Assembly: GCA_024280015.1 (NCBI GenBank)
Contig: JAJRQY010000140.1
Coordinates: 66,299-130,298 of the forward strand
Direction: 5' to 3'
DNA: 64,000 nt
Source of the DNA: Actinomycetes bacterium
GTDB taxonomy: Bacteria; Actinomycetota; Acidimicrobiia; Acidimicrobiales; SZUA-35
Shown here: positions 1 to 64,000 of the stretch, piece after piece
Position numbering within the stretch: the stretch's first letter is position 1
How the letters are laid out: each line of letters opens with the position of its first letter
The notes under the pieces: model-generated
Told to the model about the DNA's origin: nothing
What the model saw: the letters and a program-made list of their open reading frames with translations, nothing else
The model's database searches: none
Made by a program: the position numbers and the translations under genes

Positions 1-551
1 ATGGTCTGGCCGTACAACTGGCTGCAACGTTTGTCAGTCAGCGATGCCTGGTAGAGCTCGCCAGGTTTGGCTGGCACTCCATAGTCAACAATCAAGACTC
101 CGGCGAAGCCTTTCGGAAGGATGATTGTGTTGACGAGTCTGTCGCTGCTGACTTCGGCCTTGGGTTCGACCATGCCTGGGGATCCGAAACTGGACACTGT
201 GCCGACCAGATCAGGGCCAACGGGAATGGGAATGAACTCGGCTTGGATACCAAATTCATCTTGGAGTTTGGCCGCAACCTCATCGGGGTTAGCCACGATG
301 TCGCTGACGCGGATTCTCAGCTGGTCTTCCAAGTAGAGGATGGAAACGTCGTCGGCTTCAGCTGATGGCATACGAGTGAGGCGGGGGAGCCCAATCAAAA
401 CGATGACCAAGATGATGGCGGCAAAGGCGAAGATGGCAACAGGATGGGTGCGGAGGCCGGTGGGAGAAGGAGCCGGTTGTTGATTCATCCGTTTGGCGGC
501 ATCTACCAGTTCTTGGCCAAGATCGTCCTTGAATTGTTGGAGGTCGCTCAT
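1..551 (-). CDS. Putative anti-sigma factor / single-pass membrane protein (C-terminus lies beyond the left window edge)
   Basis: The minus-strand frame is open from ATG 551..549 to position 1. It is absent from the ORF track because no stop falls in the window. Its ATG overlaps the sigma-factor stop (ATGA). My translation begins MSDLQQFKDDLGQELVDAAKRMNQQ and is followed by one hydrophobic helix, VAIFAFAAIILVIVLIGL, then an extracytoplasmic part. This is the typical position and architecture for a cognate anti-sigma. Confidence 0.55.
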   Translation of the reverse strand, partial: MSDLQQFKDDLGQELVDAAKRMNQQPAPSPTGLRTHPVAIFAFAAIILVIVLIGLPRLTRMPSAEADDVSILYLEDQLRIRVSDIVANPDEVAAKLQDEFGIQAEFIPIPVGPDLVGTVSSFGSPGMVEPKAEVSSDRLVNTIILPKGFAGVLIVDYGVPAKPGELYQASLTDKRCSQLYGQT

Positions 552-1225
552 GTTGAGGTTTCTGTCTCTGGATCAGCCTGTTGGCTGGTCGGAGAGTCAA
601 ACTCAGATCGCAGTTGACGGAGTCCTCGCAGTACACGGACTCGGGCTGCGCCCGGCTTGCAGCCAAGCTGGTGTCCGATTTGTTCATAGCTCAGTTGGTT
701 GAGGACTCGAAGCCTGACCGCATCGCGGTTCTTGGTTGGCACACGGTTGAGTGCAGCATCGAGCCTGTCTTGATCGAGCCTCGAATCAGCCTGTTCAATC
801 TCTGCCCAGCCGCTGGTCGGGGCGACCAGCTCGATCATCTCCAAACGGTTTCGAGCGCGAGTCGTGATCTTCTGTCGCCGCCAAGAATCTGACAGAGTGT
901 TTGCCGCGATCCCGTGTAGCCACTGGGAAGGATTGCCGAGCGCATGGTCGAAGGAACTGATGGTGGACAGGGCCGTGGCGAATGTTTCGGCGGTGAGGTC
1001 GGCCACGAGCGTGTGGTCGCGCGTCCGGATCCAGAAGTAGGACATGATGGTGTCGACGTGGCGATGGTAGAACACGCCTAAAGCTTCCGCGTTGGTTGTT
1101 GTTGCGCCAAGAAGGTCCGCGTCGCTTTTGCGATCGCGGGGCTCCTCAAACGATGCCGTGCTGCCACCCACCGACACAGTATGGAGTCTTGGGGCCGCTA
1201 TTGGGCGGCTTGACAGAACAATCAT
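548..1225 (-). CDS. ECF-type RNA polymerase sigma-70 family factor
   Basis: Region 2-like segment FYHRHVDTIMSYFWIRTRDHTLVADLTAETF. Region 4 HTH segment NRDAVRLRVLNQLSYEQIGHQLGCKPGAARVRVLRGLRQLR. The exact start is uncertain because the N-terminus is long. Confidence 0.85.
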   Translation of the reverse strand: MIVLSSRPIAAPRLHTVSVGGSTASFEEPRDRKSDADLLGATTTNAEALGVFYHRHVDTIMSYFWIRTRDHTLVADLTAETFATALSTISSFDHALGNPSQWLHGIAANTLSDSWRRQKITTRARNRLEMIELVAPTSGWAEIEQADSRLDQDRLDAALNRVPTKNRDAVRLRVLNQLSYEQIGHQLGCKPGAARVRVLRGLRQLRSEFDSPTSQQADPETETST

Positions 1226-1338
1226 CAGTAGTACTTGTCACATGTCGCCGGGTTGTTACAAAAGAATTCGTTTTTCTTTGCTTGGACCGGTTGCAAGTCT
1301 GACGGTGGTTGCCATCCGCAGTGGCCTAGAGTCGCTGG

Positions 1339-2013
1339 GTGCGACTCGTGGTTTCTCGTATTCTGGTGATTGGTTTACTTGGTCTTGGCAGCATTGTTGG
1401 CTGTTCCAGTAACACAAACACACAGTCATTTTGTGATCAGGCCTGGGACTATCTGCAGTTTCAAGCCAGGATTGGTGACGTTGTTGCCGATCCGACCGAG
1501 ATGGAATCGTTCATGGAGAACTGGCAGCAGAGGCTGAGCGATCTTTCCGACGTTGCCCCTGACCATGCCTTGACCGAGCTCTCAATCATGCGGGCTGGCA
1601 TTGCCGATCTCGATCAGGATCTTGCTGGAGTCGATTATGACCTGTTTGCTTTGCCGGTCGATGGGTTGATGAGCCCCGATGCCGATGAAGCTGCGGCTCG
1701 CTTTGACCTGATCTTGGATGATGAGTGTCAGATCAATCCTGATGGAGCCAGTGTTCTGGTTCCTGCCCCAGATCCGCTGGATGATCCAGAGTTTGATGAA
1801 TTGATTGAGCCAAATCTTGGTCCAACAACGGTTGAGGAAGAACTGCAAGCAGATATTAGAGACCAGCTTGGCCTCAGCCAGCAGGAGAGCGAGTGCTTTA
1901 CCTCAAAAGTCAATTTGGACCAGTTGGAGCAGCTGGTCAGCAACGACATTGACCAAGACACAGGTTCAGCAGTCGTCGCTGCTCTTGAGAGTTGCGGGAT
2001 TACCCTGGACTGA
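1339..2013 (+). CDS. Hypothetical acidic lipoprotein
   Basis: Signal peptide with lipobox (LLGLGSIVGCSSN). The mature part is very acidic. No family recognised. Confidence 0.55.
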   Translation: MRLVVSRILVIGLLGLGSIVGCSSNTNTQSFCDQAWDYLQFQARIGDVVADPTEMESFMENWQQRLSDLSDVAPDHALTELSIMRAGIADLDQDLAGVDYDLFALPVDGLMSPDADEAAARFDLILDDECQINPDGASVLVPAPDPLDDPEFDELIEPNLGPTTVEEELQADIRDQLGLSQQESECFTSKVNLDQLEQLVSNDIDQDTGSAVVAALESCGITLD

Positions 2014-2035
2014 AGTGGCTACTAACCACTGACGA

Positions 2036-2557
2036 ATGGGAAGTGAGCTTGGGTCGTACCTCGGTAGGGTTCAATCCGTGACTACCTCCACACAGACCTC
2101 AAAGCCCGCAGTTGTTGGAGAAGGGGGAGTTGAATCTCGACGGATGCCGTTGATTTCCATTGGCTTGCTTGTCGGCTGGACATTTCTGGTTTGGGTCGGT
2201 CGGGTGCGCAATGTTCTTGCCGACGACGATCTCGCCGGGTTCGCTAAGACCTGGCGACTGGGTGTGGCCCTAGGGTTTGTGGTGGCAGGACTAGCGCTTG
2301 CTGCCCTGGTCCTGGCCCAAGTCCGACGATCAGGATCAGCGGGTTCGGCCAGCTTCTCTCGACCGTCTGCGGTTGGGAGTCTCGCCAGCCTTCTCGCCAT
2401 TGTTGGAATCATGTGGTGGTTCATCCGAGGTGGAGGCATCTTGTTGGCTGATTTCGATACCTCGTTCAAAATAGTTCACAGCGTGCTTGCCTTGGTCACT
2501 TTTGGCTTGAGCGGATTGGTCCTGATGGCCACACGAAGCACAGCGAAGGACCGCTAA
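2036..2557 (+). CDS. Hypothetical integral membrane protein
   Basis: About four hydrophobic helices (LISIGLLVGWTFLVWVG, LGVALGFVVAGLALAALVLA, LASLLAIVGIMWWFI, VLALVTFGLSGLVLMA). An alternative start at ATG 2144 (MPLISIG) is possible. Confidence 0.5.
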   Translation: MGSELGSYLGRVQSVTTSTQTSKPAVVGEGGVESRRMPLISIGLLVGWTFLVWVGRVRNVLADDDLAGFAKTWRLGVALGFVVAGLALAALVLAQVRRSGSAGSASFSRPSAVGSLASLLAIVGIMWWFIRGGGILLADFDTSFKIVHSVLALVTFGLSGLVLMATRSTAKDR

Positions 2558-2569
2558 GGTTGCACCGGT

Positions 2570-2893
2570 ATGGGTGAACCAGTCAGCGTTATTGAAAAAC
2601 CATCGGCCAATACGGGAATGATCCGCTTCGATACCAATCGGTCCTTGACCGGTATGGGTCATGAGCGGTACTCGGTCAACGCCGAAGTCATTGGTGATCG
2701 TCCACCCGATGTTGTCGCCCGATTGTTGTTCGCCACTGGCCAGGTCGATGCGGTGCACGTCTATGCCCAGACCATCATGGTCGAACTGGCGTCCGGGGCA
2801 AACAGTGATGGCCTCAAGGAGATCATCGAAGATCTCTACATTCATTACAAGCCTGGTGTTGAAGTACCAACGCCTGAATCCTTCGGCGGCTGA
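2570..2893 (+). CDS. Small Nfu/NifU N-terminal-domain-like protein (tentative)
   Basis: 107 aa. The pattern IRFDTNRSLTGMG...ARLLFATGQVDAVHVYAQTIMVEL...IIEDLY resembles the Nfu_N scaffold fold as I recall it. It lacks a CxxC Fe-S motif. Confidence 0.4.
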   Translation: MGEPVSVIEKPSANTGMIRFDTNRSLTGMGHERYSVNAEVIGDRPPDVVARLLFATGQVDAVHVYAQTIMVELASGANSDGLKEIIEDLYIHYKPGVEVPTPESFGG

Positions 2894-2989
2894 GGTAAAC
2901 CAGGAACGCTTTCTCTGGCGTTGTTCACTTCGTGTGGCTAACCCCATCAGATAAAACGATGGACGACTTTTCCAACGAGGTTGCCAGTA

Positions 2990-3005
2990 TCGAACAAATG
3001 TTCGA
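2990..3005. promoter_or_regulatory. LexA (SOS) operator, perfect palindrome TCGAAC-AAAT-GTTCGA
   Basis: Read directly at 2990..3005. It matches the Gram-positive/actinobacterial consensus TCGAAC-N4-GTTCGA and lies 11 nt upstream of the ATG at 3017. A near-identical site precedes dnaE2 at 16500..16515. Confidence 0.75.
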
Positions 3006-3016
3006 TACTGGGGAAG

Positions 3017-3802
3017 ATGATGGATCACAGAACCGCTGCTCTTGGGCAACCACTTGCCCGGCCAGAGCTAGATCCAGAACTTCTCGCCAAGATCCAACCG
3101 GTGACCCTTTCCCGGGATCGCCTGATTGATGTTCCGGATCTTCTAGTCCCCCTCTTTCCTGACGGCGGAATCCAACGAGGTTGGAGCCTTGGCCTTGACG
3201 GTCATGGCTCCTGGGGGGTTGCTATGGCCCTACTGGCCAGCGGTCTTGGTCAAGAAGGTTGGGTAGCGATTGTTGGGTTGCCAACGTTCAATCTTGCTGC
3301 CGCTGCTCAGTACGGCCTCCGACTTGATCGGGTTCTTCTGGTGGATGAACCAGGGCCAGGGCGCTTGGCTACGGTCCTGGCAACCCTGTTGGAAGCAGTT
3401 GACATCGTGGTGCTTTCTCCCCAGAACCGAGTTGGTGCTCGGGATGCTCGCCGCCTGGTTGGCCGGGCAAGAGAGCAGGAATCAATCCTGTTCCACCTTG
3501 ATGGTGGGGCGACATGGCCAACCAAACTGAACCTGTCCTTGTCAACGTCGATTGTTGGATGGGAAGGGCTTGGTCAGGGGCATGGCCATCTACGTTCCCG
3601 GCAGGTGAGGGTCCAGGCACAGGGCCGACGGGGCAGTTCGCAGAAGGTGTCGGTCGATGTGCTGTTGCCAGATTCCAAAGGCAAGCTTGCCTCTGTCGAA
3701 CCAGTCAAGTTTGCTCAAGTTGAGTCGCCACATCCGACCGACCCGATTGCCATACATTCCCTGGTTGCCGAAATTGAGGGTGGCCGGGTTCGAGCGTCGT
3801 GA
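3017..3802 (+). CDS. imuA': ImuA' (RecA/SulA-fold accessory protein of the SOS mutasome)
   Basis: Lies directly upstream of imuB with a GTGA start/stop overlap. The motif pattern GGIQRGWSLGLDGHGSWGVAMALLASGLGQEGWVAIVGLPTFNLAAAAQYGLRLDRVLLVDEPGP...LLEAVDIVVL is typical of actinobacterial ImuA'. The ORF-track start (TTG 2981) would place the LexA box inside the gene, so ATG 3017 (preceded by GGGGAAG) is preferred. Confidence 0.75.
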   Translation: MMDHRTAALGQPLARPELDPELLAKIQPVTLSRDRLIDVPDLLVPLFPDGGIQRGWSLGLDGHGSWGVAMALLASGLGQEGWVAIVGLPTFNLAAAAQYGLRLDRVLLVDEPGPGRLATVLATLLEAVDIVVLSPQNRVGARDARRLVGRAREQESILFHLDGGATWPTKLNLSLSTSIVGWEGLGQGHGHLRSRQVRVQAQGRRGSSQKVSVDVLLPDSKGKLASVEPVKFAQVESPHPTDPIAIHSLVAEIEGGRVRAS

Positions 3803-5457
3803 CCGTGACCAGGATGCTCACCGTCTGGTGCCCAGATTGGCCAGTCGTTGCTTGGGGAGTGCCGCTGGATGAACCCTCCGTCGTGGTGTCGGCTAATCGG
3901 GTTATTGCTACCTCGCCAGCAGCCCGAACCGAAGGGATCGCTGTTGGCCAGCGTCGACGTGACGCCCAAGGTCGCTGCCCCGAGGTGGCGGTGCTTGACC
4001 GTGACACCGATCGAGAAGCACGAGTCTTCGAGCCAGTAGCCGCGGCCTTAGAGGCCTTTACCCCTCGGATCGAACTTGTTGGCCCGGGAATGGTTTCCTT
4101 CCCAACTCTTGGGCCATCTCGATTCTTTGGAGGCGATGAGGAGCTGGCAGACCTTGCCTTCGATGCGGTTGGAACTGTATTGGGTGAGCGAGGCGAAGTT
4201 CGGGTCGGCATTGCTGATGGATCCTTCGCTGCCTACCTAGCCGCCCGATCCGTTTCGGCCCAGTTGCAGCCACGCATTGTTGCCCCGGGCCAGAGTGCTG
4301 GGTTCCTCGCCCCGATCACGATCCAGACCTTGGAGCGGTCCGATCTAGTTGATGTGCTTGGCAGGCTCGGCTTGCAAACGTTGGGGGCCTTCGCTTCGCT
4401 GAGTGCGGCTGATGTTGTTGGCCGCTTTGGTCGAGAAGGTCAGCTAGCTCATCGCCTAGCCAGTGGGGTTGATGAGCACACACCAGACCTGCGAAAGCCA
4501 GGTGAAGATTTGTCGGTGACCTGGTTGTTTGAACCAGCCGCTGATCGGATTGACCGTTGTGCCTTTGCGGCCAAAGCTCTGGCTGAGGAACTGCATGCGA
4601 CCTTGTCGGCCAATGGGCTTGCCTGTGTTCGGGTGGCAATCGAGGCCGAAACGGAGAACGGTGAATGTCATGTTCGTCTTTGGCGACATGAGGGGGCCTT
4701 GTCGGCCGCTGCTTTGGCCGAGCGCGCCCGTTGGCAACTTGATGGCTGGTTGCAGATGGCAGCTAGCGCAAGCAAGCCGAAGAAGATCGACCAGGAAGCC
4801 AGAAAGGGCACTGACCAGAATGACGAGGTTGCCAGGTCGAACGGTCCTACCGCAGGAATCACTCGTCTGAGTCTTATCCCTGATGAGGTCGTTGCTGCTT
4901 CTGGTCGTCAACTGGGATTCTGGGGCGGTCGAGCAGAGCGAGCCGATGAGGTGACTCGAGCGGTTGCCCGGTTGCAAACTCTGCTTGGGCCCGAAGCAAT
5001 CCAGGTACCCGAACGTCGTGGCGGTCGAGGAGCGGCCGAGCAAATATCACTCATTCCTGCTGCGGCGGTTGACTTGGGCGAAACTCGGATTGCCACCGAG
5101 GTGGGATGGGTGAAAGAACCATGGCCAGGCCAGCTGCCACTTCCTGTCCCAAGCAGGGTGTGGAGTGATCCACAAGAAGTTCAGTTGCTTGATGCCATTG
5201 ACTCGCCCATTGGAGTGTCTGGCCGGGGTGAATTGACCTCTAATCCGGCGATGGTTTGTTTGGATCTTACTCCTCATGCGACGAGGCGTCGTCGTTCGCA
5301 TGTCGTTGCCTGGGCTGGACCTTGGCCTGCTGATGAACGTTGGTGGGATAATGACTCGCATCGGCGTCGAGCCAGGCTCCAGTTGGAGCTTGATGATGGA
5401 TCGGCCCATGTCGTGGTAATCGAGCATGGGGTTTGGTGGCTGGAAGCCACCTTCTGA
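3799..5457 (+). CDS. imuB: ImuB, catalytically inactive Y-family polymerase-like mutasome subunit
   Basis: The N-terminus MLTVWCPDWPVVAWG and the segment VIATSPAARTEGIAVGQRRRDAQ are characteristic of ImuB. 552 aa. Positioned between imuA' and unrelated genes, with dnaE2 in the same window. Confidence 0.85.
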   Translation: MTVTRMLTVWCPDWPVVAWGVPLDEPSVVVSANRVIATSPAARTEGIAVGQRRRDAQGRCPEVAVLDRDTDREARVFEPVAAALEAFTPRIELVGPGMVSFPTLGPSRFFGGDEELADLAFDAVGTVLGERGEVRVGIADGSFAAYLAARSVSAQLQPRIVAPGQSAGFLAPITIQTLERSDLVDVLGRLGLQTLGAFASLSAADVVGRFGREGQLAHRLASGVDEHTPDLRKPGEDLSVTWLFEPAADRIDRCAFAAKALAEELHATLSANGLACVRVAIEAETENGECHVRLWRHEGALSAAALAERARWQLDGWLQMAASASKPKKIDQEARKGTDQNDEVARSNGPTAGITRLSLIPDEVVAASGRQLGFWGGRAERADEVTRAVARLQTLLGPEAIQVPERRGGRGAAEQISLIPAAAVDLGETRIATEVGWVKEPWPGQLPLPVPSRVWSDPQEVQLLDAIDSPIGVSGRGELTSNPAMVCLDLTPHATRRRRSHVVAWAGPWPADERWWDNDSHRRRARLQLELDDGSAHVVVIEHGVWWLEATF

Positions 5458-5477
5458 TATATTTTGAGCTTCTAACT

Positions 5478-6782
5478 ATGTCAGCGCCAAAGCAATCAAT
5501 GATGAGCGACGCCTTTGCGTCACTAGAGAATGTTGAGTACCGACTCCTGTGGTGGGCAGGGACGTTCTCCTTCATGTCCATGCAGATGCAATTCTTCCTG
5601 CGGGGCATCTTGGCCTGGGACCTCACCGAGCGCGAAGGAGCACTCGGCCTGGTCTATCTGATCATGGGTCTCGGAATGCTGATTTTCACTCCACTTGGGG
5701 GAGTGACCTCAGACCGCTACTCGAAGCGGAAGGTCTTGTTGTGGAGCCAGGGGCTACTTACTCTTGGGGCTGTTGCCATGGGTGTCATGGTGAGCACGGG
5801 CAATGAGCAGTTCTGGATGCTTCTTGTTGCTTCTGGTGCTCAAGGTATTGGATTCGGATTCTTCGGGCCTTCTCGGGTTGCCTTTACTGCTGAATTGGTC
5901 GGCCGCAAGCAGCTGGGCAATGCCATCTCTCTTTCGCTGTTGAGCATGAATGGCACCCGAATCTTTGCTCCAGCAATGGCTGGTGTGCTGGTTGGGGTTC
6001 ACTCCATCGGTATCGGCGGGGGCTACTTGCTTTCGGCTTCGCTGGCCATTGTCAGCCTGTTCATCTTGTTCCGGCTCACGGACGAACCTGCTGTTCGTAC
6101 TGATGAACGGAGAAACCCTTTTGTCGAAATCATTGACGGCATCCGATATGTGAAGAGCATCCCGTCACTGCGCCGGCTTGTCCTTTGTTCTTTCTTCGTC
6201 ATCATGTTTGCCTTCAGCTATGTGGTCTTCGTTCCCGCTCTAGTCGAAGGCGTCTATGGGCTTTCGGAGGGTTGGGTTGGCCTGTTCAGTTCGGCCAGCG
6301 CTATTGGAGCGGTGGCTGTGTCCATCCCGCTGGCAGCTCGAGCCGACTCGTCAAGGGCCAAGACGGCCATGGTTGTGTTCGGTATCGGTTTTGGGTTGAC
6401 CGTCTTACTGCTTGGTCTTGCTCCAGAATTCTGGTCAGCACTTGTCGTTGTCGCCTTTGTTGGTGCAGCCTCAACTGGCTTCCAAACCCTGGCCAACACT
6501 CTTGCCCTTGGTTTGGCTGATGATGCCCACCAGGGACGAGTGCAGTCACTGTTTCAGCTCTCGTTCGCCGGTTTTGGCGTAGCTGCTTTCCCGCTCGGTG
6601 CCCTAGCTGAAACGATCGGTCTACAAAACACCATCATGGTGATGGGGGCGATTGCGTTGGCGGCAATGGTGATCTTCAACCTGGCCGAAAAACGCGACGC
6701 TCAGACGCTGCTTCCCGAGTCAACTTCGCCGGGTCAGGACAGTACGTCGGTTGAGGGTCGGGTGTTTCCTGTCGGGTCTTAG
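5478..6782 (+). CDS. MFS transporter
   Basis: About 12 hydrophobic helices. MFS loop motif GGVTSDRYSKRKVL between TM2 and TM3. Start placed at ATG 5478 (MSAPKQ) rather than the ORF-track 5433, which overlaps imuB. Confidence 0.8.
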   Translation: MSAPKQSMMSDAFASLENVEYRLLWWAGTFSFMSMQMQFFLRGILAWDLTEREGALGLVYLIMGLGMLIFTPLGGVTSDRYSKRKVLLWSQGLLTLGAVAMGVMVSTGNEQFWMLLVASGAQGIGFGFFGPSRVAFTAELVGRKQLGNAISLSLLSMNGTRIFAPAMAGVLVGVHSIGIGGGYLLSASLAIVSLFILFRLTDEPAVRTDERRNPFVEIIDGIRYVKSIPSLRRLVLCSFFVIMFAFSYVVFVPALVEGVYGLSEGWVGLFSSASAIGAVAVSIPLAARADSSRAKTAMVVFGIGFGLTVLLLGLAPEFWSALVVVAFVGAASTGFQTLANTLALGLADDAHQGRVQSLFQLSFAGFGVAAFPLGALAETIGLQNTIMVMGAIALAAMVIFNLAEKRDAQTLLPESTSPGQDSTSVEGRVFPVGS

Positions 6783-7864
6783 AAGATGATGACGCTGCGG
6801 GTTTCGGTCCCGGTCTTCAGTTCTTCAAACCCCTCGTTGATTTCTTCCAGCGTGATGGTCTTGGCCACCATGGCGTCCAGGTTCAGGCGGCCGTCCAGGT
6901 ACATGTCAACGATGCGGGGCATGTCGGTGCGGAACTGATTGGATCCCATATTTGAGCCGGTCAGAGTTCTTTCCATGATGAGGTCGGCGCCATGAATTTC
7001 GATCATGGTGCCAACGGGAATGAGGCCGATGACGGTGGCTTGACCACCGCTGCGCAGCATCTTGAATGATTGCTCAGCCGTGACCTTCAGACCGACGGCT
7101 TCAAAACTGTAGTGGACGCCACCTTCGCTGATTTCCTTGACCTGCTTCACCGGGTCGCCATCGCTCGGATTGACGATGTGCGTGGCACCTAACTCCTGAG
7201 CCAGTTCGAGTTTGGCCCCAACCATGTCGACGGCGATGATCTTGTTGGCGCCAGCGATACGGGCCCCTTGGATGGCAGATAGGCCAATGCCACCACAGCC
7301 AATGACCGCAACCGTCGAGCCGGGCTCGACCTTGGCTGTGCGAAAGACCGCACCAAGCCCGGTGGTGACCGCACAGCCAATGAGCGCGGCCTTGTCAAGC
7401 GGCATGTCTTCGCGAATCTTCACCAGGGCGTGCTCGTGGATCAACATGTGCTCGGCGAAGGAAGACAGATGCATGAACTGGTGGATGACCTCACCGTTTC
7501 GGCTGAGGCGAGGGCTTTCTTCAGCACCTCGAACCAGGTGGGTGTGCTTGTTTTCACAGAGTGACATGTGGCCGCTGAGGCATTGCTCGCAGTAGCCGCA
7601 AAAAGCAGACAAGCAGGTGATGACGTGATCACCGGGCTTGACATAGCTGACCATCGAACCGACTGCTTCCACCACACCTGCTGACTCGTGACCAAGCAAT
7701 GTCGGCAGTGGATGTGGATAGGTGGCCTCCATGAAATGAAGGTCGCTATGACATAACCCTGCGGCTGCTGTCTTGACGAGGACCTCACGAGGGCCGGGCT
7801 CGCCGATGTCGACGTTCTCGATGTGTAGCTGACCAGGGGCGGAATTGAGTACGGCTGCTTTCAT
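6779..7864 (-). CDS. Zinc-dependent alcohol dehydrogenase family (class III-like)
   Basis: MKAAVL...GLCHSDLHF...LGHESAGVVEAVG catalytic-Zn motif. Structural Zn cysteines CGYCEQCLSGHMSLC. Rossmann motif VAVIGCGGIGLS. Start at ATG 7864. Its stop overlaps the convergent MFS stop. Confidence 0.85.
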   Translation of the reverse strand: MKAAVLNSAPGQLHIENVDIGEPGPREVLVKTAAAGLCHSDLHFMEATYPHPLPTLLGHESAGVVEAVGSMVSYVKPGDHVITCLSAFCGYCEQCLSGHMSLCENKHTHLVRGAEESPRLSRNGEVIHQFMHLSSFAEHMLIHEHALVKIREDMPLDKAALIGCAVTTGLGAVFRTAKVEPGSTVAVIGCGGIGLSAIQGARIAGANKIIAVDMVGAKLELAQELGATHIVNPSDGDPVKQVKEISEGGVHYSFEAVGLKVTAEQSFKMLRSGGQATVIGLIPVGTMIEIHGADLIMERTLTGSNMGSNQFRTDMPRIVDMYLDGRLNLDAMVAKTITLEEINEGFEELKTGTETRSVIIF

Positions 7865-7907
7865 AGAGTAATTGTTGCCGCGATCGCCGTTCTTGTCAGA
7901 TCCAAGG

Positions 7908-8438
7908 TCAGGAAGATGTGTCTTCGGCGCTGCACCCGACACAACTGTCGGAGACAAAGGTGTCGACTGACTGGGCGAATCGTTCGAGAAACTCGGCCAG
8001 CAAGAGCTGTTCAGCAGGATCGAAACGGCTCAGAATTTGGGACAACCCCTCTTGGATCCTGGCGTAAAATGTCTCGTATACCCGCCGGCCCTCCTTGGTG
8101 GCAGACACAACATAGGAGCGCTGATCCTCGGTTGATTTCTCCCGAATGGCATAGCCTCGAGAACTCAAGCAGCTGACGGCCCGAGTAGTAGAAGCTGGGG
8201 TGATGTGCAAGGCGTCGGCCAACTCACCCATGCGAAGCGGACCTTGCTGTACCAAGACACTGAGGGCATCAGCCAAGGCCATATCTAAAGCATCGGGGTC
8301 GCCCTCCACTCCGTAGAACAGCCCCTTGATCTCCGAAGCGGCGGCTCCCCGGCGAATCTCTCGCCAGGCTCCGCCGACCCGAGGGCGAACATCTGCATCT
8401 TGGTTCGCGGCAGCAGTCACACGCTCAGTGTGCAACAT
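7908..8438 (-). CDS. MarR family transcriptional regulator
   Basis: Winged-HTH segment PLRMGELADALHITPASTTRAVSCLSSRGYAIREKSTEDQRSYVVSATKEGRRV. Confidence 0.8.
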   Translation of the reverse strand: MLHTERVTAAANQDADVRPRVGGAWREIRRGAAASEIKGLFYGVEGDPDALDMALADALSVLVQQGPLRMGELADALHITPASTTRAVSCLSSRGYAIREKSTEDQRSYVVSATKEGRRVYETFYARIQEGLSQILSRFDPAEQLLLAEFLERFAQSVDTFVSDSCVGCSAEDTSS

Positions 8439-8470
8439 GGCGAGCAGACAAGCCAGTCGACCACGTGACT

Positions 8471-9679
8471 TTAGTCATTGCTCGGACGAGCTTCCTGCGC
8501 GTTGAGGTCGGTGAAGGCAACGTGTGCCTCAAGAGCAAGCGCTCGGATTGGTTGCCCGGTTTCTGCGGCAACTCGGACAAGGTCCTCATATTCGGGCTTG
8601 GCCCCAAAGGGGCCGATCTTCATTGTGACGGGATGGCCGGCGACCTCAACGGTCTTGAACTGGCGCGGAAGAACATGTTTGTTGACGCCGTGTTCCCGAA
8701 TGCCCAGTGTCCCGGTTTCGCGGTAGATGACGTTGCGCAGATCGGCTGAGAGCGAGGGCGAACACAGTACACGAAGCTCATTCGCCGGACGTCCCTTCTT
8801 CATGACGATTGGGACGAGCCATGCATCATCGGCTCCCGCATCGAGCAGGACCTGGACGGTGTTGGCCAAGACCTCGGGGGTGACGTCATCAAGATTGGTG
8901 GCCAGCATGACGCTGGCCTGCACTCTTGCTGTTGACGGGTTGCTCGTTGAGTCGGAGTCAGGGTGGAGAAGGAACATGCTGAGCACGTTCGGGTGGCTGG
9001 CCGGGTCGCGTCCTCCGGCCCCGCGGCTGATTGCCTCGATTGACCCCGAAGGTATCTGACCAGTGGCCGAGGCCAGTTCGGCCAGCAGGGCGGCACCGGT
9101 CGGTGTGCAGGTCTCGGCCGCAGTATCGATGCTACGAACGGGCATACCAACCAGAAGTGAAGCGGTAGCTGGCGCTGGAATGGGCAGTACGCCGTGGGCC
9201 GCCTTAACGGTGCCATGCCCAAGCCCGACGGGCCCGACAATGATCTGGCTTACATCCAGCTGATCCAGCAAGATCCAGGTACCGACGATGTCGACAATGG
9301 CATCAATCGCTCCGACCTCGTGGAAGTGGACTTCTTCCAGAGAGACCTGATGCTGATCGGCCTCGACCAGGCCGAGTCGATGAAAGGTCCCTCGGGCCCC
9401 GGTTCGAACCGCAACTGGCAGCTCTGCGTCAGCCAGCATGGTGTCGATTTCTGACCAATGTCTTGGGGTTGCTGTTTCTTGCGTGCTGACCTTGACCCTG
9501 TTCGCTGCGATCCCGGCACGCGTAACCGTTTCGGAGGAGATTGAATAGCCGTCAAGGTTGAGAGAAGCGAGACCCTCGACAAGTGAGTCCGTGTCGCCGA
9601 CTAGGGCAGACAGGGCTCCAAGGAACATGTCGCCTGAGGCGCCAAAGCTCGGGTCAATCCACAAAACCGAGCTGTTCAT
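8471..9679 (-). CDS. larC: LarC, nickel-insertion (CTP-dependent cyclometallase) protein of nickel-pincer nucleotide cofactor synthesis (DUF111)
   Basis: The N-terminal LWIDPSFGASGDMFLGAL matches the DUF111/LarC signature. Start at ATG 9679 (MNSSVLW) overlaps the larB stop. Confidence 0.85.
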   Translation of the reverse strand: MNSSVLWIDPSFGASGDMFLGALSALVGDTDSLVEGLASLNLDGYSISSETVTRAGIAANRVKVSTQETATPRHWSEIDTMLADAELPVAVRTGARGTFHRLGLVEADQHQVSLEEVHFHEVGAIDAIVDIVGTWILLDQLDVSQIIVGPVGLGHGTVKAAHGVLPIPAPATASLLVGMPVRSIDTAAETCTPTGAALLAELASATGQIPSGSIEAISRGAGGRDPASHPNVLSMFLLHPDSDSTSNPSTARVQASVMLATNLDDVTPEVLANTVQVLLDAGADDAWLVPIVMKKGRPANELRVLCSPSLSADLRNVIYRETGTLGIREHGVNKHVLPRQFKTVEVAGHPVTMKIGPFGAKPEYEDLVRVAAETGQPIRALALEAHVAFTDLNAQEARPSND

Positions 9680-10401
9680 GAGGTCACCCTGTTTGAGGCA
9701 TCGGGAGTTGGTTCCTGACCGACGCCAAGAATCCGGTGGGCGGCACAGGCTGCCCCATATCCGTTGTCGATGCCAACCACGGCGATACCGGGTGCGCACG
9801 ACGCCAACATCGAAAGCAGGGCAGTAACCCCCTCAAACGATGTTCCGTATCCAACGGAAGTTGGCACGGCAATCAAGGGCTGGTGAAGGAGGCCTGCCAG
9901 AACGGTCGGCAACGCACCTTCCATTCCGGCCAGGGCAATAATGACGTCAGCCTGGTCGAATTCGGGGAGCGAGTCGATCAATCGATGTAGGCCAGCTACA
10001 CCAACGTCGGTGACCATGATCGAGGCATGGCCCATGGCCGTCAGGGTCACATGTACTTCGTTGGCCACAGGAAGGTCTGAGGTTCCGGCCGACACAATAG
10101 CCACCCGCTTCCCGGTTAATTGACGGTGCCGCCAACTGAAGGTCGATTCAGATTCGTGGTGTGGAGCCAGCTGACGCAGAGCCTCCGCCTGATCTGGAGT
10201 GGCGCGAGTGGCGACGACCGCATCAGTTCCGTTCTCCAGGATGTCGGAGATGATTTCAACACATTGCTCCACCGTCTTACCTTGGCAATACACGGCTTCG
10301 GGAATGTCAATCCGAGCGCTTCGTGGATAGTCGATTCGGGCCATTGGACTGTGGGGCGGGACGTTCTTGGTCGGCACTGTCCCCGGTGAGTGAGAATCCA
10401 T
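9676..10401 (-). CDS. larB: LarB, PurE-like NaAD carboxylase/hydrolase for the nickel-pincer cofactor
   Basis: PurE-like core KRVAIVSAGTSDLPVANEVHVTLTAMGHA...VGVAGLHRL...IALAGMEGALPTVLAGL...PLIAVPTSVGYG. Confidence 0.85.
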   Translation of the reverse strand: MDSHSPGTVPTKNVPPHSPMARIDYPRSARIDIPEAVYCQGKTVEQCVEIISDILENGTDAVVATRATPDQAEALRQLAPHHESESTFSWRHRQLTGKRVAIVSAGTSDLPVANEVHVTLTAMGHASIMVTDVGVAGLHRLIDSLPEFDQADVIIALAGMEGALPTVLAGLLHQPLIAVPTSVGYGTSFEGVTALLSMLASCAPGIAVVGIDNGYGAACAAHRILGVGQEPTPDASNRVTS

Positions 10402-11225
10402 CAGGCCGTACTCTGGCTGAGGGCCAGGTTCAGGTTGCCTGACTGTAAACCGGCGAGGTCAACCGTGACATAGCGATAGCCAACCGAACGCAGAGCCTGG
10501 GTGATGGTTTCGGACTGTTCGGCCACGGTGACAATGTCGGCGGTTGGGACCTCGATGCGGGCCGTATCGCCGTAGTGGCGGACTCGTACGTCACCGAGAC
10601 CAAGTTCTCGCAGGGCCGCTTCGGCTCGATCAATTCGGGAAAGCAGGGTGAGTTTGACCTCGGTGCCATAGGGGATTCGCGAGGCCAGGCATGGCATTGC
10701 TGGACGGTCCCAGACCTCAAGAGCCCAGGCCTTGGCCAGGTGTCGAACGTCGGCCTTGCTGAACCCGGCATCAACCAGGGGAAAGGAGGCTCCTCGTTCT
10801 TGAGCCGCCTGTTGACCAGGTCGGTGATCGCCAAGGTCATCGAGGTTCACACCAAGCACAACGGTGGCCGACCGCTCCTTGGCCAATGGTGCGAGCTGGT
10901 CCATGAGGGCCGTCTTGCACCAGAAACAGCGGTCCCCGTTGTTGGCTTGGTAGCGCGTGTCGGAAAGCTCATCAGTGGAGACTGCCTGCCAGGGCACGCC
11001 CCAAGATTGGGTCAAGCGTTGGCACTGGTCCAATTCGCCGCTGGCGAAGGAAGCCGAGTCGGCAGTGGCGGCCAAGACCGACTCGCTTGGGAGCGACTTC
11101 ACCGCGGCGACGGCGACGAGAGAAGAATCGACCCCACCCGAGAAAGCGACGACCATTGGCCCGATAGATCGAATAGCAGTGTCGAGACGATTGGCTAGAT
11201 CTTGGGTGACGGCATCCACGGTCAC
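10401..11225 (-). CDS. larE: LarE, PP-loop ATP-dependent sulfur transferase for the nickel-pincer cofactor
   Basis: PP-loop VAFSGGVDSSLVA. A PCLASR cysteine motif plus an extra CFWC pair. 1-nt overlap with the larB start. Confidence 0.85.
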   Translation of the reverse strand: MTVDAVTQDLANRLDTAIRSIGPMVVAFSGGVDSSLVAVAAVKSLPSESVLAATADSASFASGELDQCQRLTQSWGVPWQAVSTDELSDTRYQANNGDRCFWCKTALMDQLAPLAKERSATVVLGVNLDDLGDHRPGQQAAQERGASFPLVDAGFSKADVRHLAKAWALEVWDRPAMPCLASRIPYGTEVKLTLLSRIDRAEAALRELGLGDVRVRHYGDTARIEVPTADIVTVAEQSETITQALRSVGYRYVTVDLAGLQSGNLNLALSQSTA

Positions 11226-11341
11226 AATGCTAGGCCCGTTGGCTCTTTCTCTGGCCTGAGCTAGCAGAGAAGCTGGTTGGCACTAACTGTCCGAAGATGT
11301 CAGTCTTGGTACCGGTGCTAGTGAGAAGGCTGATTGCATAA

Positions 11342-12238
11342 ATGGTAGGTGACGAGGAATCTGGCTCTAACGGCTGGTTCGACGAGATTTCGTTTGACCC
11401 TGAGGCTCCGCTATTGCAGATGGGCACCCGCAGGCTGGGGGAGTCGGGCTGGCTTGTCAGCGATGATGACCGCGCCTCGGACCTTGAGTTGAAGGCCAAG
11501 TTGATGGCCGAACGCCACGATGAGGTCTTCGCGGTGATGCCTGAACAGGCTGAAGGCGCGTTCGCCGCCGCTGAGCGGTTGTTGGAGATGATCCAAGCCG
11601 AGGTGCTTGGCTGGGATACTGCGGGGAAGTCGGGCGTTGGCATTGTTCCTGATGCAAATGCCGAAGCCAAGCATCCGCTGGAACGGGCCGCCAGCCTGGT
11701 TCAAGAAGATCTCTGCCTAATTCACCTGCGCGATGGCACGTGGCACCTGGATGCGGCTTCTTTGTGCTTCCCGTCTCGTTGGCTCTTGGCTGACAAGATT
11801 GGGCGACCCTTACTTGGAGTGCACGCCAAGGTCGACGGCTATGACGCCGCGCTGTCCGAGCGCGTGAATCGAGCATTCGATCACCTGTTGAGTCGCCCTG
11901 ATGATCGGCCGGTGTGGCGCAGAAACTGGTTCGTCCATCCGATCCCGGACCGGTTCCAGCCGGGGCGACTCGTCGACGGTGACCCGTTGGTTGGTGCCGA
12001 CCGGGCAATGGACAACTTGTGGGTCCGTAGTGAGCGCCAGATCCTACGCCGGGTCCTTGATCCAGACTGGGCGGTGTTCAGCATCCGGATACAACAGGCC
12101 AGTCTGGCTGAGCTGTTTGTGGTGGAGGGTCGAAGCGAGAAGCTTGCCAGCTATTTCGGTGATGCCTCTGCGGCTGACGCCCTCCACCACGGAGTTTCTG
12201 AAACCCAGTGCGAGCAGTTGCTGGACGCACTGGGTTGA
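11342..12238 (+). CDS. DUF3445 family protein (heme-dependent oxidative N-demethylase-like)
   Basis: The core EDLCLIHLRDGTWHLDAASLCFPSRWLLADKIGRPLLGVHAKVDGY resembles the DUF3445 signature as I recall it. Confidence 0.5.
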   Translation: MVGDEESGSNGWFDEISFDPEAPLLQMGTRRLGESGWLVSDDDRASDLELKAKLMAERHDEVFAVMPEQAEGAFAAAERLLEMIQAEVLGWDTAGKSGVGIVPDANAEAKHPLERAASLVQEDLCLIHLRDGTWHLDAASLCFPSRWLLADKIGRPLLGVHAKVDGYDAALSERVNRAFDHLLSRPDDRPVWRRNWFVHPIPDRFQPGRLVDGDPLVGADRAMDNLWVRSERQILRRVLDPDWAVFSIRIQQASLAELFVVEGRSEKLASYFGDASAADALHHGVSETQCEQLLDALG

Positions 12239-12284
12239 CAGCTATAGGTTTGGGCTGATAGCCCCAAGCTGGGCTGCGACCCTG

Positions 12285-12665
12285 CTAGGCGTCGGCGCTT
12301 TCTGATTCTTTTTCGGCCTCGATCTTGGCTCGAATCTCGTCCATGTCCAGTCCTTCGACCTGGGTGATGAGGTCGGTGAAGGCCGAGGCAGGGAGAGCTC
12401 CGGGCTGGGAGAAGACCAGGATTCCGTCGCGGAAGGCCATCAGGGTCGGGATTGACCGGATATTCAATGCTCCGGACAGTTCTTGCTCGACCTCGGTGTT
12501 GATCTTGGCGAAGGTGGCGTCAGGGTACTTCTCGGAGGCTTCTTCGAAGACCGGTCCGAAGCTCTTGCAAGGGCCGCACCATTCGGCCCAAAAGTCCAGG
12601 AATACCATCCCATCTTTGGCGATGGTGTCTTCGAACGCGTCGGCGGTGAGATTGATTGTGCTCAT
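12285..12665 (-). CDS. trxA: Thioredoxin
   Basis: WAEWCGPCK active site with thioredoxin fold length, plus a short acidic C-terminal tail. Start at ATG 12665 (MSTINLT). Confidence 0.85.
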   Translation of the reverse strand: MSTINLTADAFEDTIAKDGMVFLDFWAEWCGPCKSFGPVFEEASEKYPDATFAKINTEVEQELSGALNIRSIPTLMAFRDGILVFSQPGALPASAFTDLITQVEGLDMDEIRAKIEAEKESESADA

Positions 12666-12779
12666 ACCACTCTCTAACACCGTTGTTTGTCCGTACATTC
12701 CCACTGGGTGAACGAAACATTTGAATCCGGAGTGCAATCGGGTGTGTCTCACGAGAAGTCGTCTTGCCCACACTTCCCG

Positions 12780-13709
12780 CTATTCATCCGATCTCCGACG
12801 CAAACCTGAAGCGGCCTCGGCGAATACGGTGTAGTTGTCTTGCACCACCTGCTCTTCGATCGCAACCCGGACCGTGTTGGTGATCGCGTTGGTATTCTCA
12901 AAACAGTCAAATTCGGTTATGGCCAGGCTTCGCTCAAAGGCCTGGATTGCCAGGATGGTGTCTGGTGAGGTTGAACCTTGCATCGTCTCTAGATTCGCGT
13001 CTTCAACGTCGTAGAGCTCCATGGTGTTGCGAACGAACAGGCCGAGTACTGATTCCTCGTCGTCCAGATCGAACCCGGCCTCACGCAGGCAGCGAATACT
13101 CTCATTGTTGGCCGCGGCTACCCGTGGGTCAGCCAGAGTTTGCTCGTTGATGTCATGCAACAATTCATGATAGGTCTGCATGACCTCAGCAGAAGGCAGT
13201 TCATCGGGCATGAACTGGTCATATGCGTATTGCTGACAATTGTCAGCTCCGCGGGTGGAGCCAGAAATCTCCGTAACCGCGTATTCCTCGCTACCGGCTG
13301 GCCCGTAGAGCGCCAGGTCATACAGCTCCTGTGCTTTCGGGTCAAGGTTGGCGTAGATCTCGTCGTTTGGGTTGGGAACGTATGCGGGCTCGATGGCGAG
13401 CACGGTTGAGATGCCAAACCCGAACTTCTCGGCGAACTCGAGATCCGAAAGTCCAAATGACTCAGGGCTAGGTGGCATCGAGGCTTGGACAAGCCATGGG
13501 GTGTAGTCGAAACCGTCTAACCGCATGCACTCAGCGATGTATTCTTCTCTGACTCGTTGTTCGTCCTGAATGGAGTTGCTTAGTTCTTCGGGGGAGAGAG
13601 GTTGGCCAACGACTTCAGCGATCGTGCGTGCCTCCCTCCCGTCCTTTGATCCACAGCCCGCAAGCACAGCGATAACGATCAATGGGATGGTGATCCAATA
13701 CTTCAGCAT
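12780..13709 (-). CDS. Hypothetical secreted lipoprotein
   Basis: Signal/lipobox MLKYWITIPLIVIAVLAGCGSKDG. Acidic mature domain with paired cysteines. No family recognised. Confidence 0.5.
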   Translation of the reverse strand: MLKYWITIPLIVIAVLAGCGSKDGREARTIAEVVGQPLSPEELSNSIQDEQRVREEYIAECMRLDGFDYTPWLVQASMPPSPESFGLSDLEFAEKFGFGISTVLAIEPAYVPNPNDEIYANLDPKAQELYDLALYGPAGSEEYAVTEISGSTRGADNCQQYAYDQFMPDELPSAEVMQTYHELLHDINEQTLADPRVAAANNESIRCLREAGFDLDDEESVLGLFVRNTMELYDVEDANLETMQGSTSPDTILAIQAFERSLAITEFDCFENTNAITNTVRVAIEEQVVQDNYTVFAEAASGLRRRSDE

Positions 13710-14045
13710 TGTTTGGGCAACACCGTTCACTCCACCTTGTTGGTTCGAGCGGTCGACCTCCAAAGATCATCCCGCTCACCTCATTGGAACACATCCAGAG
13801 TCCGAGGGCGCATCGGCCTGTGGGTGTGAACGGTCACGGTGCGGGACCATCACGGAGAAATTACATGCTGTGCGCGGCTTTCCAGAAACATCATGTTCAT
13901 ATCGCTGAACAAGTCCTGAAGTCCAACTCAGAAGTGAGGCTCGGGCCCTCTGGGGCCGGTTGGCTAGCAGTGGGTCCGACCGGGCCTTGAATCGACTGGT
14001 AGTCGGCCTTGGGCCGGGCTGGTCCAATCAAAAGGGGAAGCATTG

Positions 14046-15353
14046 ATGTTGAGAAAGAAAAGGGTGGCTGCTCTTGTCACCACCGCAGCAGTACTGATGG
14101 GGACCGCCTCAGTCGGGTCGGCTGAAGCAACTCACCGACCAAGACCACAAGAAACGACCTTTGTCGTGACGATCACTAACGTCTCCGATGGGTTTGACTT
14201 CAGCAGGTCCGGGGTTTTCACCAATCCGGATGATTCCGATTCACCAGCTCCAGCATTTCCTGGCAGTAGCTATCAATTTGAGGTCTACGCCAACCCTGGT
14301 GACCATTTGAGCTTGGCCACCATGCTGGTCCAGTCCAATGACTGGTTCTTCGCTCCATTGGAAGACGGGATTGCCCTCTATGACTCAGCTGGTGAGCCAA
14401 TCCAAGGTGACATTACTGAACAGTTCTACATCATTGATGCTGGAACCGAGATAGATCAAACACCCGGCGAGGGTCCCGACCAGGCACCTCGTCAGTCTGG
14501 CCCCGACACCGGAGCTCCTGACCCTGACTCAACCGTGCGATTGGTTGAGGATGCTCCCGCAGTACAGGACCTGATCGCGGTGACCGTTGAACCAGGCGGA
14601 GACAGCAGCTTTGTTGTCACGGTCAGCAATGTGTCGGGCGAGAGCGTTCTTCCTGGGCCTATTGCTCCCGGCGTATTTGCTGTTCATCAGGCCTCTGCCC
14701 CCTTGTTCACCCTCGGGGAGGCGGACCGTGGTGAAGGTCTGGAAGACCTGGTCGAGGATGGAAACCCAGCATTGTTGGGTGAGGAGCTCTCGGGCCGGAC
14801 CGGAGTGGCCTCTCCGTTGGCACCTGGTGTGTACGCCCCCACCCGTCGTCGCAATGTGTTCTATCGCCGGAACCGTCCCGACCGTGGCCGTGGCCTCGAA
14901 GCCTTGGCTGAAGATGGCAACCCGAGCCTTCTTGTTGCTGATCTGCAGGCAAGGTTGCGCGGCGATGTTGGAGTCTTTGCCATTCCGTCCGGATCTGACG
15001 CCCCAGGTCCACTCTTTCCTGGTGAGTCTTATGAGTTCACGGTCACCGGCCGTCCAGGTGAGCGCCTGCAGGTAGCGTCAATGTTCGTCCAGTCAAATGA
15101 CTGGTTCTTGGCGACCAAGCGCCAGGGAGTTCGACTTTTCCGTCGTGGGCAAGCGATTGACAAGGACATCACCTCGGAGTTTCGACTCCTTGATGCTGGT
15201 ACTGAGGTTGACCAAGCGCCAGGTTTCGGGCCGGATCAACCACCACGACAGTCTGGGCCGAACACCGGTGCTGATGATCCCAACGATTCTGTTCGATTTG
15301 TGAGCAGGGACGTGAGTTCCTTGATCCAGGTGACGATTCGCCCGGCCAGCTAG
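14046..15353 (+). CDS. Secreted protein with two spondin_N-like domains
   Basis: Signal peptide AALVTTAAVLMGTASVGSAEA. Two modules each end with MLVQSNDWFFA / MFVQSNDWFLA and DAGTE(I/V)DQ(T/A)PG...PRQSGP(D/N)TGA. LE(D/A)L(V/A)EDGNP motifs are typical of bacterial Spondin_N. RBS AAAAGGGGAAG lies before ATG 14046. Confidence 0.6.
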   Translation: MLRKKRVAALVTTAAVLMGTASVGSAEATHRPRPQETTFVVTITNVSDGFDFSRSGVFTNPDDSDSPAPAFPGSSYQFEVYANPGDHLSLATMLVQSNDWFFAPLEDGIALYDSAGEPIQGDITEQFYIIDAGTEIDQTPGEGPDQAPRQSGPDTGAPDPDSTVRLVEDAPAVQDLIAVTVEPGGDSSFVVTVSNVSGESVLPGPIAPGVFAVHQASAPLFTLGEADRGEGLEDLVEDGNPALLGEELSGRTGVASPLAPGVYAPTRRRNVFYRRNRPDRGRGLEALAEDGNPSLLVADLQARLRGDVGVFAIPSGSDAPGPLFPGESYEFTVTGRPGERLQVASMFVQSNDWFLATKRQGVRLFRRGQAIDKDITSEFRLLDAGTEVDQAPGFGPDQPPRQSGPNTGADDPNDSVRFVSRDVSSLIQVTIRPAS

Positions 15354-15364
15354 TCACAACAAAC

Positions 15365-15401
15365 AGGGCGACTAAGTAGGGCGACTAAACAGGGCGATTA
15401 A
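15365..15401. repeat. Three tandem 13-nt-period repeats AGGGCGA(C/T)TAA
   Basis: Read directly at 15365..15375, 15378..15388 and 15391..15401. Located in the intergenic space just after the stop of the spondin-like gene and upstream of ORF 15499. Confidence 0.8.
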
Positions 15402-15498
15402 TACTCTCAGTCGTTGCGGTTGTTGGACTCCCCACCAACTGCGACGGCTGACTGCCGGATCTGCTCATCTGACCTGTTGATCTGCCGACTATGGAGGC

Positions 15499-15804
15499 AT
15501 GAGTCAGCTCACCTATGTTGCCTATGTTGCTGCAGGACTGCGATTCCTCTACACCGGTCACCGCCTGACCTTGGTTTTGCTTTCTTTGATCTTGCTGGTC
15601 TGGTTTGTGGTCCTGGCTGCCATTCGTGATCAGGTTGTTCCTGAGGACAAAAGCCGCCCGGTCAATGGTTGGACCGGATCCATTTCCTATAGCTCGGCGG
15701 AGACTCTGACGACTATGCGTGGAGTCTCCATCAGCTCCTCCATGATGTTGCTTGGCCTGTCGATGTTCGCCCCCTTGCTCGCTGTCTGGGCCTTCTTGCC
15801 CTAG
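15499..15804 (+). CDS. Hypothetical small membrane protein
   Basis: 101 aa with about three hydrophobic helices (LTLVLLSLILLVWFVVLAAI, MMLLGLSMFAPLLAVWAFL). It is more protein-like than the overlapping antisense ORF 15385..15834. Confidence 0.35.
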   Translation: MSQLTYVAYVAAGLRFLYTGHRLTLVLLSLILLVWFVVLAAIRDQVVPEDKSRPVNGWTGSISYSSAETLTTMRGVSISSSMMLLGLSMFAPLLAVWAFLP

Positions 15805-15838
15805 AGAATTTCCGGTGACTGTTCGTTGCCGCAAAGCT

Positions 15839-15872
15839 CTCTGGCTCTGATTCTCTGGCTCTGATTCTCTGA
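15839..15872. repeat. 14-nt tandem repeat CTCTGGCTCTGATT x2.4
   Basis: Read directly between two convergent genes. Confidence 0.8.
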
Positions 15873-15874
15873 CC

Positions 15875-16354
15875 TCAGCCAGTGGTAAGGAACTTTGAGT
15901 TCACCCACGCGCCGGTCCCACTTGTGTCCAGTTCCCACCAGGCGCCGGTGCCCACCACACGGCATGCACCAGTAGGGCGAAGACCTGAGGTGTTCGGTCC
16001 GAGAGCGCCGACCTTTGCTGTCTTGTGGCCAGGTAGCTCACGGATATTGAGCACATCGTCGTCCTTGACGTTGAAGACCCGGTACTCGGCCCCCTCAACT
16101 GGTTCGGCACCAGGCAAGCATGGTTTCGTGTTTGGTGGGGGAGCGGTCGAGGTCGTGATCGCTGGCTCCTCCGTTGTTGATGTGGTGGAGGAAGAGGTAT
16201 TGGCCAGTGCCGTTGTTGTCGAGTTGGCCGGTGCTGAGCTTGATGTTTGGGCTAGAGGAACGCTTGCTTCGTCGCTTCCGCATCCCGCAAGGGAAAACGT
16301 GATCAAGCCAAGGGCAGCAAGTTGAAGCACTGATTGTCTAGTTGTGTCGTTCAC
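15875..16354 (-). CDS. Lipoprotein with Ser/Thr-rich linker and C-terminal SH3b-like domain
   Basis: Lipobox LAGCGSDE, an S/T/P-rich linker, then YRVFNVKDDDVLNIRELPGHKTAKVGAL...WWEL...GWVNSKFL. Confidence 0.55.
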   Translation of the reverse strand: MNDTTRQSVLQLAALGLITFSLAGCGSDEASVPLAQTSSSAPANSTTTALANTSSSTTSTTEEPAITTSTAPPPNTKPCLPGAEPVEGAEYRVFNVKDDDVLNIRELPGHKTAKVGALGPNTSGLRPTGACRVVGTGAWWELDTSGTGAWVNSKFLTTG

Positions 16355-16499
16355 ATTTTGCTCCTCATCTGTTTCCCACTACGTCTTGCTTGGCCGATTC
16401 TGCCTCCAGTTATCGGCGTAATTCGGCCTGCCCTGAACACCAAGATCACCCGGACATGTCTAAGACGATCTTGGCATGGGAAAGGTTCCCATTGCATGA

Positions 16500-16515
16500 T
16501 CGAACAAATGTTCGG
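16500..16515. promoter_or_regulatory. LexA (SOS) operator TCGAAC-AAAT-GTTCGg
   Basis: Read directly, 11 nt upstream of the dnaE2 ATG. 15 of 16 positions are identical to the imuA' box, including the AAAT spacer. Confidence 0.75.
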
Positions 16516-16526
16516 TATGGTGTGGA

Positions 16527-19500
16527 ATGGGCTGGGGTAATCCACCGATCTCCTGGCGAGATCTCCAAGCAACACTCTCTGACAAGCCAAAGGCGCTGTC
16601 TGGTAAGCCAAAGGCGCTGTCTGATGGTCCAACCACACGGTCAAGTGATGGTCGTGAGCGTTCTGATCAGGGTGATGTTCCACTAGAAGGTGATGGCGGA
16701 GACAGCCCTGCCTGGTCGCGTACACGCGGCCCGTACGTCCCTCCCGCTCCCGCTGCCCCGCTACCACCCAGAACCGGCTCAACGGTTCCCTACGCCGAAC
16801 TGCATTGTCATTCGACCTTCAGCTTTCTTGATGGTGCTTCCCATCCTGAAGAACTGGCCGAAGAAGCAGCAAGGCTTGGCCTGGAAGCGCTGGCTCTCAC
16901 CGATCACAACGGGTTCTATGGAGTGGTTCGTTTTGCCGAGGCGGCCCGAGCGGTTGGGTTACCGACAATCTTTGGAACCGAGCTCACCATTGACAAGCTT
17001 GACATTCGTCCCGGGCAAGCCGACCCAGACGGCACTCACCTCCTGGTTCTGGCTCGTGATCCCCAGGGTTATGCCGCCCTGGCCCGAGTGATTAGTGAGT
17101 CCCAACTTGCGGGCGAAAAGGGTGCGCCACGAATGTCGATGGGTGACCTCGAACGCTGGTTGCAGCCAGGAGACGTCGATCATTGGGTTGTGCTGACTGG
17201 TTGTCGAAAAGGAGCAGTGCCTCGGGCCCTTGAGCGAGAGGGCCCGGTAGGAGCCGAACGAGAACTTCATCGTCTAATGGACCGTTTCGGTCGCCACAAT
17301 ATTGTGGTCGAACTCTGGGACCAAGGAGCACCTCTGGACAGCGCCCGAAATGATGCGCTGGTCCAGCTTGGCGTTCGGGCCGGCGTCGACATTGTTGCCA
17401 CCAACAACGTTCACTACGCCACGCCAGGCCGTCGACAACTCGCTTCGGCCCTGGCCGCGGTGCGGGCTCGGCGTTCCTTGGATGAGATCGAAGGCTGGCT
17501 GCCAGCTGCTGGCGGCGCTCACCTCCGCTCGGGCAGTGAGCAAGCTCGACGCTTCGCTCGCTACCCCGGTGTGGTGCAGCGGGCGGCCGAACTTGGTCGA
17601 GCATGTGCCTTTGATCTGTCGCTGATGGCCCCAAAGCTGCCCCCGTTCCCCTGCCCGGATGGACTCAGCGAGATGGGTTTGCTTCGGCATCTGGTCGAAG
17701 CACACGGGATGAAGCGCTATGGACCGCGTGGTAGTGAGTGGGTTCCTGGGGCTTGGAAGCAGCTGGATCACGAACTCAATCTGATCGAGCGCCTGGGGTT
17801 CGCTGGCTATTTCTTGGTGGTGTGGGACATCGTCGACTTCTGTATCCGCAGCGACATTTTGTGCCAGGGTCGAGGATCGGCGGCGAACTCCGCGGTTTGT
17901 TTTGTGTTGGGAATCACCAAGGCTGATGCGGTGTCGCTTGGCCTATTGTTCGAACGGTTCCTTGCCCCGGAACGAGATGGCCCACCTGACATCGACCTGG
18001 ACATTGAATCGGACCGCCGGGAAGAAGTCATCCAGTATGTCTATGACAAGCATGGTCGGCGCCACGCCGCCCAGGTGGCCAACGTCATCACCTATCGAGC
18101 CAAGTCGTCGGTCAGAGACGCGGCAAAAGCGTTGGGCTATGCCCAAGGTCAGCAAGACGCATTCGCCAAATCGGTGAGTGGTTGGGGACGGCGGATCAAC
18201 TCCGGCACCGAAGGCTCAGACTTGCCTGATGATGTCGCTGAACTGTCTGCCCAGTTTGAGAACCTGCCCCGACACTTGGGGATCCACTCTGGTGGCATGG
18301 TCATGTGTGATCGTCCAGTGATCGAGGTCTGCCCGGTCGAGTGGGGTCGGATGGAAGGACGAACCGTTCTGCAATGGGACAAGGACGATTGTGCTGCTGC
18401 TGGCCTGGTGAAGTTTGATCTGCTTGGCCTTGGCATGTTGTCGGCCCTGCACTATTGCGTTGATCTGATTGCTGAGCATCACCAAACCGACATTGACCTG
18501 GCGATGATTCCTCAAGAAGACGGGGTCTATGACATGTTGTGTCACGCGGACTCAGTCGGCGTATTCCAGGTCGAGTCGCGGGCCCAAATGTCAACCCTGC
18601 CTCGGCTTCGCCCACGAACGTTCTATGACCTGGTGGTCGAGATTGCCCTGATTCGTCCCGGCCCAATCCAGGGCGGCTCAGTCCACCCCTACATCCGGCG
18701 ACGTAACGGCCAAGAGCCCGTCACCTACCTACATCCCCTGCTGAGACCTTCGTTAGAGAAGACGCTTGGAATCCCCCTGTTCCAAGAGCAGCTGATGCAG
18801 ATGGCCATCGACATTTCGGGATTCTCACCGGCCGAAGCTGACCAGCTCCGGCGAGCAATGGGTTCCAAACGAAGCAGAGCCAGAATGGAAGAACTCAAGG
18901 AACGGCTCTGTTGGGGAATGAGCGAACGGGGAGTCACCCCAGACATCCAAGAACTGATCTGGGACAAGCTGGTTGCTTTTGCCAACTATGGCTTCCCCGA
19001 GAGTCATTCCATCAGCTTTGCCTACCTGGTCTATTCCTCGTCATGGCTCAAGCTGCACTACCCGGCGGCCTTCTGCGCTGCCTTGCTGCGGGCCCAGCCC
19101 ATGGGTTTCTATTCACCCCATTCGCTGGTGCAAGACGCTAGACGACATGGCGTGCATACTCTGCCGCCTGACATCAACGCTTCAGAAGCGGAAGCATCCC
19201 TCATTCACCTTGGTGACGAGTTGGCGCCGTTGCCAATCCGAGTCAAGGGAGCGAAAGGGATTGAAGAAGAACGCCGAGACCATGACTGGGCGGTCCGCCT
19301 TGGTCTTGACTCGGTCCGGACCATCTCGGATGTAATGGCCAAGAAGATTGCTGCCAGTCAGCCGTTCTCCTCCATTGAAGATATGGCCAGAAAGACAGGG
19401 GTCAGCAAGGAACAGCTGGAGGCATTGGCTACTGCCGGATGTTTTGATCGCCTTGGTTCCGAGACGGCAACTTTGACCGGAGGCAAGACAACAAGGCAGA

Positions 19501-20024
19501 CAGTGCAGGGACGGCGTCAAGCACTGTGGACTGCTGGCGCTGTGGTGCAAGGAGGGGCTGACAAGTTGGCGGGAATCGTGACCGGAGTCAATGCCCCGCA
19601 GCTACCAGGCATGAGTAAGCAAGAAGAAGCCCTGGCTGACCTGTGGGCAACCGGTATTGCCCCCGATGGGCACCCGACGGTCTTCATCCGAGCGGAAATG
19701 TCCAGTTATGGAGTCATTGCCGCCGAGGATCTGCACCTGGTTGAACACAATAGGAAGGTGCTGGTTGGCGGTGTTGTCACCCATCGCCAACGCCCAGCAA
19801 CCGCATCAGGGGTCACTTTCATCGGGCTAGAGGATGAGACCGGTCTGATCAATATTGTGGTCTCAGTCGGGTGCTGGGCCCGCTACCGCAAGCAAGCTCA
19901 AGGAGCACCAGCCCTTCTTGTCCGTGGTCGCTGCGAACGCCAAGGTGAGGTGGTCAATATTGTGGCCGAACGACTGGAGTCATTGCTGCTCGGAACAACA
20001 CGGATGAGTCGTGACTTCCGGTGA
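16527..20024 (+). CDS. dnaE2: Error-prone DNA polymerase III alpha-like subunit DnaE2 (ImuC)
   Basis: 1165 aa. The N-terminus MGWGNPPISWRDL resembles mycobacterial DnaE2 as I recall it. PHP motif YAELHCHSTFSFLDGAS. Polymerase core motifs are present (FERFLAPERDGPPDIDLD; HSGGMV; KFDLLGLG). Confidence 0.92.
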   Translation: MGWGNPPISWRDLQATLSDKPKALSGKPKALSDGPTTRSSDGRERSDQGDVPLEGDGGDSPAWSRTRGPYVPPAPAAPLPPRTGSTVPYAELHCHSTFSFLDGASHPEELAEEAARLGLEALALTDHNGFYGVVRFAEAARAVGLPTIFGTELTIDKLDIRPGQADPDGTHLLVLARDPQGYAALARVISESQLAGEKGAPRMSMGDLERWLQPGDVDHWVVLTGCRKGAVPRALEREGPVGAERELHRLMDRFGRHNIVVELWDQGAPLDSARNDALVQLGVRAGVDIVATNNVHYATPGRRQLASALAAVRARRSLDEIEGWLPAAGGAHLRSGSEQARRFARYPGVVQRAAELGRACAFDLSLMAPKLPPFPCPDGLSEMGLLRHLVEAHGMKRYGPRGSEWVPGAWKQLDHELNLIERLGFAGYFLVVWDIVDFCIRSDILCQGRGSAANSAVCFVLGITKADAVSLGLLFERFLAPERDGPPDIDLDIESDRREEVIQYVYDKHGRRHAAQVANVITYRAKSSVRDAAKALGYAQGQQDAFAKSVSGWGRRINSGTEGSDLPDDVAELSAQFENLPRHLGIHSGGMVMCDRPVIEVCPVEWGRMEGRTVLQWDKDDCAAAGLVKFDLLGLGMLSALHYCVDLIAEHHQTDIDLAMIPQEDGVYDMLCHADSVGVFQVESRAQMSTLPRLRPRTFYDLVVEIALIRPGPIQGGSVHPYIRRRNGQEPVTYLHPLLRPSLEKTLGIPLFQEQLMQMAIDISGFSPAEADQLRRAMGSKRSRARMEELKERLCWGMSERGVTPDIQELIWDKLVAFANYGFPESHSISFAYLVYSSSWLKLHYPAAFCAALLRAQPMGFYSPHSLVQDARRHGVHTLPPDINASEAEASLIHLGDELAPLPIRVKGAKGIEEERRDHDWAVRLGLDSVRTISDVMAKKIAASQPFSSIEDMARKTGVSKEQLEALATAGCFDRLGSETATLTGGKTTRQTVQGRRQALWTAGAVVQGGADKLAGIVTGVNAPQLPGMSKQEEALADLWATGIAPDGHPTVFIRAEMSSYGVIAAEDLHLVEHNRKVLVGGVVTHRQRPATASGVTFIGLEDETGLINIVVSVGCWARYRKQAQGAPALLVRGRCERQGEVVNIVAERLESLLLGTTRMSRDFR
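16584..16625 (+). repeat. 21-bp in-frame tandem duplication inside the dnaE2 N-terminal extension
   Basis: AAGCCAAAGGCGCTGTCTGGT is followed by AAGCCAAAGGCGCTGTCTGAT (20/21 identical), encoding KPKALSG-KPKALSD. Confidence 0.9.
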
Positions 20025-20070
20025 CCGTTGCCGACCTCGTTTCGCGGTCGTTTTGGTCAATACTTACCCT

Positions 20071-20907
20071 ATGCCTATGCAAAGAATCCAGATAGTTCGC
20101 GGAACCTCTCTCACGATTGCGTTGGCCCTGTTCGCCGCCAGTTGCGGAGGGTCCACTCAGGCTGAAGTGGCTTCGGAGTTAGAAGCAGCTGATACGGCTA
20201 CCACCACCACTGAGGCGACGACCACCACCACGGCACCGGTTGTTGATGTCGATCGGTACTGCGAGCTGGCCATCCTGAACGAAGCAAACGGTGATGCCTT
20301 CTTTGAAGGTGATGGCCCGGGTGATCCGGCGAAGCTAGAGGCATTCTTCGTTGATCTGCAGGTATCGCTAGGCGAAGCTATTGGGGTGGCAGACCCCCTA
20401 ATTAAGCCCGATCTCGTTCTTGTACAGGAAGAGATCGACAGCTTTGTCCAGCTGGTGGAACAGTACGACTACGATCTCATCTTGGCCAGCAGTGCTATCG
20501 ATGATCGGCCAACCAAGCCTGAGTGGGAAGCAGCCCAAGACGCCGTCGATGACTATGACCAGGAGACATGTGGCCTTGACAAGGATGCCGATAGCTCAGA
20601 GCCTGCCGGCGAGATGGAGTCAGCCGGCGGCATCTCCTTGGCCGACGCTCAGCTAGCGGTGACCCTCATGGAGACCCAGGCTGGGCTTGACCTCGTTGTT
20701 GAGGGGTTCATGTCTGAGGTGCCCGGTGTCAGTGTGGAACAGGCCGAGTGCTTCCTGAAGAGCTTGACGGCTGAACAGTTCGTGAGCTTCGCCCAACTGG
20801 GGCTAGCCAACGGTGATATCGACACAAGTGACCCGGCTATTTCCGAGGTTCTCACCATTCTCGATACGTGTGATATTCCCTTGGCGGCTCTGATTCCAAG
20901 CTCCTAG
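20071..20907 (+). CDS. Hypothetical acidic lipoprotein
   Basis: Lipobox LALFAASCGGS and a T-rich linker. Start placed at ATG 20071 (MPMQRIQ) to avoid overlap with dnaE2. Confidence 0.5.
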   Translation: MPMQRIQIVRGTSLTIALALFAASCGGSTQAEVASELEAADTATTTTEATTTTTAPVVDVDRYCELAILNEANGDAFFEGDGPGDPAKLEAFFVDLQVSLGEAIGVADPLIKPDLVLVQEEIDSFVQLVEQYDYDLILASSAIDDRPTKPEWEAAQDAVDDYDQETCGLDKDADSSEPAGEMESAGGISLADAQLAVTLMETQAGLDLVVEGFMSEVPGVSVEQAECFLKSLTAEQFVSFAQLGLANGDIDTSDPAISEVLTILDTCDIPLAALIPSS

Positions 20908-20945
20908 GAGTCACCTCCCAGGAGCGATCCGATCCTGGTCCAGTA

Positions 20946-22793
20946 CTAGCTCTTGGCCTCGGCCTTTGCGCTTTTTCTGGCTTTGAGAATCCGGGCCCGA
21001 GCGACCGGGTCAAGATCGCTCTTTCGCAAGCGAATGTTCTCCGGCGTCACCTCGACGCATTCGTCATCGGCAATGAACTCCAGCGACTGCTCCAGTGAGA
21101 AGATCTTTGCCGGTGTGAGCTTGACAGTGTTGTCGGCCGAAGAAGCTCGGTGGTTGGTCAGCTGCTTTTCCTTGCAGACATTGACGTCCATGTCTTCTGA
21201 TCGGCTGTTCTCCCCAACGATCATGCCGCAGTAGACGATGGTGGTTGGGACGACGACCATGGCTGCGCGTTCCTGCAAGCTGATGAGGGCATAGGCAGTG
21301 ACTGGACCCTGGCGGTCAGCAACCAGCGAACCGGAGTGACGAACCCGAAGCTCACCGAACCATGGTTCCATGTCTTCAAAGGTGTGGTTAAGAACACCAG
21401 TACCGCGAGTCTCGGTAAGGAACTCGGTTCGGAAACCAATGAGTCCTCGGGACGGAACCAGGTAGTCCAGGCGAACCCAGCCGGTGCCATGGTTGATCAT
21501 GTTCTCCATGCGCCCCTTGCGAGCGGCCAGGAGCTGGGTGGTTGCTCCGAGATGTTCTTCGGGCACGTCAATGGTGACTCGTTCGACCGGCTCATGTACC
21601 TTGCCGTCGATCTCTTGGGTCACGACCTGAGGCTTGCCAACGGTGAGTTCGAAACCTTCGCGGCGCATCTGTTCCACCAGGATGGCCAGCTGAAGCTCTC
21701 CTCGGGCCTGGACTTCCCAGGTGTCGGGACGCTCGGTGTTGAGCACCCGGAGGCTCATATTGCCGACCAGTTCCTTGTCCAGACGATCCTTGATCATCCG
21801 AGCAGTAACCTTGCTGCCTTCCTTGCCAGCCAGCGGCGAAGTATTCACACCAATGGTCATGGAAAGAGCTGGCTCGTCAACCTTGATGACTGGCATTGGT
21901 CGAGGATCTTCGGGGTCGACCAGGGTCTCACCGATCAGGATGTCCTCAATACCAGAAACAGCAACCAGGTCGCCGGGGCCAGCCTCATCGGATGGAACCC
22001 GGGTGAGAGCATGAGTGAGGTAGAGCTCGTTGATCTTGACCTTCTTGATGGTGCCATCAACCTGGCTAAGGGCCAAGGCTTGACCCTTCTTGAGGTTGCC
22101 GTTGACGATTCGACACATGGCGAGCCGGCCAACATAGGGGTCAGCGTCCAGGTTGGTAACCCAAGCCTGAAGCGGATGGCCCTCTTCATAGGACGGGGCA
22201 GGCATGTGCTCCAGCAAAGCCTTGAACAGGGGATCGAGGTCGGTGCCCTTCACATCGGGATCGGTTGAGGCCCAGCCGTCGCGGGCTGCGCAGTACAAGA
22301 TGGGGAAGTCAACCTGATCGTCTCGCGCATCGATGTCGAAGAAGAGTTCGTAAACCTCATCAACAACTTCGCTGATTCGGGCATCGGGGCGATCGACCTT
22401 GTTGATGACCAGGATGACGGGCAAATCACGGGCCAACGCCTTGCGAAGAACGAATCGGGTTTGGGGAAGGGGACCCTCAGCGGCGTCAACCAACAAGACG
22501 ATGCCATCCACCATGGTGAGGGCTCGTTCGACCTCGCCGCCGAAGTCGGCGTGACCAGGAGTGTCGACCACATTGATGGTGGTCCCCTCGTACTGAACGG
22601 AGGTGTTCTTGGCCAGGATGGTGATGCCCTTTTCCCGTTCCAAGTCGCCGGAGTCCATGACCCGTTCGGCCACGTCCTGATTTGCCCGGAAGGACCCGGT
22701 TTGCTGGAGCATGGCGTCAACCAGGGTGGTCTTGCCGTGATCGACGTGGGCGACGATGGCGATATTTCGAAGTTCGGCGCGCTGAGCAGCCAT
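20946..22793 (-). CDS. typA: Translational GTPase TypA/BipA
   Basis: G1 motif AHVDHGKTT, DTPGHADFGGEV, NKVDR, with full-length similarity to BipA. Start at ATG 22793 (MAAQRAELRNIAIVAHV). Confidence 0.92.
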   Translation of the reverse strand: MAAQRAELRNIAIVAHVDHGKTTLVDAMLQQTGSFRANQDVAERVMDSGDLEREKGITILAKNTSVQYEGTTINVVDTPGHADFGGEVERALTMVDGIVLLVDAAEGPLPQTRFVLRKALARDLPVILVINKVDRPDARISEVVDEVYELFFDIDARDDQVDFPILYCAARDGWASTDPDVKGTDLDPLFKALLEHMPAPSYEEGHPLQAWVTNLDADPYVGRLAMCRIVNGNLKKGQALALSQVDGTIKKVKINELYLTHALTRVPSDEAGPGDLVAVSGIEDILIGETLVDPEDPRPMPVIKVDEPALSMTIGVNTSPLAGKEGSKVTARMIKDRLDKELVGNMSLRVLNTERPDTWEVQARGELQLAILVEQMRREGFELTVGKPQVVTQEIDGKVHEPVERVTIDVPEEHLGATTQLLAARKGRMENMINHGTGWVRLDYLVPSRGLIGFRTEFLTETRGTGVLNHTFEDMEPWFGELRVRHSGSLVADRQGPVTAYALISLQERAAMVVVPTTIVYCGMIVGENSRSEDMDVNVCKEKQLTNHRASSADNTVKLTPAKIFSLEQSLEFIADDECVEVTPENIRLRKSDLDPVARARILKARKSAKAEAKS

Positions 22794-23016
22794 GGCGGTA
22801 CCTACTGAAGTGAGTTTGTGATGATCGTTCGGGCCGGGTTTAGTATCCAGCCAGTCAGATGACTTGCGGGACAGTTGACCAGTTGGACAGTCGGTTGACC
22901 TCTTGCCAACGAACCGCATGAGGCTACTGGCAATCGCGGCCCAGGCGGTTTAATGCCCACGCGGGGTGGCGTGAGTCACTCTTTGTCATCAAGCAGATGG
23001 GGTCAGGTTGGGGTGC

Positions 23017-23862
23017 CTAGTTGATGGAGTTTTCCAGGATAAGCAGGCCATTGCTGGTGTTGGAAGTCGGAACATGGGTGGCTCGGTAGATCTCATCAAC
23101 GTGTTCATCCAGCGCGCCACGCATTACTAACCACATCACCATCTCGATGCCCTCTGACCCGGCCTCACGCATGTATTCGGTATGGCTGATCTTGGACTGG
23201 GCGACAGGATCAGCCACGATCCGGTCAAGGAACGCGTTGTCGTACTCGGTGTTGATGAGTCCGGCTCGTTCGCCCTGCAGTTGGTGGGACAAGCCGCCGG
23301 TACCGAAGATCACGACTCGTTCATTGCCGGGGAAGGACTCCACTGCTGCTCGGATGGCCCGGCCAAGGTTGAAGCAGCGATTTCCGGTTGGTGGCGGATA
23401 CTGGACCACATTCACACACAGCGGAATCACCTTGCATGGCCATTCGTCCGGCTGGTTGTACATGACCGACAACGGCACGGTCAGTCCATGGTCGACGTCC
23501 ATCTTGTTGGCGATGGTCATGTCGAACTCAGCCAGGATGAGTGATTCAGCCAGATGCCAGGCCATGTCGGGATGGCCTTGCACGGTCGGAACCTTGCGTC
23601 GCCCGAATCCTTCATCGGCGGGTATGAAGCTTGGTGCCGTGCCAATCACGAAGGTCGGGATGAGTTCGAGCGAAAAAGCCGATGCGTGGTCGTTGTAGAC
23701 GATGATGCAGACATCGGGTTTGGTCTTGGCTATCCATTCTCGGGCTGGTTCGACCTTGTCAAAGTAGGGCGCCCAGATCGGGTCTTGGGTCATGCCGTTG
23801 TCCATGGCCGCGCCAACCGCCGGTACGTGGGAGGTGCCGACTCCAGCGATGATCTCAGCCAT
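23017..23862 (-). CDS. ligB: Protocatechuate 4,5-dioxygenase beta subunit (class III extradiol dioxygenase)
   Basis: MAEIIAGVGTSHVPAVG...VYNDHASAF...GHP...THQ-type LigB motifs. 8-nt overlap with the upstream ligA. Confidence 0.85.
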   Translation of the reverse strand: MAEIIAGVGTSHVPAVGAAMDNGMTQDPIWAPYFDKVEPAREWIAKTKPDVCIIVYNDHASAFSLELIPTFVIGTAPSFIPADEGFGRRKVPTVQGHPDMAWHLAESLILAEFDMTIANKMDVDHGLTVPLSVMYNQPDEWPCKVIPLCVNVVQYPPPTGNRCFNLGRAIRAAVESFPGNERVVIFGTGGLSHQLQGERAGLINTEYDNAFLDRIVADPVAQSKISHTEYMREAGSEGIEMVMWLVMRGALDEHVDEIYRATHVPTSNTSNGLLILENSIN

Positions 23863-24271
23863 TGCTTTCACCACCCGTTGTTCGGTTGCCTTCGATGGAG
23901 CGACCACCGCTGGTCATCATGTCGGCGAATTCCTCAATGGTTACTCCCGTCATACCAGCAGCCAGGTGGCGGAAGGTCATGCCGTCATAGGCCGCCAGTT
24001 TGAAGGTGTAGTAGACGTTGCCGCCAAGTTGCAGCATGCGAAGCCATTGTCGCTTCTCGATTGATTCGCGTTGTTCGGGGGTGAAGTCCCACTGGTCCAG
24101 ATATGCAGTTTCGTCAGCGCGCATGGCCTCACGGTTTGATTCTTGGGCCAGTGACATGCAGAACATGTTGAGGGCGTATCCATCGCGGCATCGTTGCCCG
24201 TCGAACACATAGGTTCCAGGAATGCTCTCATAATCCTTGGGCGGCAATGAGCCTGGAGGGTTGGTCTGCAT
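23855..24271 (-). CDS. ligA: Protocatechuate 4,5-dioxygenase alpha subunit
   Basis: The 138-aa segment YVFDGQRCRDGYALNMFCMSL...RMLQLGGNVYYTFKLAA is typical of LigA. Lies immediately upstream of ligB. Confidence 0.8.
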   Translation of the reverse strand: MQTNPPGSLPPKDYESIPGTYVFDGQRCRDGYALNMFCMSLAQESNREAMRADETAYLDQWDFTPEQRESIEKRQWLRMLQLGGNVYYTFKLAAYDGMTFRHLAAGMTGVTIEEFADMMTSGGRSIEGNRTTGGESNG

Positions 24272-24378
24272 GAAACGACCTTAGTTCTCGCCCACGATTA
24301 CTGTCTACAATCGGCCGAGTCAGTCCGGCCCTATCTGAGTGGCCAACCAAACGACTGAGTGAGTAAGACAAGGTTGGA

Positions 24379-25365
24379 GTGTCTGAGATGCGAGTAGTTC
24401 TGGCTGGCGAAGGGGCAATCGCCCGCAAGCATGCGGCCGCCCTCGCCCGCATCGATGGGGTCGAGATTGTTTCGGTTGCCGGTGGCCTCGCCGTTGACAC
24501 TGCTGCCTTCGCCCAAGAGTTTGGGGTTGGCCACTGGTCGCTGGATCTGGCCGAGTGCTTGGCTCAAGACGGGGTCGATGCCGCCATCTTGACCACACCA
24601 ACCCAGATCCACGCCAGCCAAGCCATCCAGGTGTTGGAGGCGGGTAAGCATGTCTTGGTAGAGATCCCCATGTCCGACTCCCTGGCCGATGCCCAGGCCC
24701 TGGTTGCTGCCCAAGAGAAGTCCGGGCTGACGGCAATGGTGTGCCACACCCGTCGATTTAACCCCAGTCACCAGTGGATCAACCAACGCGTCGCTACTGG
24801 TGAGTTGACCTTGCAACATCTGGTTGTCAATACCTTCTTTTTCCGCCGGGAGAACAAGAACGCCTTGGGCAAGCCTCGAACCTGGACCGATCACCTGTTG
24901 TGGCATCACTCCTGTCACACCGTTGACCTGTTTCAGTACCAGACCGGCGTGCCCACTGTTTCCGCTTGGGCCCAGCAAGGTCCGGTCCATCCCGATCTCG
25001 GCATCTCCATGGACATGTCCATTGGTCTGAGAAGCGAGAACGATCAGCTCTGTACCTTGTCGCTCTCGTTCAACAATGAGGGTCCGCTCGGCACCTTCTT
25101 CCGCTACATCTGTGACAACGGAACCTATATCGCTCGCTACGACGAGTTGATTGACGGTAACGATCAGCCAGTCGACCTGTCTGGCGTGGTTGTTGGCCCC
25201 GATGGTCAAGATCTCACTGATGGCATCGAGATCCAGAACCGAGAGTTCTTTGCTGCTATTGCCGAGGGACGCGAACCAAACGCCAGCGTTGCTCAGTGCC
25301 TGCCGGTGATGGCCTCCATCGACCAGATGGAACGAGGCTTAAATACCGTGGGGGTTTCCTCTTGA
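24379..25365 (+). CDS. ligC: Gfo/Idh/MocA oxidoreductase, probable 4-carboxy-2-hydroxymuconate-6-semialdehyde dehydrogenase
   Basis: The N-terminal Rossmann segment MRVVLAGEGAIARKHAAAL, the size and the position in the lig cluster support the call. The functional assignment is by context. Confidence 0.7.
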   Translation: MSEMRVVLAGEGAIARKHAAALARIDGVEIVSVAGGLAVDTAAFAQEFGVGHWSLDLAECLAQDGVDAAILTTPTQIHASQAIQVLEAGKHVLVEIPMSDSLADAQALVAAQEKSGLTAMVCHTRRFNPSHQWINQRVATGELTLQHLVVNTFFFRRENKNALGKPRTWTDHLLWHHSCHTVDLFQYQTGVPTVSAWAQQGPVHPDLGISMDMSIGLRSENDQLCTLSLSFNNEGPLGTFFRYICDNGTYIARYDELIDGNDQPVDLSGVVVGPDGQDLTDGIEIQNREFFAAIAEGREPNASVAQCLPVMASIDQMERGLNTVGVSS

Positions 25366-26432
25366 TCATCGATTGTCATGGCCACTACACTACGGCCCCG
25401 GCGCCCTTGGGTGAGTATCGCGAAGCTCAGAAGGCTGCCCTGGCCAATGATCCGGCAACCGTTGGGTCCAAGGGTTCGATCGAGATCAGCGACGAGCAGA
25501 TCCGCCACAGTTTGGAAGGGGCTCAGCTCAAGTTGCAACGAGAGCGTGGCACCGATCTGACCATCTTCTCGCCCCGGGCAAGTTGGATGGCCCACCATGT
25601 CGGCAATGAACACACCAGCAAGTTCTGGACCCAGCACACCAACGAATTGATTCGCCGGGTGTGTGATCTCTACCCCCAGAACTTCGCTCCAGTTTGTGCC
25701 TTGCCCCAGTCACCTGGTGTTGACATGACTACCTCGGTGGCCGAGCTTCGCCGCTGTGTGGAAGAAATGGGCTTCATTGGTTGCAACCTCAACCCAGATC
25801 CTTCCGGTGGCTGGTGGACGGGTAAGCCGCTGGATGATGAGTCGTGGTATCCGCTGTATGAGGCCATGGTCGACCTCGACGTGCCGGCCATGGTGCACGT
25901 CAGTTCGGTCTGCAACGACAACTTCCACGCCACGGGTTCGCACTACCTTGGCGCGGACACAACGGCCTTCATGCAGGCGATGACTTCGGGCTTGTTCGAA
26001 CGGTTCCCGACCATGCGCTGGATCATCCCCCATGGGGGAGGAGCGGTGCCCTACCACTGGGGTCGATTCAAGGGAATGGCCGAAGACTCTCAACTCAAAG
26101 CTGACGCTGGTGCTGGGCCGAGGTTCTCCACCGTTGAGCAACTGCTGAACAATATCTACTTCGATACCTGCGTCTATCACCAGCCAGGGATCGATTTGTT
26201 GACATCGGTGATCCCGCCAGAGAACATCCTGTTCGCTTCGGAGATGGTTGGCGCAGTGCGGGGTATCGACCCGGAGTCAGGTGAGTACTACGACGACACC
26301 AAGCGATACGTCGAGGCGGCCTTGCTAACCGTGGAGGAACGCCAGTTAATCTTCGAAGACAACGCCCGCCGAGTGTTCCCTCGGCTCAATCATTTCCTTA
26401 ACTCCGGCTATCTGGATGAGGCTTCGTCATGA
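25362..26432 (+). CDS. ligJ: 4-oxalomesaconate hydratase (amidohydrolase_2 family)
   Basis: (L/M)IIDCHGHYTTAP N-terminus. The TTG start at 25362 overlaps the ligC stop (TTGA). Confidence 0.8.
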   Translation: MIIDCHGHYTTAPAPLGEYREAQKAALANDPATVGSKGSIEISDEQIRHSLEGAQLKLQRERGTDLTIFSPRASWMAHHVGNEHTSKFWTQHTNELIRRVCDLYPQNFAPVCALPQSPGVDMTTSVAELRRCVEEMGFIGCNLNPDPSGGWWTGKPLDDESWYPLYEAMVDLDVPAMVHVSSVCNDNFHATGSHYLGADTTAFMQAMTSGLFERFPTMRWIIPHGGGAVPYHWGRFKGMAEDSQLKADAGAGPRFSTVEQLLNNIYFDTCVYHQPGIDLLTSVIPPENILFASEMVGAVRGIDPESGEYYDDTKRYVEAALLTVEERQLIFEDNARRVFPRLNHFLNSGYLDEASS

Positions 26433-27139
26433 CTGGACCAATACAAAACCGCCATGTGGTGATTCGCACTATCGAGCGAGCAGATGCGGGAGTAGCTGCG
26501 GCCATTGGTGCCACCGGTTCGTCGACCGTGCATGAGGCCATAGGCCGTCGGGGCTTCCTCGGACCAGACATTCGCCCGATCCAAAGCGCTGCCCGTATTG
26601 GAGGCACCGCGGTCACGGTACTGGCCCACCCAGGTGACAACCTGATGATCCATGCCGCCATCGAGATGTGTCAAGAGGGTGACGTCCTGGTGGTGACCAC
26701 GACGGCTCCATCAACCACGGCCCTCTTTGGAGACTTGCTGGCGACATCGCTGATGACACGAGGTGTCCGCGGCTTGATCATGGGGGCCGGGGTCCGTGAT
26801 ATTGCTGACCTGAATGAGCTTGGTTTCCCCGTGTGGACCCGACACATTTCGTGTCAGGGACCAGTGAAAGACACTCCCGGTTCGGTCAATATTCCGATTG
26901 CCATCAATGGGCAGGTCATCAATCCTGGTGATGTCATTGCTGCGGATGATGACGGGGTTGTTGTCGTTGCCCGAGCCGAGGCTGCTTGGGCCTTGGAACA
27001 ATCCGAGGCCCGAGTGGCCAGAGAAGAAGGCACCCGGGCCAAGCTGGCAGCCGGTGAGCTTGGCCTGGACTTCTACGGGCACCGCAAGCGGCTGGAAGAC
27101 TATGGCGTGCAGTACTTGGACACCGCAACGGACCTCTAG
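26429..27139 (+). CDS. ligK: 4-carboxy-4-hydroxy-2-oxoadipate aldolase / oxaloacetate decarboxylase (RraA-like)
   Basis: RraA-fold motifs STVHEAIGRRG...GDNLMIHAA...GDVLVV. ATGA overlap with ligJ. Confidence 0.8.
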   Translation: MTGPIQNRHVVIRTIERADAGVAAAIGATGSSTVHEAIGRRGFLGPDIRPIQSAARIGGTAVTVLAHPGDNLMIHAAIEMCQEGDVLVVTTTAPSTTALFGDLLATSLMTRGVRGLIMGAGVRDIADLNELGFPVWTRHISCQGPVKDTPGSVNIPIAINGQVINPGDVIAADDDGVVVVARAEAAWALEQSEARVAREEGTRAKLAAGELGLDFYGHRKRLEDYGVQYLDTATDL

Positions 27140-27221
27140 CCCCACCAAGCATCCCTTCTGGTACCGGCAAAGCACGTATATCGAGGACCTGCCGGTGTCA
27201 GTACGGGAATAGGATCGGGGA

Positions 27222-28058
27222 ATGGTCGAATACGCAATCAAAACTCCTCCGCAACACGGCACCTGGCAGGAGTACCTGGATGTGTGGCGAGCAGCCGATG
27301 AGGCCGAGGTCTACGAGTCGGCCTGGAACTTCGACCACTTCTACCCCCTGACTGAGCCGCTTGATGGGACGTGCTTGGAGGGTTGGACAATGCTGGCGGC
27401 ATTGGCCCAAGCGACCTCTCGTATTCACATCGGGTCCATGGTCAACGGCATGCACTACCGCCACCCGGCGGTCACCGCCAACATGGCCATCACCCTTGAC
27501 CACATCTCCGGCGGACGCTTCATGCTCGGCCTTGGTGCTGGCTGGATGGAACCAGAGTCTGAGGCCTATGGCATTCCCCTTGGCACCATCAAGGAACGCT
27601 GTGACCGGTTTGACGAAGGGGTGGAGGTCATCAAGATGCTGATGTCCCAAGAGCACACCACCTTCCATGGCAAGTACTACCAACTGGCGAATGCCCGCTG
27701 TGAGCCAAAGCCAGTCCAAGACTCCATCCCGATCGTGATCGGGGCCAAGGGTAAGAAGCGCATGCTCAAGACGGTGGCTCGGTTTGCTGATCACTGGGAC
27801 ATGACCTTCCCCGCCGACACGGCGGCCTGGAAAGAACTCAGTGATGTGGTTGATGCCCACTGTGCTGATGTTGGTCGTGACCCGTCAGAGATTCGACGCT
27901 CGATTCACCTGGCGCTTAGCCAGGACAGCGACCTTCCTGCCCTGGTCGATCAGGCCAACCAGTTCGGCGAAGCAGGAGTCGACCTGATTGTCTTCTCCAT
28001 GCGAAACCCCTACCGAGCCAACGAGGTCACCGCATTGGCTGAGGCTCTTCGTCGCTAA
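27222..28058 (+). CDS. LLM-class (luciferase-like) F420-dependent oxidoreductase
   Basis: WNFDHFYPL...LGLGAGW...and the overall 278-aa LLM pattern. Cofactor inferred from family resemblance only. Confidence 0.7.
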   Translation: MVEYAIKTPPQHGTWQEYLDVWRAADEAEVYESAWNFDHFYPLTEPLDGTCLEGWTMLAALAQATSRIHIGSMVNGMHYRHPAVTANMAITLDHISGGRFMLGLGAGWMEPESEAYGIPLGTIKERCDRFDEGVEVIKMLMSQEHTTFHGKYYQLANARCEPKPVQDSIPIVIGAKGKKRMLKTVARFADHWDMTFPADTAAWKELSDVVDAHCADVGRDPSEIRRSIHLALSQDSDLPALVDQANQFGEAGVDLIVFSMRNPYRANEVTALAEALRR

Positions 28059-28061
28059 CTG

Positions 28062-29261
28062 CTAGTGGTCCTGAGATCCTGCTATCGCTGCTCGCTCAAT
28101 CCGTTCTTCGTCGATTGGTCCGAACTGGTAGCCAGCAGTTACCACGGTGAACAACACAGCACCAACCATCATGGCCGTAGTGGTCGATGTTGCCGCGAAC
28201 AAGGCAGCTGCAGCAATTGGGCCAACGGTTTGCCCGATCCGGATGGACATGACGAAACTTGCCATGACCGAGGCCCGCTGATCGGCTGGAGCCGAGCTGG
28301 CCATCACGTCCTGGAGGCCAGGAATGTTCAGGCCTTCACCTAGGCCGTAGATGATGGATGCCATCACCACCATGAGCACAGTCGGTGCCAACCCGACGAG
28401 CAAGGCAGAGACGGAGATCAATAGTCCCGAGCCGACCAGGATGGTTCGAATGGAGAACCGGCTGCGGGCACGGCGAAGATTGAACGCAGCAATCGTCGAC
28501 CCGATGGCTGGTGTTGACAAGACCAGTCCCCGTGCTGCCGGTCCAAGGCCGAACTCCTGCTCGAGGTGGACGGGCAAGACAGTGAGGAAGACCCCGAAAA
28601 TGACCACAAACAGAAGGAATGTCGAAAGCATGACGGCGACAATCACTGGCTGCCGTAGTGCAACCATGGTGACTCGGAGTTGATCACCAAGGGTTCGATC
28701 TGACCGGTCTTCGACTGCAGGCAAGACCTTGTACCCAATAGCTGCCACTGGCAAGGCCAGGCCGGAGAAGGCCAAGGCCCAGCGCCAGCTCGTTGCTTGG
28801 GCAAGAACCCCAGAGAAGGACGGGACGAGGGCCAACCCAATGGTCAGGATGGCTGAGTTCTGCCCGATGAGGGCGGTGCGCTCGCTGCCGGTCCAGTGAT
28901 CGCTAATCATGACAACGACCAGGTTGATCAGTCCTGCGCCGCCGATGCCCTGGATGACCCGGCTGGCCAACAGCCAGTTGAATGTCGGTGCGAATGCTGA
29001 GGCGATACCGGCCAACCCAAAAAGCACCAGGCAGGGCAAGAGGACCTTGCGTCGACCGATCCGGTCCGCAGCAATGCCGACTATTGGAGCGATGAAGATT
29101 CCGGGAAAGGCCGCGCTGGCGACCAGTCGTCCAGCCATTGATTCCGGCTGGTCGAACTCGGCCAAGATGTCCGGAATATTTGGACTCAGCAAGGTGCCAG
29201 CCAGAACGCCGGCGATGGTGATGGAAAAGATGAACCAGAGTGGTGGTCGGCGTTTGCTCAC
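28062..29261 (-). CDS. MFS transporter (in the ligU-ligI operon)
   Basis: About 12 helices with the loop motif GIAADRIGRRKVLL. The GTG start at 29261 overlaps the ligI stop (GTGA). The ORF-track N-terminal extension overlaps ligI and is discounted. Confidence 0.75.
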   Translation of the reverse strand: MSKRRPPLWFIFSITIAGVLAGTLLSPNIPDILAEFDQPESMAGRLVASAAFPGIFIAPIVGIAADRIGRRKVLLPCLVLFGLAGIASAFAPTFNWLLASRVIQGIGGAGLINLVVVMISDHWTGSERTALIGQNSAILTIGLALVPSFSGVLAQATSWRWALAFSGLALPVAAIGYKVLPAVEDRSDRTLGDQLRVTMVALRQPVIVAVMLSTFLLFVVIFGVFLTVLPVHLEQEFGLGPAARGLVLSTPAIGSTIAAFNLRRARSRFSIRTILVGSGLLISVSALLVGLAPTVLMVVMASIIYGLGEGLNIPGLQDVMASSAPADQRASVMASFVMSIRIGQTVGPIAAAALFAATSTTTAMMVGAVLFTVVTAGYQFGPIDEERIERAAIAGSQDH

Positions 29262-30202
29262 GAAGTGCTTGGCTCGCTGAGTGGTTGATCTGACTCGCTG
29301 AAGTCGTACAAGGTGGTTGGGTTTTGAACCAGGATCTTGTTGCGCAGTTCTTCGTCCGGAGCGTAGAGGGCGAGGAGATCCAGCAATTCTCCTTCGTCGG
29401 GCATGACGGCCATGTTTGGATGGGGCCAATCGGTTCCCCACAAGACTCGATCGGGTGCCGTGGCAATCAAGGCTTGGGCGAACGGGATGACATCGTCAAA
29501 GGGAGCGACCTTGCCATCGGTTAACCGCTCGGCGCAGGAGATCTTTACCCAACAGTTCTGGTCAGACTCCATCAGACCGAGCAAGTATTGGAAAGCAGCT
29601 TGTTCAACGCCCTCAGAAGCGGGCACGCGAGCCATATGGTCGATGATGTAGGGGACCGGCATGTCAGCTAGCAGGGATGAGTAAGACGGTAAGTCCTTGG
29701 CGTCGAAGTGCAGAACGATGTGCCAGCCGAGCTTGGCCACCCGACCGACGAGACTCCAGAACGCATCCAGCTTTGGAGCACCACCGAGGTGGGCAACAAA
29801 GTTGAAACGTGCTCCTCGCACTCCAGCCTCGTGCAGCTCTTGCAGATCGGCATCGCTGAATGCCTCATCGATCATGGCGACGCCGGCGTAGCGGCCCTTG
29901 CCACGGCGAAGGGCTTCGACCATGGCGGAGTTGTCGGTGCCGTGGCAGCTGGCTTGGACGAAGACAGCTCGTTCCAAGCCAAGGGTTTCTTGGAGCAGCT
30001 CGAACTTGTCAATACCAGAATCGGGCGGGGTATAGGTCCGGTCGGGGGAGAAGGGGAAGGTGTGTCCGGGACCAAAGACGTGGCAGTGGGCGTCACAAGC
30101 AAGTGGGGGAGGAGTGAAGGCCGTTGGGCCCGAGGGATTCTTGATCGGGCCCGGGACCGTTGGCTCAGGCGCGGTCAGATGAGCAGGATTCTTGGTAGCC
30201 AT
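29258..30202 (-). CDS. ligI: 2-pyrone-4,6-dicarboxylate lactonase (amidohydrolase_2)
   Basis: CDAHCHVFGP metal-independent amidohydrolase motif. 314 aa. TAATG overlap with ligU. Confidence 0.8.
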   Translation of the reverse strand: MATKNPAHLTAPEPTVPGPIKNPSGPTAFTPPPLACDAHCHVFGPGHTFPFSPDRTYTPPDSGIDKFELLQETLGLERAVFVQASCHGTDNSAMVEALRRGKGRYAGVAMIDEAFSDADLQELHEAGVRGARFNFVAHLGGAPKLDAFWSLVGRVAKLGWHIVLHFDAKDLPSYSSLLADMPVPYIIDHMARVPASEGVEQAAFQYLLGLMESDQNCWVKISCAERLTDGKVAPFDDVIPFAQALIATAPDRVLWGTDWPHPNMAVMPDEGELLDLLALYAPDEELRNKILVQNPTTLYDFSESDQPLSEPSTS

Positions 30203-31446
30203 TAACCAGTCCTGTCGTTCGGCTGGTAGGGGAAAGCTACGCCATCCATCAACTTGCGGGCGGTCCGGACAATACCAGAGCGCTCTACGACGAGATCGGC
30301 AACCCCGTGCCCCGAACCACTTGTGACTCGGACAGTCGCATCGAAGGTTCCGGTTGGGTGCTCAATGGTTATGACATCCTGGTCGTTCTCACGTTGGCCT
30401 GTACCCGCCTCAGTTAACTCAGCGGCCGCCGTCTGGTGGGCGACTGTCCCCTCGACCTGGACAGCAGTAGCAACCGACACGGCGCCGAGTACGCCAATGG
30501 CATCATGGCAACGATGAGGGATGAAGGTTCGGGTGTTCAGGATGGCCTGGTCTCTGGTTGTCCCGGTGGGAGGGGAGACCATGGTCAACTTGGGGATAGT
30601 GGCGTCCGCAACATCGCCCAGGTTCATGATCTGGCCCGCCTGGACGCGGATCGATTCGAGCTTGTTCCGCAGACCATCATCGGCTGTCAGATCATCTGGC
30701 GATTCTGTTCCCGCAATCCCGACACTGGCCGCAGTCAGAATGACCACGGGCATGCCATTGTCGATCATCGTGACTTGGACCCCATCGATCTCATCGCGGG
30801 CATTGCCTGAGGGAAATAGTGATCCGCAACTGGACCCCATGGTGTCGTCAAAGTCCAGATCGATTCTGGCTGCTGTTCTTGGAACTCCGGAGATGGAGGT
30901 CGATCCTTGGTATCGCACGGTTTGAGTCTGTGGATCAATCGGGACGGTCGCTACCGCTCTTCCACCAGTATTGAGCAGCCGAATCCGAACTTTCACCGTG
31001 TCATCTCCGTCCCCGGGCTGCGTTCTGGCACCGTCCTGATGTCGCATATGGGTCGCTACCGGTGCCAGTTCGGAGATTGGGATGAGGCCGCGTTCGAGGG
31101 CGAAGGGGCCAACTGCTGCCACCAGATTGCCACAGTTCTGACGATCACTGACCAAGGCCTGATCAACGGAGACTTGGAGGAATAGGTAATCGATATCTGT
31201 GCCGGAGTCTGGGTTGGTATCGGTGGACAAGCTCACGATGGCCGCCTTGCTGGTGAGCGGGTGGGCGCCCCCTAAGCCATCAATTTGTCGAGGATCGGGT
31301 GAACCCATCAAGCGCAGAAGCAATTCGTCTCGCTCTGCGGGATCCTCGGGAAGATCCTCGGCCAGGAAAAATAGGCCCTTGGAGGTTCCACCGCGCATCA
31401 TCATCGTCGGGATACCGGAAACGTCGGATCGATGATTGGGCACCAA
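30202..31446 (-). CDS. ligU: PrpF-superfamily isomerase, probable 4-oxalomesaconate tautomerase/delta-isomerase
   Basis: MMRGGTSKGLFF N-terminal PrpF signature. Lies in the lig cluster. Confidence 0.75.
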   Translation of the reverse strand: MVPNHRSDVSGIPTMMMRGGTSKGLFFLAEDLPEDPAERDELLLRLMGSPDPRQIDGLGGAHPLTSKAAIVSLSTDTNPDSGTDIDYLFLQVSVDQALVSDRQNCGNLVAAVGPFALERGLIPISELAPVATHMRHQDGARTQPGDGDDTVKVRIRLLNTGGRAVATVPIDPQTQTVRYQGSTSISGVPRTAARIDLDFDDTMGSSCGSLFPSGNARDEIDGVQVTMIDNGMPVVILTAASVGIAGTESPDDLTADDGLRNKLESIRVQAGQIMNLGDVADATIPKLTMVSPPTGTTRDQAILNTRTFIPHRCHDAIGVLGAVSVATAVQVEGTVAHQTAAAELTEAGTGQRENDQDVITIEHPTGTFDATVRVTSGSGHGVADLVVERSGIVRTARKLMDGVAFPYQPNDRTG

Positions 31447-31642
31447 AGCAGTCTAAGGCCATGGATCGGCCTCAGGCAGCGGATCAGCCGTGATGGGGAG
31501 CGACTGAACGAAGCGAGACAATCCACAAGAGGCACATGGCTCTGAAACGGGCGATACCTTAACGGCCTCAACCATGAGATGCCGGTTGGCCAAACGGGTC
31601 AGGATTGCTGCATGTCGATGACCAGGAGTGGAGATGATCTGA

Positions 31643-32611
31643 GTGTTTCTAGCCGTGGTCTTTATTCTTGTTGGGATAGCGCTTCTTGCCTTCTCTGCCG
31701 ATCGGGCAGTGGAAGCAGCAGAAGAGATCTCTGAGCAACTCGGGGTTTCGCCGGTGGTTGTCGGTGCCCTGGTTGTTGGTCTCGGGACGTCCTTGCCCGA
31801 AATGGTCGTCAGTGGACTGGCCTCGGCCCAGCGCGACACCATCGACCTGGCCATCGGGAATATCGTTGGCTCCAACGCTGCCAACCTGACCCTGGTTCTT
31901 GGTACCGGCGCCCTGATCCTCCCGCTCACCGGTCAGCGGGCGACCCTGCGGCGAGAAGGCTTCCTCATGTTGGCGGCTGCTGGTTTGTTCAGCCTCTTCA
32001 TCATTGATGACCACCTGGCCAGGTGGGAAGGTGTGGTCCTCCTTGTCGCCATGGTGGTGGCTGCAGCGGTCATCGCCATCGGTCCATCGGTCGAGCCCGA
32101 GGCCGAGTTCTCATCCGCCAGCGGTGACCAGAAGGAAGAGATCAACCCGGATCCCACAAACTCAGGCCCGAACCGGCTCCGAACCGTCTTCTTGTGGACA
32201 CTGCTTGGCCTGGTTGGAGTCGTTGTCGGCGCCCAGCTCCTGGTAAGTGGCGCGACCACGGTTGCGGAGAGTCTCGGCGCCTCCGAAGCCTTCATCGGCC
32301 TCACCGTTGTGGCCATCGGCACCAGTATCCCTGAGCTGGCCACCACGGTCGCCAGTGCTCGGCGCGGGTCGGTTTCCTTGATTATCGGCAATGTTCTTGG
32401 CTCGAACGTGTTCAATAGCCTCGCCGTTGGCGGCGTTGCTGGTCTCGTCGGATCTGGAGTGATTTCCGAACCGGTCATGGCCAGCGCAGCGGTCATGATG
32501 GCAATCAGTCTTCTGGTCCTGGGACTGGGCCTTGTCCGGGGGGGAATAACTCGCCGATGGGCTGGAATTCTGTTTGCTGCCTACGTCTTGGTACTCGCTC
32601 TGGGCCTCTGA
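31643..32611 (+). CDS. CaCA family sodium/calcium exchanger (YrbG-like)
   Basis: Two alpha-repeats, GTSLPE...GNIVGSNAANLTL and GTSIPELA...GNVLGSNVFNSL. Confidence 0.85.
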   Translation: MFLAVVFILVGIALLAFSADRAVEAAEEISEQLGVSPVVVGALVVGLGTSLPEMVVSGLASAQRDTIDLAIGNIVGSNAANLTLVLGTGALILPLTGQRATLRREGFLMLAAAGLFSLFIIDDHLARWEGVVLLVAMVVAAAVIAIGPSVEPEAEFSSASGDQKEEINPDPTNSGPNRLRTVFLWTLLGLVGVVVGAQLLVSGATTVAESLGASEAFIGLTVVAIGTSIPELATTVASARRGSVSLIIGNVLGSNVFNSLAVGGVAGLVGSGVISEPVMASAAVMMAISLLVLGLGLVRGGITRRWAGILFAAYVLVLALGL

Positions 32612-32813
32612 ATCGAGCGGTTGTTGGGTGTCTTTCAGTCGGTTGAGAAGGAAAACAGCAAATCCTCACAAATTGTTGACCGCTTCCTGAAGCGGATCCC
32701 TGCCGCTGAGGCCCGCTGAGAGGCGAATTGCTGCTTTCAATGTGACGGACGTCGCACTATGGTTTCGCCCGTCGGTGCCAGCCGCAATCTGAACAATGCC
32801 TCCGAGGAGCAGG

Positions 32814-33626
32814 ATGACAGACCAAGAGAGTGACGTAGTGGGCGATTCGACTTCGCTTCCTGCCTGGTTCACTCGAATCCATCCCCTCGGATGGGTAGCC
32901 GTGGTCTATGCCTCCATGGCAGTGATCCTCACGCTCATGGGGAGCGAGTTTCTCCTTGGCAACCTCACCTGGCAGTGGCTCGTCATTGCCGGAGTCCTTG
33001 CCGCATCCTTCTCGTTTGATTTACTGGACACGGTTCGACACGGCATCGAGCGAATCTCGGGGGTCTGCGCCGCGATTGCTTGGCGATTGACGTGGGTTGT
33101 ATTCGCTCTCCAGTTGTTCAACGTCATCACCCGCTACACCAATAGCTGGTTCGACCAAGACATCCTGATCGGTCAGATGACCTCACTCGCCTGGATGAGC
33201 TTCGGCATGATTTTCCTCGTCGGCGTGAATTACGGGACCAAGGCTGGCATCAATCCTCGGATTGACTTCTGGTGGGCCAACTTCCACAAACGGACAAAGG
33301 CCTGGCTCGACTTTGTTCTTCACGCCTTCTTGTTATTGCCCTTCATCATCACCGGGCTTCGGTTGCTCAGGGGATATGCCGCTATTTCACTGGGCCAGAA
33401 GCGGTCAGGAGTGTGGCCATCAGGCTGGCGGGTGTGGGAAACCTGGGAACAATCCTCTGATGCTGACCAGCTGGCAGTTGGTCCAATCCAGGCCTTTATC
33501 CTCATTGCCTTCATCTTCTGGGGATTACAAGTGTTCGCTGAACTGATCAAGACCGGCTTCGTCATTGTCGGCGAAGACGAGCTTGGCCAGATATCTGAAA
33601 CTGACGCCCCCTTGAGGGTGGAGTAA
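32814..33626 (+). CDS. dctQ: TRAP transporter small permease (DctQ-type, unusually long)
   Basis: Four or more hydrophobic helices, immediately upstream of dctM. ATG 32814 is preceded by GAGGAG. Confidence 0.7.
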   Translation: MTDQESDVVGDSTSLPAWFTRIHPLGWVAVVYASMAVILTLMGSEFLLGNLTWQWLVIAGVLAASFSFDLLDTVRHGIERISGVCAAIAWRLTWVVFALQLFNVITRYTNSWFDQDILIGQMTSLAWMSFGMIFLVGVNYGTKAGINPRIDFWWANFHKRTKAWLDFVLHAFLLLPFIITGLRLLRGYAAISLGQKRSGVWPSGWRVWETWEQSSDADQLAVGPIQAFILIAFIFWGLQVFAELIKTGFVIVGEDELGQISETDAPLRVE

Positions 33627-33631
33627 CTCGC

Positions 33632-35179
33632 ATGGATTTTGGTGTATTCCTCTCACTCTTGATGTTCGCCGTCTTCATGGTGATGATCCTGGTTGGCTAC
33701 AACGTCGCCTTCTCCTTTGCATCAACCGCCTTATCTTTCGCCCTGATCGGGGACATCACCGGCCACTTCAAGCCGGAGACGCTGGGCGCTCTGCCCTCGA
33801 AATGGGCTGGCACTCTGGAAAATCCAGAACTGCTGGCCGTACCCCTCTTCGTCTTGATGGGTGCCGTACTCGAACGCTCTGGGGTGGCCGAACGCCTGCT
33901 CAATGCCTTTGGCATGATCATGGGGCCACTACGCGGGGGCGTCGCAGCCGCAGTAATCGTTGTTGGAACCCTGCTGGCGGCGGCGACTGGCGTTGTCGCC
34001 GCAACAGTAATTGTCATGGGCCTGCTGTCACTGCCAGCGATGATCCGGCTTGGCTATGACCACAAACTGGCAACCGGAGCCATTGTTGCTTCGGGGACTC
34101 TGGCGCAGCTATTGCCCCCGAGCATTGTTCTGATCTTGCTTGCCCAGCAAATTGGCGTTGGCATCCTTGGCCTCTTCGCTGGAGCCTTGATTCCCGGCTT
34201 GATGCTGTCCCTGCTCTACGTCATCTATGTGCTCGCGGTTTCGTACTTCAAGCCAGAGCTTGGCCCAGCCATGCCACCTGAAGAACGCCAGCTGGTCGGC
34301 AACCCCGGGGCAAAGGCCTCCCTGCTTATTGCGATCATTCTCGGCGGTGTTGTTGCCCTGGTCACTCTCTTGATCAGCGCCAGTATCGCCTTCTACGCCT
34401 TTGCCATCACCTTCGTCATCTCGTTCCTCATCAGCTACTTCGGCAAGATGCTGGCCACCGAAGGACTGGTTGCCATCGTTCCCGTCCTCGCTCTCATTGC
34501 TGGAGTGCTGGTCTCCATCTTCCAAGGGGTGGCAACACCATCGGAGTCCGGAGCAGTCGGAGTCTTTGGCGCCCTGTTGCTTGGCATCCTCAACTGGGTC
34601 TTTGACAAGTTGCTGATTGCTGAGGGGGCTGAACACATCACCCCAAAGTGGCGCTTGACGCCTAAGGCCATGGGCGAAGCCGGGCGTTCAACCGCCAACA
34701 TCACGATCCTGGTCATGACCCTGCTTTTCTCCTCCACCTTCTTCAGCCTGATGTTCTTTCAGCTCGGGGGCTCAGACCAGATGGGTGATTGGCTCTCATC
34801 CATTGGCGGCGGCAAGTTTGGCTTTGTGCTGGTGGCCATGATCGCCGTCTTCCTCCTTGGCGTGAACCTGGAGTTCTTGGAAATCACCTTCATCGTGGTC
34901 CCGATCTTTGTGCCAGCAATGGAAGTCTTGGAGTTCACCAACTTTGACAAGATCTGGTTCAGCGTCTTGATGGCAGTCAACTTGAACATGGCCTTCATCT
35001 CACCGCCGGTCGGATTCTCACTGTTCTATCTGCAGAGTGTGGCTCCGCCCGAAGTGAAGACCGCCGACATTCACAAGGGAGCAATCCCCTTCATGATTCT
35101 CCAGGGCGTGGCCCTTGTTCTGCTCGGCGTGTTCCCCGGAATCACACGGTTCTCTTGGGAACTCTTTTCGACCGCCTAA
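33632..35179 (+). CDS. dctM: TRAP transporter large permease
   Basis: A 515-aa polytopic protein with DctM-like motifs (LAVPLFVLMGAVLERSGVAERL; ISPPVGFSLFYL). Confidence 0.85.
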   Translation: MDFGVFLSLLMFAVFMVMILVGYNVAFSFASTALSFALIGDITGHFKPETLGALPSKWAGTLENPELLAVPLFVLMGAVLERSGVAERLLNAFGMIMGPLRGGVAAAVIVVGTLLAAATGVVAATVIVMGLLSLPAMIRLGYDHKLATGAIVASGTLAQLLPPSIVLILLAQQIGVGILGLFAGALIPGLMLSLLYVIYVLAVSYFKPELGPAMPPEERQLVGNPGAKASLLIAIILGGVVALVTLLISASIAFYAFAITFVISFLISYFGKMLATEGLVAIVPVLALIAGVLVSIFQGVATPSESGAVGVFGALLLGILNWVFDKLLIAEGAEHITPKWRLTPKAMGEAGRSTANITILVMTLLFSSTFFSLMFFQLGGSDQMGDWLSSIGGGKFGFVLVAMIAVFLLGVNLEFLEITFIVVPIFVPAMEVLEFTNFDKIWFSVLMAVNLNMAFISPPVGFSLFYLQSVAPPEVKTADIHKGAIPFMILQGVALVLLGVFPGITRFSWELFSTA

Positions 35180-35252
35180 GAAGTTGTTGCCTGGCAGTGA
35201 CAATCTCAAGATCTAACAAAGCAATTGTCATCACCAATATGGGAGAGTGCAC

Positions 35253-36464
35253 ATGACAACAGAAGAAGAAAATGTCCTCAATCGACGCTCATTCCTGAGC
35301 AAGGCCGGGGTAGGTGTTGCCGGCGTCGCCGCCAGTGCGACCGTTCTGGCCGCATGCTCGGGTAGCAGTAGTAGTGGTGGTGAGGCCTCCGGGTCCGACG
35401 GTGGTGATGACAGTGGCGGCGATAGCTCCAATGACGACGAAACCGTAACCCTCAACCAGGAAACCCCTGACCTTGAGTGGGAAATGGGAACCAGCTGGCC
35501 AACCGGCCTGGTCACAATCTTTGGTGCCGCCGAGTTGTTCGCAACCGAGGTCTCCCGACTTACCGGAGGCAAGTTCAAGATTAATGCCCGTCCTGCGGGC
35601 GAAATTGTTGGCGGCCTTGATGTGCTGCCAACCGTTCGTGACGGCGGAATGGATATGGGGCATACCGCCTCGTACTACTACGTTGGCCTTAGCCCGGTGC
35701 AGCAGTTTGGTACTGCTGTTCCGTTCGGCCTGACCCAGCGCCAACACAACGCCTGGCTCTATGAGGGCGGCGGGCTAGAAATACTCAACGCCTTCTACGC
35801 CGAAGAACACGGCATCATCTCATTCCCCGCCGGAGGCACTGGCTGCCAGATGGGTGGCTGGTTCACCAAGGAAATCAACACCGTCGCTGACCTTCAAGGT
35901 CTGAAGATGCGTATCCCCGGTCTTGCCGGACAGGTCATCACGAACCTTGGTGGCGAGCAAGTCTCCATTGCTGGTGGCGAGATCCTCACCTCTATCGAAA
36001 CCGGGGCCATTGACGCCGCCGAGTTCGTCGGACCAGTTGATGACCTCATCCTCGGCCTGGACGAGCTGGGTAGCCAGCTCTTCTACTACCACCCAGGTTG
36101 GTGGGAGCCAGGAACCACCCTGGAAGTCCAGATCCCGTTGGACAAGTGGAACGACCTCCCGGATCAGTACCAGGCAGCGATTGAGAATGCGGCCGCCAAT
36201 GCCCATGCTCGCACCGTGGCCAAGTACGACGTTCTCAATCCCGAAGCCCTGCAGAAAATCAAGGGATTCGCCGAAATTCGCGAGTTCTCACCCGAGTTGA
36301 TGACCGCCTTCAAGACCGAGACCGAAGCGGTCTTGGACAAGGTTGCGTCCGAAGACGGTAAGTTCGCCGAGATTCTCGGCCCATGGCGTCAGTTCCGCGA
36401 CGGAGTGTCGGAGTGGCACGGTTTGGCTGAGCGTTCCTACCTCAACCAGCAGACCGCTCAGTAG
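35253..36464 (+). CDS. dctP: TRAP transporter substrate-binding protein (DctP-type) with Tat/lipoprotein signal
   Basis: RRSFLSKAGVGVAGVAASATVLAACSG signal and a G/S/D-rich linker. DctP-like core TSWPTGL...GGMDMGHTASYYYVG. ATG 35253 is preceded by GGGAGAG. Confidence 0.85.
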   Translation: MTTEEENVLNRRSFLSKAGVGVAGVAASATVLAACSGSSSSGGEASGSDGGDDSGGDSSNDDETVTLNQETPDLEWEMGTSWPTGLVTIFGAAELFATEVSRLTGGKFKINARPAGEIVGGLDVLPTVRDGGMDMGHTASYYYVGLSPVQQFGTAVPFGLTQRQHNAWLYEGGGLEILNAFYAEEHGIISFPAGGTGCQMGGWFTKEINTVADLQGLKMRIPGLAGQVITNLGGEQVSIAGGEILTSIETGAIDAAEFVGPVDDLILGLDELGSQLFYYHPGWWEPGTTLEVQIPLDKWNDLPDQYQAAIENAAANAHARTVAKYDVLNPEALQKIKGFAEIREFSPELMTAFKTETEAVLDKVASEDGKFAEILGPWRQFRDGVSEWHGLAERSYLNQQTAQ

Positions 36465-36527
36465 TTAGTGCCGTGGATCCATTGCCCCGAACGGGGCGGT
36501 GGACCCTGGCTTGATCGTCATCGAACT

Positions 36528-36567
36528 TGCGTGTGTGCGGTGTTTGGCGCCGCACACACGTGTTTTT
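36528..36567. terminator. Rho-independent terminator (probably bidirectional)
   Basis: A 13-bp stem, GCGTGTGTGCGGTG...CGCCGCACACACG, followed by TGTTTTT. Lies between convergent dctP and ORF 36617. Confidence 0.6.
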
Positions 36568-36616
36568 ACTTAGGGTCATATATAGCCCGGGCCAGCGATA
36601 CCAGCGTGAGTTGGAG

Positions 36617-37066
36617 TTAGCGAGTCGCCATCTCCATGGCAGTGAGCTGTTGCTCATGGGCCTTACTGGCGCTGTAGGAAGACTCTCCGATTCGCCAATC
36701 AGACACGATCATCGAACCACCCGTTCGTTGTACCAAGGTGGAGTCCGGCAGTCGCTTGAGTGGCCCCGTTGCCACGGCCCGGATCCGACTCCCTCGCAAG
36801 AGGACAAGTTCTCGATCAGTCAGAACAACAATGGTGTGGGATGTGGTTGCCGTTACTGCCACCGATGCACCTGCCGCACCAACCGCTGTTGGCAGGATGA
36901 CCCCGTCAAGACCGCTCAGAACTCCGACAATTGCGAGCACAGCAAATGATGCAATCCCGAAGGGAAACATGAGGCGGTGGCGTTGCCACACTTGGGCCGC
37001 GTATCGGATCGTCTCGTCTGCTCGCAAGTATTTGACGATGGAGCGCAGTAGTACCTGTCGACGCAT
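36617..37066 (-). CDS. Hypothetical membrane protein
   Basis: Two hydrophobic helices (FPFGIASFAVLAIVGVLSGL, ILPTAVGAAGASVAVTA) followed by a soluble tail. Start ambiguous, either ATG 37066 or 37165. Confidence 0.4.
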   Translation of the reverse strand: MRRQVLLRSIVKYLRADETIRYAAQVWQRHRLMFPFGIASFAVLAIVGVLSGLDGVILPTAVGAAGASVAVTATTSHTIVVLTDRELVLLRGSRIRAVATGPLKRLPDSTLVQRTGGSMIVSDWRIGESSYSASKAHEQQLTAMEMATR

Positions 37067-37769
37067 GGCGGTTATCGTATGGGCCTCGTTCGGCTCCCTG
37101 ACTCTGAGCTCGTGCAGCCCCGACCTATCGATTGCCTCTGGCTCAGACGGCGAGCTGTCCCACATCTTCGCTATTGAGGATTGGCAGCGGTCCTACGCCT
37201 TGAGTACAACCGGATGTGGTCATGCATCAGACACCAACGGAACTGGGGTTGCCCTCGGCGGAGGCCAGATTTTGACTGTGGCCCATGTTGTTCTTGGCAG
37301 CTCGTCCATTGCTGTCACCACCCCTCAGGACGCCAGATACTCCGGTCAGGTGGTTGCCATCGATGTCGAGCGAGACCTGGCCCTGATCCAGATTGCCGAT
37401 GATGAGTTGGGTCCGGTGAACTTTGCCGCCGCAGCCGTTGGGGACGAAGCCGTTGTTGAGACTCGTACGGCCCCAGTCATTGTCACAGTTGCCAAAACAG
37501 TGCTGTTAGATATGGCAGAGATCGGTGGCTCCGAACGATCCCAGAGGCAAGGTTTCCGCCTTAGCGGAACCACCTCATCTGGGGATTCTGGATCAGGCTT
37601 GTTCACCGATGAGGGCCTTGTCGGTTTGGTCTTTGCCACCACAACTGATGACGACTCAGTGACCTGGGCCACGGCCTCCAGTGAGATTGAAGCCTTCCTG
37701 GCCGAGGTGACTCGGCAGGACTACCGCTGTGATGAGGCCGAGTCAAGGCTCTTGTCCGACAGCAACTAG
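37065..37769 (+). CDS. Trypsin-like (S1 family) serine protease lipoprotein
   Basis: Lipobox FGSLTLSSCS. His motif ILTVAHVV, Asp motif DLALIQI, Ser motif SGDSGSGLF. Start could be ATG 37065 or 37038. The ORF-track start 36738 overlaps the opposite gene. Confidence 0.6.
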   Translation: MAVIVWASFGSLTLSSCSPDLSIASGSDGELSHIFAIEDWQRSYALSTTGCGHASDTNGTGVALGGGQILTVAHVVLGSSSIAVTTPQDARYSGQVVAIDVERDLALIQIADDELGPVNFAAAAVGDEAVVETRTAPVIVTVAKTVLLDMAEIGGSERSQRQGFRLSGTTSSGDSGSGLFTDEGLVGLVFATTTDDDSVTWATASSEIEAFLAEVTRQDYRCDEAESRLLSDSN

Positions 37770-37772
37770 GAC

Positions 37773-38696
37773 CTAGGAGTCTGGTCCGGAGGACGGCATT
37801 TCGGGAGTGCTCCAAAGCCGTACTTCACCAAACTCGATCTCGGTAGAGGCCTCGGCGTAGCCGGTTTCTCCCGGCAGCAGCACGTGGTAGCCATGTGCGG
37901 GGTCGCCCACTCGCACGGGCTGTGGCGGCAGGCGAAGGTTGGCCATGTCTATGACCGAGTCAGCTGAAACATGGGGCAGCAGGCAGGCCAACATCCGGAC
38001 GGTCGGTGACATCATCTGGAACTCGCCTGCTCGCCACCGTGCCAAGGCGTCAGCGGGACGAATCCATTCCCAATCGACAATCTCACCGTCGTCATGCACC
38101 GGCTCTTGGCCCGCCGGGGCGCGGGCGACAAAGAAGCGGGCATCAAAGCGACGAGGTGAACCAGGTGGGGTGATGAAGCGGGCAACTTCCTGTATGGCTG
38201 CCGCGTCGATGCTCAAGCCATTGTTCAGCAGCTGATCGACAAAGACACCCTCATCGTTCTGCACGGCATGTCGCAAGGCGTTGACATCGACGCCAGATGT
38301 GTCCGTTACCAGCAGAAGGCCTGCCTCTTCCAAGGTTTCGCGACAACAGGCCAGCCACCAGGCGAGGCCGCCGTCGCTGACTCCGAGCATTGTGGATGCT
38401 TTCTTGTCAGAGAGCCCCGAACATACGGCGTCGAAGTCGGCCTGGTGATCTACAGGGTCGACCCGGCCACCAGGAAAGACCCAGTTGTCGGGGGCAAAAA
38501 CGACGCCCTGGGTCCGTCGCAGCAAAAGGACATGCAGGTCCGGCCGATCCTCAAGCAGCATGACAGTTGCCGCCGCTGAAACCGGAACGCTTTCCGGATC
38601 GAAGTCCAGGTTGGCGTAGCGCCGATCGATGTTTGCCCGGGCTTGTCGCTGTAGCGCGTTAGCCGAACTTGTGTCAATCGAATCTGGTTTAGTCAA
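37773..38696 (-). CDS. NUDIX hydrolase (long form)
   Basis: Nudix box FPGGRVDP...CCRETLEEAGLLL. Start uncertain: TTG 38696 overlaps the fcl stop, and ATG 38561 is an alternative. Confidence 0.7.
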   Translation of the reverse strand: MTKPDSIDTSSANALQRQARANIDRRYANLDFDPESVPVSAAATVMLLEDRPDLHVLLLRRTQGVVFAPDNWVFPGGRVDPVDHQADFDAVCSGLSDKKASTMLGVSDGGLAWWLACCRETLEEAGLLLVTDTSGVDVNALRHAVQNDEGVFVDQLLNNGLSIDAAAIQEVARFITPPGSPRRFDARFFVARAPAGQEPVHDDGEIVDWEWIRPADALARWRAGEFQMMSPTVRMLACLLPHVSADSVIDMANLRLPPQPVRVGDPAHGYHVLLPGETGYAEASTEIEFGEVRLWSTPEMPSSGPDS

Positions 38697-39651
38697 GTCC
38701 GCGGGCGCTGTCTTGATGGTCGATGAACCATCGATAGGTGGATTCGAGTCCTTCGAGGAATTCGATCTGGTGCTTCCACCCAAGACTATGAAGGAGGCCG
38801 ACATCCAGGACCTTGCGAGGCATGCCATCGGGTTTGCTGGAGTCGAATACGAGAATGGCCTCAGGGTAGACAACGGTGCGAATTGCTTCGGCCAGCGACC
38901 GAATTGACAGGTCCTCACCAGTCCCGACGTTCACGTGCAGCTCTTCGCTGTATCCATCCATCAGGAAAAGGCAAGCAGCTGCCAGATCATCGACATGGAG
39001 AAACTCTCGCATGGCCGAGCCGGTTCCCCAGATTGAAACCTCGGGTTCGTTTGCCAGCTTGGCCTCGTGAAATTTGCGCATTAAGGCTGGGATCACATGG
39101 GATGCCGTGAGGTCGAAATTGTCGCCAGGCCCATACAAGTTGGTTGGCATTGCCGAAATGAAGTCGCAGCCGTACTGGCGTCGGTAGGCCCCGCATAACT
39201 TGATGCCAGCAATCTTGGCCAGGGCATAGCCTTCGTTAGTTGGCTCCAACGGACCGGTGAGAAGGGCATCTTCACGAATCGGTTGGGTGGCATGGCGTGG
39301 GTAGATACAGCTGGATCCGAGGTAGAGCAGCTTCTTCACCTCGACCTGGCGAGAGGCCTCGATGACGGTGCCGTGAATCATCAGGTTGTCGTACAAGAAT
39401 TCGGCTGGTCGGGTGGAGTTGGCCATGATGCCGCCAACGGTTCCAGCGACCAGATAGACGTAGTCGGGATGGTTGGTCTGAAACCACTGGTTGACTTCGG
39501 CCTGCATTCGCAGGTCGACATCTTGTCGAGTGGCAGTGAGCACGTTGCTGAACCCGTTGGCCTCAAGCTGACGGAGAATGGCAGAACCAACCAGGCCTCC
39601 GTGGCCGGCGACATAGATTGCGGCATCTTTGGGAACAGAATTGTTCGACAT
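38689..39651 (-). CDS. fcl: GDP-L-fucose synthase (GDP-4-keto-6-deoxy-D-mannose epimerase/reductase)
   Basis: IYVAGHGGLVGSAI Rossmann motif. YLGSSCIYP, YALAK catalytic motif and the full-length pattern match Fcl/WcaG. Confidence 0.88.
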   Translation of the reverse strand: MSNNSVPKDAAIYVAGHGGLVGSAILRQLEANGFSNVLTATRQDVDLRMQAEVNQWFQTNHPDYVYLVAGTVGGIMANSTRPAEFLYDNLMIHGTVIEASRQVEVKKLLYLGSSCIYPRHATQPIREDALLTGPLEPTNEGYALAKIAGIKLCGAYRRQYGCDFISAMPTNLYGPGDNFDLTASHVIPALMRKFHEAKLANEPEVSIWGTGSAMREFLHVDDLAAACLFLMDGYSEELHVNVGTGEDLSIRSLAEAIRTVVYPEAILVFDSSKPDGMPRKVLDVGLLHSLGWKHQIEFLEGLESTYRWFIDHQDSARGLD

Positions 39652-39704
39652 TGTTGGTACTCCAGAAGTCGATTTGGTTCAGCTGACCGGTATCTGTTCT
39701 TACG

Positions 39705-40334
39705 CTAGCCCGATCCCTCGATGGACATGAGTACGGTCGCGTTGTCGACAGAACTGGCGGCGAGGGTGTCCCAAGCCTCGTTCCCGGGATCCCCCTCGCT
39801 GATATCGGCGGGACGCTCCATCACGTAGACCTTGAATTGCAGATCCCTCATGCCTTCCCCCAAGGTTTCTAGGCAAGGGTTGCCCCAGCCGTACTGGCCA
39901 TAGTCATTGAGGGTTTCATAGGCTCCGGCAGGTAGCACGCCTGATTTCAACACATCCCGATCGGGACTGATGCCACCCATCAGCCAGAGCAGAACCGGTA
40001 GATCGGGATCAGTTTGATCGCTCAAGGTCACGGCGAGCTCGACTGCTCGGGCTGGAACGTTTTCGATCCTGAGGTTGGGGAAGACGTTGACACCATCGCA
40101 GCGTGCCAGTGCAGGAGCGGACTCACCGGGCTCGAAGTCAGGGCTGGACAGGGTGAGGCCAGAATCACTGATGCCCTGTGGGGGGGCTGAGGTTGGTGGT
40201 GCCGGCCGAGTCGTCGTTGTTTGCCAGTCCTGAGCCTCGGCCAGGTCCCGACCATCGCTGGCGCATCCAACAACAACAAGGCAAAGAGCACAAGAAACGA
40301 ATATTGACTTTGGAACGAACCACCTCGGGGACAC
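39705..40334 (-). CDS. Lipoprotein, degenerate PEBP (YbhB/YbcL)-like (tentative)
   Basis: Lipobox LCLVVVGCASDG after GTG 40334. LTLSSPDFEPGESAP...DQTDPDLP...LW...GWGNPC...FKVYV loosely follows the PEBP pattern. Confidence 0.4.
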   Translation of the reverse strand: MSPRWFVPKSIFVSCALCLVVVGCASDGRDLAEAQDWQTTTTRPAPPTSAPPQGISDSGLTLSSPDFEPGESAPALARCDGVNVFPNLRIENVPARAVELAVTLSDQTDPDLPVLLWLMGGISPDRDVLKSGVLPAGAYETLNDYGQYGWGNPCLETLGEGMRDLQFKVYVMERPADISEGDPGNEAWDTLAASSVDNATVLMSIEGSG

Positions 40335-40393
40335 GAGGATGGAGAGTAGCTGGGTCCTCGGCCGCGATCGTGGCACCTCGCTACGATGCCGCC

Positions 40394-41692
40394 ATGACCG
40401 ATCGCCGACTTCGCCGTTCCAGCCAAAGGCTGGTTCGCTCGCGTCTTGGATGGCGACCCCGGAATCGACTGTCCTCCACTGGTCTCTTGCGGGGCGGATT
40501 CCTTGGCCCTGATCGGGCCGACGTTCGTCAAAGCTTGGGAGCACTCGTACTTTCGGCCGTGGCCAGTATTGTTGCTGGACTGATCTTGGCTTCGCGACGA
40601 AGCCAGTTCGATGCGTTCCCCGGCCTCCTACTTTTCATCCCGTCCGCCATCGCACTGCGGGGCAATGTCTTTGGGCCGATGGGTAGCCGACTCTCCACCG
40701 CAATCCAGACCGGCACATTCGGTTGGAGCTTCCGACCAGATTCGGTTCTTGGTGAGAATCTCATTGCAGTCCTGATAAACACCCTGGCTGCTGGCCTGGG
40801 GCTGGCTGGGTTCGCAGAGCTCTTCGCTCGAACACTGTCTGACACTGGAGTCGCGGCCATCGGATTCAGTGACTTCATCGTGGTTTCTGTCGTTGGAGGC
40901 TTGCTTGCCTCTGTGGTCGTGCTTGGAGTTGCTCTGGGGCTAACTGTTGCCTCGGCTCGCTTTGGCTGGGACCTCGACAATGTGACGGCTCCCATGGTGA
41001 CTGCGGCCAGCGATGTGATAACGCTGCCTGCTCTCATGATGACCACGGTGCTGCTTGGCCGCGGTTGGTTGACGTTCGCCATTGCCGCCGTTGCGGTCGG
41101 TCTTGTTGTTCTTGGGCTCGTCTTGTTGGTTCGTTCCTCGCTGGACCGGGCAAAGAGGATCGTGTTGGAGTCGATCCCGGTCCTCATCGCCGCCGGCATT
41201 CTGAGCCTCGTTGCCGGGACTGCCATTGAGGCTGCTGGGGGTCGTCTGTCATGGGTGTTCCTGGTGCTCTTGCCTGGCTACCTTGGTTCGGCTGGCGCGC
41301 TTGGCGGCATTCTGGCCAACCGGCTTTCGACCAAGGTTCATCTTGGTTTGGTCGAGGCCTCTCTAATTCCTCGGGGAACGGCTCGATCTGACATGGGGTT
41401 TACTCTGGCCTTGGCGGCACCAATTTTTGTCTTTCTCGTCTTGTTGGCCGAGGGAACTGCTCTGGTCTTTGGCGGTGACTCACCTGGGTTCGCCATGCTT
41501 TTGGCGGTGGTTCTTAGCGCAGGAGCTGTTGCCACCATTTTCGTACTCGGTGTTGCCTACTACGGGACGTTGGCCGTCGTCCGGTTTGGTCTTGATCCGG
41601 ACAATATGGGTATCCCCATGGTCACAGCTGCCCTCGATGTTGTCGGAGCGCTCACCTTGATTTCAGCGGTGAGTGTTTGGGGCGTGACATGA
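40394..41692 (+). CDS. MgtE-type divalent-cation transporter membrane module (duplicated, no cytosolic N/CBS domains)
   Basis: Two homologous halves each carry GNVFGPMGSRLST / GALGGILANRLST-type motifs and DNVTAPMVTAASDVITL / DNMGIPMVTAALDVVGAL motifs, typical of the MgtE/SLC41 membrane domain. Start at ATG 40394. Confidence 0.7.
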   Translation: MTDRRLRRSSQRLVRSRLGWRPRNRLSSTGLLRGGFLGPDRADVRQSLGALVLSAVASIVAGLILASRRSQFDAFPGLLLFIPSAIALRGNVFGPMGSRLSTAIQTGTFGWSFRPDSVLGENLIAVLINTLAAGLGLAGFAELFARTLSDTGVAAIGFSDFIVVSVVGGLLASVVVLGVALGLTVASARFGWDLDNVTAPMVTAASDVITLPALMMTTVLLGRGWLTFAIAAVAVGLVVLGLVLLVRSSLDRAKRIVLESIPVLIAAGILSLVAGTAIEAAGGRLSWVFLVLLPGYLGSAGALGGILANRLSTKVHLGLVEASLIPRGTARSDMGFTLALAAPIFVFLVLLAEGTALVFGGDSPGFAMLLAVVLSAGAVATIFVLGVAYYGTLAVVRFGLDPDNMGIPMVTAALDVVGALTLISAVSVWGVT

Positions 41693-41716
41693 TCATCAAG
41701 ACCGACTCGCCCACAA

Positions 41717-41747
41717 GACTGACTTGCTCAGAACGACTGACTTGCTC
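41717..41747. repeat. Direct repeat GACTGACTTGCTC x2 (18-nt period)
   Basis: Read directly at 41717..41729 and 41735..41747, in the permease-regulator intergenic region. Confidence 0.8.
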
Positions 41748-41781
41748 GCTACTACTGCTTCTCCAGCGAAGATAGGAAACT

Positions 41782-42999
41782 GTGGAAACCAAGAATCTCC
41801 GAGAAATGCTGGCCGAGGCCAAGGACACCAGCGAACTGATGGTGGACCTAGCCTATGCCGCAGTCTTCTTTGACGATCCAGACATGGCCGATGAGGTTGA
41901 TGGTCTGGAGAGCGAGATCAGCGAGCTGGTGCATGACATGCGGACCTTGTGCGTCATTGCGGTCCGCAACCCACGCGAGGCCGAGGCAATGTCTGCTGTG
42001 TTGCAAGTCATCTCTGCGGTTGAACGAATTGGCAATGATGCGGTTGATATTGCCCGAATAGTTACCAGGCGTCTCGGGATTCCTCACGAGCTTGTTGTCG
42101 ATATGGCCGCAGCAGAAGAAATCTCTCATCGGGTGGAGATCGCTGACGGGTCCCACTTTGCCAATCGGCCCCTGTCGGCATTCGAACTTCCAATCGTCAC
42201 TGGCTTGCGAGTGATGGCTATTCGTCGGGGACGATCTTGGCTCATTGATCCCAAAGGAAATGAAATCCTCCAACCAACTGATGTGCTCTTTCTACGTGGT
42301 TCCCCGGACGGAATCGAACGCCTCCGCGAGCTGGCGGGAGCCTCGTCCTACACGCCACCAGTGGCGGCAACCGAGACGCGGGCCCTTACCGATCTTGACC
42401 GGGCCATTGACACCCTGGTTGAGATGAAGAACTTGTCCGAGGTTGCGGTCGGTCTGGCGTATTCGTCGCTGGTGTACCGAGATCGAAGCCTGGCAGCTGA
42501 GGTACGTCACCTGGAGGACCGTCTGGATGAGATGAACCATCGGCTGGAGCTTTGGGTTCTAGGCGCAGCTGGTGATGGAGCTGACCCTGGCCCCTTACGT
42601 GGCTTGTTGCATTTGGGAACCGCAGCTGAGGATCTGGGGGATCAAGCTCAGTCGATGGTCTGGTTGGTTGAGAAGTCCGGTGATCTTCACCCGGTTCTTG
42701 GCATTGCCCTTGGTGACACCGATGATGTAGTCGTTCGGATACCGGTGGCCGAGCAGAGCCAGGTTGCTGATAAGACCCTGGCCGAACTCGAGCTACCGAT
42801 CGAACCAGGGTTCAATGTTCTAGCGATCGATCGAGGCGGGCACTATCGATATCGGCCTCGCAGCCAGGTGCGGCTCGTGCCAGGTGATCAGGTCTTGGCC
42901 AGTGGGCCAGAAGAAGGCCGAGCGGCACTGGCGGAAATGTTGGGCTGGGTCCTGACCGAAGATGATGACGGTGATTTTGTCTTGGAACCTCTTCCCTAG
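41782..42999 (+). CDS. Cytosolic regulator with 2x(PhoU-like helical + TrkA-C/RCK_C) domains
   Basis: Two repeats of a helical segment (SELMVDLAYAAVFFDD...; SEVAVGLAYSSLVYRD...). Each is followed by a TrkA-C-like beta domain (ANRPLSAFELPIVTGLRVMAIRRG...; ADKTLAELELPIEPGFNVLAIDRG...). Confidence 0.65.
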   Translation: METKNLREMLAEAKDTSELMVDLAYAAVFFDDPDMADEVDGLESEISELVHDMRTLCVIAVRNPREAEAMSAVLQVISAVERIGNDAVDIARIVTRRLGIPHELVVDMAAAEEISHRVEIADGSHFANRPLSAFELPIVTGLRVMAIRRGRSWLIDPKGNEILQPTDVLFLRGSPDGIERLRELAGASSYTPPVAATETRALTDLDRAIDTLVEMKNLSEVAVGLAYSSLVYRDRSLAAEVRHLEDRLDEMNHRLELWVLGAAGDGADPGPLRGLLHLGTAAEDLGDQAQSMVWLVEKSGDLHPVLGIALGDTDDVVVRIPVAEQSQVADKTLAELELPIEPGFNVLAIDRGGHYRYRPRSQVRLVPGDQVLASGPEEGRAALAEMLGWVLTEDDDGDFVLEPLP

Positions 43000-43021
43000 C
43001 TGACTCAACCTTCTGAGTCAG
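43000..43021. terminator. Stem-loop directly after the stop codon (8-bp stem, no U-tract)
   Basis: CTGACTCA-ACCTTC-TGAGTCAG between convergent genes. Confidence 0.35.
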
Positions 43022-43067
43022 CGGAGGCGAGGCTCCAAGACGTACTGTTTTCCTATTGCTCGTCTTC

Positions 43068-44162
43068 CTACTGTGCTGCTGGGCCCGGGGGAGGAGGGCT
43101 CTGAGTTGGCGGTGCTTGGATTGGAGCGGTTGGCCGTGCCGGAGCAGTGGCCGTTGTTGTGGCCACCACCTTTCGTTTTGGTGCAGCCTGGGGACCATCA
43201 GACCCCTGTGGGCCACCGTCCTTGAACAGTTCGGCGATTCCACCGAGGGCTCCCATGGTTGCCCCCATCTCCGTTGGTAGGAAGATTTTGGTTGCCGTTC
43301 CGTTGGCGATGCCTTGCAGTGCTTCCAGGTACTTGATGGCGATAACCCGATCGTCAGTCCCGGCATCGGTTATGGCCCCAAATACTGAGTGGATGGCCGC
43401 CGCCTCACCAGCAGCAACGACCTCTTGGCGGTACTGCTCGGCTTCGGCGTTCAGGCGTACGGCTTGGGCCTCACCTTCGGCATTGAGAATATCTTTCTGC
43501 TTGCGTCCCTCCGCACTCAGGATAGCTGACTGCTTCTCGCCTTCGGCTCGGGTGATGGCTGCCTCACGAGTACCTTCGGCCTCGGTGACCACGGCTCGGC
43601 GTGTTCGCTCGGCTTTCATCTGCTCGTGCATGGCATGCATGACGTCTGCGGGAGGATCGATGCGCTGGATCTCAACCCGCACGACCTTGACACCCCACTT
43701 GTCAGTTGCCTCATCCAGAATCTGGCGCAAGGTGTCATTGACTCGCTCGCGGGATGTGAATGCCTCATCCAAGCTCATCTCGCCAATCACATTTCGTAGG
43801 TTGGTCTGGGACAGCTTGGTGATGGCAAGGAGGAAATTGGAAATGTTGTAAAGCAGACGCTGCGGATCAGTTGGCTCAAAGTAGACAACGGCATCAACCG
43901 CAGCCGTCACATTGTCCTGAGTAATGACCTCTTGGGGAGGAACGTCAATGACTTGTTCACGCATGTCGACCTTCTTCAAGGTCTCGATGAAGGGAGCGAT
44001 AAGGCGCAGCCCCGGCTCGGTTGTTTCCTTGTAGCGACCAAGTCGTTCAACAACACCGCGCTGGTACGGACGAACGATACGTACACCGGCGGCTACATAA
44101 ACGACGAGGAGCAATACAAAGACTGCGAGCAGTCCTAAAATAGCTCCACCTGCTGAATTCAT
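43068..44162 (-). CDS. SPFH/band-7 (stomatin-like) protein with Pro/Ala-rich tail
   Basis: N-terminal TM, then the SPFH core [18 protein letters not shown]...[10 protein letters not shown]...QEVITQDNV. Confidence 0.88.
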
Positions 44163-44248
44163 GATGTTCCCTCTTTCGTGGTGACGGGGTTGCCGTCCGG
44201 TTGTGATTGTTTGGGTCGAATCGTGGATTCGACCCTGGGTCTCGCTTG

Positions 44249-44743
44249 TTAGAACTGGTTTTGTGACTCGGCGGAGGGTTCGACGATGACTCGTGTTCCC
44301 TTCACCTCGATGATTGAGACTCGTGTTCCGGCCATGATTCCCATGCCATCTCGGCCTTCAGCTCGCCACTTCTCTCCGGCGATCTTGACCATGCCAGATT
44401 TACTCAGTCCAACAGGAATCTCAGCAATGACCTCCCCGCTGTGACCGATCAGACGATTCGCCCCGACTCCAATGGGGTTAGGCGTATTGCGCTCCATCTT
44501 TCTGGCCAATGGTCGCAAGGCGAAGAAGGTGCCCAGGGAGACAGCAACGAAAACGGCAAAGCCAACGGGAACTGGCGCCCCAATAAAGCTCACAAAGGCT
44601 GCGGCGATTGCACCAATGGCGAAAGGAACGAGGAAGAAGCCACCGATGGCAACGATCTCGCCGATGGCCAAGGTCGCTGCTAGTCCCATCCAGATCAGTC
44701 CCCAGACTGCAGGATTATCTAGGTTGTCCACTGTTCCCTCCAT
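44249..44743 (-). CDS. NfeD family membrane protein
   Basis: Three TM helices plus a C-terminal OB-fold segment [10 protein letters not shown]...[12 protein letters not shown]...[18 protein letters not shown]. Lies upstream of the stomatin gene, the classic nfeD-SPFH pair. Confidence 0.8.
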
Positions 44744-44900
44744 GATCTTGGCGATGTCGCCGTCTGTATGAGACTAGTAACGCCGCGACCCCGGGTCTGG
44801 GTTCCCGAGAAATATCAGAAATTGTTCGATTCGATTCCCATCGGTGGTCAGGACAGTCTTGCCCCGACCACTTCGAGGACGATCGGATTAGCCTGCCCGG

Positions 44901-45761
44901 ATGGCCCGCCTCCTCAGTATCCATGCTCATCCCGATGACGAAGCCTCCAAGGGGGCACCCACGACCGCTAAGGCAGTGGCTCAAGGGCATGAGGCATACC
45001 TGGTTTGTGCCACTGGCGGTGAGGCCGGTGACATCTTGAACCCAGCGATGGACCGCCAAGAAGTCAAGGATGACCTAGCCAACGTTCGGGCTCGCGAGCT
45101 GGCCGAATCGGTCAAGATCATTGGCTACCAGGAGCTGGTCATGCTCGGCTATCTGGACTCGGGCATGCCAGATAGTGATGCCAATGCCGACCCATGCTGT
45201 TTCGCCAACGCTGAGTTGGATGAGGCCGCGGGCCGACTGGTGAAGATCATTCGACGGCTTCGCCCACATGTCATCATGACGTACAGCGATGATCAACAGG
45301 GGTACCGGCATCCCGATCATCTCCAGGTTCACGATGTGAGTGTGTTGGCCTATGAGCGATCAGGCGATCCTGATTGGTACCCCGAAGCGGGAGATCCTTG
45401 GACTCCGAGCAAGCTGTATTATTCGATGTGGAGCCGTTCACGGATGCTGGCCTATGACGAGGCCTACAAGCGGTTGGAGATCGAGTCGCCCTACGACAAG
45501 CGCTGGTTCGACCGTCCGTCGCAGGATCATCGGATCACTACTCGGGTTGAGATTGCCGAATGGCACGGGGTTCGGGCCGCCGCCCTTTTGGCTCATGCCA
45601 CCCAAGTAGATCCGAATGAGAAGTTCTGGTTCGGCCTTCCCGAAGAAGAGACTGTCGCTGCCTATCCCTACGAAGACTTCATCCTGGCCCGTTCGATAGT
45701 TGGCACACCAGTTGATGGCGAGTTGGAAGACGACATCTTCGCCGGCATCGGCGACGACTAG
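44901..45761 (+). CDS. mca: Mycothiol S-conjugate amidase (Mca/MshB LmbE-like deacetylase family)
   Basis: LLSIHAHPDDEASKGA...TGGEAGDILNP...HPDH motifs resemble Mca as I recall it. The Mca versus MshB assignment rests on N-terminal similarity only. Confidence 0.75.
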   Translation: MARLLSIHAHPDDEASKGAPTTAKAVAQGHEAYLVCATGGEAGDILNPAMDRQEVKDDLANVRARELAESVKIIGYQELVMLGYLDSGMPDSDANADPCCFANAELDEAAGRLVKIIRRLRPHVIMTYSDDQQGYRHPDHLQVHDVSVLAYERSGDPDWYPEAGDPWTPSKLYYSMWSRSRMLAYDEAYKRLEIESPYDKRWFDRPSQDHRITTRVEIAEWHGVRAAALLAHATQVDPNEKFWFGLPEEETVAAYPYEDFILARSIVGTPVDGELEDDIFAGIGDD

Positions 45762-45772
45762 GATTGTTGAAC

Positions 45773-46129
45773 ATGACGAGCGCAGTATTTACTGATGAAT
45801 GGGGGCAAGCTCTGGCCGAGGCCAGCGGCGGACGGGAAGCTATTCCTGGTCTTAGTGGAGTCATCGATCTTGGAATTGGAAAGACGGTCCAGGCAAGGCT
45901 GTCCATTGTGGATGGCCGAGCAATTGGATCCAGTGAGGAAGAGGCCGGCGGCCATATTCCCTTTACTGGCGCCCAGCTTGAAGCCTGGCAAAATGGTGAA
46001 CTCAATCTGACTCAGGCCTATACCAAGGGAGACTTGAAGGCGACCGGCAAGACTGGCCACCTGCTGGCAGCTCTTGAATTGTTGGACGATCGGTCAATCG
46101 TTGACGGACTTCCACGGCCTTCTGTCTAG
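45773..46129 (+). CDS. SCP2 sterol-binding-domain-like protein (tentative)
   Basis: The C-terminal segment LTQAYTKGDLKATGKTGHLLAALELL resembles the SCP2 fold signature. Confidence 0.45.
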   Translation: MTSAVFTDEWGQALAEASGGREAIPGLSGVIDLGIGKTVQARLSIVDGRAIGSSEEEAGGHIPFTGAQLEAWQNGELNLTQAYTKGDLKATGKTGHLLAALELLDDRSIVDGLPRPSV

Positions 46130-46200
46130 CAAGAGGTCGCTGGCTCGTTGCGGTGAAACTCGGCTGTTGTTGCCAGGTTCAGTAGCGGCCGCCGGACGGA

Positions 46201-46743
46201 CTACTCAAGCGGCTGATCTGGACCATCGCATACTCCCCAGAGGCCGCGTCCAGCAGATTTTGCCTCGGCCCGCACAGTGTCAAAGTGTCGGGCATAGTCA
46301 TCGTTTGGCGCATAACTCACGGAGTCGGCGTACCCGCCCTCAATCAACCACTGGTTGACAAAGAGGTCGTCTTCATGTCGGTAGACATAGAGCAAGAGCC
46401 GTCCGTAGCGATCTCGGGCTTCCTCACCTCGCTCGATTCGGACAAGGGACCCGACGGGAAGCAGGCCCTTCAGGGCCTCGCTAGCCTCGGCGCCGTAGCA
46501 CTGGACCGGCACGCTCTTACTCACTGTCTCCGGGGTATCAATACCAATGAGACGAACCCGCTCATGCTGATCATCGATGTCTAGCTCGATGGTGTCGCCA
46601 TCAATGACGAACACGACTTCGGCCAGGAGTTCATTGGGTGCTTGGGACTGACGGGTGCCTTCGTTGTCGGCAGTATTGGAGAGCCGGGGCCACAGGAACC
46701 AGGCGAGAAGTAGAACAAGAATTGGGAGCGCCGCCCTCTTCAT
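46201..46743 (-). CDS. Secreted thermonuclease (SNase-like)
   Basis: Signal peptide present. VIDGDTIEL...VRLIGIDTPE...YGAEA...DRYGRLLLYV motifs. Confidence 0.8.
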   Translation of the reverse strand: MKRAALPILVLLLAWFLWPRLSNTADNEGTRQSQAPNELLAEVVFVIDGDTIELDIDDQHERVRLIGIDTPETVSKSVPVQCYGAEASEALKGLLPVGSLVRIERGEEARDRYGRLLLYVYRHEDDLFVNQWLIEGGYADSVSYAPNDDYARHFDTVRAEAKSAGRGLWGVCDGPDQPLE

Positions 46744-46761
46744 AGTGAAGTGGGGTAGCGA

Positions 46762-46929
46762 CTAGGCGGCGATTGGCAGAGAAGCATCGTCACCTACGGT
46801 AGTGATCCGGTGGACGCGGAGCACCTCTCTGGCTTGGGCCAGGCCATCTCGTCCAATTCGCTTGGTCTCTTCATCGATAAGCCAGGCCGAGGGGGTTGTA
46901 GGTAGCAGAACAAGCTGTGAGGTCTTCAT
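46762..46929 (-). CDS. Small hypothetical protein (55 aa)
   Basis: Translation MKTSQLVLLPTTPSAWLIDEETKRIGRDGLAQAREVL. Weak evidence, based on position and coding-like composition only. Confidence 0.3.
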   Translation of the reverse strand: MKTSQLVLLPTTPSAWLIDEETKRIGRDGLAQAREVLRVHRITTVGDDASLPIAA

Positions 46930-47057
46930 GTCTTCCACTATGACCGTGGGGTGTGACACTGTGATTGCCGAGAGTGGTAGATCGCACGGATTCGCGCTTC
47001 GTTGGGTGAGTATTCCCAACGGATTCCCATCGGTGACGCGCCATCTGGAGGACCTCG

Positions 47058-48083
47058 GTGGCTAACGTGTCGATCGTGGTTGAGGGAACTTCTCAGATCA
47101 TCGCTCTTTGTGGTGTGGCTATCGTCCTGGTAGCTCTCTTTGGCCTGTTCGATCTGATGTTGGCTCGACGAGAGCGAGCCAAGTTGGCCACAATGCGTAG
47201 TGATCCAGCGGTGGCTTGGGCCGTATCGGAGATCCTTCGAGCGAGGGACAGCTTCTCCCGTGTTGTTTCTCGGTATGAAATGGCCTTGGGAGCCCAAGCT
47301 CGTGTCCGGTCCAGAGCAAATGATGGTGGTTTGCCGAGCAACGACGAGCATCCGGAGGCTCCGGACGGTCCAGAGGTTGGCCCCCAGGAATATGACTCTG
47401 ATGTTGAACGGCTTCTGGAGGAGAAACAGGAGGCGAGAGAGCGTCTCCTTGGTGCCCAGCGTGACTGGGACATGATTCGACCGGGAGCAGGTCCAGCAGC
47501 TGCTTCTGACTTGTGGTTTGGGTCAGGACTGATGCGAGCCTGGCAGCTAGGATTCGTCGGCTTCGAACGCCACTTCTACCGTTTCGACCACGCACTGGAT
47601 GACAGCTGCTGGTCGATTTTTGAGTCTTGTCGATTCCGGTTTGGTCTAGGATTTGGGGCTGAGTCGCAGTCACTGGCACTCGTTGTGGTCGGCGCTTCTG
47701 CCTCTCAGTTGCCGGAGCTATCAGCCCTGGCCTTTGGTGGCCCTGAGCTAGCTCTTCGGCCAGGGTTTGTCCCAATGCGCTGGTGGCGCCGAATCCGTCG
47801 CGACGATGAGGTTCGTGCTGCCAATGCGATATTGCTGAAGGCAGGCGAAGTGTCCGACCTGGTCGAAGGTCCGAGTGCTGAAACAAGAGAACTCGTACTC
47901 GCTGCCCTTGAGGCTGAGCTTGGTGAGTCGCTGACCTCGACAACGACGATTCCGCCGGGTCCTGGTTTGATGAGTGTCATCACCAAGGGGCCATCAGTAC
48001 TGGCCGGAGCTTGGACAGGTCACGTTCCCGAACCGGAGCTTCGAGCATCTTCTGATCACGGAGTTTGGCACGAACCGGCTTGA
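47058..48083 (+). CDS. Hypothetical membrane-anchored protein
   Basis: One N-terminal TM (IIALCGVAIVLVALFGLFDLML) and a long soluble region. No family recognised. Confidence 0.45.
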   Translation: MANVSIVVEGTSQIIALCGVAIVLVALFGLFDLMLARRERAKLATMRSDPAVAWAVSEILRARDSFSRVVSRYEMALGAQARVRSRANDGGLPSNDEHPEAPDGPEVGPQEYDSDVERLLEEKQEARERLLGAQRDWDMIRPGAGPAAASDLWFGSGLMRAWQLGFVGFERHFYRFDHALDDSCWSIFESCRFRFGLGFGAESQSLALVVVGASASQLPELSALAFGGPELALRPGFVPMRWWRRIRRDDEVRAANAILLKAGEVSDLVEGPSAETRELVLAALEAELGESLTSTTTIPPGPGLMSVITKGPSVLAGAWTGHVPEPELRASSDHGVWHEPA

Positions 48084-48095
48084 GCATGCACTCTG

Positions 48096-49079
48096 GTGGG
48101 TATGACTCGATATGGCATGTCCATTCCATTTGGTGGTACCGCTCTGGCTGAACACCGTGAGATCTACCGCGAACTGGTTGATCTTGGCTACACCGATGTG
48201 TGGTCCTCCGAGGCCGACGGAGCCGATGGCTTCACCCCCTTGGCCCTGGCCGCGGCATGGGCACCGGAGCTGAGGCTCGGCATCGCCATCATTCCGGCCT
48301 TCACCCGAGGCCCGGCCCTGATGGCCCAGAGTGTTGCCTCACTGGCCGATGCCGCTCCCGGTAACTTCGTAATGGGCTTGGGCTCATCCTCCAACGTTAT
48401 TGTCGAGCGGTGGAACGGGATTGACTTTGACGAGCCGTACAAACGAACCCGTGACATTGTTCGGTTCCTGAAAGCATCCCTGGGTGGCGAGAAGGTCACC
48501 GAGACCTATGACACCTTTGAGGTACAGGGGTTCCGCCTTGGTATCAAGCCTGCCCAACAGCCTCCCATCCTGGTAGCTGGACTAAGGCCGGGCATGTTGG
48601 CCATGGCTGGTCGCGAGGCCGACGGAGCCATCCTGAACTGGCTGTCGGCCGATGACGTCACTACTGTTGTTCCCATTGTTCAAGAGGCTGCGGCCAAGGC
48701 AGGCAAGCCAAAACCGGAGATCGTGGCCAGACTCTTTGTTTGCCCTAGCACCGACAGCGACACGGTGCGGGCCCAGGCTCGGCGTCTCATCGCCGCCTAC
48801 TTGAATGTGCCGGTCTATGCCGCCTTCCATGAGTGGTTGGGTCGAGGCGGGCAGCTGGAAGGTATGTGGAGTAACTGGGAGGCCGGGGATCGAAAAGCCG
48901 CGCTTGCCGCGATCCCTGATGAGGTGGTTGACGCCTTGGTCATTCACGGCTCGCCGGACGAATGCCGCGAGCACATTGGACGTTTCACCGAGAATGGGAT
49001 TGACACACCGGCCTTGGCCATCATGCCCTTCGCCGGGGTCGACCCTCGTGCTGCGATCCGAGACCTCGCTCCGGCCTAG
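48096..49079 (+). CDS. LLM-class F420/flavin-dependent oxidoreductase
   Basis: MTRYGMSIPF...YTDVWSSEA...LGLGSS and the overall luciferase-like pattern. Confidence 0.75.
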   Translation: MGMTRYGMSIPFGGTALAEHREIYRELVDLGYTDVWSSEADGADGFTPLALAAAWAPELRLGIAIIPAFTRGPALMAQSVASLADAAPGNFVMGLGSSSNVIVERWNGIDFDEPYKRTRDIVRFLKASLGGEKVTETYDTFEVQGFRLGIKPAQQPPILVAGLRPGMLAMAGREADGAILNWLSADDVTTVVPIVQEAAAKAGKPKPEIVARLFVCPSTDSDTVRAQARRLIAAYLNVPVYAAFHEWLGRGGQLEGMWSNWEAGDRKAALAAIPDEVVDALVIHGSPDECREHIGRFTENGIDTPALAIMPFAGVDPRAAIRDLAPA

Positions 49080-51586
49080 CGAGAAGACGGGATCCAGACC
49101 AGGAGGAAGTCCTCAATGGAGATGTCGGTTTTCTCCAACGGGATCTCAACAGACTCGATCTCGCTGACCTTGTCGGTCCACTCATCATCAATAAGGATCA
49201 GCTCTTCAGCCAGTTGCACTTCGAGTGCCTCGATGTCGTCAATCTTCTCTTCCACCCGGTGCTCGGCTGTTTCCAGTCTGGCCTTGATGGAGCTTGACTG
49301 GCGGGTACCCGAAGTGGCCCGCCGAGCCGCCGAGGCCAACGAGCGTGAGCGCTTGCGTCCCCCGAACAGGCCCCCAAGCAGGCTCGTGCCCAGGTCAATG
49401 GCAGTCTGAGTCTTGCGACCCTTGGACTGGGTCTCCAACTCCTCGACCCGGTCCTCCGCCTTGGCTAGTGCGGCGGTGAGCCGGTCGGTCTTCTTGTTCA
49501 AACGGGTCCGGATCTTCAGGATTGCTGCATCCGCACCATCCTCGGCCGCGGCCTCACAGCGGGCCGTGAACTCGTCTTCGGTTTCGCCCGGCCGGGACCA
49601 GAGCTTGAGGGGGGTGTTGTGGATGAGGGTGACAGTCTCACCGGTATAGAGCTTGTCTTTCAGCGCTCGTTTGGCCTTCTGAATGGCTGACGCCGAGAGG
49701 TCGAAGGTTGGGGACACATAGACGCCTCCGGCCGGAGCAGTCTTGCCGAAGTCCCGGTCATCAAAGTCGACATTGATCGCCAGGTCGACATCGATCCAAT
49801 CGGCGGACAAGGGGATGATTGCCTCCCATTCCTCCTTATGTCGAAGCTTTGATTTGGTGTCGTCGAACAACATATTGACCCGAGCAGCCAGAGCCGGAGC
49901 GAGACGGTGAGATCCAGCTTCTCCGTTGACATCGTCCAGCCACGGAGCCGAGTCATGCACATAGCGTGATGGCAGCGAGTCAGGTGTGGCGGGCGGGGCG
50001 GCGAATTCGTCGTCTTGTAAGGCTGTCGGCGCTACCGAAGCTGACCCTGACCCTGACCCTGACCCTGACCCTGAGCCGTCCGCTGGAGCTGGAGTCGGAG
50101 CTGATGACGAGGCCGTTGCTGCCCCGGTGGGAGTGGCGGCGTTCTGAGCGGTCGAAGCCGGTGCTGTTGGGGATGCCGGTTGGCCCAGAATTGCTTCCCG
50201 TTTTGGGTCCATCAAGGTCCCGATCTGAGACCGGGTTAGTGGTCCCGCCAGATAATTCATGGCCCACCGGGTGGTGAGCAAGGGCAGGGCGCTGGATCGG
50301 GTGGTACGCAATACAAATTGACGCTTGCCAAGGCCGCTAATCATGCGTTCGACTTCGGCAACGTCAACCGAGCCATCAGAGGCCCGCAGGCCATCGACCA
50401 ACCGATTCTTGTCTTGTTCGGTTTGCAGCCGACCAATCAGCCAGGTCCCGGTATTGCTGATTGCCTTGTAGTCAAGGTCGACCGGGTTCTGGGTTGAGAG
50501 AACCATGCCAACACCGAATGCCCGGGCCTGCTTCAACAAGGTCAGGATCGGCTTCTTGGTTGAGGGGCTCTTGGTTGGTGGTGCCAAGCCCATGACCTCA
50601 TCGATATAGACCAGGACGCGAAGCTCGCCGGTTCCAGCCTGGTTACGCATCCAGCTGATAAGCCTGGACAACACAATGGTGATAGCGAAGTGTCGCTCGG
50701 CCTCGTCCAGGTGACCGAGAGAAACAACGGCCGCCCGAGGGGTGCCGTCAGCCTTCCACAACATCGATTCGATCTCTAGCGGCGCGCCTTGGGACCAGGC
50801 GGCAAAGCTGGGAGACGCTAACAGTCCGTTGAGCTTCATGGCCAGTGCTTGGCGATCTTTGGCCGGGAAGAAGGTGTCCAGGTCAAGGATTCCGAGCTTG
50901 CGGATTGGCGGGTCCATTAGCTGACCCAGCAGGGTTGGCAGATCCATGTCGGTTCCATTGTCCCAGGACCGGATGATCAAGTTGGTCAACAAGATGTGTT
51001 CGCGGCCAGACAGGGGGTCGCTTGTCACGCCAATGAGGCTCAGGAGCCCCCCGACGGTGGCGTCAACCTCGTCCTGTCGAACGCTGGGATCGGTACTGGC
51101 GGGTACCGCCAGCCGGCCAAGAACATTCAGGGGGATTCCAGCATCACTGCCGGGGGTGTAGATCACGGGCTCGGCCGCACCGGCAAGTTGGCCGAGGTCC
51201 GACCCATCCAAGCCCCAGGACTTGAGTCCATTTGACCACATTTCGGCGGTCTTGACTGACATCTCCTGGACCGTGGTGTTGTCCACTCGAGCCGACCCGG
51301 CGTCCATCCAGGGTTCAAACTCTTGTGGGCTCAGGTTCGGGAACGTTAAGCAGAGGTTGCCGAGGTCACCTTTGGGGTCGATGGCCAGAACGGGGATACC
51401 GGAGAGCAATGCTTCTTCCAGGAGTACTACCCCAAGGCCGGTCTTGCCTGAACCCGTCATGCCAACAATGACCCCGTGGGTGGTCAGATCAGCACTGTCG
51501 ATCAGGATTGCCTCTCCCGTTCGGTCACCAGAATCTGGTTCGATTATTTCGCCTAGAGAGAGTTTTCCTGGCGTGCGTTCGGCCAC
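49076..51586 (-). CDS. HerA/YjgR(DUF853)-like P-loop NTPase with long low-complexity linker and coiled-coil C-terminal region
   Basis: Walker A GMTGSGKTG, Walker B LVYIDEV, and STQNPVDLDYKAISNTGTWLIGRLQT resembling the DUF853 signature. Preferred start is GTG 51586 (RBS AAGGTGGA). The ORF-track start is 51700. Confidence 0.7.
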   Translation of the reverse strand: MAERTPGKLSLGEIIEPDSGDRTGEAILIDSADLTTHGVIVGMTGSGKTGLGVVLLEEALLSGIPVLAIDPKGDLGNLCLTFPNLSPQEFEPWMDAGSARVDNTTVQEMSVKTAEMWSNGLKSWGLDGSDLGQLAGAAEPVIYTPGSDAGIPLNVLGRLAVPASTDPSVRQDEVDATVGGLLSLIGVTSDPLSGREHILLTNLIIRSWDNGTDMDLPTLLGQLMDPPIRKLGILDLDTFFPAKDRQALAMKLNGLLASPSFAAWSQGAPLEIESMLWKADGTPRAAVVSLGHLDEAERHFAITIVLSRLISWMRNQAGTGELRVLVYIDEVMGLAPPTKSPSTKKPILTLLKQARAFGVGMVLSTQNPVDLDYKAISNTGTWLIGRLQTEQDKNRLVDGLRASDGSVDVAEVERMISGLGKRQFVLRTTRSSALPLLTTRWAMNYLAGPLTRSQIGTLMDPKREAILGQPASPTAPASTAQNAATPTGAATASSSAPTPAPADGSGSGSGSGSGSASVAPTALQDDEFAAPPATPDSLPSRYVHDSAPWLDDVNGEAGSHRLAPALAARVNMLFDDTKSKLRHKEEWEAIIPLSADWIDVDLAINVDFDDRDFGKTAPAGGVYVSPTFDLSASAIQKAKRALKDKLYTGETVTLIHNTPLKLWSRPGETEDEFTARCEAAAEDGADAAILKIRTRLNKKTDRLTAALAKAEDRVEELETQSKGRKTQTAIDLGTSLLGGLFGGRKRSRSLASAARRATSGTRQSSSIKARLETAEHRVEEKIDDIEALEVQLAEELILIDDEWTDKVSEIESVEIPLEKTDISIEDFLLVWIPSSR
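50041..50076. repeat. Hexanucleotide microsatellite (CTGACC)x5 plus CTGAGC, encoding (GS)6 on the minus strand
   Basis: Read directly. In-frame within the ATPase linker region. Confidence 0.9.
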
Positions 51587-51739
51587 TGCTATTCCACCTT
51601 CACCTACGAGAGTTCCTAAATAACGTGTCACTAGGGTGACATGCTGGTGAGTAAATCGCACCACATGATCCAAAAGACGGCACACTAGAAGGGTTGGCAC
51701 CCCTCCTAGTGGTGACCAGATCAGAAAGAGGAGGCCATC

Positions 51740-52270
51740 ATGGGCTTTATGGACACAATCAAAGGACTATTCGGCAAGGCCAGCGGAGCAGCAGGAGACG
51801 CTGCTTCCAAGGCTTCTGGCGCCGCCGGATCCGCAGCCAGCAAGGCTGGCGAAGCTGCCGGTGGTGTTGCCGGCAAGGCCGGAGACGCCGCTTCGAAGGC
51901 AACTGGAGCTGCTGGTAAGGCGACCGGAGTCGCAACTGGTGCTGCTACAGGAGCCGCTGGCGCTGCAGCTGGAGCCGCTGGTAAGGCGACCGACGCTGCT
52001 GGTGATGCTGCTTCGAAGGCAACTGGAGCTGCTGGTGGTGTCGGTGACAAGGCTGGCGGCGTGCTTGGCGGAATTACTGACAAGGCTGGAGACCTGGCCA
52101 GCAAGGCTGGGGATATCGCCGGAGATGTCCGTGAAACCGTTGGTGGAGTAGTCGAAGGAGCCGTCGACAAGGCTGCTGATGTTGCTGATTCTGCCACCAA
52201 GGGCAAGTTCACCGACAAGATCGACAAGGTCCGTGACGTTGCCGACAAGATTGACGGCGAAGAGGGCTGA
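51740..52270 (+). CDS. Rv0909/MT0933-like 'antitoxin'-domain protein with expanded Ala/Gly/Lys-rich repeats
   Basis: The N-terminus MGFMDTIKGLFGKA and the C-terminus ATKGKFTDKIDKVRDVADKIDGE resemble the MT0933-like family as I recall it. The centre is about 12 KAxxAAGxxxx repeats. Confidence 0.55.
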   Translation: MGFMDTIKGLFGKASGAAGDAASKASGAAGSAASKAGEAAGGVAGKAGDAASKATGAAGKATGVATGAATGAAGAAAGAAGKATDAAGDAASKATGAAGGVGDKAGGVLGGITDKAGDLASKAGDIAGDVRETVGGVVEGAVDKAADVADSATKGKFTDKIDKVRDVADKIDGEEG

Positions 52271-52331
52271 TTCGCCTTCGCTATTGGCCAGCTTCTCATG
52301 GCTTGGGCCACAAATCTAGGTGTAGCTGAGG

Positions 52332-52361
52332 CGCCAGGAGGTCATAAACGATCTCCTGGCG
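52332..52361. terminator. Stem-loop between convergent genes (9-bp perfect stem)
   Basis: CGCCAGGAG-12 nt-CTCCTGGCG, followed by GTTCAGTTT (a weak U-tract). Confidence 0.4.
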
Positions 52362-52395
52362 GTTCAGTTTCACGGCCAACGCTCCCCGCGCGGCT

Positions 52396-53025
52396 TCAAG
52401 AGCCGGAGTTGACCAGCTCCTCCATGAGCTCCAGGTCAGCTGGGCTCGGGGTTGGGCCGACCTGGCTACGAAAATCGCTGGAGTCCTTAATCATCCAGAC
52501 GGCAAAGACTTCGGCGAAGTCGCCGGCCCCGGTCTGGAAGTCGGCCTTTCCGCTGTCAGGCCACCATTGAAGGTTTGGTTGGCCACGTTGGGTCAGCCAC
52601 TGACGGCGCTCGTCTCCGGAGTTGAGGGAGACATCAACCGCGTGCCCAAACTCGTGAGCGAGCACACGATAGAGAGAATCTACTGTTGAGTTATCGCGTA
52701 CGAAGATCTGGATCCTCTGCTCGTGGCTCCAGGTGTAGCCAGCAATTTCTGATTCGCCTTCAACAAACTCGATCGTCCAACCGGCAAGATCTTCTTTCCA
52801 CGGGTAGGTGACCTTGTCCATGGTGGAATGGGAGAGCGTCGAGATCGCTGCTTGCCCGTAGTCGACGCGCTGATGGCTGGGGAGTGGCGTGGCTTCTGAA
52901 GGACCTGCCAGGTCAGCGGTTGCGGCGATGGTGAGAAGTCCAGCCGCGCCAATTAGTGCATACGTCGTGATCGAGGCCACGACGGCGATGAGCCGTCCGC
53001 GAGAAGGTTTCTTGGTCGGGTGCAC
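52396..53025 (-). CDS. Membrane-anchored putative zinc metalloprotease
   Basis: N-terminal TM. HEFGH zinc-binding motif (VLAHEFGHAVDV). Confidence 0.5.
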   Translation of the reverse strand: MHPTKKPSRGRLIAVVASITTYALIGAAGLLTIAATADLAGPSEATPLPSHQRVDYGQAAISTLSHSTMDKVTYPWKEDLAGWTIEFVEGESEIAGYTWSHEQRIQIFVRDNSTVDSLYRVLAHEFGHAVDVSLNSGDERRQWLTQRGQPNLQWWPDSGKADFQTGAGDFAEVFAVWMIKDSSDFRSQVGPTPSPADLELMEELVNSGS

Positions 53026-53131
53026 GTGAATTGTCCTAGAGACTCATTCGACGTGAAAAAGGGTTGGCTTGAGAACATGTCTTTGGCTGGTGGAAAACCA
53101 ATCTGACTGTGGATTGTCTCGTCCGGAGAAA

Positions 53132-53875
53132 CTACTTGGAACCCTCAGATGATGGATCTTGCTTGGGTGGCCCCGTGGTGATTGTCTGAAAATGCTCGAT
53201 GATGCCATCGAGGGAGATATGGGTGTTCACACCGCTGGTGTTTGGCATGACGTAGATCGGCCGCCCGCCGAGTGTTTCTGACTGCCAACCGGCAACCGCC
53301 TTTCGGTTGCGTCCGCCTCTCCAGCCGCCAAGTCCAAGCATCACGATGACTTCAGGCTCAAGCCATTTGGCCATCCGTTCGAGTCTGGTGACGCCGGCGC
53401 GAAACTCTGCCGCGGTAATTGAATCTGCTCGGGGGGTTGCACGCTTGACCAGGTCGGTGAAGCCAACCCGGTTCTGCGCCAGCGCTTCGGCTGGCTTGCG
53501 ATCTGAGGTGATAACACCTGCTGCGATTGCCGCGGTCCAGAATCGATTCCCTGGGGTTACAAAACCTACGCCGGCATCGGCGGCGTTCAGGCTGGGATTG
53601 AGGCCACAAACCAGGAGTTTCATTCCCGGGCCAACAAAGTCAGGAAGTGATCGTTCGCGTACGTACTCAGGCCCGTTGCCGTGAAATCCTGCTCCCTCGA
53701 TCAGGTGATCATGGGGGATTGGCAGGTCGCCGGAGATGGACAGTTGCACAACACATTGTGCGGGCAGACTCAGGTGCAGTTTGGCCAGCCACATTGGTAG
53801 CTCGGTGCTGGATACCGAAGACTCACGACGAAGACCAACCTCGTCGCAGACCGCCTTCACACGGTGATCGGTCAA
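53132..53875 (-). CDS. mug: G:T/U mismatch-specific DNA glycosylase (Mug, UDG family 2) with N-terminal extension
   Basis: LLVCGLNPSLNAADAGVGFVTPGNRFW matches the Mug GINPG...NRFW motif, and there is a late motif YVMPNTSG. TTG start uncertain. Confidence 0.75.
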   Translation of the reverse strand: MTDHRVKAVCDEVGLRRESSVSSTELPMWLAKLHLSLPAQCVVQLSISGDLPIPHDHLIEGAGFHGNGPEYVRERSLPDFVGPGMKLLVCGLNPSLNAADAGVGFVTPGNRFWTAAIAAGVITSDRKPAEALAQNRVGFTDLVKRATPRADSITAAEFRAGVTRLERMAKWLEPEVIVMLGLGGWRGGRNRKAVAGWQSETLGGRPIYVMPNTSGVNTHISLDGIIEHFQTITTGPPKQDPSSEGSK

Positions 53876-54182
53876 GGGCTGACCCGTGGACTACGAATAT
53901 GCGAAAAGGCACAGCTTAATCCGTGGGAATTCAGTCCGTATCGGTCGCCTCTGGGTGCTGCAAACATAAGTTCCGTAGCCTATGCCAAACCGTTCTAAAC
54001 AACAAAGTCCGGACAAAGTCTGTACCGTGGTCAGGGCGCGGCGGAGTAGACCAAGAATCAAAGAATGGGCGTCTGTCTCTGGTCCTCGGTAAGATGAAGA
54101 ATCCGGCTAGTCAACTGTGAGTCTGCCGCCCGAAAAGAAGATCAGTGTTGGCCTGGCCCGCACGGAACGGATAGCTACCCCA

Positions 54183-54362
54183 ATGACGGACCTGAAGGAA
54201 CTGACCCCAATCGATGAAGCAATGGAAATGATTGACGCGGGTCTCGGCGACATGAGTGATCGACAGATGGTCTCAACGTCTGAGGTCACAAATCTGCTCC
54301 TGGACGTTCGCATGCTCCTGAGTGGACTCGAAACCATGGAAGCTGAGCCTGAGGCCGACTAG
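54183..54362 (+). CDS. Small acidic hypothetical protein
   Basis: 59 aa starting at the ATG (81 aa from GTG 54117). No family recognised. Confidence 0.3.
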   Translation: MTDLKELTPIDEAMEMIDAGLGDMSDRQMVSTSEVTNLLLDVRMLLSGLETMEAEPEAD

Positions 54363-54407
54363 CCGGTCCGGCCACTTGACCTGTTTGTGGGTGTTACTGA
54401 GTTACGC

Positions 54408-54878
54408 TCAGACTCGGCCGTCAACGAGCCCAGGAAAGCCTTGTTGCCGTAGCGCCTCATAGAGCACAACGGAGACGGCATTGGCAAGGTTCAGGCTGCG
54501 GTTGCCCGGCATCATCGGAATTACCAGTCGATGGGCCTCATCGAACGGCTCCAGCTCGGGCACCGACAAGCCAGTCGATTCTGGCCCGAAGATCAAGACA
54601 TCATCGGGTCGAAACTGGACATCGCTATAGCGAGAAGAACCCGAGCTGCTGAAGACGAACTGTCGACCAGGAAGCGGAGCAGTTGCTGTTTGGAGATCGG
54701 GTTCGACCTGTACCGAAGCAAGTTCGTGGTAGTCCAGCCCAGCCCGTCGGAACATGCGGTTCTCCAATGAGAACCCCAGGGGTTGGACCAGGTGGAGGTT
54801 TGCTCCGGTGTTGGCGCAGAGCCGGATGATGGCTCCAGCGTTTGGAGGAATTTCTGGTCGAACCAGGACGATGTGCAT
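54408..54878 (-). CDS. trmL: tRNA (cytidine/uridine(34)-2'-O)-methyltransferase TrmL (SpoU family)
   Basis: MHIVLVRPEIPPNAGAIIRLCANTG...PMMPGNRSLNLANAV motifs. 156 aa. Confidence 0.88.
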   Translation of the reverse strand: MHIVLVRPEIPPNAGAIIRLCANTGANLHLVQPLGFSLENRMFRRAGLDYHELASVQVEPDLQTATAPLPGRQFVFSSSGSSRYSDVQFRPDDVLIFGPESTGLSVPELEPFDEAHRLVIPMMPGNRSLNLANAVSVVLYEALRQQGFPGLVDGRV

Positions 54879-54889
54879 GGCAACCTCGC

Positions 54890-55417
54890 TTAGGGGAGTG
54901 GTGCCAAACGCTTCACCACGAAACCAAGCGCGGTGCCGAGAACCGCTCCGGCGGCTACGTCTGTTCCGTGGTGCATGCGAGCGTGGACTCGACTGGTTCC
55001 GACGATGAACGAAGCAGCCAACCAGACTGGTCGAAGGCCTGGTATAGCCTCGCTCAGCAGAACTGCGGCCATGGCCGCCGAGCTGGCATGGCCACTGGGG
55101 AAACTGGAGGTCTTTGGTCGTCGCAGTTTTGGCGCCCCTTCAATCAGATCGGGGCGTTCTCGCTTGAACAGGGGTTTGATCATGGCGTTGACCAAGACTG
55201 ACTCGACCCCCAGGGCAACGGTTAGGCGGGCGGCCTGGGGACGCAGACTTGGGCTGGCGGCTGCCATGCCCAGAGAAACAACATGCCAACAGGCCGAGAA
55301 TTCTGCAGCGTGGCTCGCGGCATAGAAAACACGGTCGGCCAGGGGATTGCCGCGTAGTGGAGCAAAGGCTCGTTCCGCTCGTTCATCAATCTCCCCAGCC
55401 AGACTGCGTAACCTCAC
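54890..55417 (-). CDS. PAP2 family phosphatase
   Basis: KRERP...PSGH...SRVHARMHHGTDV tripartite acid-phosphatase motif. Confidence 0.8.
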   Translation of the reverse strand: MRLRSLAGEIDERAERAFAPLRGNPLADRVFYAASHAAEFSACWHVVSLGMAAASPSLRPQAARLTVALGVESVLVNAMIKPLFKRERPDLIEGAPKLRRPKTSSFPSGHASSAAMAAVLLSEAIPGLRPVWLAASFIVGTSRVHARMHHGTDVAAGAVLGTALGFVVKRLAPLP

Positions 55418-55421
55418 CCTG

Positions 55422-56321
55422 TTAGGTCCACTGTCCCATCAGCTTGGCAAACTCGTCTGCTGGACTAGCAGGGACGATGTAGCCCTCTTCGTTATTGATC
55501 GCGTCCCAGTCATCACGAACAGTCTCGACGGTGATGTCCTGGCCCCGAGCGGTGCCTTCGGTTAAGCCAATGAAGTACTTGGCGATGGTTCCACCAGCGG
55601 CGGAGTAGACGCAACCTGTGGTCTCGCAGTCTTCATGAGCCAGGTAAACAACCACGGGGGTAACCAGCCTTGGGTCAAGCTGCTCGGACATGGCGCCAAG
55701 CAATTCTTCGGTCATGCGGGTTTTGGCTACCGGAGCAATGGCGTTGGCCCGGATGTTGTACTTGGCTCCTTCTTGGGCCAGAACTCGGGTGAAGCCGACA
55801 AGGCCCATCTTGGCTGCGCCATAGTTGGCCTGACCAAAGTTGCCGAGCAGACCCGAGCTGGACGATGTGTTGACAATGGCTCCCGATCCTTGCTCGCGCA
55901 TGCGGATCCAGGCTGGCTGGGTGACATACATGGCACCACGCAGATGAACGTCGAGGACCAGAGTCATCATCTCTTCGGTCATATTGTGGAAGCTCTTGTC
56001 TCGCAAGATTCCGGCATTGTTCACCACAATGTCTATCTGACCAAAGGCGTCTATTGCGGTCTGCACGATGGCTTCGCCGCCTTCCTTGGAAGCAACAGAG
56101 TCTCCATTGGCTACAGCCTCGCCACCAATGGCTTCAATTTCCGCCACGACTTCCTCGGCTGGGCTCTTGGAACCGTCGCCGGTGCCGTCCACCGAGCCAC
56201 CAAGGTCGTTGACAACAACTCGGGCGCCCCGGCGGGCAAATTCCAGAGCATGTTCACGGCCGAGACCGCCACCAGCACCAGTGATGATTACTACTTTTCC
56301 TTCAAATCCGAGTTCTGCCAT
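55422..56321 (-). CDS. SDR family oxidoreductase (MFE-2-type 3-hydroxyacyl-CoA dehydrogenase-like)
   Basis: GKVVIITGAGGGLGREHALEFARRGARVVVNDLGG, NNAGI, and the YGAAK catalytic motif. Start at ATG 56321. Confidence 0.85.
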   Translation of the reverse strand: MAELGFEGKVVIITGAGGGLGREHALEFARRGARVVVNDLGGSVDGTGDGSKSPAEEVVAEIEAIGGEAVANGDSVASKEGGEAIVQTAIDAFGQIDIVVNNAGILRDKSFHNMTEEMMTLVLDVHLRGAMYVTQPAWIRMREQGSGAIVNTSSSSGLLGNFGQANYGAAKMGLVGFTRVLAQEGAKYNIRANAIAPVAKTRMTEELLGAMSEQLDPRLVTPVVVYLAHEDCETTGCVYSAAGGTIAKYFIGLTEGTARGQDITVETVRDDWDAINNEEGYIVPASPADEFAKLMGQWT

Positions 56322-56439
56322 CATTCTCTCCGCTTGTGACCCCAAAGGGGGTTGTTTGTCCGATGGCGTGAGCATAGATCGGTCAAGGGAGAACGAGCCA
56401 GATCAGGACTTGAAGTTCCTCGTCCTCTCGTTGGACGGA

Positions 56440-57477
56440 TCAGTTCTCGTCTGGTTCGGGCAGCCCGATGCAGACCATGCATTGTTGCTCAAAGGATGTG
56501 GCCAGGGCGGCTTCTCGGTCGGCTTCGGATTGGTAGGTTGGTTGATCATTGCGAGGGGTTCGGGTGTCGCCACCCGTTGACGCACTGGTTCCCTCAACAG
56601 TGGGTGAATGTTTGGCATCTTGACCTTGTCGGGTCCAAGACAAGGGATCCTGCTTCCAGTCGTCGTCAATCCAGCGATAGGGGAGTTGGGTCAGACCTGG
56701 CTCGGTCATGGTTAGTGCCGCCTGTAGTGCGTCGACAAGAATCGATCGTTGGGTTGGGGCATCCGCCATCGGACCAGACGTGTGGCCAAGCGGTACATCG
56801 AGGAAGGCGGTTCTTGGAGGGTTGGCCCGTTCGGTGATGGAACGAGCAGAAGATAGGCCAATGGTGGGGAAGCCGTTGGCTTCGAGGTGACGTGCGATCA
56901 GACCGACCGACTGGTGGCAAACCGGTCAAACGGGCACCAGCAGCACGAGGTCGGGTTCTTGCGCTTTCACCTGGGCAAGTATGTGCTCGGCAGTCTCGGC
57001 CATCAGTCGTCTGGTCGAGTAGATGCCGCCCATGAACCCGACAGCCTGGGGTGCCACCGCTGCGATGGTTCCGTCCTCGGCCAGATCCCGCAACCGGTCA
57101 AGGGGAAAGACACAGTTTGGATCCTGGGAAGCATCGGTCCAGTCATAAGCGAAATGGTTGATTCGCAAGTCGGCGGACGGCGTTTCAGCGGGGATCAGGC
57201 GGATGGAGGTGTCGTCCTTGGTGTGGAGGGCGACCTGGCCTCGCACATAGATCCCTCCCGAACCAATCAGCATGACGGTGCATTCGGACAAGGGCTTGTC
57301 AACGGGAACGAAGGCTGGTGTCTCGCTCCGCTCGGCCCAGGCATAGTCGGGGTAACCGAGACCTCCATACAATTTCTTGGTTTCAGCGATGTAGTCCGGG
57401 GCCGGCAGCGCCGATAATCCGGCAAGGACCTCACCGATAGTTCCTGGTGTCTCCGTTGTGTTACTCATCTGGCTCAC
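56440..57477 (-). CDS. GrdB/PrdB-family (glycine/sarcosine/betaine/D-proline reductase component B-like) protein, predicted selenoprotein with in-frame UGA at codon 184
   Basis: ORFs 56926..57477 and 56440..56769 are in the same frame, and I found no other stop between them. My translation across the junction is DLVLLVPV-U-PVCHQSVGLIARHLEANGFPTIGLSSARSITERANPPRTAFLDVPLGHTSGPM. The TGA falls in a U-x-x-C redox motif and the downstream sequence remains protein-like. Confidence 0.7.
56926..56928 (-). other. Predicted selenocysteine (UGA) codon
   Basis: The only stop in an otherwise open 346-codon frame. It sits at the first position of UPVC. Confidence 0.65.
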
Positions 57478-57490
57478 TTATTTGGATCGT

Positions 57491-59146
57491 CTAATCGAGG
57501 TCCGGGGCGTTCTCCGCCGCATAGGTGGACCATTTTTTGTAGTCAATCTTGCCATTGGCGGCTCGAGTTAAGGACTCAACCAGCAAGATCTGCTTGGGGG
57601 CCTTGTAGTGAGCGAGTGATCCCTTGACGTGATCAATGAGTTCGGTTGGGTCAACAGTGGAACCCGCACGATTCTCGACTACAGCGACGACGCGCTGGCC
57701 GAACCGGTCGTCGGGCACGCCGACCGCGATGGCGTCTTCGACATCTTCACTGGTCTTGAGCGCTTCTTCGACCTCTTCAGGGAACACCTTCTCGCCACCG
57801 GTATTGATACAAACGGAGCCTCGGCCGAGCAGGCTGATGGTGCCATCAGCCTCAACCGTTGCGTAGTCACCGGGAAGTGAATAGCGGACCCCATTGATGG
57901 TGGGGAAGGTTGCTTCGGTCTTGGCTTCATCCTTGTAGTAACCGACCGGCAATGTGCCCTGCACACCCAGGCGACCGAGGTCGCCGGATCCTGGCTTGAC
58001 CAGTTCGCCGTCGTCTCGAATAACCACTGCTCGATCTCCAAGGTCGAATTTGGCGGTAGTGGAGATGTTCTCTTTGGTGGAGAAGCTGGCCCCCATCCCA
58101 AGAGCCTCTGATGAGCTGAGGGCGTCATAGATCATCATGGTTGGCATATGGTCCAGCAAGCGTTCCTTGATGTCCTGGCTCCACATGACACCGGAGCTCA
58201 TGATGAGTTTGACCGAGGACAGGTCCCAATGATCAGGGTTGGCATCGAGCGCTTCCAGGATCGGTCGGGCGAACACGTCACCAACGATGACCAAGTTAGA
58301 CACCGAGTTGTTTTCGATGGCGGTCAGCAATTCGTCAACGTCATAGGCGCGCTGGGTCAAGGTCACAACCGTGCCGCCTTGGGTGAGTTGGCTGAGGCTG
58401 GTGATCTGACCGGTTCCGTGCATAAGGGGGGCACCAGGAAGGCCAACCGGACCAGCGGAGTCAGCCAAGGTGGCTCGCCACTGCTCCATCGTGACGTCGG
58501 GCCCGAGGGGGAGCGGATGAGTACGCGATCCCAACATGAGTAGGTCATGCTGGGTCCACATGACGCCCTTTGGCATGCCGGTTGTTCCGCCGGTGTACAA
58601 GAACCACAGATCGTCTCCTGAGCGGCCCCATGCAGCAGAAACGTTGTCCTCGGTGCCAGCAGCGCACGCGTCTTCCCAGGGCGTGGCCCATTCGGGGCAT
58701 GGCTCAGAGCCGTCCTCGACATGCAGCCAAAGCTTGACCTTGGGGCATCGCTCGCGGATGGTCTCGATAGTCGGCGTGAAGATGCCATGGAACATGACAA
58801 CGGCGGCATCGGAGTTGTCCCAAAGATAGAGCAACTCGTTCTCGGCGTAGCGGTAGTTGGTGTTGACGGGAACCAGAGAATCCTTGAAGCAGGCGAATAC
58901 GCCCTGCAAGTACTCTGGGCAGTTGTAGAGGTACTGGGCGACCTTGTCTTGGCGTTCGACCCCGGCATCCAGCATGGTCTTGGCCAGGCCGTTGGCTCGA
59001 CGATTGAAGTCAGTCCAGCTGATCTTGTCGTCGCCGTGTATCTGGGCCAGTTTGTCACCCCGCACTTCGGCACAGGTTTCCCACAGGTCTGCGTAGTTCC
59101 ATCCGGTCATAGGCACGGTGTAGCCGATGAGTGAGTCATCCGTCAC
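57491..59146 (-). CDS. Acyl-CoA synthetase (AMP-binding, FadD-like)
   Basis: LYTGGTTGMPKGVMW AMP-binding motif. GDYA...DGT and the C-terminal KAP...GKIDY motifs. Start is GTG 59146 or ATG 59110. Confidence 0.85.
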   Translation of the reverse strand: MTDDSLIGYTVPMTGWNYADLWETCAEVRGDKLAQIHGDDKISWTDFNRRANGLAKTMLDAGVERQDKVAQYLYNCPEYLQGVFACFKDSLVPVNTNYRYAENELLYLWDNSDAAVVMFHGIFTPTIETIRERCPKVKLWLHVEDGSEPCPEWATPWEDACAAGTEDNVSAAWGRSGDDLWFLYTGGTTGMPKGVMWTQHDLLMLGSRTHPLPLGPDVTMEQWRATLADSAGPVGLPGAPLMHGTGQITSLSQLTQGGTVVTLTQRAYDVDELLTAIENNSVSNLVIVGDVFARPILEALDANPDHWDLSSVKLIMSSGVMWSQDIKERLLDHMPTMMIYDALSSSEALGMGASFSTKENISTTAKFDLGDRAVVIRDDGELVKPGSGDLGRLGVQGTLPVGYYKDEAKTEATFPTINGVRYSLPGDYATVEADGTISLLGRGSVCINTGGEKVFPEEVEEALKTSEDVEDAIAVGVPDDRFGQRVVAVVENRAGSTVDPTELIDHVKGSLAHYKAPKQILLVESLTRAANGKIDYKKWSTYAAENAPDLD

Positions 59147-59168
59147 ATCGAGACGGGGTACTCATCGG

Positions 59169-60860
59169 TTAATCCCGTTCTTGGGAGAGCGCTTGAGCGG
59201 CCGCGTAGTCCGTCCAGCGTTGATAGCTGATCTTCCCGTTGGCCGCCCGTTCAAGCGAATCGACGACGAGGACCAGGCGAGGTGCCTTGTAGTGAGCAAG
59301 ATCGGACTTGACCTGGTTGATGGCCGCTTTGGTGTCCAAACCAGCTGGCGCATGAACAACCGCAGCAACTGTTTGGCCAAATCGGTCGTCGGGAATACCA
59401 ACGACGATGGCGTCACGGACTGTGTCTACGCGTTTGAGTGCTTCTTCTACTTCTTCGGGGAACACCTTCTCGCCCGCGGTGTTGATGCAGACTGAGCCTC
59501 GTCCCAACAGGTTGATGGTTCCGTCGTTCTCAATGGTGGCGTAGTCGCCGGGAATGGAGTATCGGATGCCGTTGACCGTCGGAAACGTGACGGCTGTTTT
59601 GGCGTCATCCTTGTAGTACCCAATCGGGGTGTGGCCCTGGACGCCGATTCTTCCGACGACTCCAGACCCGGGAACGACCAGGCTGCCATCGTCGTCGATG
59701 ACAACAGCGTTGACACTGAGCTTGAACGAAGCGGTGGCGGCGGCGGAGTCTTTGGAAGACACCGACGAGCCAACACCAAGAGCTTCCGATGACCCGTAAG
59801 CGTCGACGAGGATGAGCCGCGGATAGTGACCCAGAATGCCCTTCTTTGTCTCATTGCTCCAGATCACGCCGCTGGACAAGATGACGCGGAGTGAGGACAG
59901 GTCCCATCGGTCCGGCTCAGAATCGAGAGCATCAAGGATGGGGCGAGCAAAGGCGTCACCGACGATGAAGATGCTCTTGACTTGCTGGGCGGCGATGGTT
60001 TCCAACAACTCGGCAATGGAGAGCTTTCGTTCGGTCAGGGTGATAATCGAGCCTCCGAGCGAGAGGCTGTTGGCGCTATTGATCAAGCCGGTCCCGTGCA
60101 TCAGGGGGCAGGCGGGAATGCTGGCCGGTCCTGGTCGAGAAAGAACTCGGTCGCGTACCGCAGGAGAAAATCGCTCGCCTGTGCTGGCCTGCTCATGATC
60201 TGGTTTGGCCGGCAGACTGTCGCCGTTTGGACCATCGACGACCAGGAACAGATCGTCTTGACGCCACATGACACCTTTTGGCATCCCGGTTGTTCCTCCG
60301 GTGTAGATCAGAACGAGGTCATCACCACTCCGACCTTGCCGGCATCGAACAGCCCCGTCGGAAGGCGTGCCGCCGGCAACCCTGCTATCGGTACTTGTGG
60401 TGACCGCCTGCTCATAGGGAGTGGCCCAGTCAGGGCAGGGCCCGGATTGGTCGTCGACCCAGAGCCAGGTGTGGATCTTTGGAACTTCGCTTCGGAGGGA
60501 TTCGATGGTCTGAGTGAAGGCCCCATGAAAGACAACGGCGACGACATCGGCGTCCTCCCACAGATATGTCAACTCGTCCGGGCCGTAGCGATAGTTGGTG
60601 TTGACGTGAACAAGAGATGCTTTAGAGCACGCGTAGAACGTCTCCAAGTACTCAGGTCCGTTGTAGAGGAAGAACGCGACCTTGGCCTGATGGCCGCAAC
60701 CAGCGTTGAGAAGAAACTGAGCCAAGCAGTTGGCTCGATCGTCGAATTGCTGCCAAGTAACCGAGTGTTCGCCGTGCAGGAGAGCGGGTTTGCTTGGTTG
60801 GAGTTTGGCGAGAGTTTCCCAGATGTCGGCGTAAGTCCAGCCGGTTTCAACTTGCTTCAT
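59169..60860 (-). CDS. Acyl-CoA synthetase (AMP-binding, FadD-like), tandem paralog
   Basis: IYTGGTTGMPKGVMW. Collinear similarity to the downstream paralog from TGWTYADIWE to GKISYQRW. Start at ATG 60860. Confidence 0.85.
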   Translation of the reverse strand: MKQVETGWTYADIWETLAKLQPSKPALLHGEHSVTWQQFDDRANCLAQFLLNAGCGHQAKVAFFLYNGPEYLETFYACSKASLVHVNTNYRYGPDELTYLWEDADVVAVVFHGAFTQTIESLRSEVPKIHTWLWVDDQSGPCPDWATPYEQAVTTSTDSRVAGGTPSDGAVRCRQGRSGDDLVLIYTGGTTGMPKGVMWRQDDLFLVVDGPNGDSLPAKPDHEQASTGERFSPAVRDRVLSRPGPASIPACPLMHGTGLINSANSLSLGGSIITLTERKLSIAELLETIAAQQVKSIFIVGDAFARPILDALDSEPDRWDLSSLRVILSSGVIWSNETKKGILGHYPRLILVDAYGSSEALGVGSSVSSKDSAAATASFKLSVNAVVIDDDGSLVVPGSGVVGRIGVQGHTPIGYYKDDAKTAVTFPTVNGIRYSIPGDYATIENDGTINLLGRGSVCINTAGEKVFPEEVEEALKRVDTVRDAIVVGIPDDRFGQTVAAVVHAPAGLDTKAAINQVKSDLAHYKAPRLVLVVDSLERAANGKISYQRWTDYAAAQALSQERD

Positions 60861-60927
60861 CTGTGGAGCATGCTCGAAAGAGATCACTTCGGGCAACACG
60901 ACGGCCGAAAAGTGGGAGGATACATCG

Positions 60928-63900
60928 GTGAACAAACCGATCAAGAAGCTTCTCGTTGCTAACCGGGGCGAGATCGCCATCCGCATATTCCGAGCGGCCT
61001 ATGAGCTTGGAATCGAAACAGTCGCCATTTTCACCTGGGAGGATCGCCAATCGCTGCATCGACTCAAGGCCGATGAGGCTTACCAGATCGGAACGGTTGG
61101 CCACCCGTTGCGGCCATATCTTGACATCGACGAGATCATTCGAGCGGCACTGGCCGCCGATGCCGATGCGGTGCATCCTGGCTATGGCTTCTTGTCTGAA
61201 AGCCCAGAGCTTGCCGATGCCTGTGTCGCAGCAGGGCTTGTCTTTGTCGGACCACCGGGTCAGGTTTTGCGGTTGTGCGGCAACAAGATGAGGGCCCGGG
61301 CGCTGGCCTATGCCGCCGGTGTCCCTGTGCTGCAGCAATCCGAAGAGGTCACCGCGGAAACGGCGCTGGCCGCAGCCGAGCCGATTGGCTTTCCGATTTT
61401 CGTGAAGGCGGCCTCGGGTGGCGGTGGGCGAGGACTCAGGCGGGTTGATGATCCGGCCGACCTTTCAGCCGCGGTTGCGATGGCGCGTCGCGAAGCAGAA
61501 ACGGCTTTTGGAGACCCCACCGTCTTCTTGGAACAAGCCGTCATTGAACCTCGCCATATTGAGGTGCAGCTTGTTGGCGATGGTGAGGAGATTGTCCATC
61601 TCTTCGAGCGGGACTGTTCGGTTCAGAGGCGGCATCACAAGGTGGTTGAGATCGCGCCAGCGCCAAACCTTGATCCGGCGATTCGTGACCAGATGTGTTC
61701 TGAGGCGGTGAAGTTTGGGCATCACATCGGCTATGTCAACGCCGGAACCGTTGAGTTCTTGTTGCAGCAGGATGGTTCGTTTGTCTTTATTGAGATGAAT
61801 CCGCGCATCCAGGTTGAACACACGGTGACAGAGGAGACAACAGGAGTTGACCTGGTTCGTACCCAGATTCGGATTGCTGCCGGCGAATCCTTAGCCGGCG
61901 TTGGGCTGACGCAGGATTCGATACATCAGCAAGGTGCGGCACTGCAGTGTCGTATCACCACCGAAGATCCGGCCAACGACTTTCGGCCTGACACTGGCCG
62001 GATTCTGGCTTTTCGTCAGCCTGGTGGGGCCGGCATTCGCCTGGACGGCGGCGGCGGGTATTCCGGTGCGGAGATCACCCCATACTTCGATTCCCTCCTG
62101 ACCAAGCTCACGTGCCGAGGTCAGACTTTTGACGAGGCGGTTGCCCGATCCCGCCGAGCATTGGCTGAATTTCGTGTTCGTGGTCCTGCGACCAATATCG
62201 CCTTCATTCAGGGGGTCCTGGATTCCGAAGAGTTCAAGGCCGGGGGAGTAACAACCTCGTTCATCCAACGTCATCCTGAACTACTGAAAGCGAAGGAGGG
62301 CGGAGACCGGGCAACCAAGCTGCTTCGTTGGCTCGGTGACGTAACGGTGAATCGCCCCAACGGTGAAGGTCAGGGATGTGAGGATCCGACGAGCAAGTTG
62401 CCGCCCCGGCCGACGGTGGAGCCGGTTGCTGGTTCGAAACAGCGTCTGGACGAACTCGGCCCCGAAGCCTTTGCTACCTGGATGCGTCAATCGAAGCAAC
62501 TCCTGGTTACCGACACCACACTACGAGACGCCCACCAGTCAATCTTGGCCACCCGGGTCCGGACCTTTGACCTGGTAGCTGGGGCGCGGCATGTCGCCCA
62601 TCGCAGCCCCGGCCTGCTGAGCCTGGAATGCTGGGGTGGAGCGACCTATGACGTTGCGCTCCGCTTCTTACATGAGGATCCGTGGGAGCGTCTGGAGCGG
62701 CTTCGCGCTGCTGCTCCAAATATCTGTCTGCAGATGTTGTTGCGTGGCCGCAATACCGTTGGCTACTCGGCTTACCCCGATGTGGTGGCCGAGCGTTTCG
62801 TGGCCGAGGCGCACCGAACGGGAGTCGATATCTTCCGAGTATTTGATGCCCTCAACTCCGTGGAGCAGATGAAGCCAGCCATCGATGCCGTTGGGTCCGT
62901 CGGGGCGATTGCCGAAGGAACCCTTTGTTACACCGGCAATCTGGAAGACCCCACCGAGACCCTCCACACCCTTGACTACTACATGGGCATTGCCGAGCAA
63001 TTGGTTGAATCCGGCGTCCATGTGCTGTGTATCAAGGACATGGCTGGGCTCTTGCGACCTGGGGCCGCGCATCGTCTGGTTACTGCCTTGCGTGAACAGT
63101 TCAGCCAGATACCCGTGCATCTGCACACCCACGACACTGCTGGTGGGCAACTGGCGACCTACCTATCTGCATCCATGGCTGGAGTCGATGCCATTGATGC
63201 CGCGGCAGCACCATTGTCGGGGATGACCTCGCAGCCTTCCATTGCCGCGGTAGCCGCAGCTTTTGAGCATTCTGACGTCGAACCGGCGATCAGCCTGGAC
63301 GGCCTCGGCTTCTTGGAGCCGTTCTGGGAGGCCACCCGGCGGGTGTATGCCCCATTTGAGGCTGGCCTGTCCGCGCCGACCGGAACCGTCTACCAGCACG
63401 AAATCCCCGGGGGTCAGCTCTCAAACCTGCGCCAACAGGCGATTGCGGTTGGCCTCGGTGAACGGTTCGAGGACATCGAAGTGCTGTACGCGGCCTGTGA
63501 CCAGATGCTTGGTCGCATCATCAAGGTCACACCAACCTCCAAGGTGGTCGGTGATCTGGCCCTACAGTTGGCCGCCTCGGGACTCACTGTTGCTGATCTG
63601 GTGGCTGATCCCGCTTCCACCGATCTTCCTGACAGTGTGGTTGGGTTCCTCCACGGCGAACTGGGTGAGCCAGCGGCTGGATTTCCCGAACCATTCCGCT
63701 CGGCCGCTCTTGTTGGTCGACGGCCGCGGTCGACTCCGGAATCCTTGAGCGACGAGGACCTGCAAGCACTGGCTGGACCTGACGTTCGTGCTGCCCTCAG
63801 TCGCTTGCTCTTCCCCAAACCCTTCGCCAGCTTTGAAGAACATATTGAGGACTACGGCCAGCTGTCTCGACTCTCCAGCGACCTCTTCCTCTATGGGCTT

Positions 63901-64000
63901 GAGGTCGGGCAGCAAGATGTTTCCATCAGTTTGGAGCGCGGCGTTCAGCTTCTGGTTGGGCTTGATGCCATTGGCGAACCCGATGAGCGGGGTATGCGAC
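60928..64000 (+). CDS. pyc: Pyruvate carboxylase (5' portion; continues beyond the right edge)
   Basis: Not in the ORF track because no stop falls in the window. GTG 60928 follows RBS GGGAGGA. The translation starts VNKPIKKLLVANRGEIAIRIFRAAYELGIETVAIF (biotin carboxylase domain). It continues through the carboxyltransferase domain (LLVTDTTLRDAHQS...CIKDMAGLL...HLHTHDTAG). Confidence 0.92.
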   Translation, partial: MNKPIKKLLVANRGEIAIRIFRAAYELGIETVAIFTWEDRQSLHRLKADEAYQIGTVGHPLRPYLDIDEIIRAALAADADAVHPGYGFLSESPELADACVAAGLVFVGPPGQVLRLCGNKMRARALAYAAGVPVLQQSEEVTAETALAAAEPIGFPIFVKAASGGGGRGLRRVDDPADLSAAVAMARREAETAFGDPTVFLEQAVIEPRHIEVQLVGDGEEIVHLFERDCSVQRRHHKVVEIAPAPNLDPAIRDQMCSEAVKFGHHIGYVNAGTVEFLLQQDGSFVFIEMNPRIQVEHTVTEETTGVDLVRTQIRIAAGESLAGVGLTQDSIHQQGAALQCRITTEDPANDFRPDTGRILAFRQPGGAGIRLDGGGGYSGAEITPYFDSLLTKLTCRGQTFDEAVARSRRALAEFRVRGPATNIAFIQGVLDSEEFKAGGVTTSFIQRHPELLKAKEGGDRATKLLRWLGDVTVNRPNGEGQGCEDPTSKLPPRPTVEPVAGSKQRLDELGPEAFATWMRQSKQLLVTDTTLRDAHQSILATRVRTFDLVAGARHVAHRSPGLLSLECWGGATYDVALRFLHEDPWERLERLRAAAPNICLQMLLRGRNTVGYSAYPDVVAERFVAEAHRTGVDIFRVFDALNSVEQMKPAIDAVGSVGAIAEGTLCYTGNLEDPTETLHTLDYYMGIAEQLVESGVHVLCIKDMAGLLRPGAAHRLVTALREQFSQIPVHLHTHDTAGGQLATYLSASMAGVDAIDAAAAPLSGMTSQPSIAAVAAAFEHSDVEPAISLDGLGFLEPFWEATRRVYAPFEAGLSAPTGTVYQHEIPGGQLSNLRQQAIAVGLGERFEDIEVLYAACDQMLGRIIKVTPTSKVVGDLALQLAASGLTVADLVADPASTDLPDSVVGFLHGELGEPAAGFPEPFRSAALVGRRPRSTPESLSDEDLQALAGPDVRAALSRLLFPKPFASFEEHIEDYGQLSRLSSDLFLYGLEVGQQDVSISLERGVQLLVGLDAIGEPDERGMR

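What the first reader, a model, noticed from the sequence alone, without database searches (positions are those of the whole stretch)
55422..60860. Unusual operon: two acyl-CoA synthetases, an orphan GrdB-like (seleno)protein and an MFE-2-type SDR, with no GrdA/C/D/E or PrdA partners
All four genes are co-directional with short gaps (22, 13 and 118 nt). Canonical GrdB works with GrdE, selenoprotein A and GrdC/D. PrdB works with the pyruvoyl protein PrdA. None of these partners is in the window. Instead the neighbours are CoA-activating enzymes and a 3-hydroxyacyl-CoA-dehydrogenase-like SDR. That context suggests a reductive C-X cleavage or thiol/selenol chemistry on an acyl-CoA-type substrate. 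I know of no described pathway with this composition.
Basis: inference. Interest (0 to 1): 0.6.

Follow-up and report, generated by a model that had tools for sequence, protein, structure and literature searches.

The report
Orphan PrdB-like selenoprotein beside acyl-CoA genes
The four-gene cluster is real and its "GrdB-like" gene encodes a selenocysteine enzyme from a widespread family whose function has never been worked out. The selenoprotein is an optional insert in a conserved fatty-acid-type gene block, so its link to acyl-CoA chemistry is plausible (rare natural fusions to acyl-CoA-type ligases exist) but unproven.

Summary
Two tandem acyl-CoA synthetases, a PrdB-like gene with an in-frame TGA, and an MFE-2-type SDR lie head to tail on the minus strand. 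The gaps are 22, 13 and 64 nt, not 118.

The TGA is a genuine selenocysteine codon. It aligns with Cys in homologues, all 80 related loci examined carry TGA there, a SECIS-like hairpin follows it, and the genome has SelA, SelB, SelD and tRNA-Sec.

The protein is not D-proline or glycine reductase. It scores 157 bits against a PrdB cut-off of 300, and no PrdA/GrdE or GrdA match was found in the genome. It belongs to the stand-alone "PrdB" UxxC family already listed in marine selenoproteome surveys, function unknown. This scan has found the same family before on other DNA.

The exact operon recurs only in the nearest Acidimicrobiales. A genome of the same family keeps FadD-FadD-SDR-PAP2 contiguous without the selenoprotein, so the selenoprotein is dispensable for that block.

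Across the family, only a crotonase neighbour is enriched after correcting for lineage. Two deeply divergent natural fusions of an adenylate-forming ligase to a PrdB-like domain support some link to acyl activation.

Verdict: interpretation partly supported, mechanism inferred only.

The parts
59169..60860 (-). FadD-a, an acyl-CoA synthetase (AMP-binding); a tandem paralogue of FadD-b, 55% identical
   Evidence: Pfam PF00501 plus PF13193. NCBIfam NF005863/PRK07798 scores 585 bits against a cut-off of 543. An alternative upstream ATG lies at 60986.
57491..59146 (-). FadD-b, an acyl-CoA synthetase; its stop codon lies 13 nt before the selenoprotein start
   Evidence: NF005863 scores 617 bits against a cut-off of 543. 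The closest solved relative is feruloyl-/fatty-acyl-CoA synthetase at 122 bits.
56440..57477 (-). PrdB-like stand-alone selenoprotein, 345 aa, with Sec184 in a V-P-V-U-P-V-C-H-Q motif (stop codon included)
   Evidence: Read-through translation. TIGR04483 scores 157 bits against a cut-off of 300; PF07355 scores 28.6 bits. The protein is 39% identical to an annotated PrdB, with the UxxC motifs aligned. The AF2 model has pLDDT 89 and places U184 at a strand-to-helix junction.
56926..56928 (-). UGA selenocysteine codon
   Evidence: The codon aligns with Cys in full-length homologues, and truncated database entries end exactly here. TGA occupies this column in 80 of 80 related loci. Contigs from runs of two other studies cover the site, and no difference is listed there.
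56894..56918 (-). SECIS-like hairpin, +10 to +34 from the U of UGA; weaker here than in relatives
   Evidence: The stem is conserved across 79 distinct sequences, with compensatory changes (UA to CG in 7, GC to AU in 4) and a GUN loop. The window copy has 3 mismatches in the canonical register. The single-sequence fold is not better than shuffled controls. Rfam gave no match.
56470..56481 (-). C-terminal CxxC motif (C333-M-V-C336) on the tail of the selenoprotein
   Evidence: A CxxC motif is present in the tail of 72 of 81 subfamily members. The four Cys-form homologues of this subfamily shown in full (P0002, P0003, P0006, P0018) lack it.
55422..56375 (-). MFE-2-type SDR, resembling (3R)-hydroxyacyl-CoA dehydrogenase
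   Evidence: PF00106. PDB 1gz6 (17-beta-HSD4/MFE-2) scores 273 bits over residues 19-294; 2et6 gives E = 3.8e-128.
54890..55417 (-). PAP2 phosphatase; follows the SDR after 4 nt and is part of the conserved backbone
   Evidence: PF01569. It is syntenic in L009, L010 and G263.
60928..63999 (+). Pyruvate carboxylase, the divergent upstream neighbour (runs off the window)
   Evidence: Pfam biotin carboxylase and PYC_OADA domains. It is syntenic in L009 and L010 at 72-73% identity.

Best explanation
The middle gene encodes a stand-alone, pyruvoyl-independent member of the GrdB/PrdB fold. It probably works through a selenocysteine-cysteine redox pair (U184/C187), perhaps recharged by a conserved C-terminal CxxC tail.

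I infer that it performs a two-electron reductive step on a carboxylic acid that an adjacent adenylate-forming ligase has first activated as a CoA thioester. The product would then enter a crotonase / (3R)-hydroxyacyl-CoA-dehydrogenase type of beta-oxidation.

In this genome the gene sits, probably co-transcribed, inside an older FadD-(FadD)-SDR-PAP2 block. It acts as an accessory to that block, not as a core part.

Shown: gene order, Sec recoding, family placement, lack of canonical partners in the window, variable synteny, crotonase enrichment, and ligase fusions.

Inferred: the redox cycle, the CoA-thioester substrate, and co-transcription.
For: - Sec recoding is secure.
- The UxxC motif lies at a strand-to-helix junction in a confident model and aligns with the UxxC of an annotated PrdB.
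- The alignment shows 24 invariant columns and about 53 more that are at least 90% conserved, many of them polar. This suggests a specific substrate pocket.
- The FadD-to-selenoprotein spacing is tight here (13 nt), and the same order is kept in L009, L010 and L012.
- Crotonase genes lie within 1.5 kb in 7 of 23 lineage groups, against 1 of 59 control zones at 4.5 kb or more. They occur in several orientations and are only 33-38% identical to one another.
- Co-directional pairs occur in other lineages: ACAD then selenoprotein (a 'delta proteobacterium' clade), selenoprotein then SDR (Binatia), selenoprotein then ligase (L014), and selenoprotein then crotonase (G182).
- In the paralogous subfamily the commonest neighbours are SDR, AMP-ligase, ACAD, CoA-transferase III, a CitE-like lyase and crotonase.
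- Two ligase::PrdB-like fusion proteins (805 and 813 aa) are 34% identical end to end.
Against: - G263 (same family, SelA present) has FadD-a, FadD-b, SDR and PAP2 contiguous with a 63-nt junction and no selenoprotein. G123 keeps its FadD pair and SDR 390 kb from its selenoprotein.
- Weighted by lineage, AMP-ligase, SDR and ACAD are not enriched next to the gene.
- The one enriched partner, crotonase, is missing from the window's cluster.
- Most lineage groups have unrelated neighbours: a gyrB-like gene, ParA, GcvT, ferritin.
- Cys-form relatives on plasmids sit beside SelO or an aminotransferase.
- The fusions belong to the other subfamily, and their ligase is only about 21% identical to FadD-b.
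- The fusions are rare: one cluster has a single member and the other has four.
- These taxa are rich in acyl-CoA genes.
- No transcript data are available, and there is no structural or biochemical precedent.
Confidence: 0.42

Rival explanations
1. The protein is a general thiol/selenol oxidoreductase, a redoxin-like or stress-related enzyme with no pathway-specific tie to its neighbours. On this reading the gene simply landed in, or was retained in, a conserved FadD-SDR-PAP2 block. The acyl-CoA neighbours elsewhere would reflect how common such genes are in these bacteria.
For: - The block exists intact without the gene in G263, and the two modules are unlinked in G123.
- Most lineage groups show unrelated neighbours.
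- The genome's second paralogue lies directly downstream of a Sec-glutathione peroxidase.
- A ferritin/Dps gene lies nearby in three gammaproteobacterial lineage groups.
- A Roseomonas Cys form is convergent with SelO.
- Selenoproteome surveys class the family among thiol-redox proteins with UxxC (PMC1088965).
- ACAD, SDR and ligase genes are not enriched after lineage weighting.
Against: - Crotonase enrichment survives lineage weighting.
- Ligase fusions in two deeply divergent lineages are hard to explain for a generic redoxin.
- GPx adjacency is not conserved (0 of 80 loci).
- The many conserved polar residues outside UxxC suggest a defined small-molecule site.
Confidence: 0.35
2. The protein is a true component of D-proline or glycine/sarcosine/betaine reductase, with partners encoded elsewhere in the genome.
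For: The protein shares homology across almost the whole PrdB model (positions 17-235 of 238) and is 39% identical to an annotated PrdB.
Against: - The PrdB score is 157 bits against a cut-off of 300. The GrdB/F/H scores are 27-35 bits against cut-offs of 602-800.
- No PF09338 (PrdA/GrdE) or PF04723 (GrdA) match was found in a 96.6%-complete genome.
- The protein has N- and C-terminal extensions that the 237-aa PrdB lacks.
- The family occurs in hundreds of genomes from lineages that are not Stickland fermenters.
Confidence: 0.03
3. The TGA is a real stop or a sequencing error, so the region holds a decaying pseudogene or two unrelated ORFs.
For: The window's SECIS-like hairpin is weaker than in relatives and folds no better than shuffled sequence. 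The window protein sits on a long branch.
Against: - Conserved sequence continues for 160 residues past the TGA.
- TGA occupies the same column in 80 of 80 loci.
- Contigs from two other studies cover the site, and no difference is listed there.
- The full Sec machinery is present.
Confidence: 0.03

Closest known systems
Environmental 'proline reductase PrdB' UxxC selenoprotein family (pfam07355), from the Sargasso Sea and GOS selenoproteome surveys (PMC1088965, PMC2398784); annotated by NCBI as 'glycine/sarcosine/betaine reductase selenoprotein B family protein'
   Same: Both have an in-frame TGA in a UxxC motif, a GRDB Pfam domain, rarer Cys homologues, and occurrence in non-clostridial bacteria. 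This is the family to which the window gene belongs.
   Different: Those surveys list the family under the proline reductase name and give no function or gene context. The ligase, crotonase and SDR context and the ligase fusions described here do not appear in the literature I could search.
D-proline reductase subunit PrdB (TIGR04483), for example in Peptoclostridium acidaminophilum and Clostridium sticklandii
   Same: Both share the core fold by sequence (39% identity over 204 residues), with an aligned U-x-x-C-H motif.
   Different: The window protein scores below the equivalog cut-off (157 against 300). No PrdA pyruvoyl partner was found. The protein is 345 aa against about 240, with an N-terminal extension and a C-terminal tail carrying CxxC.
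Glycine/sarcosine/betaine reductase protein B (GrdB, GrdF, GrdH)
   Same: Both match Pfam PF07355, and both carry a Sec-containing redox motif.
   Different: Only the C-terminal third of the GRDB model matches. Scores are 27-35 bits against cut-offs of 602-800. No GrdA or GrdE match was found.
Beta-oxidation modules built from an acyl-CoA synthetase and an MFE-2-type dehydrogenase
   Same: The two ligases pass the PRK07798 acyl-CoA synthetase model. The SDR resembles the dehydrogenase domain of MFE-2/17-beta-HSD4. The same ligase-ligase-SDR block recurs in related genomes, in one case among ACAD and crotonase genes.
   Different: Such modules are not known to contain a selenoprotein. In this genome and its closest relatives one is inserted between ligase and SDR.

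Membership tests
D-proline reductase PrdB (TIGR04483 equivalog) | Score at or above the curated equivalog cut-off (300 bits) | tested here: not met
   The score is 157 bits, covering model positions 17-235 of 238.
D-proline reductase PrdB (TIGR04483 equivalog) | Sec (or Cys) in a U-x-x-C motif aligned with that of PrdB | tested here: met
   The pairwise alignment with an annotated PrdB puts the two UxxC-H motifs in register.
D-proline reductase PrdB (TIGR04483 equivalog) | A pyruvoyl proprotein PrdA (Pfam PF09338) encoded next to the gene | tested here: not met
   All neighbours in the window were scanned. They are ligases, an SDR, PAP2 and pyruvate carboxylase.
D-proline reductase PrdB (TIGR04483 equivalog) | PrdA/GrdE family present somewhere in the genome | tested here: inconclusive
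   PF09338 gave no match in the 96.6%-complete genome, but no control genome matched either.
Glycine/sarcosine/betaine reductase protein B (GrdB/GrdF/GrdH) | Score at or above the curated cut-offs of TIGR01917, NF040794 and NF040795 | tested here: not met
   Scores are 27.1, 32.6 and 35.2 bits against cut-offs of 602, 800 and 775.
Glycine/sarcosine/betaine reductase protein B (GrdB/GrdF/GrdH) | Selenoprotein A (GrdA, PF04723) in the genome | tested here: inconclusive
   No match was found, and the control genomes were silent too.
GRDB superfamily (Pfam PF07355) | Pfam gathering score reached | tested here: met
   The score is 28.6 bits against 22, for the C-terminal part of the model only.
Stand-alone environmental 'PrdB' UxxC selenoproteins | In-frame TGA aligned with Cys in homologues, with conserved sequence beyond it | tested here: met
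   TGA is present in 80 of 80 loci.
Stand-alone environmental 'PrdB' UxxC selenoproteins | A bacterial SECIS-type hairpin just downstream of the UGA | tested here: met
   A conserved stem with compensatory changes occurs across 79 sequences. The window copy is weaker, with 3 mismatches.
Selenocysteine-decoding organism | SelA, SelB, SelD and tRNA-Sec present | tested here: met
   SelB scores 271 bits, SelA 419 bits and SelD 375 bits with its own TGA. ARAGORN found tRNA-Sec.
Acyl-CoA synthetase, NF005863/PRK07798 subfamily | Score at or above the curated cut-off (543 bits) | tested here: met
   The two ligases score 585 and 617 bits.
MFE-2-type (3R)-hydroxyacyl-CoA dehydrogenase | Close sequence similarity to the dehydrogenase domain of MFE-2 / 17-beta-HSD4 | tested here: met
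   1gz6 scores 273 bits over residues 19-294, and 2et6 gives E = 3.8e-128. Stereospecificity cannot be tested here.
Operon (one transcript) | Co-transcription of the four genes | not testable with these tools
   No RNA run was listed. The promoter and terminator scan was uninformative.

The most novel reading that the evidence does not exclude
Stand-alone PrdB-like selenoproteins are among the most abundant selenoprotein families in ocean metagenomes. They may be a new class of pyruvoyl-independent reductases that act on CoA thioesters. On this reading, an adenylate-forming ligase activates a carboxylate. The Sec/Cys pair then carries out a reductive C-X cleavage alpha to the thioester, or a thiol-driven enoyl-CoA reduction. 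The product then feeds a crotonase / (3R)-dehydrogenase route.
Probability: 0.2. Interest if true: 0.8.

Novelty: new variant of a known kind. Interest (0 to 1): 0.5.

Why it matters
The "PrdB" selenoprotein has ranked among the top families in marine selenoproteomes since 2005, yet no study I could find explains its role in bacteria that lack proline reductase. This locus offers a concrete, testable lead when taken together with the crotonase enrichment and the natural ligase fusions. The fusions are Cys forms, so they should be easy to express. The lead is to look for a dithiol-dependent reaction on ligase-made CoA thioesters. If the lead fails, the family would fall back to a generic redox role and the cluster here would be a synteny accident.

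Tried and rejected
A Cys homologue returned only GRDB clusters.
- Rfam gave no match near the UGA.
- The single-sequence fold of the SECIS region was not better than shuffles.
- The promoter and terminator scan was uninformative.
- No RNA holder was listed among sequencing runs, so co-transcription could not be tested.
- The PDB sequence search found nothing. Foldseek found nothing below 1e-3. The VIA wide search gave only generic alpha/beta folds, best Z 8.2.
- The word-based 'longer' homologue search found no fusions. The exhaustive HMM search did find them.
- GPx adjacency of the paralogue looked like a redox clue but is not conserved (0 of 80 loci).
- Greedy ORF maps of these high-GC loci were too noisy to use.
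- Pooling ligase, SDR, ACAD and crotonase genes gave only about a 2-fold lineage-weighted excess. I therefore do not claim that pooled enrichment.
Full report
ANATOMY

Five genes run head to tail on the minus strand.
- FadD-a: 59169-60860.
- FadD-b: 57491-59146.
- A 345-codon frame: 56440-57477, interrupted by one TGA at 56926-56928.
- An SDR: 55422-56375.
- A PAP2 phosphatase: 54890-55417.

The gaps between them are 22, 13, 64 and 4 nt. The interrupted frame ends at the TGA at 56440-56442. Pyruvate carboxylase is transcribed divergently from 60928.

Both ligases pass the NCBIfam acyl-CoA synthetase model PRK07798, at 585 and 617 bits against a cut-off of 543. They are 55% identical tandem paralogues.

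THE SELENOPROTEIN

Reading the TGA through gives a V-P-V-U-P-V-C-H-Q motif.
- Full-length homologues carry Cys at that column, and truncated database entries end exactly at V-P-V.
- All 80 related loci fetched from species-representative genomes have TGA there.
- A hairpin at +10 to +34 after the UGA is conserved in 79 distinct sequences. It has a GUN loop and compensatory changes (UA to CG in 7 sequences, GC to AU in 4). The window's copy is weaker, with three mismatches.
- The genome encodes SelA, SelB, a Sec-containing SelD and tRNA-Sec.
- Contigs from runs of two other studies cover the site, and no difference is listed there.

The TGA is therefore a selenocysteine codon.

FAMILY PLACEMENT

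The protein aligns with nearly the whole PrdB model but scores 157 bits against a cut-off of 300. The GrdB, GrdF and GrdH models score 27-35 bits.

It is 39% identical to an annotated PrdB, with the UxxC motifs in register. It also has an N-terminal extension of about 57 residues and a C-terminal tail of about 85 residues. The tail ends in a CxxC motif found in 72 of 81 members of its subfamily.

No PrdA/GrdE-family or GrdA gene was found in the window or the 96.6%-complete genome. The control genomes were silent too, so genome-wide absence is not positively controlled.

A confident AF2 model (pLDDT 89) places U184 at a strand-to-helix junction. No solved structure is related by sequence or by fold beyond generic alpha/beta sandwiches.

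The family is large. The exhaustive search found 3981 cluster representatives at E up to 0.001. At least 586 species genomes matched the pattern scan.

The literature already lists the family as 'proline reductase PrdB, UxxC'. It is among the most abundant selenoprotein families of the Sargasso Sea and GOS data sets (PMC1088965, PMC2398784). Non-clostridial bacteria such as Anaeromyxobacter and Geobacter are also listed with a 'proline reductase' selenoprotein (PMC1794560), though I did not check that those belong to this family. Recent reviews still describe only the clostridial enzyme (PMC9312934, PMC13188914). Earlier reports of this scan reached the same placement on other genomes.

This genome has two further Sec-containing paralogues, each about 32% identical to the window protein.

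IS THE OPERON CONSERVED?

Only among the nearest relatives. Three Acidimicrobiales loci carry the same order, with one ligase only:
- L009 and L010: pyruvate carboxylase (divergent), FadD, selenoprotein, a convergent crotonase, SDR, PAP2.
- L012: FadD then selenoprotein, after which the contig ends.

This is broad synteny that includes genes with no plausible functional tie. The fourth member of the clade (L011) keeps only the crotonase.

Two genomes are decisive.
- G263, of the same family and carrying SelA, has FadD-a (64% identical), FadD-b (64%), SDR (69%) and PAP2 (63%) contiguous. A 63-nt ligase-SDR junction separates them, and there is no selenoprotein.
- G123 has the ligase pair and the SDR inside a beta-oxidation cluster, 390 kb from its own copy of the selenoprotein.

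The ligase-SDR-PAP2 backbone therefore works without the selenoprotein. The selenoprotein is a facultative insert, or has been lost from some lineages.

IS THERE ANY WIDER LINK TO ACYL-COA METABOLISM?

De novo clustering of neighbours in the 80 loci showed crotonase (35 loci), SDR (18) and ACAD (13) as the recurrent families. The remainder is lineage-specific synteny.

I grouped the loci into 24 lineage groups at 72% identity and compared equal-sized zones.
- Crotonase lies within 1.5 kb in 7 of 23 groups, against 1 of 59 control zones at 4.5 kb or more.
- ACAD, SDR and ligase genes show no lineage-weighted excess.

The crotonases are 33-38% identical to one another and occur in convergent, divergent and co-directional arrangements. 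This looks more like repeated association than one inherited pair. The window itself lacks this crotonase.

In a paralogous subfamily (77 of 78 loci with TGA), the commonest neighbours are again SDR, AMP-ligase, ACAD, CoA-transferase III, a CitE-like lyase and crotonase. I have no far-zone control for that subfamily.

The exhaustive profile search also found fusion proteins. A complete AMP-binding ligase is joined to a PrdB-like domain in P0083 (805 aa) and P0226 (813 aa). The two are 34% identical end to end, so the architecture is old or has arisen more than once.

The fusions are rare and belong to the other subfamily. Their ligase is only distantly related to FadD-b.

Other contexts point elsewhere:
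- a Sec-GPx upstream of this genome's second paralogue, which is not conserved;
- a ferritin gene in some gammaproteobacteria;
- SelO or an aminotransferase beside plasmid-borne Cys forms.

MECHANISM

Shown: a Sec/Cys pair in the position used by PrdB, no pyruvoyl partner found, and many conserved polar residues.

Inferred: a selenenylsulfide redox cycle, possibly relayed by the C-terminal CxxC. It would act on a substrate whose carbonyl is activated as a CoA thioester by the neighbouring ligase. On this reading the thioester, in place of the PrdA pyruvoyl adduct, would stabilise the carbanion formed on reductive cleavage. I put this at about 0.4.

A generic thiol/selenol oxidoreductase with an accidental location is nearly as likely, at about 0.35.

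VERDICT

The selenoprotein family is known but uncharacterised. The specific four-gene unit is not conserved. What appears to be new is the crotonase association and the ligase fusions, which make the family's function testable.

The class-level tally of 63 of 301 genomes includes one unpublished genome (G212). No other claim rests on it.

Noticed in passing
L089:6443-6922 and L089:6944-7774 (own genome, contig C3): Two selenoprotein genes lie in tandem. The first is a glutathione peroxidase with Sec in a V-A-S-A-U-G motif. A second PrdB-like Sec paralogue, about 32% identical to the window's, follows directly. This adjacency was absent from 80 related loci.
   Followed up: yes
L090:6225-7235 (own genome, contig C155): A third PrdB-like paralogue has TGA in V-P-V-U-P-V-C-H-V. 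It is divergent from an AraC/DJ-1-type regulator. Its function is unknown.
   Followed up: partly
L126 (own genome, C58:4240-5163): The selenophosphate synthetase SelD of this genome itself carries an in-frame TGA.
   Followed up: no
window 56470-56481 and the tails of L009-L088: A C-terminal CxxC motif is present in 72 of 81 Sec-form members of the subfamily. The four Cys-form homologues of this subfamily shown in full lack it. This may be a redox relay tied to Sec use.
   Followed up: partly
L025:6214-11776 and about 15 other Binatia loci: Lineage-wide synteny runs as follows: a NuoF-like gene, a NuoG/molybdopterin-like gene, an Exo_endo_phos gene, the PrdB-like selenoprotein, then an SDR. 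All are co-directional. The flavin/Fe-S proteins could be electron donors.
   Followed up: partly
P0109 and P0123 (proteins): Other fusions of the PrdB-like domain exist. One has an N-terminal Ser/Thr protein kinase domain (480 aa). Another has an N-terminal HTH_3 domain (495 aa).
   Followed up: no
window 57778-59464: One low-depth contig of run X2 joins FadD-b to FadD-a and skips 1685 nt, close to the paralogue spacing of 1678 nt. It may be a single-ligase recombinant variant or an assembly chimera.
   Followed up: no
L218:6965-9350 (Roseomonas plasmid): A Cys-form PrdB-like gene lies convergent with the protein adenylyltransferase SelO, a redox-linked enzyme.
   Followed up: no

What the first reader, a model, noticed from the sequence alone, without database searches (positions are those of the whole stretch)
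56440..57477. A hidden selenoprotein: two ORF-track fragments form one GrdB/PrdB-family gene interrupted by a single UGA in a U-x-x-C motif
The 183-aa ORF 56926..57477 ends at a TGA, and the 109-aa ORF 56440..56769 lies in the same frame. I translated the 156 nt between them and found no other stop. The junction reads LVLLVPV-[TGA]-PVCHQSVGLIARHLEANGFPTIGLSSARS...FLDVPLGHTSGP. From memory, the glycine/sarcosine/betaine/D-proline reductase B family (Pfam GRDB) has a Sec or Cys at the first position of exactly such a (U/C)xxC redox motif. Standard ORF callers would report a truncated protein plus a spurious fragment, or a pseudogene. Selenoproteins are uncommon in actinobacteria, and the function of orphan GrdB-like proteins outside Stickland fermenters is unknown.
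Basis: partly seen in the sequence, partly recalled or inferred. Interest (0 to 1): 0.85.

Follow-up and report, generated by a model that had tools for sequence, protein, structure and literature searches.

The report
Mis-split PrdB-like selenoprotein gene
Two apparent gene fragments are really one 345-residue enzyme gene whose internal TGA encodes selenocysteine; this kind of selenoprotein is already known from ocean metagenomes and gene callers routinely truncate it, but its function is still unknown.

Summary
Window 57477..56440 (- strand) is one 345-codon frame with a single internal TGA (codon 184) in the motif V-U-P-V-C-H-Q. The NCBIfam PrdB model matches across the junction. All 80 closest species-level relatives (Acidimicrobiia, Binatia) carry TGA at this codon. 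All 27 more distant relatives (Proteobacteria, Desulfobacterales) carry TGC or TGT. Sequence after the TGA evolves as coding sequence, and TGA is a normal stop elsewhere in the window. Four related MAGs also encode a Sec-type SelD.

The kind is not new. "Proline reductase PrdB" (pfam07355, UxxC) has been listed among the most abundant marine selenoprotein families since 2005. This gene is not a true D-proline or glycine reductase subunit: it scores below the equivalog cut-offs, no PrdA/GrdE/GrdA/PrdC partner lies nearby, and it has extra N- and C-terminal regions.

My additions: a C-terminal CxxC tail occurs in 66 of 81 Sec forms and in none of 27 Cys forms; neighbours are enriched in CoA-thioester enzymes; synonymous codons around the UGA are strongly constrained. 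The window's own SECIS is not cleanly resolved, and the source genome's selABC genes could not be checked.

The parts
56440..57477 (-). Full-length PrdB-like selenoprotein gene: 345 codons plus a terminal TGA stop at 56440-56442. Start is GTG at 57477; an alternative ATG lies at codon 4.
   Evidence: Single frame with one internal TGA. 80% identical over residues 2-345 to L001, an Acidimicrobiales MAG, which has TGA at the same codon.
56926..56928 (-). Sec codon UGA (codon 184), first position of the U-P-V-C motif.
   Evidence: TGA in 80/80 Acidimicrobiia- and Binatia-type loci; TGC/TGT in 27/27 proteobacterial and Desulfobacterales loci. Close database homologues all end at ...LVLLVPV.
56917..56919 (-). 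Cys187, the presumed resolving cysteine of the UxxC motif, followed by invariant His188.
   Evidence: C187 nearly invariant and H188 invariant in the 53-sequence alignment A4.
56668..57321 (-). PrdB/GrdB-like core domain (residues 53-270).
   Evidence: TIGR04483, 157 bits, E=5e-46, model positions 17-235 of 238. PF07355, 28.6 bits, above its cut-off of 22. AF2 model of Cys homologue P0005 has pLDDT 92.6, with the U/C site between a beta-strand and the N-terminus of a helix.
56897..56915 (-). Candidate SECIS 'hairpin B' position: 7 bp plus GGUCG loop, starting 11 nt after the UGA. In the window it is degenerate, with C.A and U.U mismatches.
   Evidence: In relatives it is stable (z -2.9 to -3.6) and has 3 pairs with double changes and a covariation score above 500/500 shuffles. 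In the window it is not stable (-5.5 kcal/mol, z 0.09).
56892..56937 (-). Alternative extended 'hairpin A' that encloses the UGA in its 5' arm; favoured in the window's CAC/GGU codon type.
   Evidence: Mean E(A) is -11.1 kcal/mol in the C/T type and -1.7 in the T/A type. There is no covariation above shuffles, and the window's z is only -0.49.
56515..56571 (-). Conserved C-terminal motif G-D-T-R-T-P-R-x3-P-x-Y-Q-x3-D-R (residues 303-321).
   Evidence: Seen in nearly all Sec-form tails and in Desulfobacterales-type Cys forms.
56470..56481 (-). C-terminal CxxC (Cys333-Met-Val-Cys336), proposed intramolecular redox relay.
   Evidence: CxxC occurs in the last 40 residues of 66/81 Sec forms and 0/27 Cys forms.
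55422..56375 (-). Downstream co-directional SDR oxidoreductase, 65 nt after the stop; possible operon partner.
   Evidence: adh_short E=2e-43. Orthologues 73-95% identical lie 1-4 genes downstream on the same strand in about 24 Acidimicrobiia-type loci.
57491..60986 (-). Two tandem AMP-binding acyl-CoA synthetase-like genes directly upstream on the same strand (57491-59146 and 59169-60986).
   Evidence: PF00501 and PF13193. Present near the gene in 15 of about 66 Acidimicrobiia-type loci.

Best explanation
The region is one gene for a 345-residue selenocysteine-containing protein of the GrdB/PrdB superfamily. It belongs to an orphan 'PrdB-like' subfamily with the motif V-U-P-V-C-H-Q. It is not a subunit of a canonical D-proline or glycine reductase.

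Shown: codon 184 is an in-frame UGA. It is conserved as UGA in all close relatives and replaced by Cys codons in distant ones. The downstream frame is under protein-coding constraint. TGA is an ordinary stop elsewhere in the window, including at the end of this gene.

Inferred: SelB with Sec-tRNA(Sec) reads this UGA, guided by mRNA structure just downstream. In relatives that structure is a compact hairpin 11 nt after the UGA with a GU-containing loop. In the window's codon variant the structure is unclear.

Inferred from the family's chemistry (PMC11229817): Sec184 acts as the nucleophile that cleaves a C-N or C-X bond next to a carboxyl or thioester. Cys187 then resolves the adduct as a selenenylsulfide.

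My hypothesis: the conserved C-terminal Cys333-x-x-Cys336 tail, found only in Sec forms, re-reduces the active site and is in turn reduced by a cellular thiol system. The substrate is probably linked to acyl-CoA metabolism, given the neighbouring genes. The enzyme probably works without a PrdA-type pyruvoyl subunit.
For: - Single in-frame TGA, 345 codons.
- The TIGR04483 PrdB model spans the junction at E=5e-46; PF07355 scores above its gathering cut-off.
- Twelve close database homologues (43-65% identical to the query) all end at ...LVLLVPV, while full-length homologues at 42-46% identity read LVP[VM]CPVCHQS.
- TGA in 80/80 loci and TGY in 27/27 loci. L001 is 80% identical through the TGA.
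- Differences downstream of the TGA by codon position are 938/549/1860. Window stop codons are TGA 22, TAG 20, TAA 11, and the gene itself ends in TGA.
- Synonymous constraint around the UGA: Gly+8 is GGC in 0/81 against a 52% background; Ala+11 is GCA in 64% against 9%; Val-1 is GTT in 69% against 12%.
- Hairpin B shows covariation and is stable in relatives. The same GU-loop type of hairpin follows the UGA of Sec-type SelD in the same clade.
- A Sec-type SelD lies 5 kb from the gene in L100, and also occurs in the same MAGs as L037, L066 and L051.
- CxxC tail in 66/81 Sec forms and 0/27 Cys forms.
- Recurrent neighbours are an SDR, a crotonase, acyl-CoA synthetases and, beside Cys forms, a CoA-transferase III. 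None is PrdA, GrdE, GrdA or PrdC.
- In the AF2 model the U/C site sits at a strand-to-helix junction.
Against: - The window holds no tRNA-Sec, SelA, SelB or SelD. Its SelB-like hit is TypA. The source genome's machinery is therefore unverified.
- The window's own downstream RNA is no more stable than shuffled or synonymously resampled sequence, and no Rfam family matches.
- The functional steps (substrate, the relay role of the CxxC tail, independence from PrdA) rest on inference only.
- Synteny is partial: SDR in about 40% of loci, acyl-CoA synthetases in about 23%. The Binatia SDR is not orthologous, at 25-28% identity.
- A PrdA-like partner encoded elsewhere in the genome cannot be excluded.
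Confidence: 0.9

Rival explanations
1. It is the PrdB subunit of a genuine D-proline (or glycine/betaine-type) reductase, and its PrdA/GrdE pyruvoyl partner and electron-transfer proteins are encoded elsewhere in the genome.
For: The best family match is the PrdB equivalog model. JGI names fragments 'D-proline reductase (dithiol) PrdB'. The UxxC motif is shared with PrdB (PMC13188914).
Against: The score of 157 bits is far below the 300-bit equivalog cut-off, and the GrdB/F/H scores are far below theirs. No PrdA, GrdE, GrdA or PrdC appears among recurrent neighbours in 109 loci, whereas prd and grd genes are normally operonic (PMC13188914, PMC11229817). The protein has extra conserved N-terminal (~50 aa) and C-terminal (~75 aa) regions. 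I infer that the hosts (Acidimicrobiia, Binatia, Bordetella) are not Stickland fermenters.
Confidence: 0.06
2. It is a pseudogene or a truly truncated gene: translation stops at the TGA and the downstream part is a decaying remnant.
For: Gene callers and public annotation report only 172-202 aa fragments. The window's local RNA fold is unexceptional.
Against: The TGA is conserved in 80/80 species-level genomes from two phyla. The downstream 161 codons stay open in frame and change mostly at third codon positions. The downstream half holds invariant family residues H188, R196, E199 and R222.
Confidence: 0.02
3. The TGA is read through as a standard amino acid (Trp, Cys or Gly, by near-cognate decoding or an altered genetic code), or it is an assembly error for TGC.
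For: Cys is the aligned residue in distant homologues.
Against: TGA ends 22 of 53 long ORFs in the window, including this gene, so the code is standard. The same TGA in 80 independent assemblies rules out error. Sec-type SelD genes in the same MAGs show that the clade decodes UGA as Sec.
Confidence: 0.02

Closest known systems
Environmental 'proline reductase PrdB' selenoproteins of the Sargasso Sea and GOS metagenomes (Zhang, Fomenko & Gladyshev 2005, PMC1088965; Zhang & Gladyshev 2008, PMC2398784)
   Same: pfam07355 domain, UxxC redox motif with Sec first, Cys-containing homologues, and presence in non-clostridial environmental bacteria. There were 42 Sec genes in the Sargasso Sea data, and 235 Sec and 110 Cys genes in GOS.
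   Different: I could not compare sequences directly with those sets, so identity of subfamily is likely but not shown. Those papers name the family after D-proline reductase. They do not mention, in the passages I read, the C-terminal CxxC tail, the lack of PrdA, or the taxonomic assignment to Acidimicrobiia and Binatia.
D-proline reductase subunit PrdB of Clostridioides difficile / Acetoanaerobium sticklandii (TIGR04483; PMC11229817)
   Same: Homologous core (E=5e-46), with Sec at the equivalent position of a UxxC motif. The expected chemistry is Sec attack on the alpha-carbon followed by resolution by the nearby Cys.
   Different: It scores 157 bits against a 300-bit cut-off. It is 345 aa, against about 240 aa (25.7 kDa) for PrdB. 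No prdA, prdH, prdC, prdD, prdE or prdF lies nearby. It has an added conserved N-terminal segment and a C-terminal tail with CxxC.
Glycine/sarcosine/betaine reductase protein B (GrdB, GrdF, GrdH; PF07355, TIGR01917/01918)
   Same: Same superfamily, with Sec in a UxxC motif.
   Different: Only 27-35 bits against cut-offs of 65-800. GrdB has UxxCxxC (PMC13188914), whereas here the motif is U-P-V-C-H-Q with no third Cys. No grdA or grdE is adjacent.
C-terminal redox tails that shuttle electrons to or from a buried redox centre (for example the Gly-Cys-Sec-Gly tail of mammalian thioredoxin reductase); an analogy from general knowledge
   Same: A flexible C-terminal dithiol or selenolthiol pair next to a main redox site. 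This is a resemblance in how it may work, not homology.
   Different: Here Sec is in the core site and the tail is CxxC. The relay role is my inference from the Sec-form-specific distribution and has not been tested.

Membership tests
Bacterial selenoprotein gene (Sec-UGA) | In-frame UGA aligned to Cys in homologues (a Sec/Cys pair) | tested here: met
   TGA in 80/80 close loci; TGC/TGT in 27/27 distant loci. Cys in full-length proteins P0001-P0006, P0017, P0037 and P0047.
Bacterial selenoprotein gene (Sec-UGA) | The reading frame downstream of the UGA is conserved as protein | tested here: met
   161 open codons follow the UGA. Differences by codon position are 938/549/1860. Identity to L001 is 80% through the UGA.
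Bacterial selenoprotein gene (Sec-UGA) | SECIS stem-loop just 3' of the UGA (PMC9312934); from my recollection of the bSECISearch model, the apical loop lies about 16-37 nt downstream and contains G | tested here: inconclusive
   Relatives have a stable, covarying hairpin 11 nt after the UGA with a GGUCG or GUG loop. The window's copy has two mismatches and is not stable (z 0.09). The alternative long hairpin has no covariation. Synonymous constraint is strong. There is no Rfam match.
Bacterial selenoprotein gene (Sec-UGA) | selA, selB, selC and selD present in the same genome | not testable with these tools
   None is in the 64-kb window, and the rest of the source genome cannot be read. Indirect support: Sec-type SelD occurs in four MAGs that carry the same Sec-form gene, and selABCD have been reported in Actinomarinales (bioRxiv 10.64898/2026.04.03.716425).
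GrdB/PrdB superfamily (Pfam PF07355 GRDB) | Score at or above the Pfam gathering cut-off | tested here: met
   28.6 bits against a cut-off of 22, over residues 61-180. The broader NCBIfam subfamily model TIGR01918 is not reached (31.5 against 65.45).
GrdB/PrdB superfamily (Pfam PF07355 GRDB) | Sec or Cys at the first position of a (U/C)xxC motif at the conserved site | tested here: met
   U184-P-V-C187. C184 and C187 are nearly invariant in alignment A4.
D-proline reductase PrdB (TIGR04483 equivalog) | Score at or above the equivalog cut-off (300 bits) | tested here: not met
   157 bits.
D-proline reductase PrdB (TIGR04483 equivalog) | Encoded with prdA (pyruvoyl proprotein), prdH and prdC, as needed for activity (PMC11229817) | tested here: not met
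   The window neighbours are acyl-CoA synthetases, an SDR, PAP2 and SpoU. None of the recurrent neighbour clusters I annotated in the 109 loci is PrdA-, PrdC- or PrdH-like. Presence elsewhere in the genome was not testable.
Glycine/sarcosine/betaine reductase protein B (GrdB/GrdF/GrdH) | Model score at or above the cut-off; UxxCxxC motif; adjacent grdA/grdE | tested here: not met
   27-35 bits against cut-offs of 602-800. The motif is UPVCHQS with no third Cys. No GrdA or GrdE lies nearby.
Marine 'PrdB' selenoprotein family of Zhang & Gladyshev | pfam07355 hit plus a UxxC Sec motif in environmental bacteria | tested here: met
   Both listed criteria are met (PMC2398784 Table 2). Direct sequence identity with their set was not tested.

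The most novel reading that the evidence does not exclude
This is a stand-alone, PrdA-independent selenoenzyme. It would have its own intramolecular CxxC electron relay and act in acyl-CoA-linked metabolism of aerobic Acidimicrobiia and Binatia. It would also be the same family that has been listed for twenty years as one of the most abundant ocean selenoproteins under the probably wrong name 'proline reductase'. If so, it carries out a reductive bond cleavage not yet described.
Probability: 0.3. Interest if true: 0.6.

Novelty: new member of a known kind. Interest (0 to 1): 0.35.

Why it matters
Practically, it shows that gene callers and public annotation truncate this gene at the Sec codon in whole clades. 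NCBI and JGI list only 172-202 aa fragments, so Acidimicrobiia and Binatia proteomes systematically lack the catalytic half of the enzyme.

Scientifically, the family is abundant in the environment and still has no known substrate. Three observations give concrete handles for biochemistry:
- no PrdA-type partner is encoded nearby;
- the CxxC tail is specific to Sec forms;
- the neighbours are CoA-thioester enzymes.

The basic fact, a PrdB-type UxxC selenoprotein with Cys homologues, has been in the literature since 2005, so a specialist would not be surprised by it.

Tried and rejected
- **Rfam:** gathering thresholds on the whole window, and permissive thresholds on 56780-57000, gave no SECIS or any other RNA family.
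- **ARAGORN:** no tRNA-Sec in the window or in 60 related loci.
- **SelB in the window:** the weak SelB-like hit at 20946-22919 is TypA/BipA.
- **Other selenoprotein genes in the window:** a scan for in-frame TGAs with redox motifs found only noise apart from this gene.
- **RNA structures:** the long hairpin A and the shifted hairpin C show no covariation above shuffled controls. RNAalifold keeps only 6 pairs.
- **Solved structures:** the PDB sequence search found nothing, and the Foldseek search of the AF2 model found no meaningful match (best TM 0.36).
- **Structure prediction:** I modelled Cys homologue P0005 instead, so the position of the CxxC tail relative to the active site could not be modelled.
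- **Cross-phylum SDR linkage:** rejected as orthology, because the Binatia SDR is only 25-28% identical.
- **SelD scan:** I ran no further search on SelA for the same reason.
- **Literature:** searching for 'PrdB-like' and 'GrdB-like' found only Synergistota fluoroacetate papers, not this subfamily.

Full report
**Observation.** The - strand of window 56440-57477 reads as one 345-codon frame with a single internal stop. That stop is a TGA at 56926-56928, codon 184. The 156 nt between them hold no other stop, and the junction peptide is exactly as quoted: LVLLVPV-TGA-PVCHQSVGLIARHLEANGFPTIGLSS. The gene ends in a second TGA at 56440-56442 that does act as a stop.

**Family.** With Cys written for the TGA, the NCBIfam D-proline reductase PrdB model (TIGR04483) aligns to residues 53-270, across the junction. 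The score is 157 bits at E=5e-46, below the 300-bit equivalog cut-off. GrdB, GrdF and GrdH models score only 27-35 bits. Pfam GRDB (PF07355) passes its gathering score over residues 61-180. The protein is therefore a PrdB-like member of the GrdB/PrdB superfamily and not an equivalog of any characterised reductase subunit.

**Sec/Cys pair.** A search of 5.8 billion proteins returned two classes of hit.
- Twelve closer hits (43-65% identical to the query) are 189-281 aa long, and each ends at ...LVLLVPV or a near variant.
- The more distant hits (42-46% identical) are 288-316 aa long and read LVP[VM]CPVCHQS.

At DNA level, the closest genome locus is L001, an Acidimicrobiales MAG chromosome (OZ245048.1). 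It is 80% identical over residues 2-345 and has TGA at the same codon. A profile scan of one genome per species found 211 relatives. The best 80 are 64 Acidimicrobiia-type and 16 Binatia-type loci, and all carry TGA at this codon. The 27 loci from Desulfobacterales, Syntrophaceae and Alpha/Betaproteobacteria, including Bordetella bronchiseptica, carry TGC or TGT. This is the classical signature of a selenoprotein.

**Controls.**
- TGA is the commonest ordinary stop in the window (22 TGA, 20 TAG and 11 TAA among ORFs of at least 150 aa), so the genetic code is not reassigned.
- In the 59 codons after the TGA, differences between the window and 60 relatives fall at codon positions 1, 2 and 3 as 938, 549 and 1860. 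That is a coding pattern at least as constrained as upstream, where the counts are 1129, 1066 and 2009.
- The downstream half carries the family's invariant residues H188, R196, E199 and R222.

Pseudogene, sequencing error and code change are therefore excluded.

**Sec machinery.** The window has no tRNA, no Rfam hit and no SelA or SelD. Its one SelB-like hit is TypA. The source genome could not be read beyond the window. Indirect evidence is good, however.
- L100, an Acidimicrobiales MAG, encodes SelD 5 kb from its PrdB-like gene. It passes the equivalog cut-off (328 bits against 125).
- That SelD is itself a selenoprotein: it reads HGAG-TGA-ACK where E. coli has HGAGCGCK.
- A SelD scan found Sec-type SelD in three more MAGs that also carry the Sec-form gene: BC2.78 (L115 with L037), metabat_bins.134 (L114 with L066) and MFD09779.bin.2.52 (L128 with L051). 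Nearly all Acidimicrobiales SelD genes found were Sec-type.
- Full selD-selA-selB-selC clusters appeared in Pseudonocardia and in one Actinomycetota MAG.
- A 2026 preprint reports selABCD in all Actinomarinales genomes.

**SECIS.** Synonymous sites around the UGA are strongly constrained.

| Codon | At this site in the 81 Sec forms | Elsewhere in the same genes |
|---|---|---|
| Gly +8 | GGC 0/81 | GGC 52% |
| Ala +11 | GCA 64% | GCA 9% |
| Val -1 | GTT 69% | GTT 12% |
| Leu +9 | CTG 98% | CTG 37% |

- About half the sequences, including all Binatia, form a compact hairpin that starts 11 nt after the UGA. Examples are AUCAGUC-GGUCG-GACUGAU and AUCAGUCC-GUG-GGACUGAU.
- This hairpin is stable (z -2.9 to -3.6).
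- It shows compensatory changes such as ACCAGACC-GUG-GGUUUGGU. Three pairs have double changes, and the covariation score exceeds 500 of 500 shuffles.
- A hairpin with the same kind of GU-containing loop, and much covariation by eye, follows the UGA of the Sec-type SelD genes of the clade.
- The window belongs to a second codon type. The third bases of His+4 and Gly+8 associate strongly: C/T 38, T/A 29, C/A 2 (Fisher p=4e-12, not corrected for phylogeny).
- In the window's type the compact hairpin has C.A and U.U mismatches and is not stable (z 0.09).
- A longer hairpin that encloses the UGA is favoured instead (mean -11.1 against -1.7 kcal/mol). It has no covariation above controls. In the window it is no more stable than shuffled or synonymously resampled sequence.

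I therefore regard the window's own SECIS as unresolved.

**What kind of enzyme.** True D-proline reductase needs PrdB (Sec151) bound to the pyruvoyl subunit PrdA. PrdA is matured by PrdH, and the complex is regenerated by PrdC. None of these is near the gene, and neither are GrdA or GrdE.
- The window neighbours are two AMP-binding acyl-CoA synthetases upstream, and an SDR, a PAP2 phosphatase and a SpoU methylase downstream.
- Across 109 loci the recurrent neighbours are:
  - an orthologous SDR (73-95% identical, about 24 Acidimicrobiia loci);
  - a crotonase (23 loci);
  - acyl-CoA synthetases (15 loci);
  - an FAD-binding oxidoreductase (PF01494, 22 loci);
  - in Binatia, NuoF, NuoG-like, ExoIII-like, a non-orthologous SDR and a glyoxalase-family gene;
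  - beside the proteobacterial Cys forms, a family III CoA-transferase (17 of 27 loci).
- The CoA-thioester theme is suggestive, but linkage is only partial.
- The protein has a conserved ~50-residue N-terminal segment and a ~75-residue C-terminal tail that PrdB lacks.
- The tail carries a GDTRTxR...PxYQ...D motif. A terminal CxxC follows it in 66 of 81 Sec forms, and several of the 15 exceptions are cut by contig ends. The CxxC is present in none of the 27 Cys forms.
- An AlphaFold model of Cys homologue P0005 (pLDDT 92.6, pTM 0.93) places the U/C residue between a beta-strand and the N-terminus of a helix.
- No solved structure resembles the fold.

My working model is a stand-alone reductase. 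Sec184 attacks the substrate, Cys187 forms the selenenylsulfide, and the C-terminal dithiol re-reduces it. Only the sequence features are shown. The chemistry is inferred.

**Novelty.** Zhang, Fomenko and Gladyshev (2005) listed 'proline reductase PrdB' (UxxC) as the third most abundant selenoprotein family of the Sargasso Sea, with 42 genes. Zhang and Gladyshev (2008) counted 235 Sec and 110 Cys forms in GOS under pfam07355. Later reviews keep listing D-proline reductase (TIGR04483, UxxC). Public annotation recognises the family but truncates the gene: NCBI has a 177-aa 'selenoprotein B family protein' and JGI a 172-aa 'PrdB'. The window gene is therefore a new member of a known kind.

The following may be unreported, although I cannot be sure from the library searched:
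- the taxonomic picture, with the Sec form universal in Acidimicrobiia and Binatia relatives;
- the absence of PrdA nearby;
- the Sec-form-specific CxxC tail;
- the two SECIS codon states.

**Verdict.** The finding is right as an observation and as an interpretation. Confidence that this is a real Sec-encoding gene is about 0.9. Interest is modest at 0.35, because the phenomenon and the family are established. The open question is the function of this abundant orphan subfamily.

Noticed in passing
L100:12318-13373 (- strand); also L112, L114-L121, L127, L128, L133, L135, L138 and L140, near position 10040 of each locus: SelD is itself a selenoprotein in nearly all Acidimicrobiales MAGs sampled (HGAG-TGA-[AG]CK). 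Two conserved hairpins follow the UGA. The second (GGCGCAG-GUC-CUGCGCC type) shows many compensatory changes by eye.
   Followed up: partly
L123-L126, L130, L136, L137, L139: Compact selD-selA-selB-tRNA-Sec clusters occur in Pseudonocardia species and one Actinomycetota MAG. In the Acidimicrobiales loci the sel genes are not clustered with selD.
   Followed up: partly
window 57491-59146 and 59169-60986 (- strand): Two tandem paralogous AMP-binding acyl-CoA synthetase-like genes lie directly upstream of the selenoprotein gene on the same strand, only 13 nt from its start.
   Followed up: partly
window 51721-52311 (-) / 51740-52270 (+): This is a low-complexity, repeat-rich stretch. The + strand ORF encodes a 176-aa Ala/Gly/Lys/Asp-rich protein with repeated 'GAAGxAASKA(T/S)GAAG' units, and the - strand carries a mirror ORF rich in Ala and Pro.
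   Followed up: no
window 49076-51700 (- strand): An 874-aa HerA/DUF87-like ATPase has an internal (Gly-Ser)6 run and a long charged coiled C-terminal part. It is conserved near the locus in 27 of 80 Sec loci at about 74% identity.
   Followed up: no
window 16527-20024 (+), 20946-22919 (-), 23017-23907 (-): These are an error-prone DnaE2-type polymerase, TypA/BipA, and a class III extradiol (protocatechuate 4,5-dioxygenase beta-like) dioxygenase. The TypA gene is what produced the weak SelB-like hit.
   Followed up: yes
window 60928-64000 (+ strand): A pyruvate carboxylase-like gene (biotin carboxylase plus carboxyltransferase domains) runs off the end of the window, divergent from the acyl-CoA synthetase genes.
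   Followed up: partly
L028, L099, L101: MAGs labelled 'uncultured Enterobacteriaceae' (binchicken assemblies) carry Binatia-like or Burkholderiales-like versions of the gene. The taxonomic labels look wrong.
   Followed up: no
L097 and L103, downstream of the TGA: The C-terminal parts of these two Sec-form genes diverge from the family and lack the tail motif. This may reflect frameshifts or assembly errors.
   Followed up: no
L002-L028 (Cys forms), for example L020, 2.5 kb downstream of the gene: In Burkholderiales, including Bordetella bronchiseptica, the Cys form sits beside a family III CoA-transferase (17 of 27 loci) and often a TctC-type tricarboxylate-binding protein. This looks like a small conserved catabolic cluster of unknown substrate.
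   Followed up: partly
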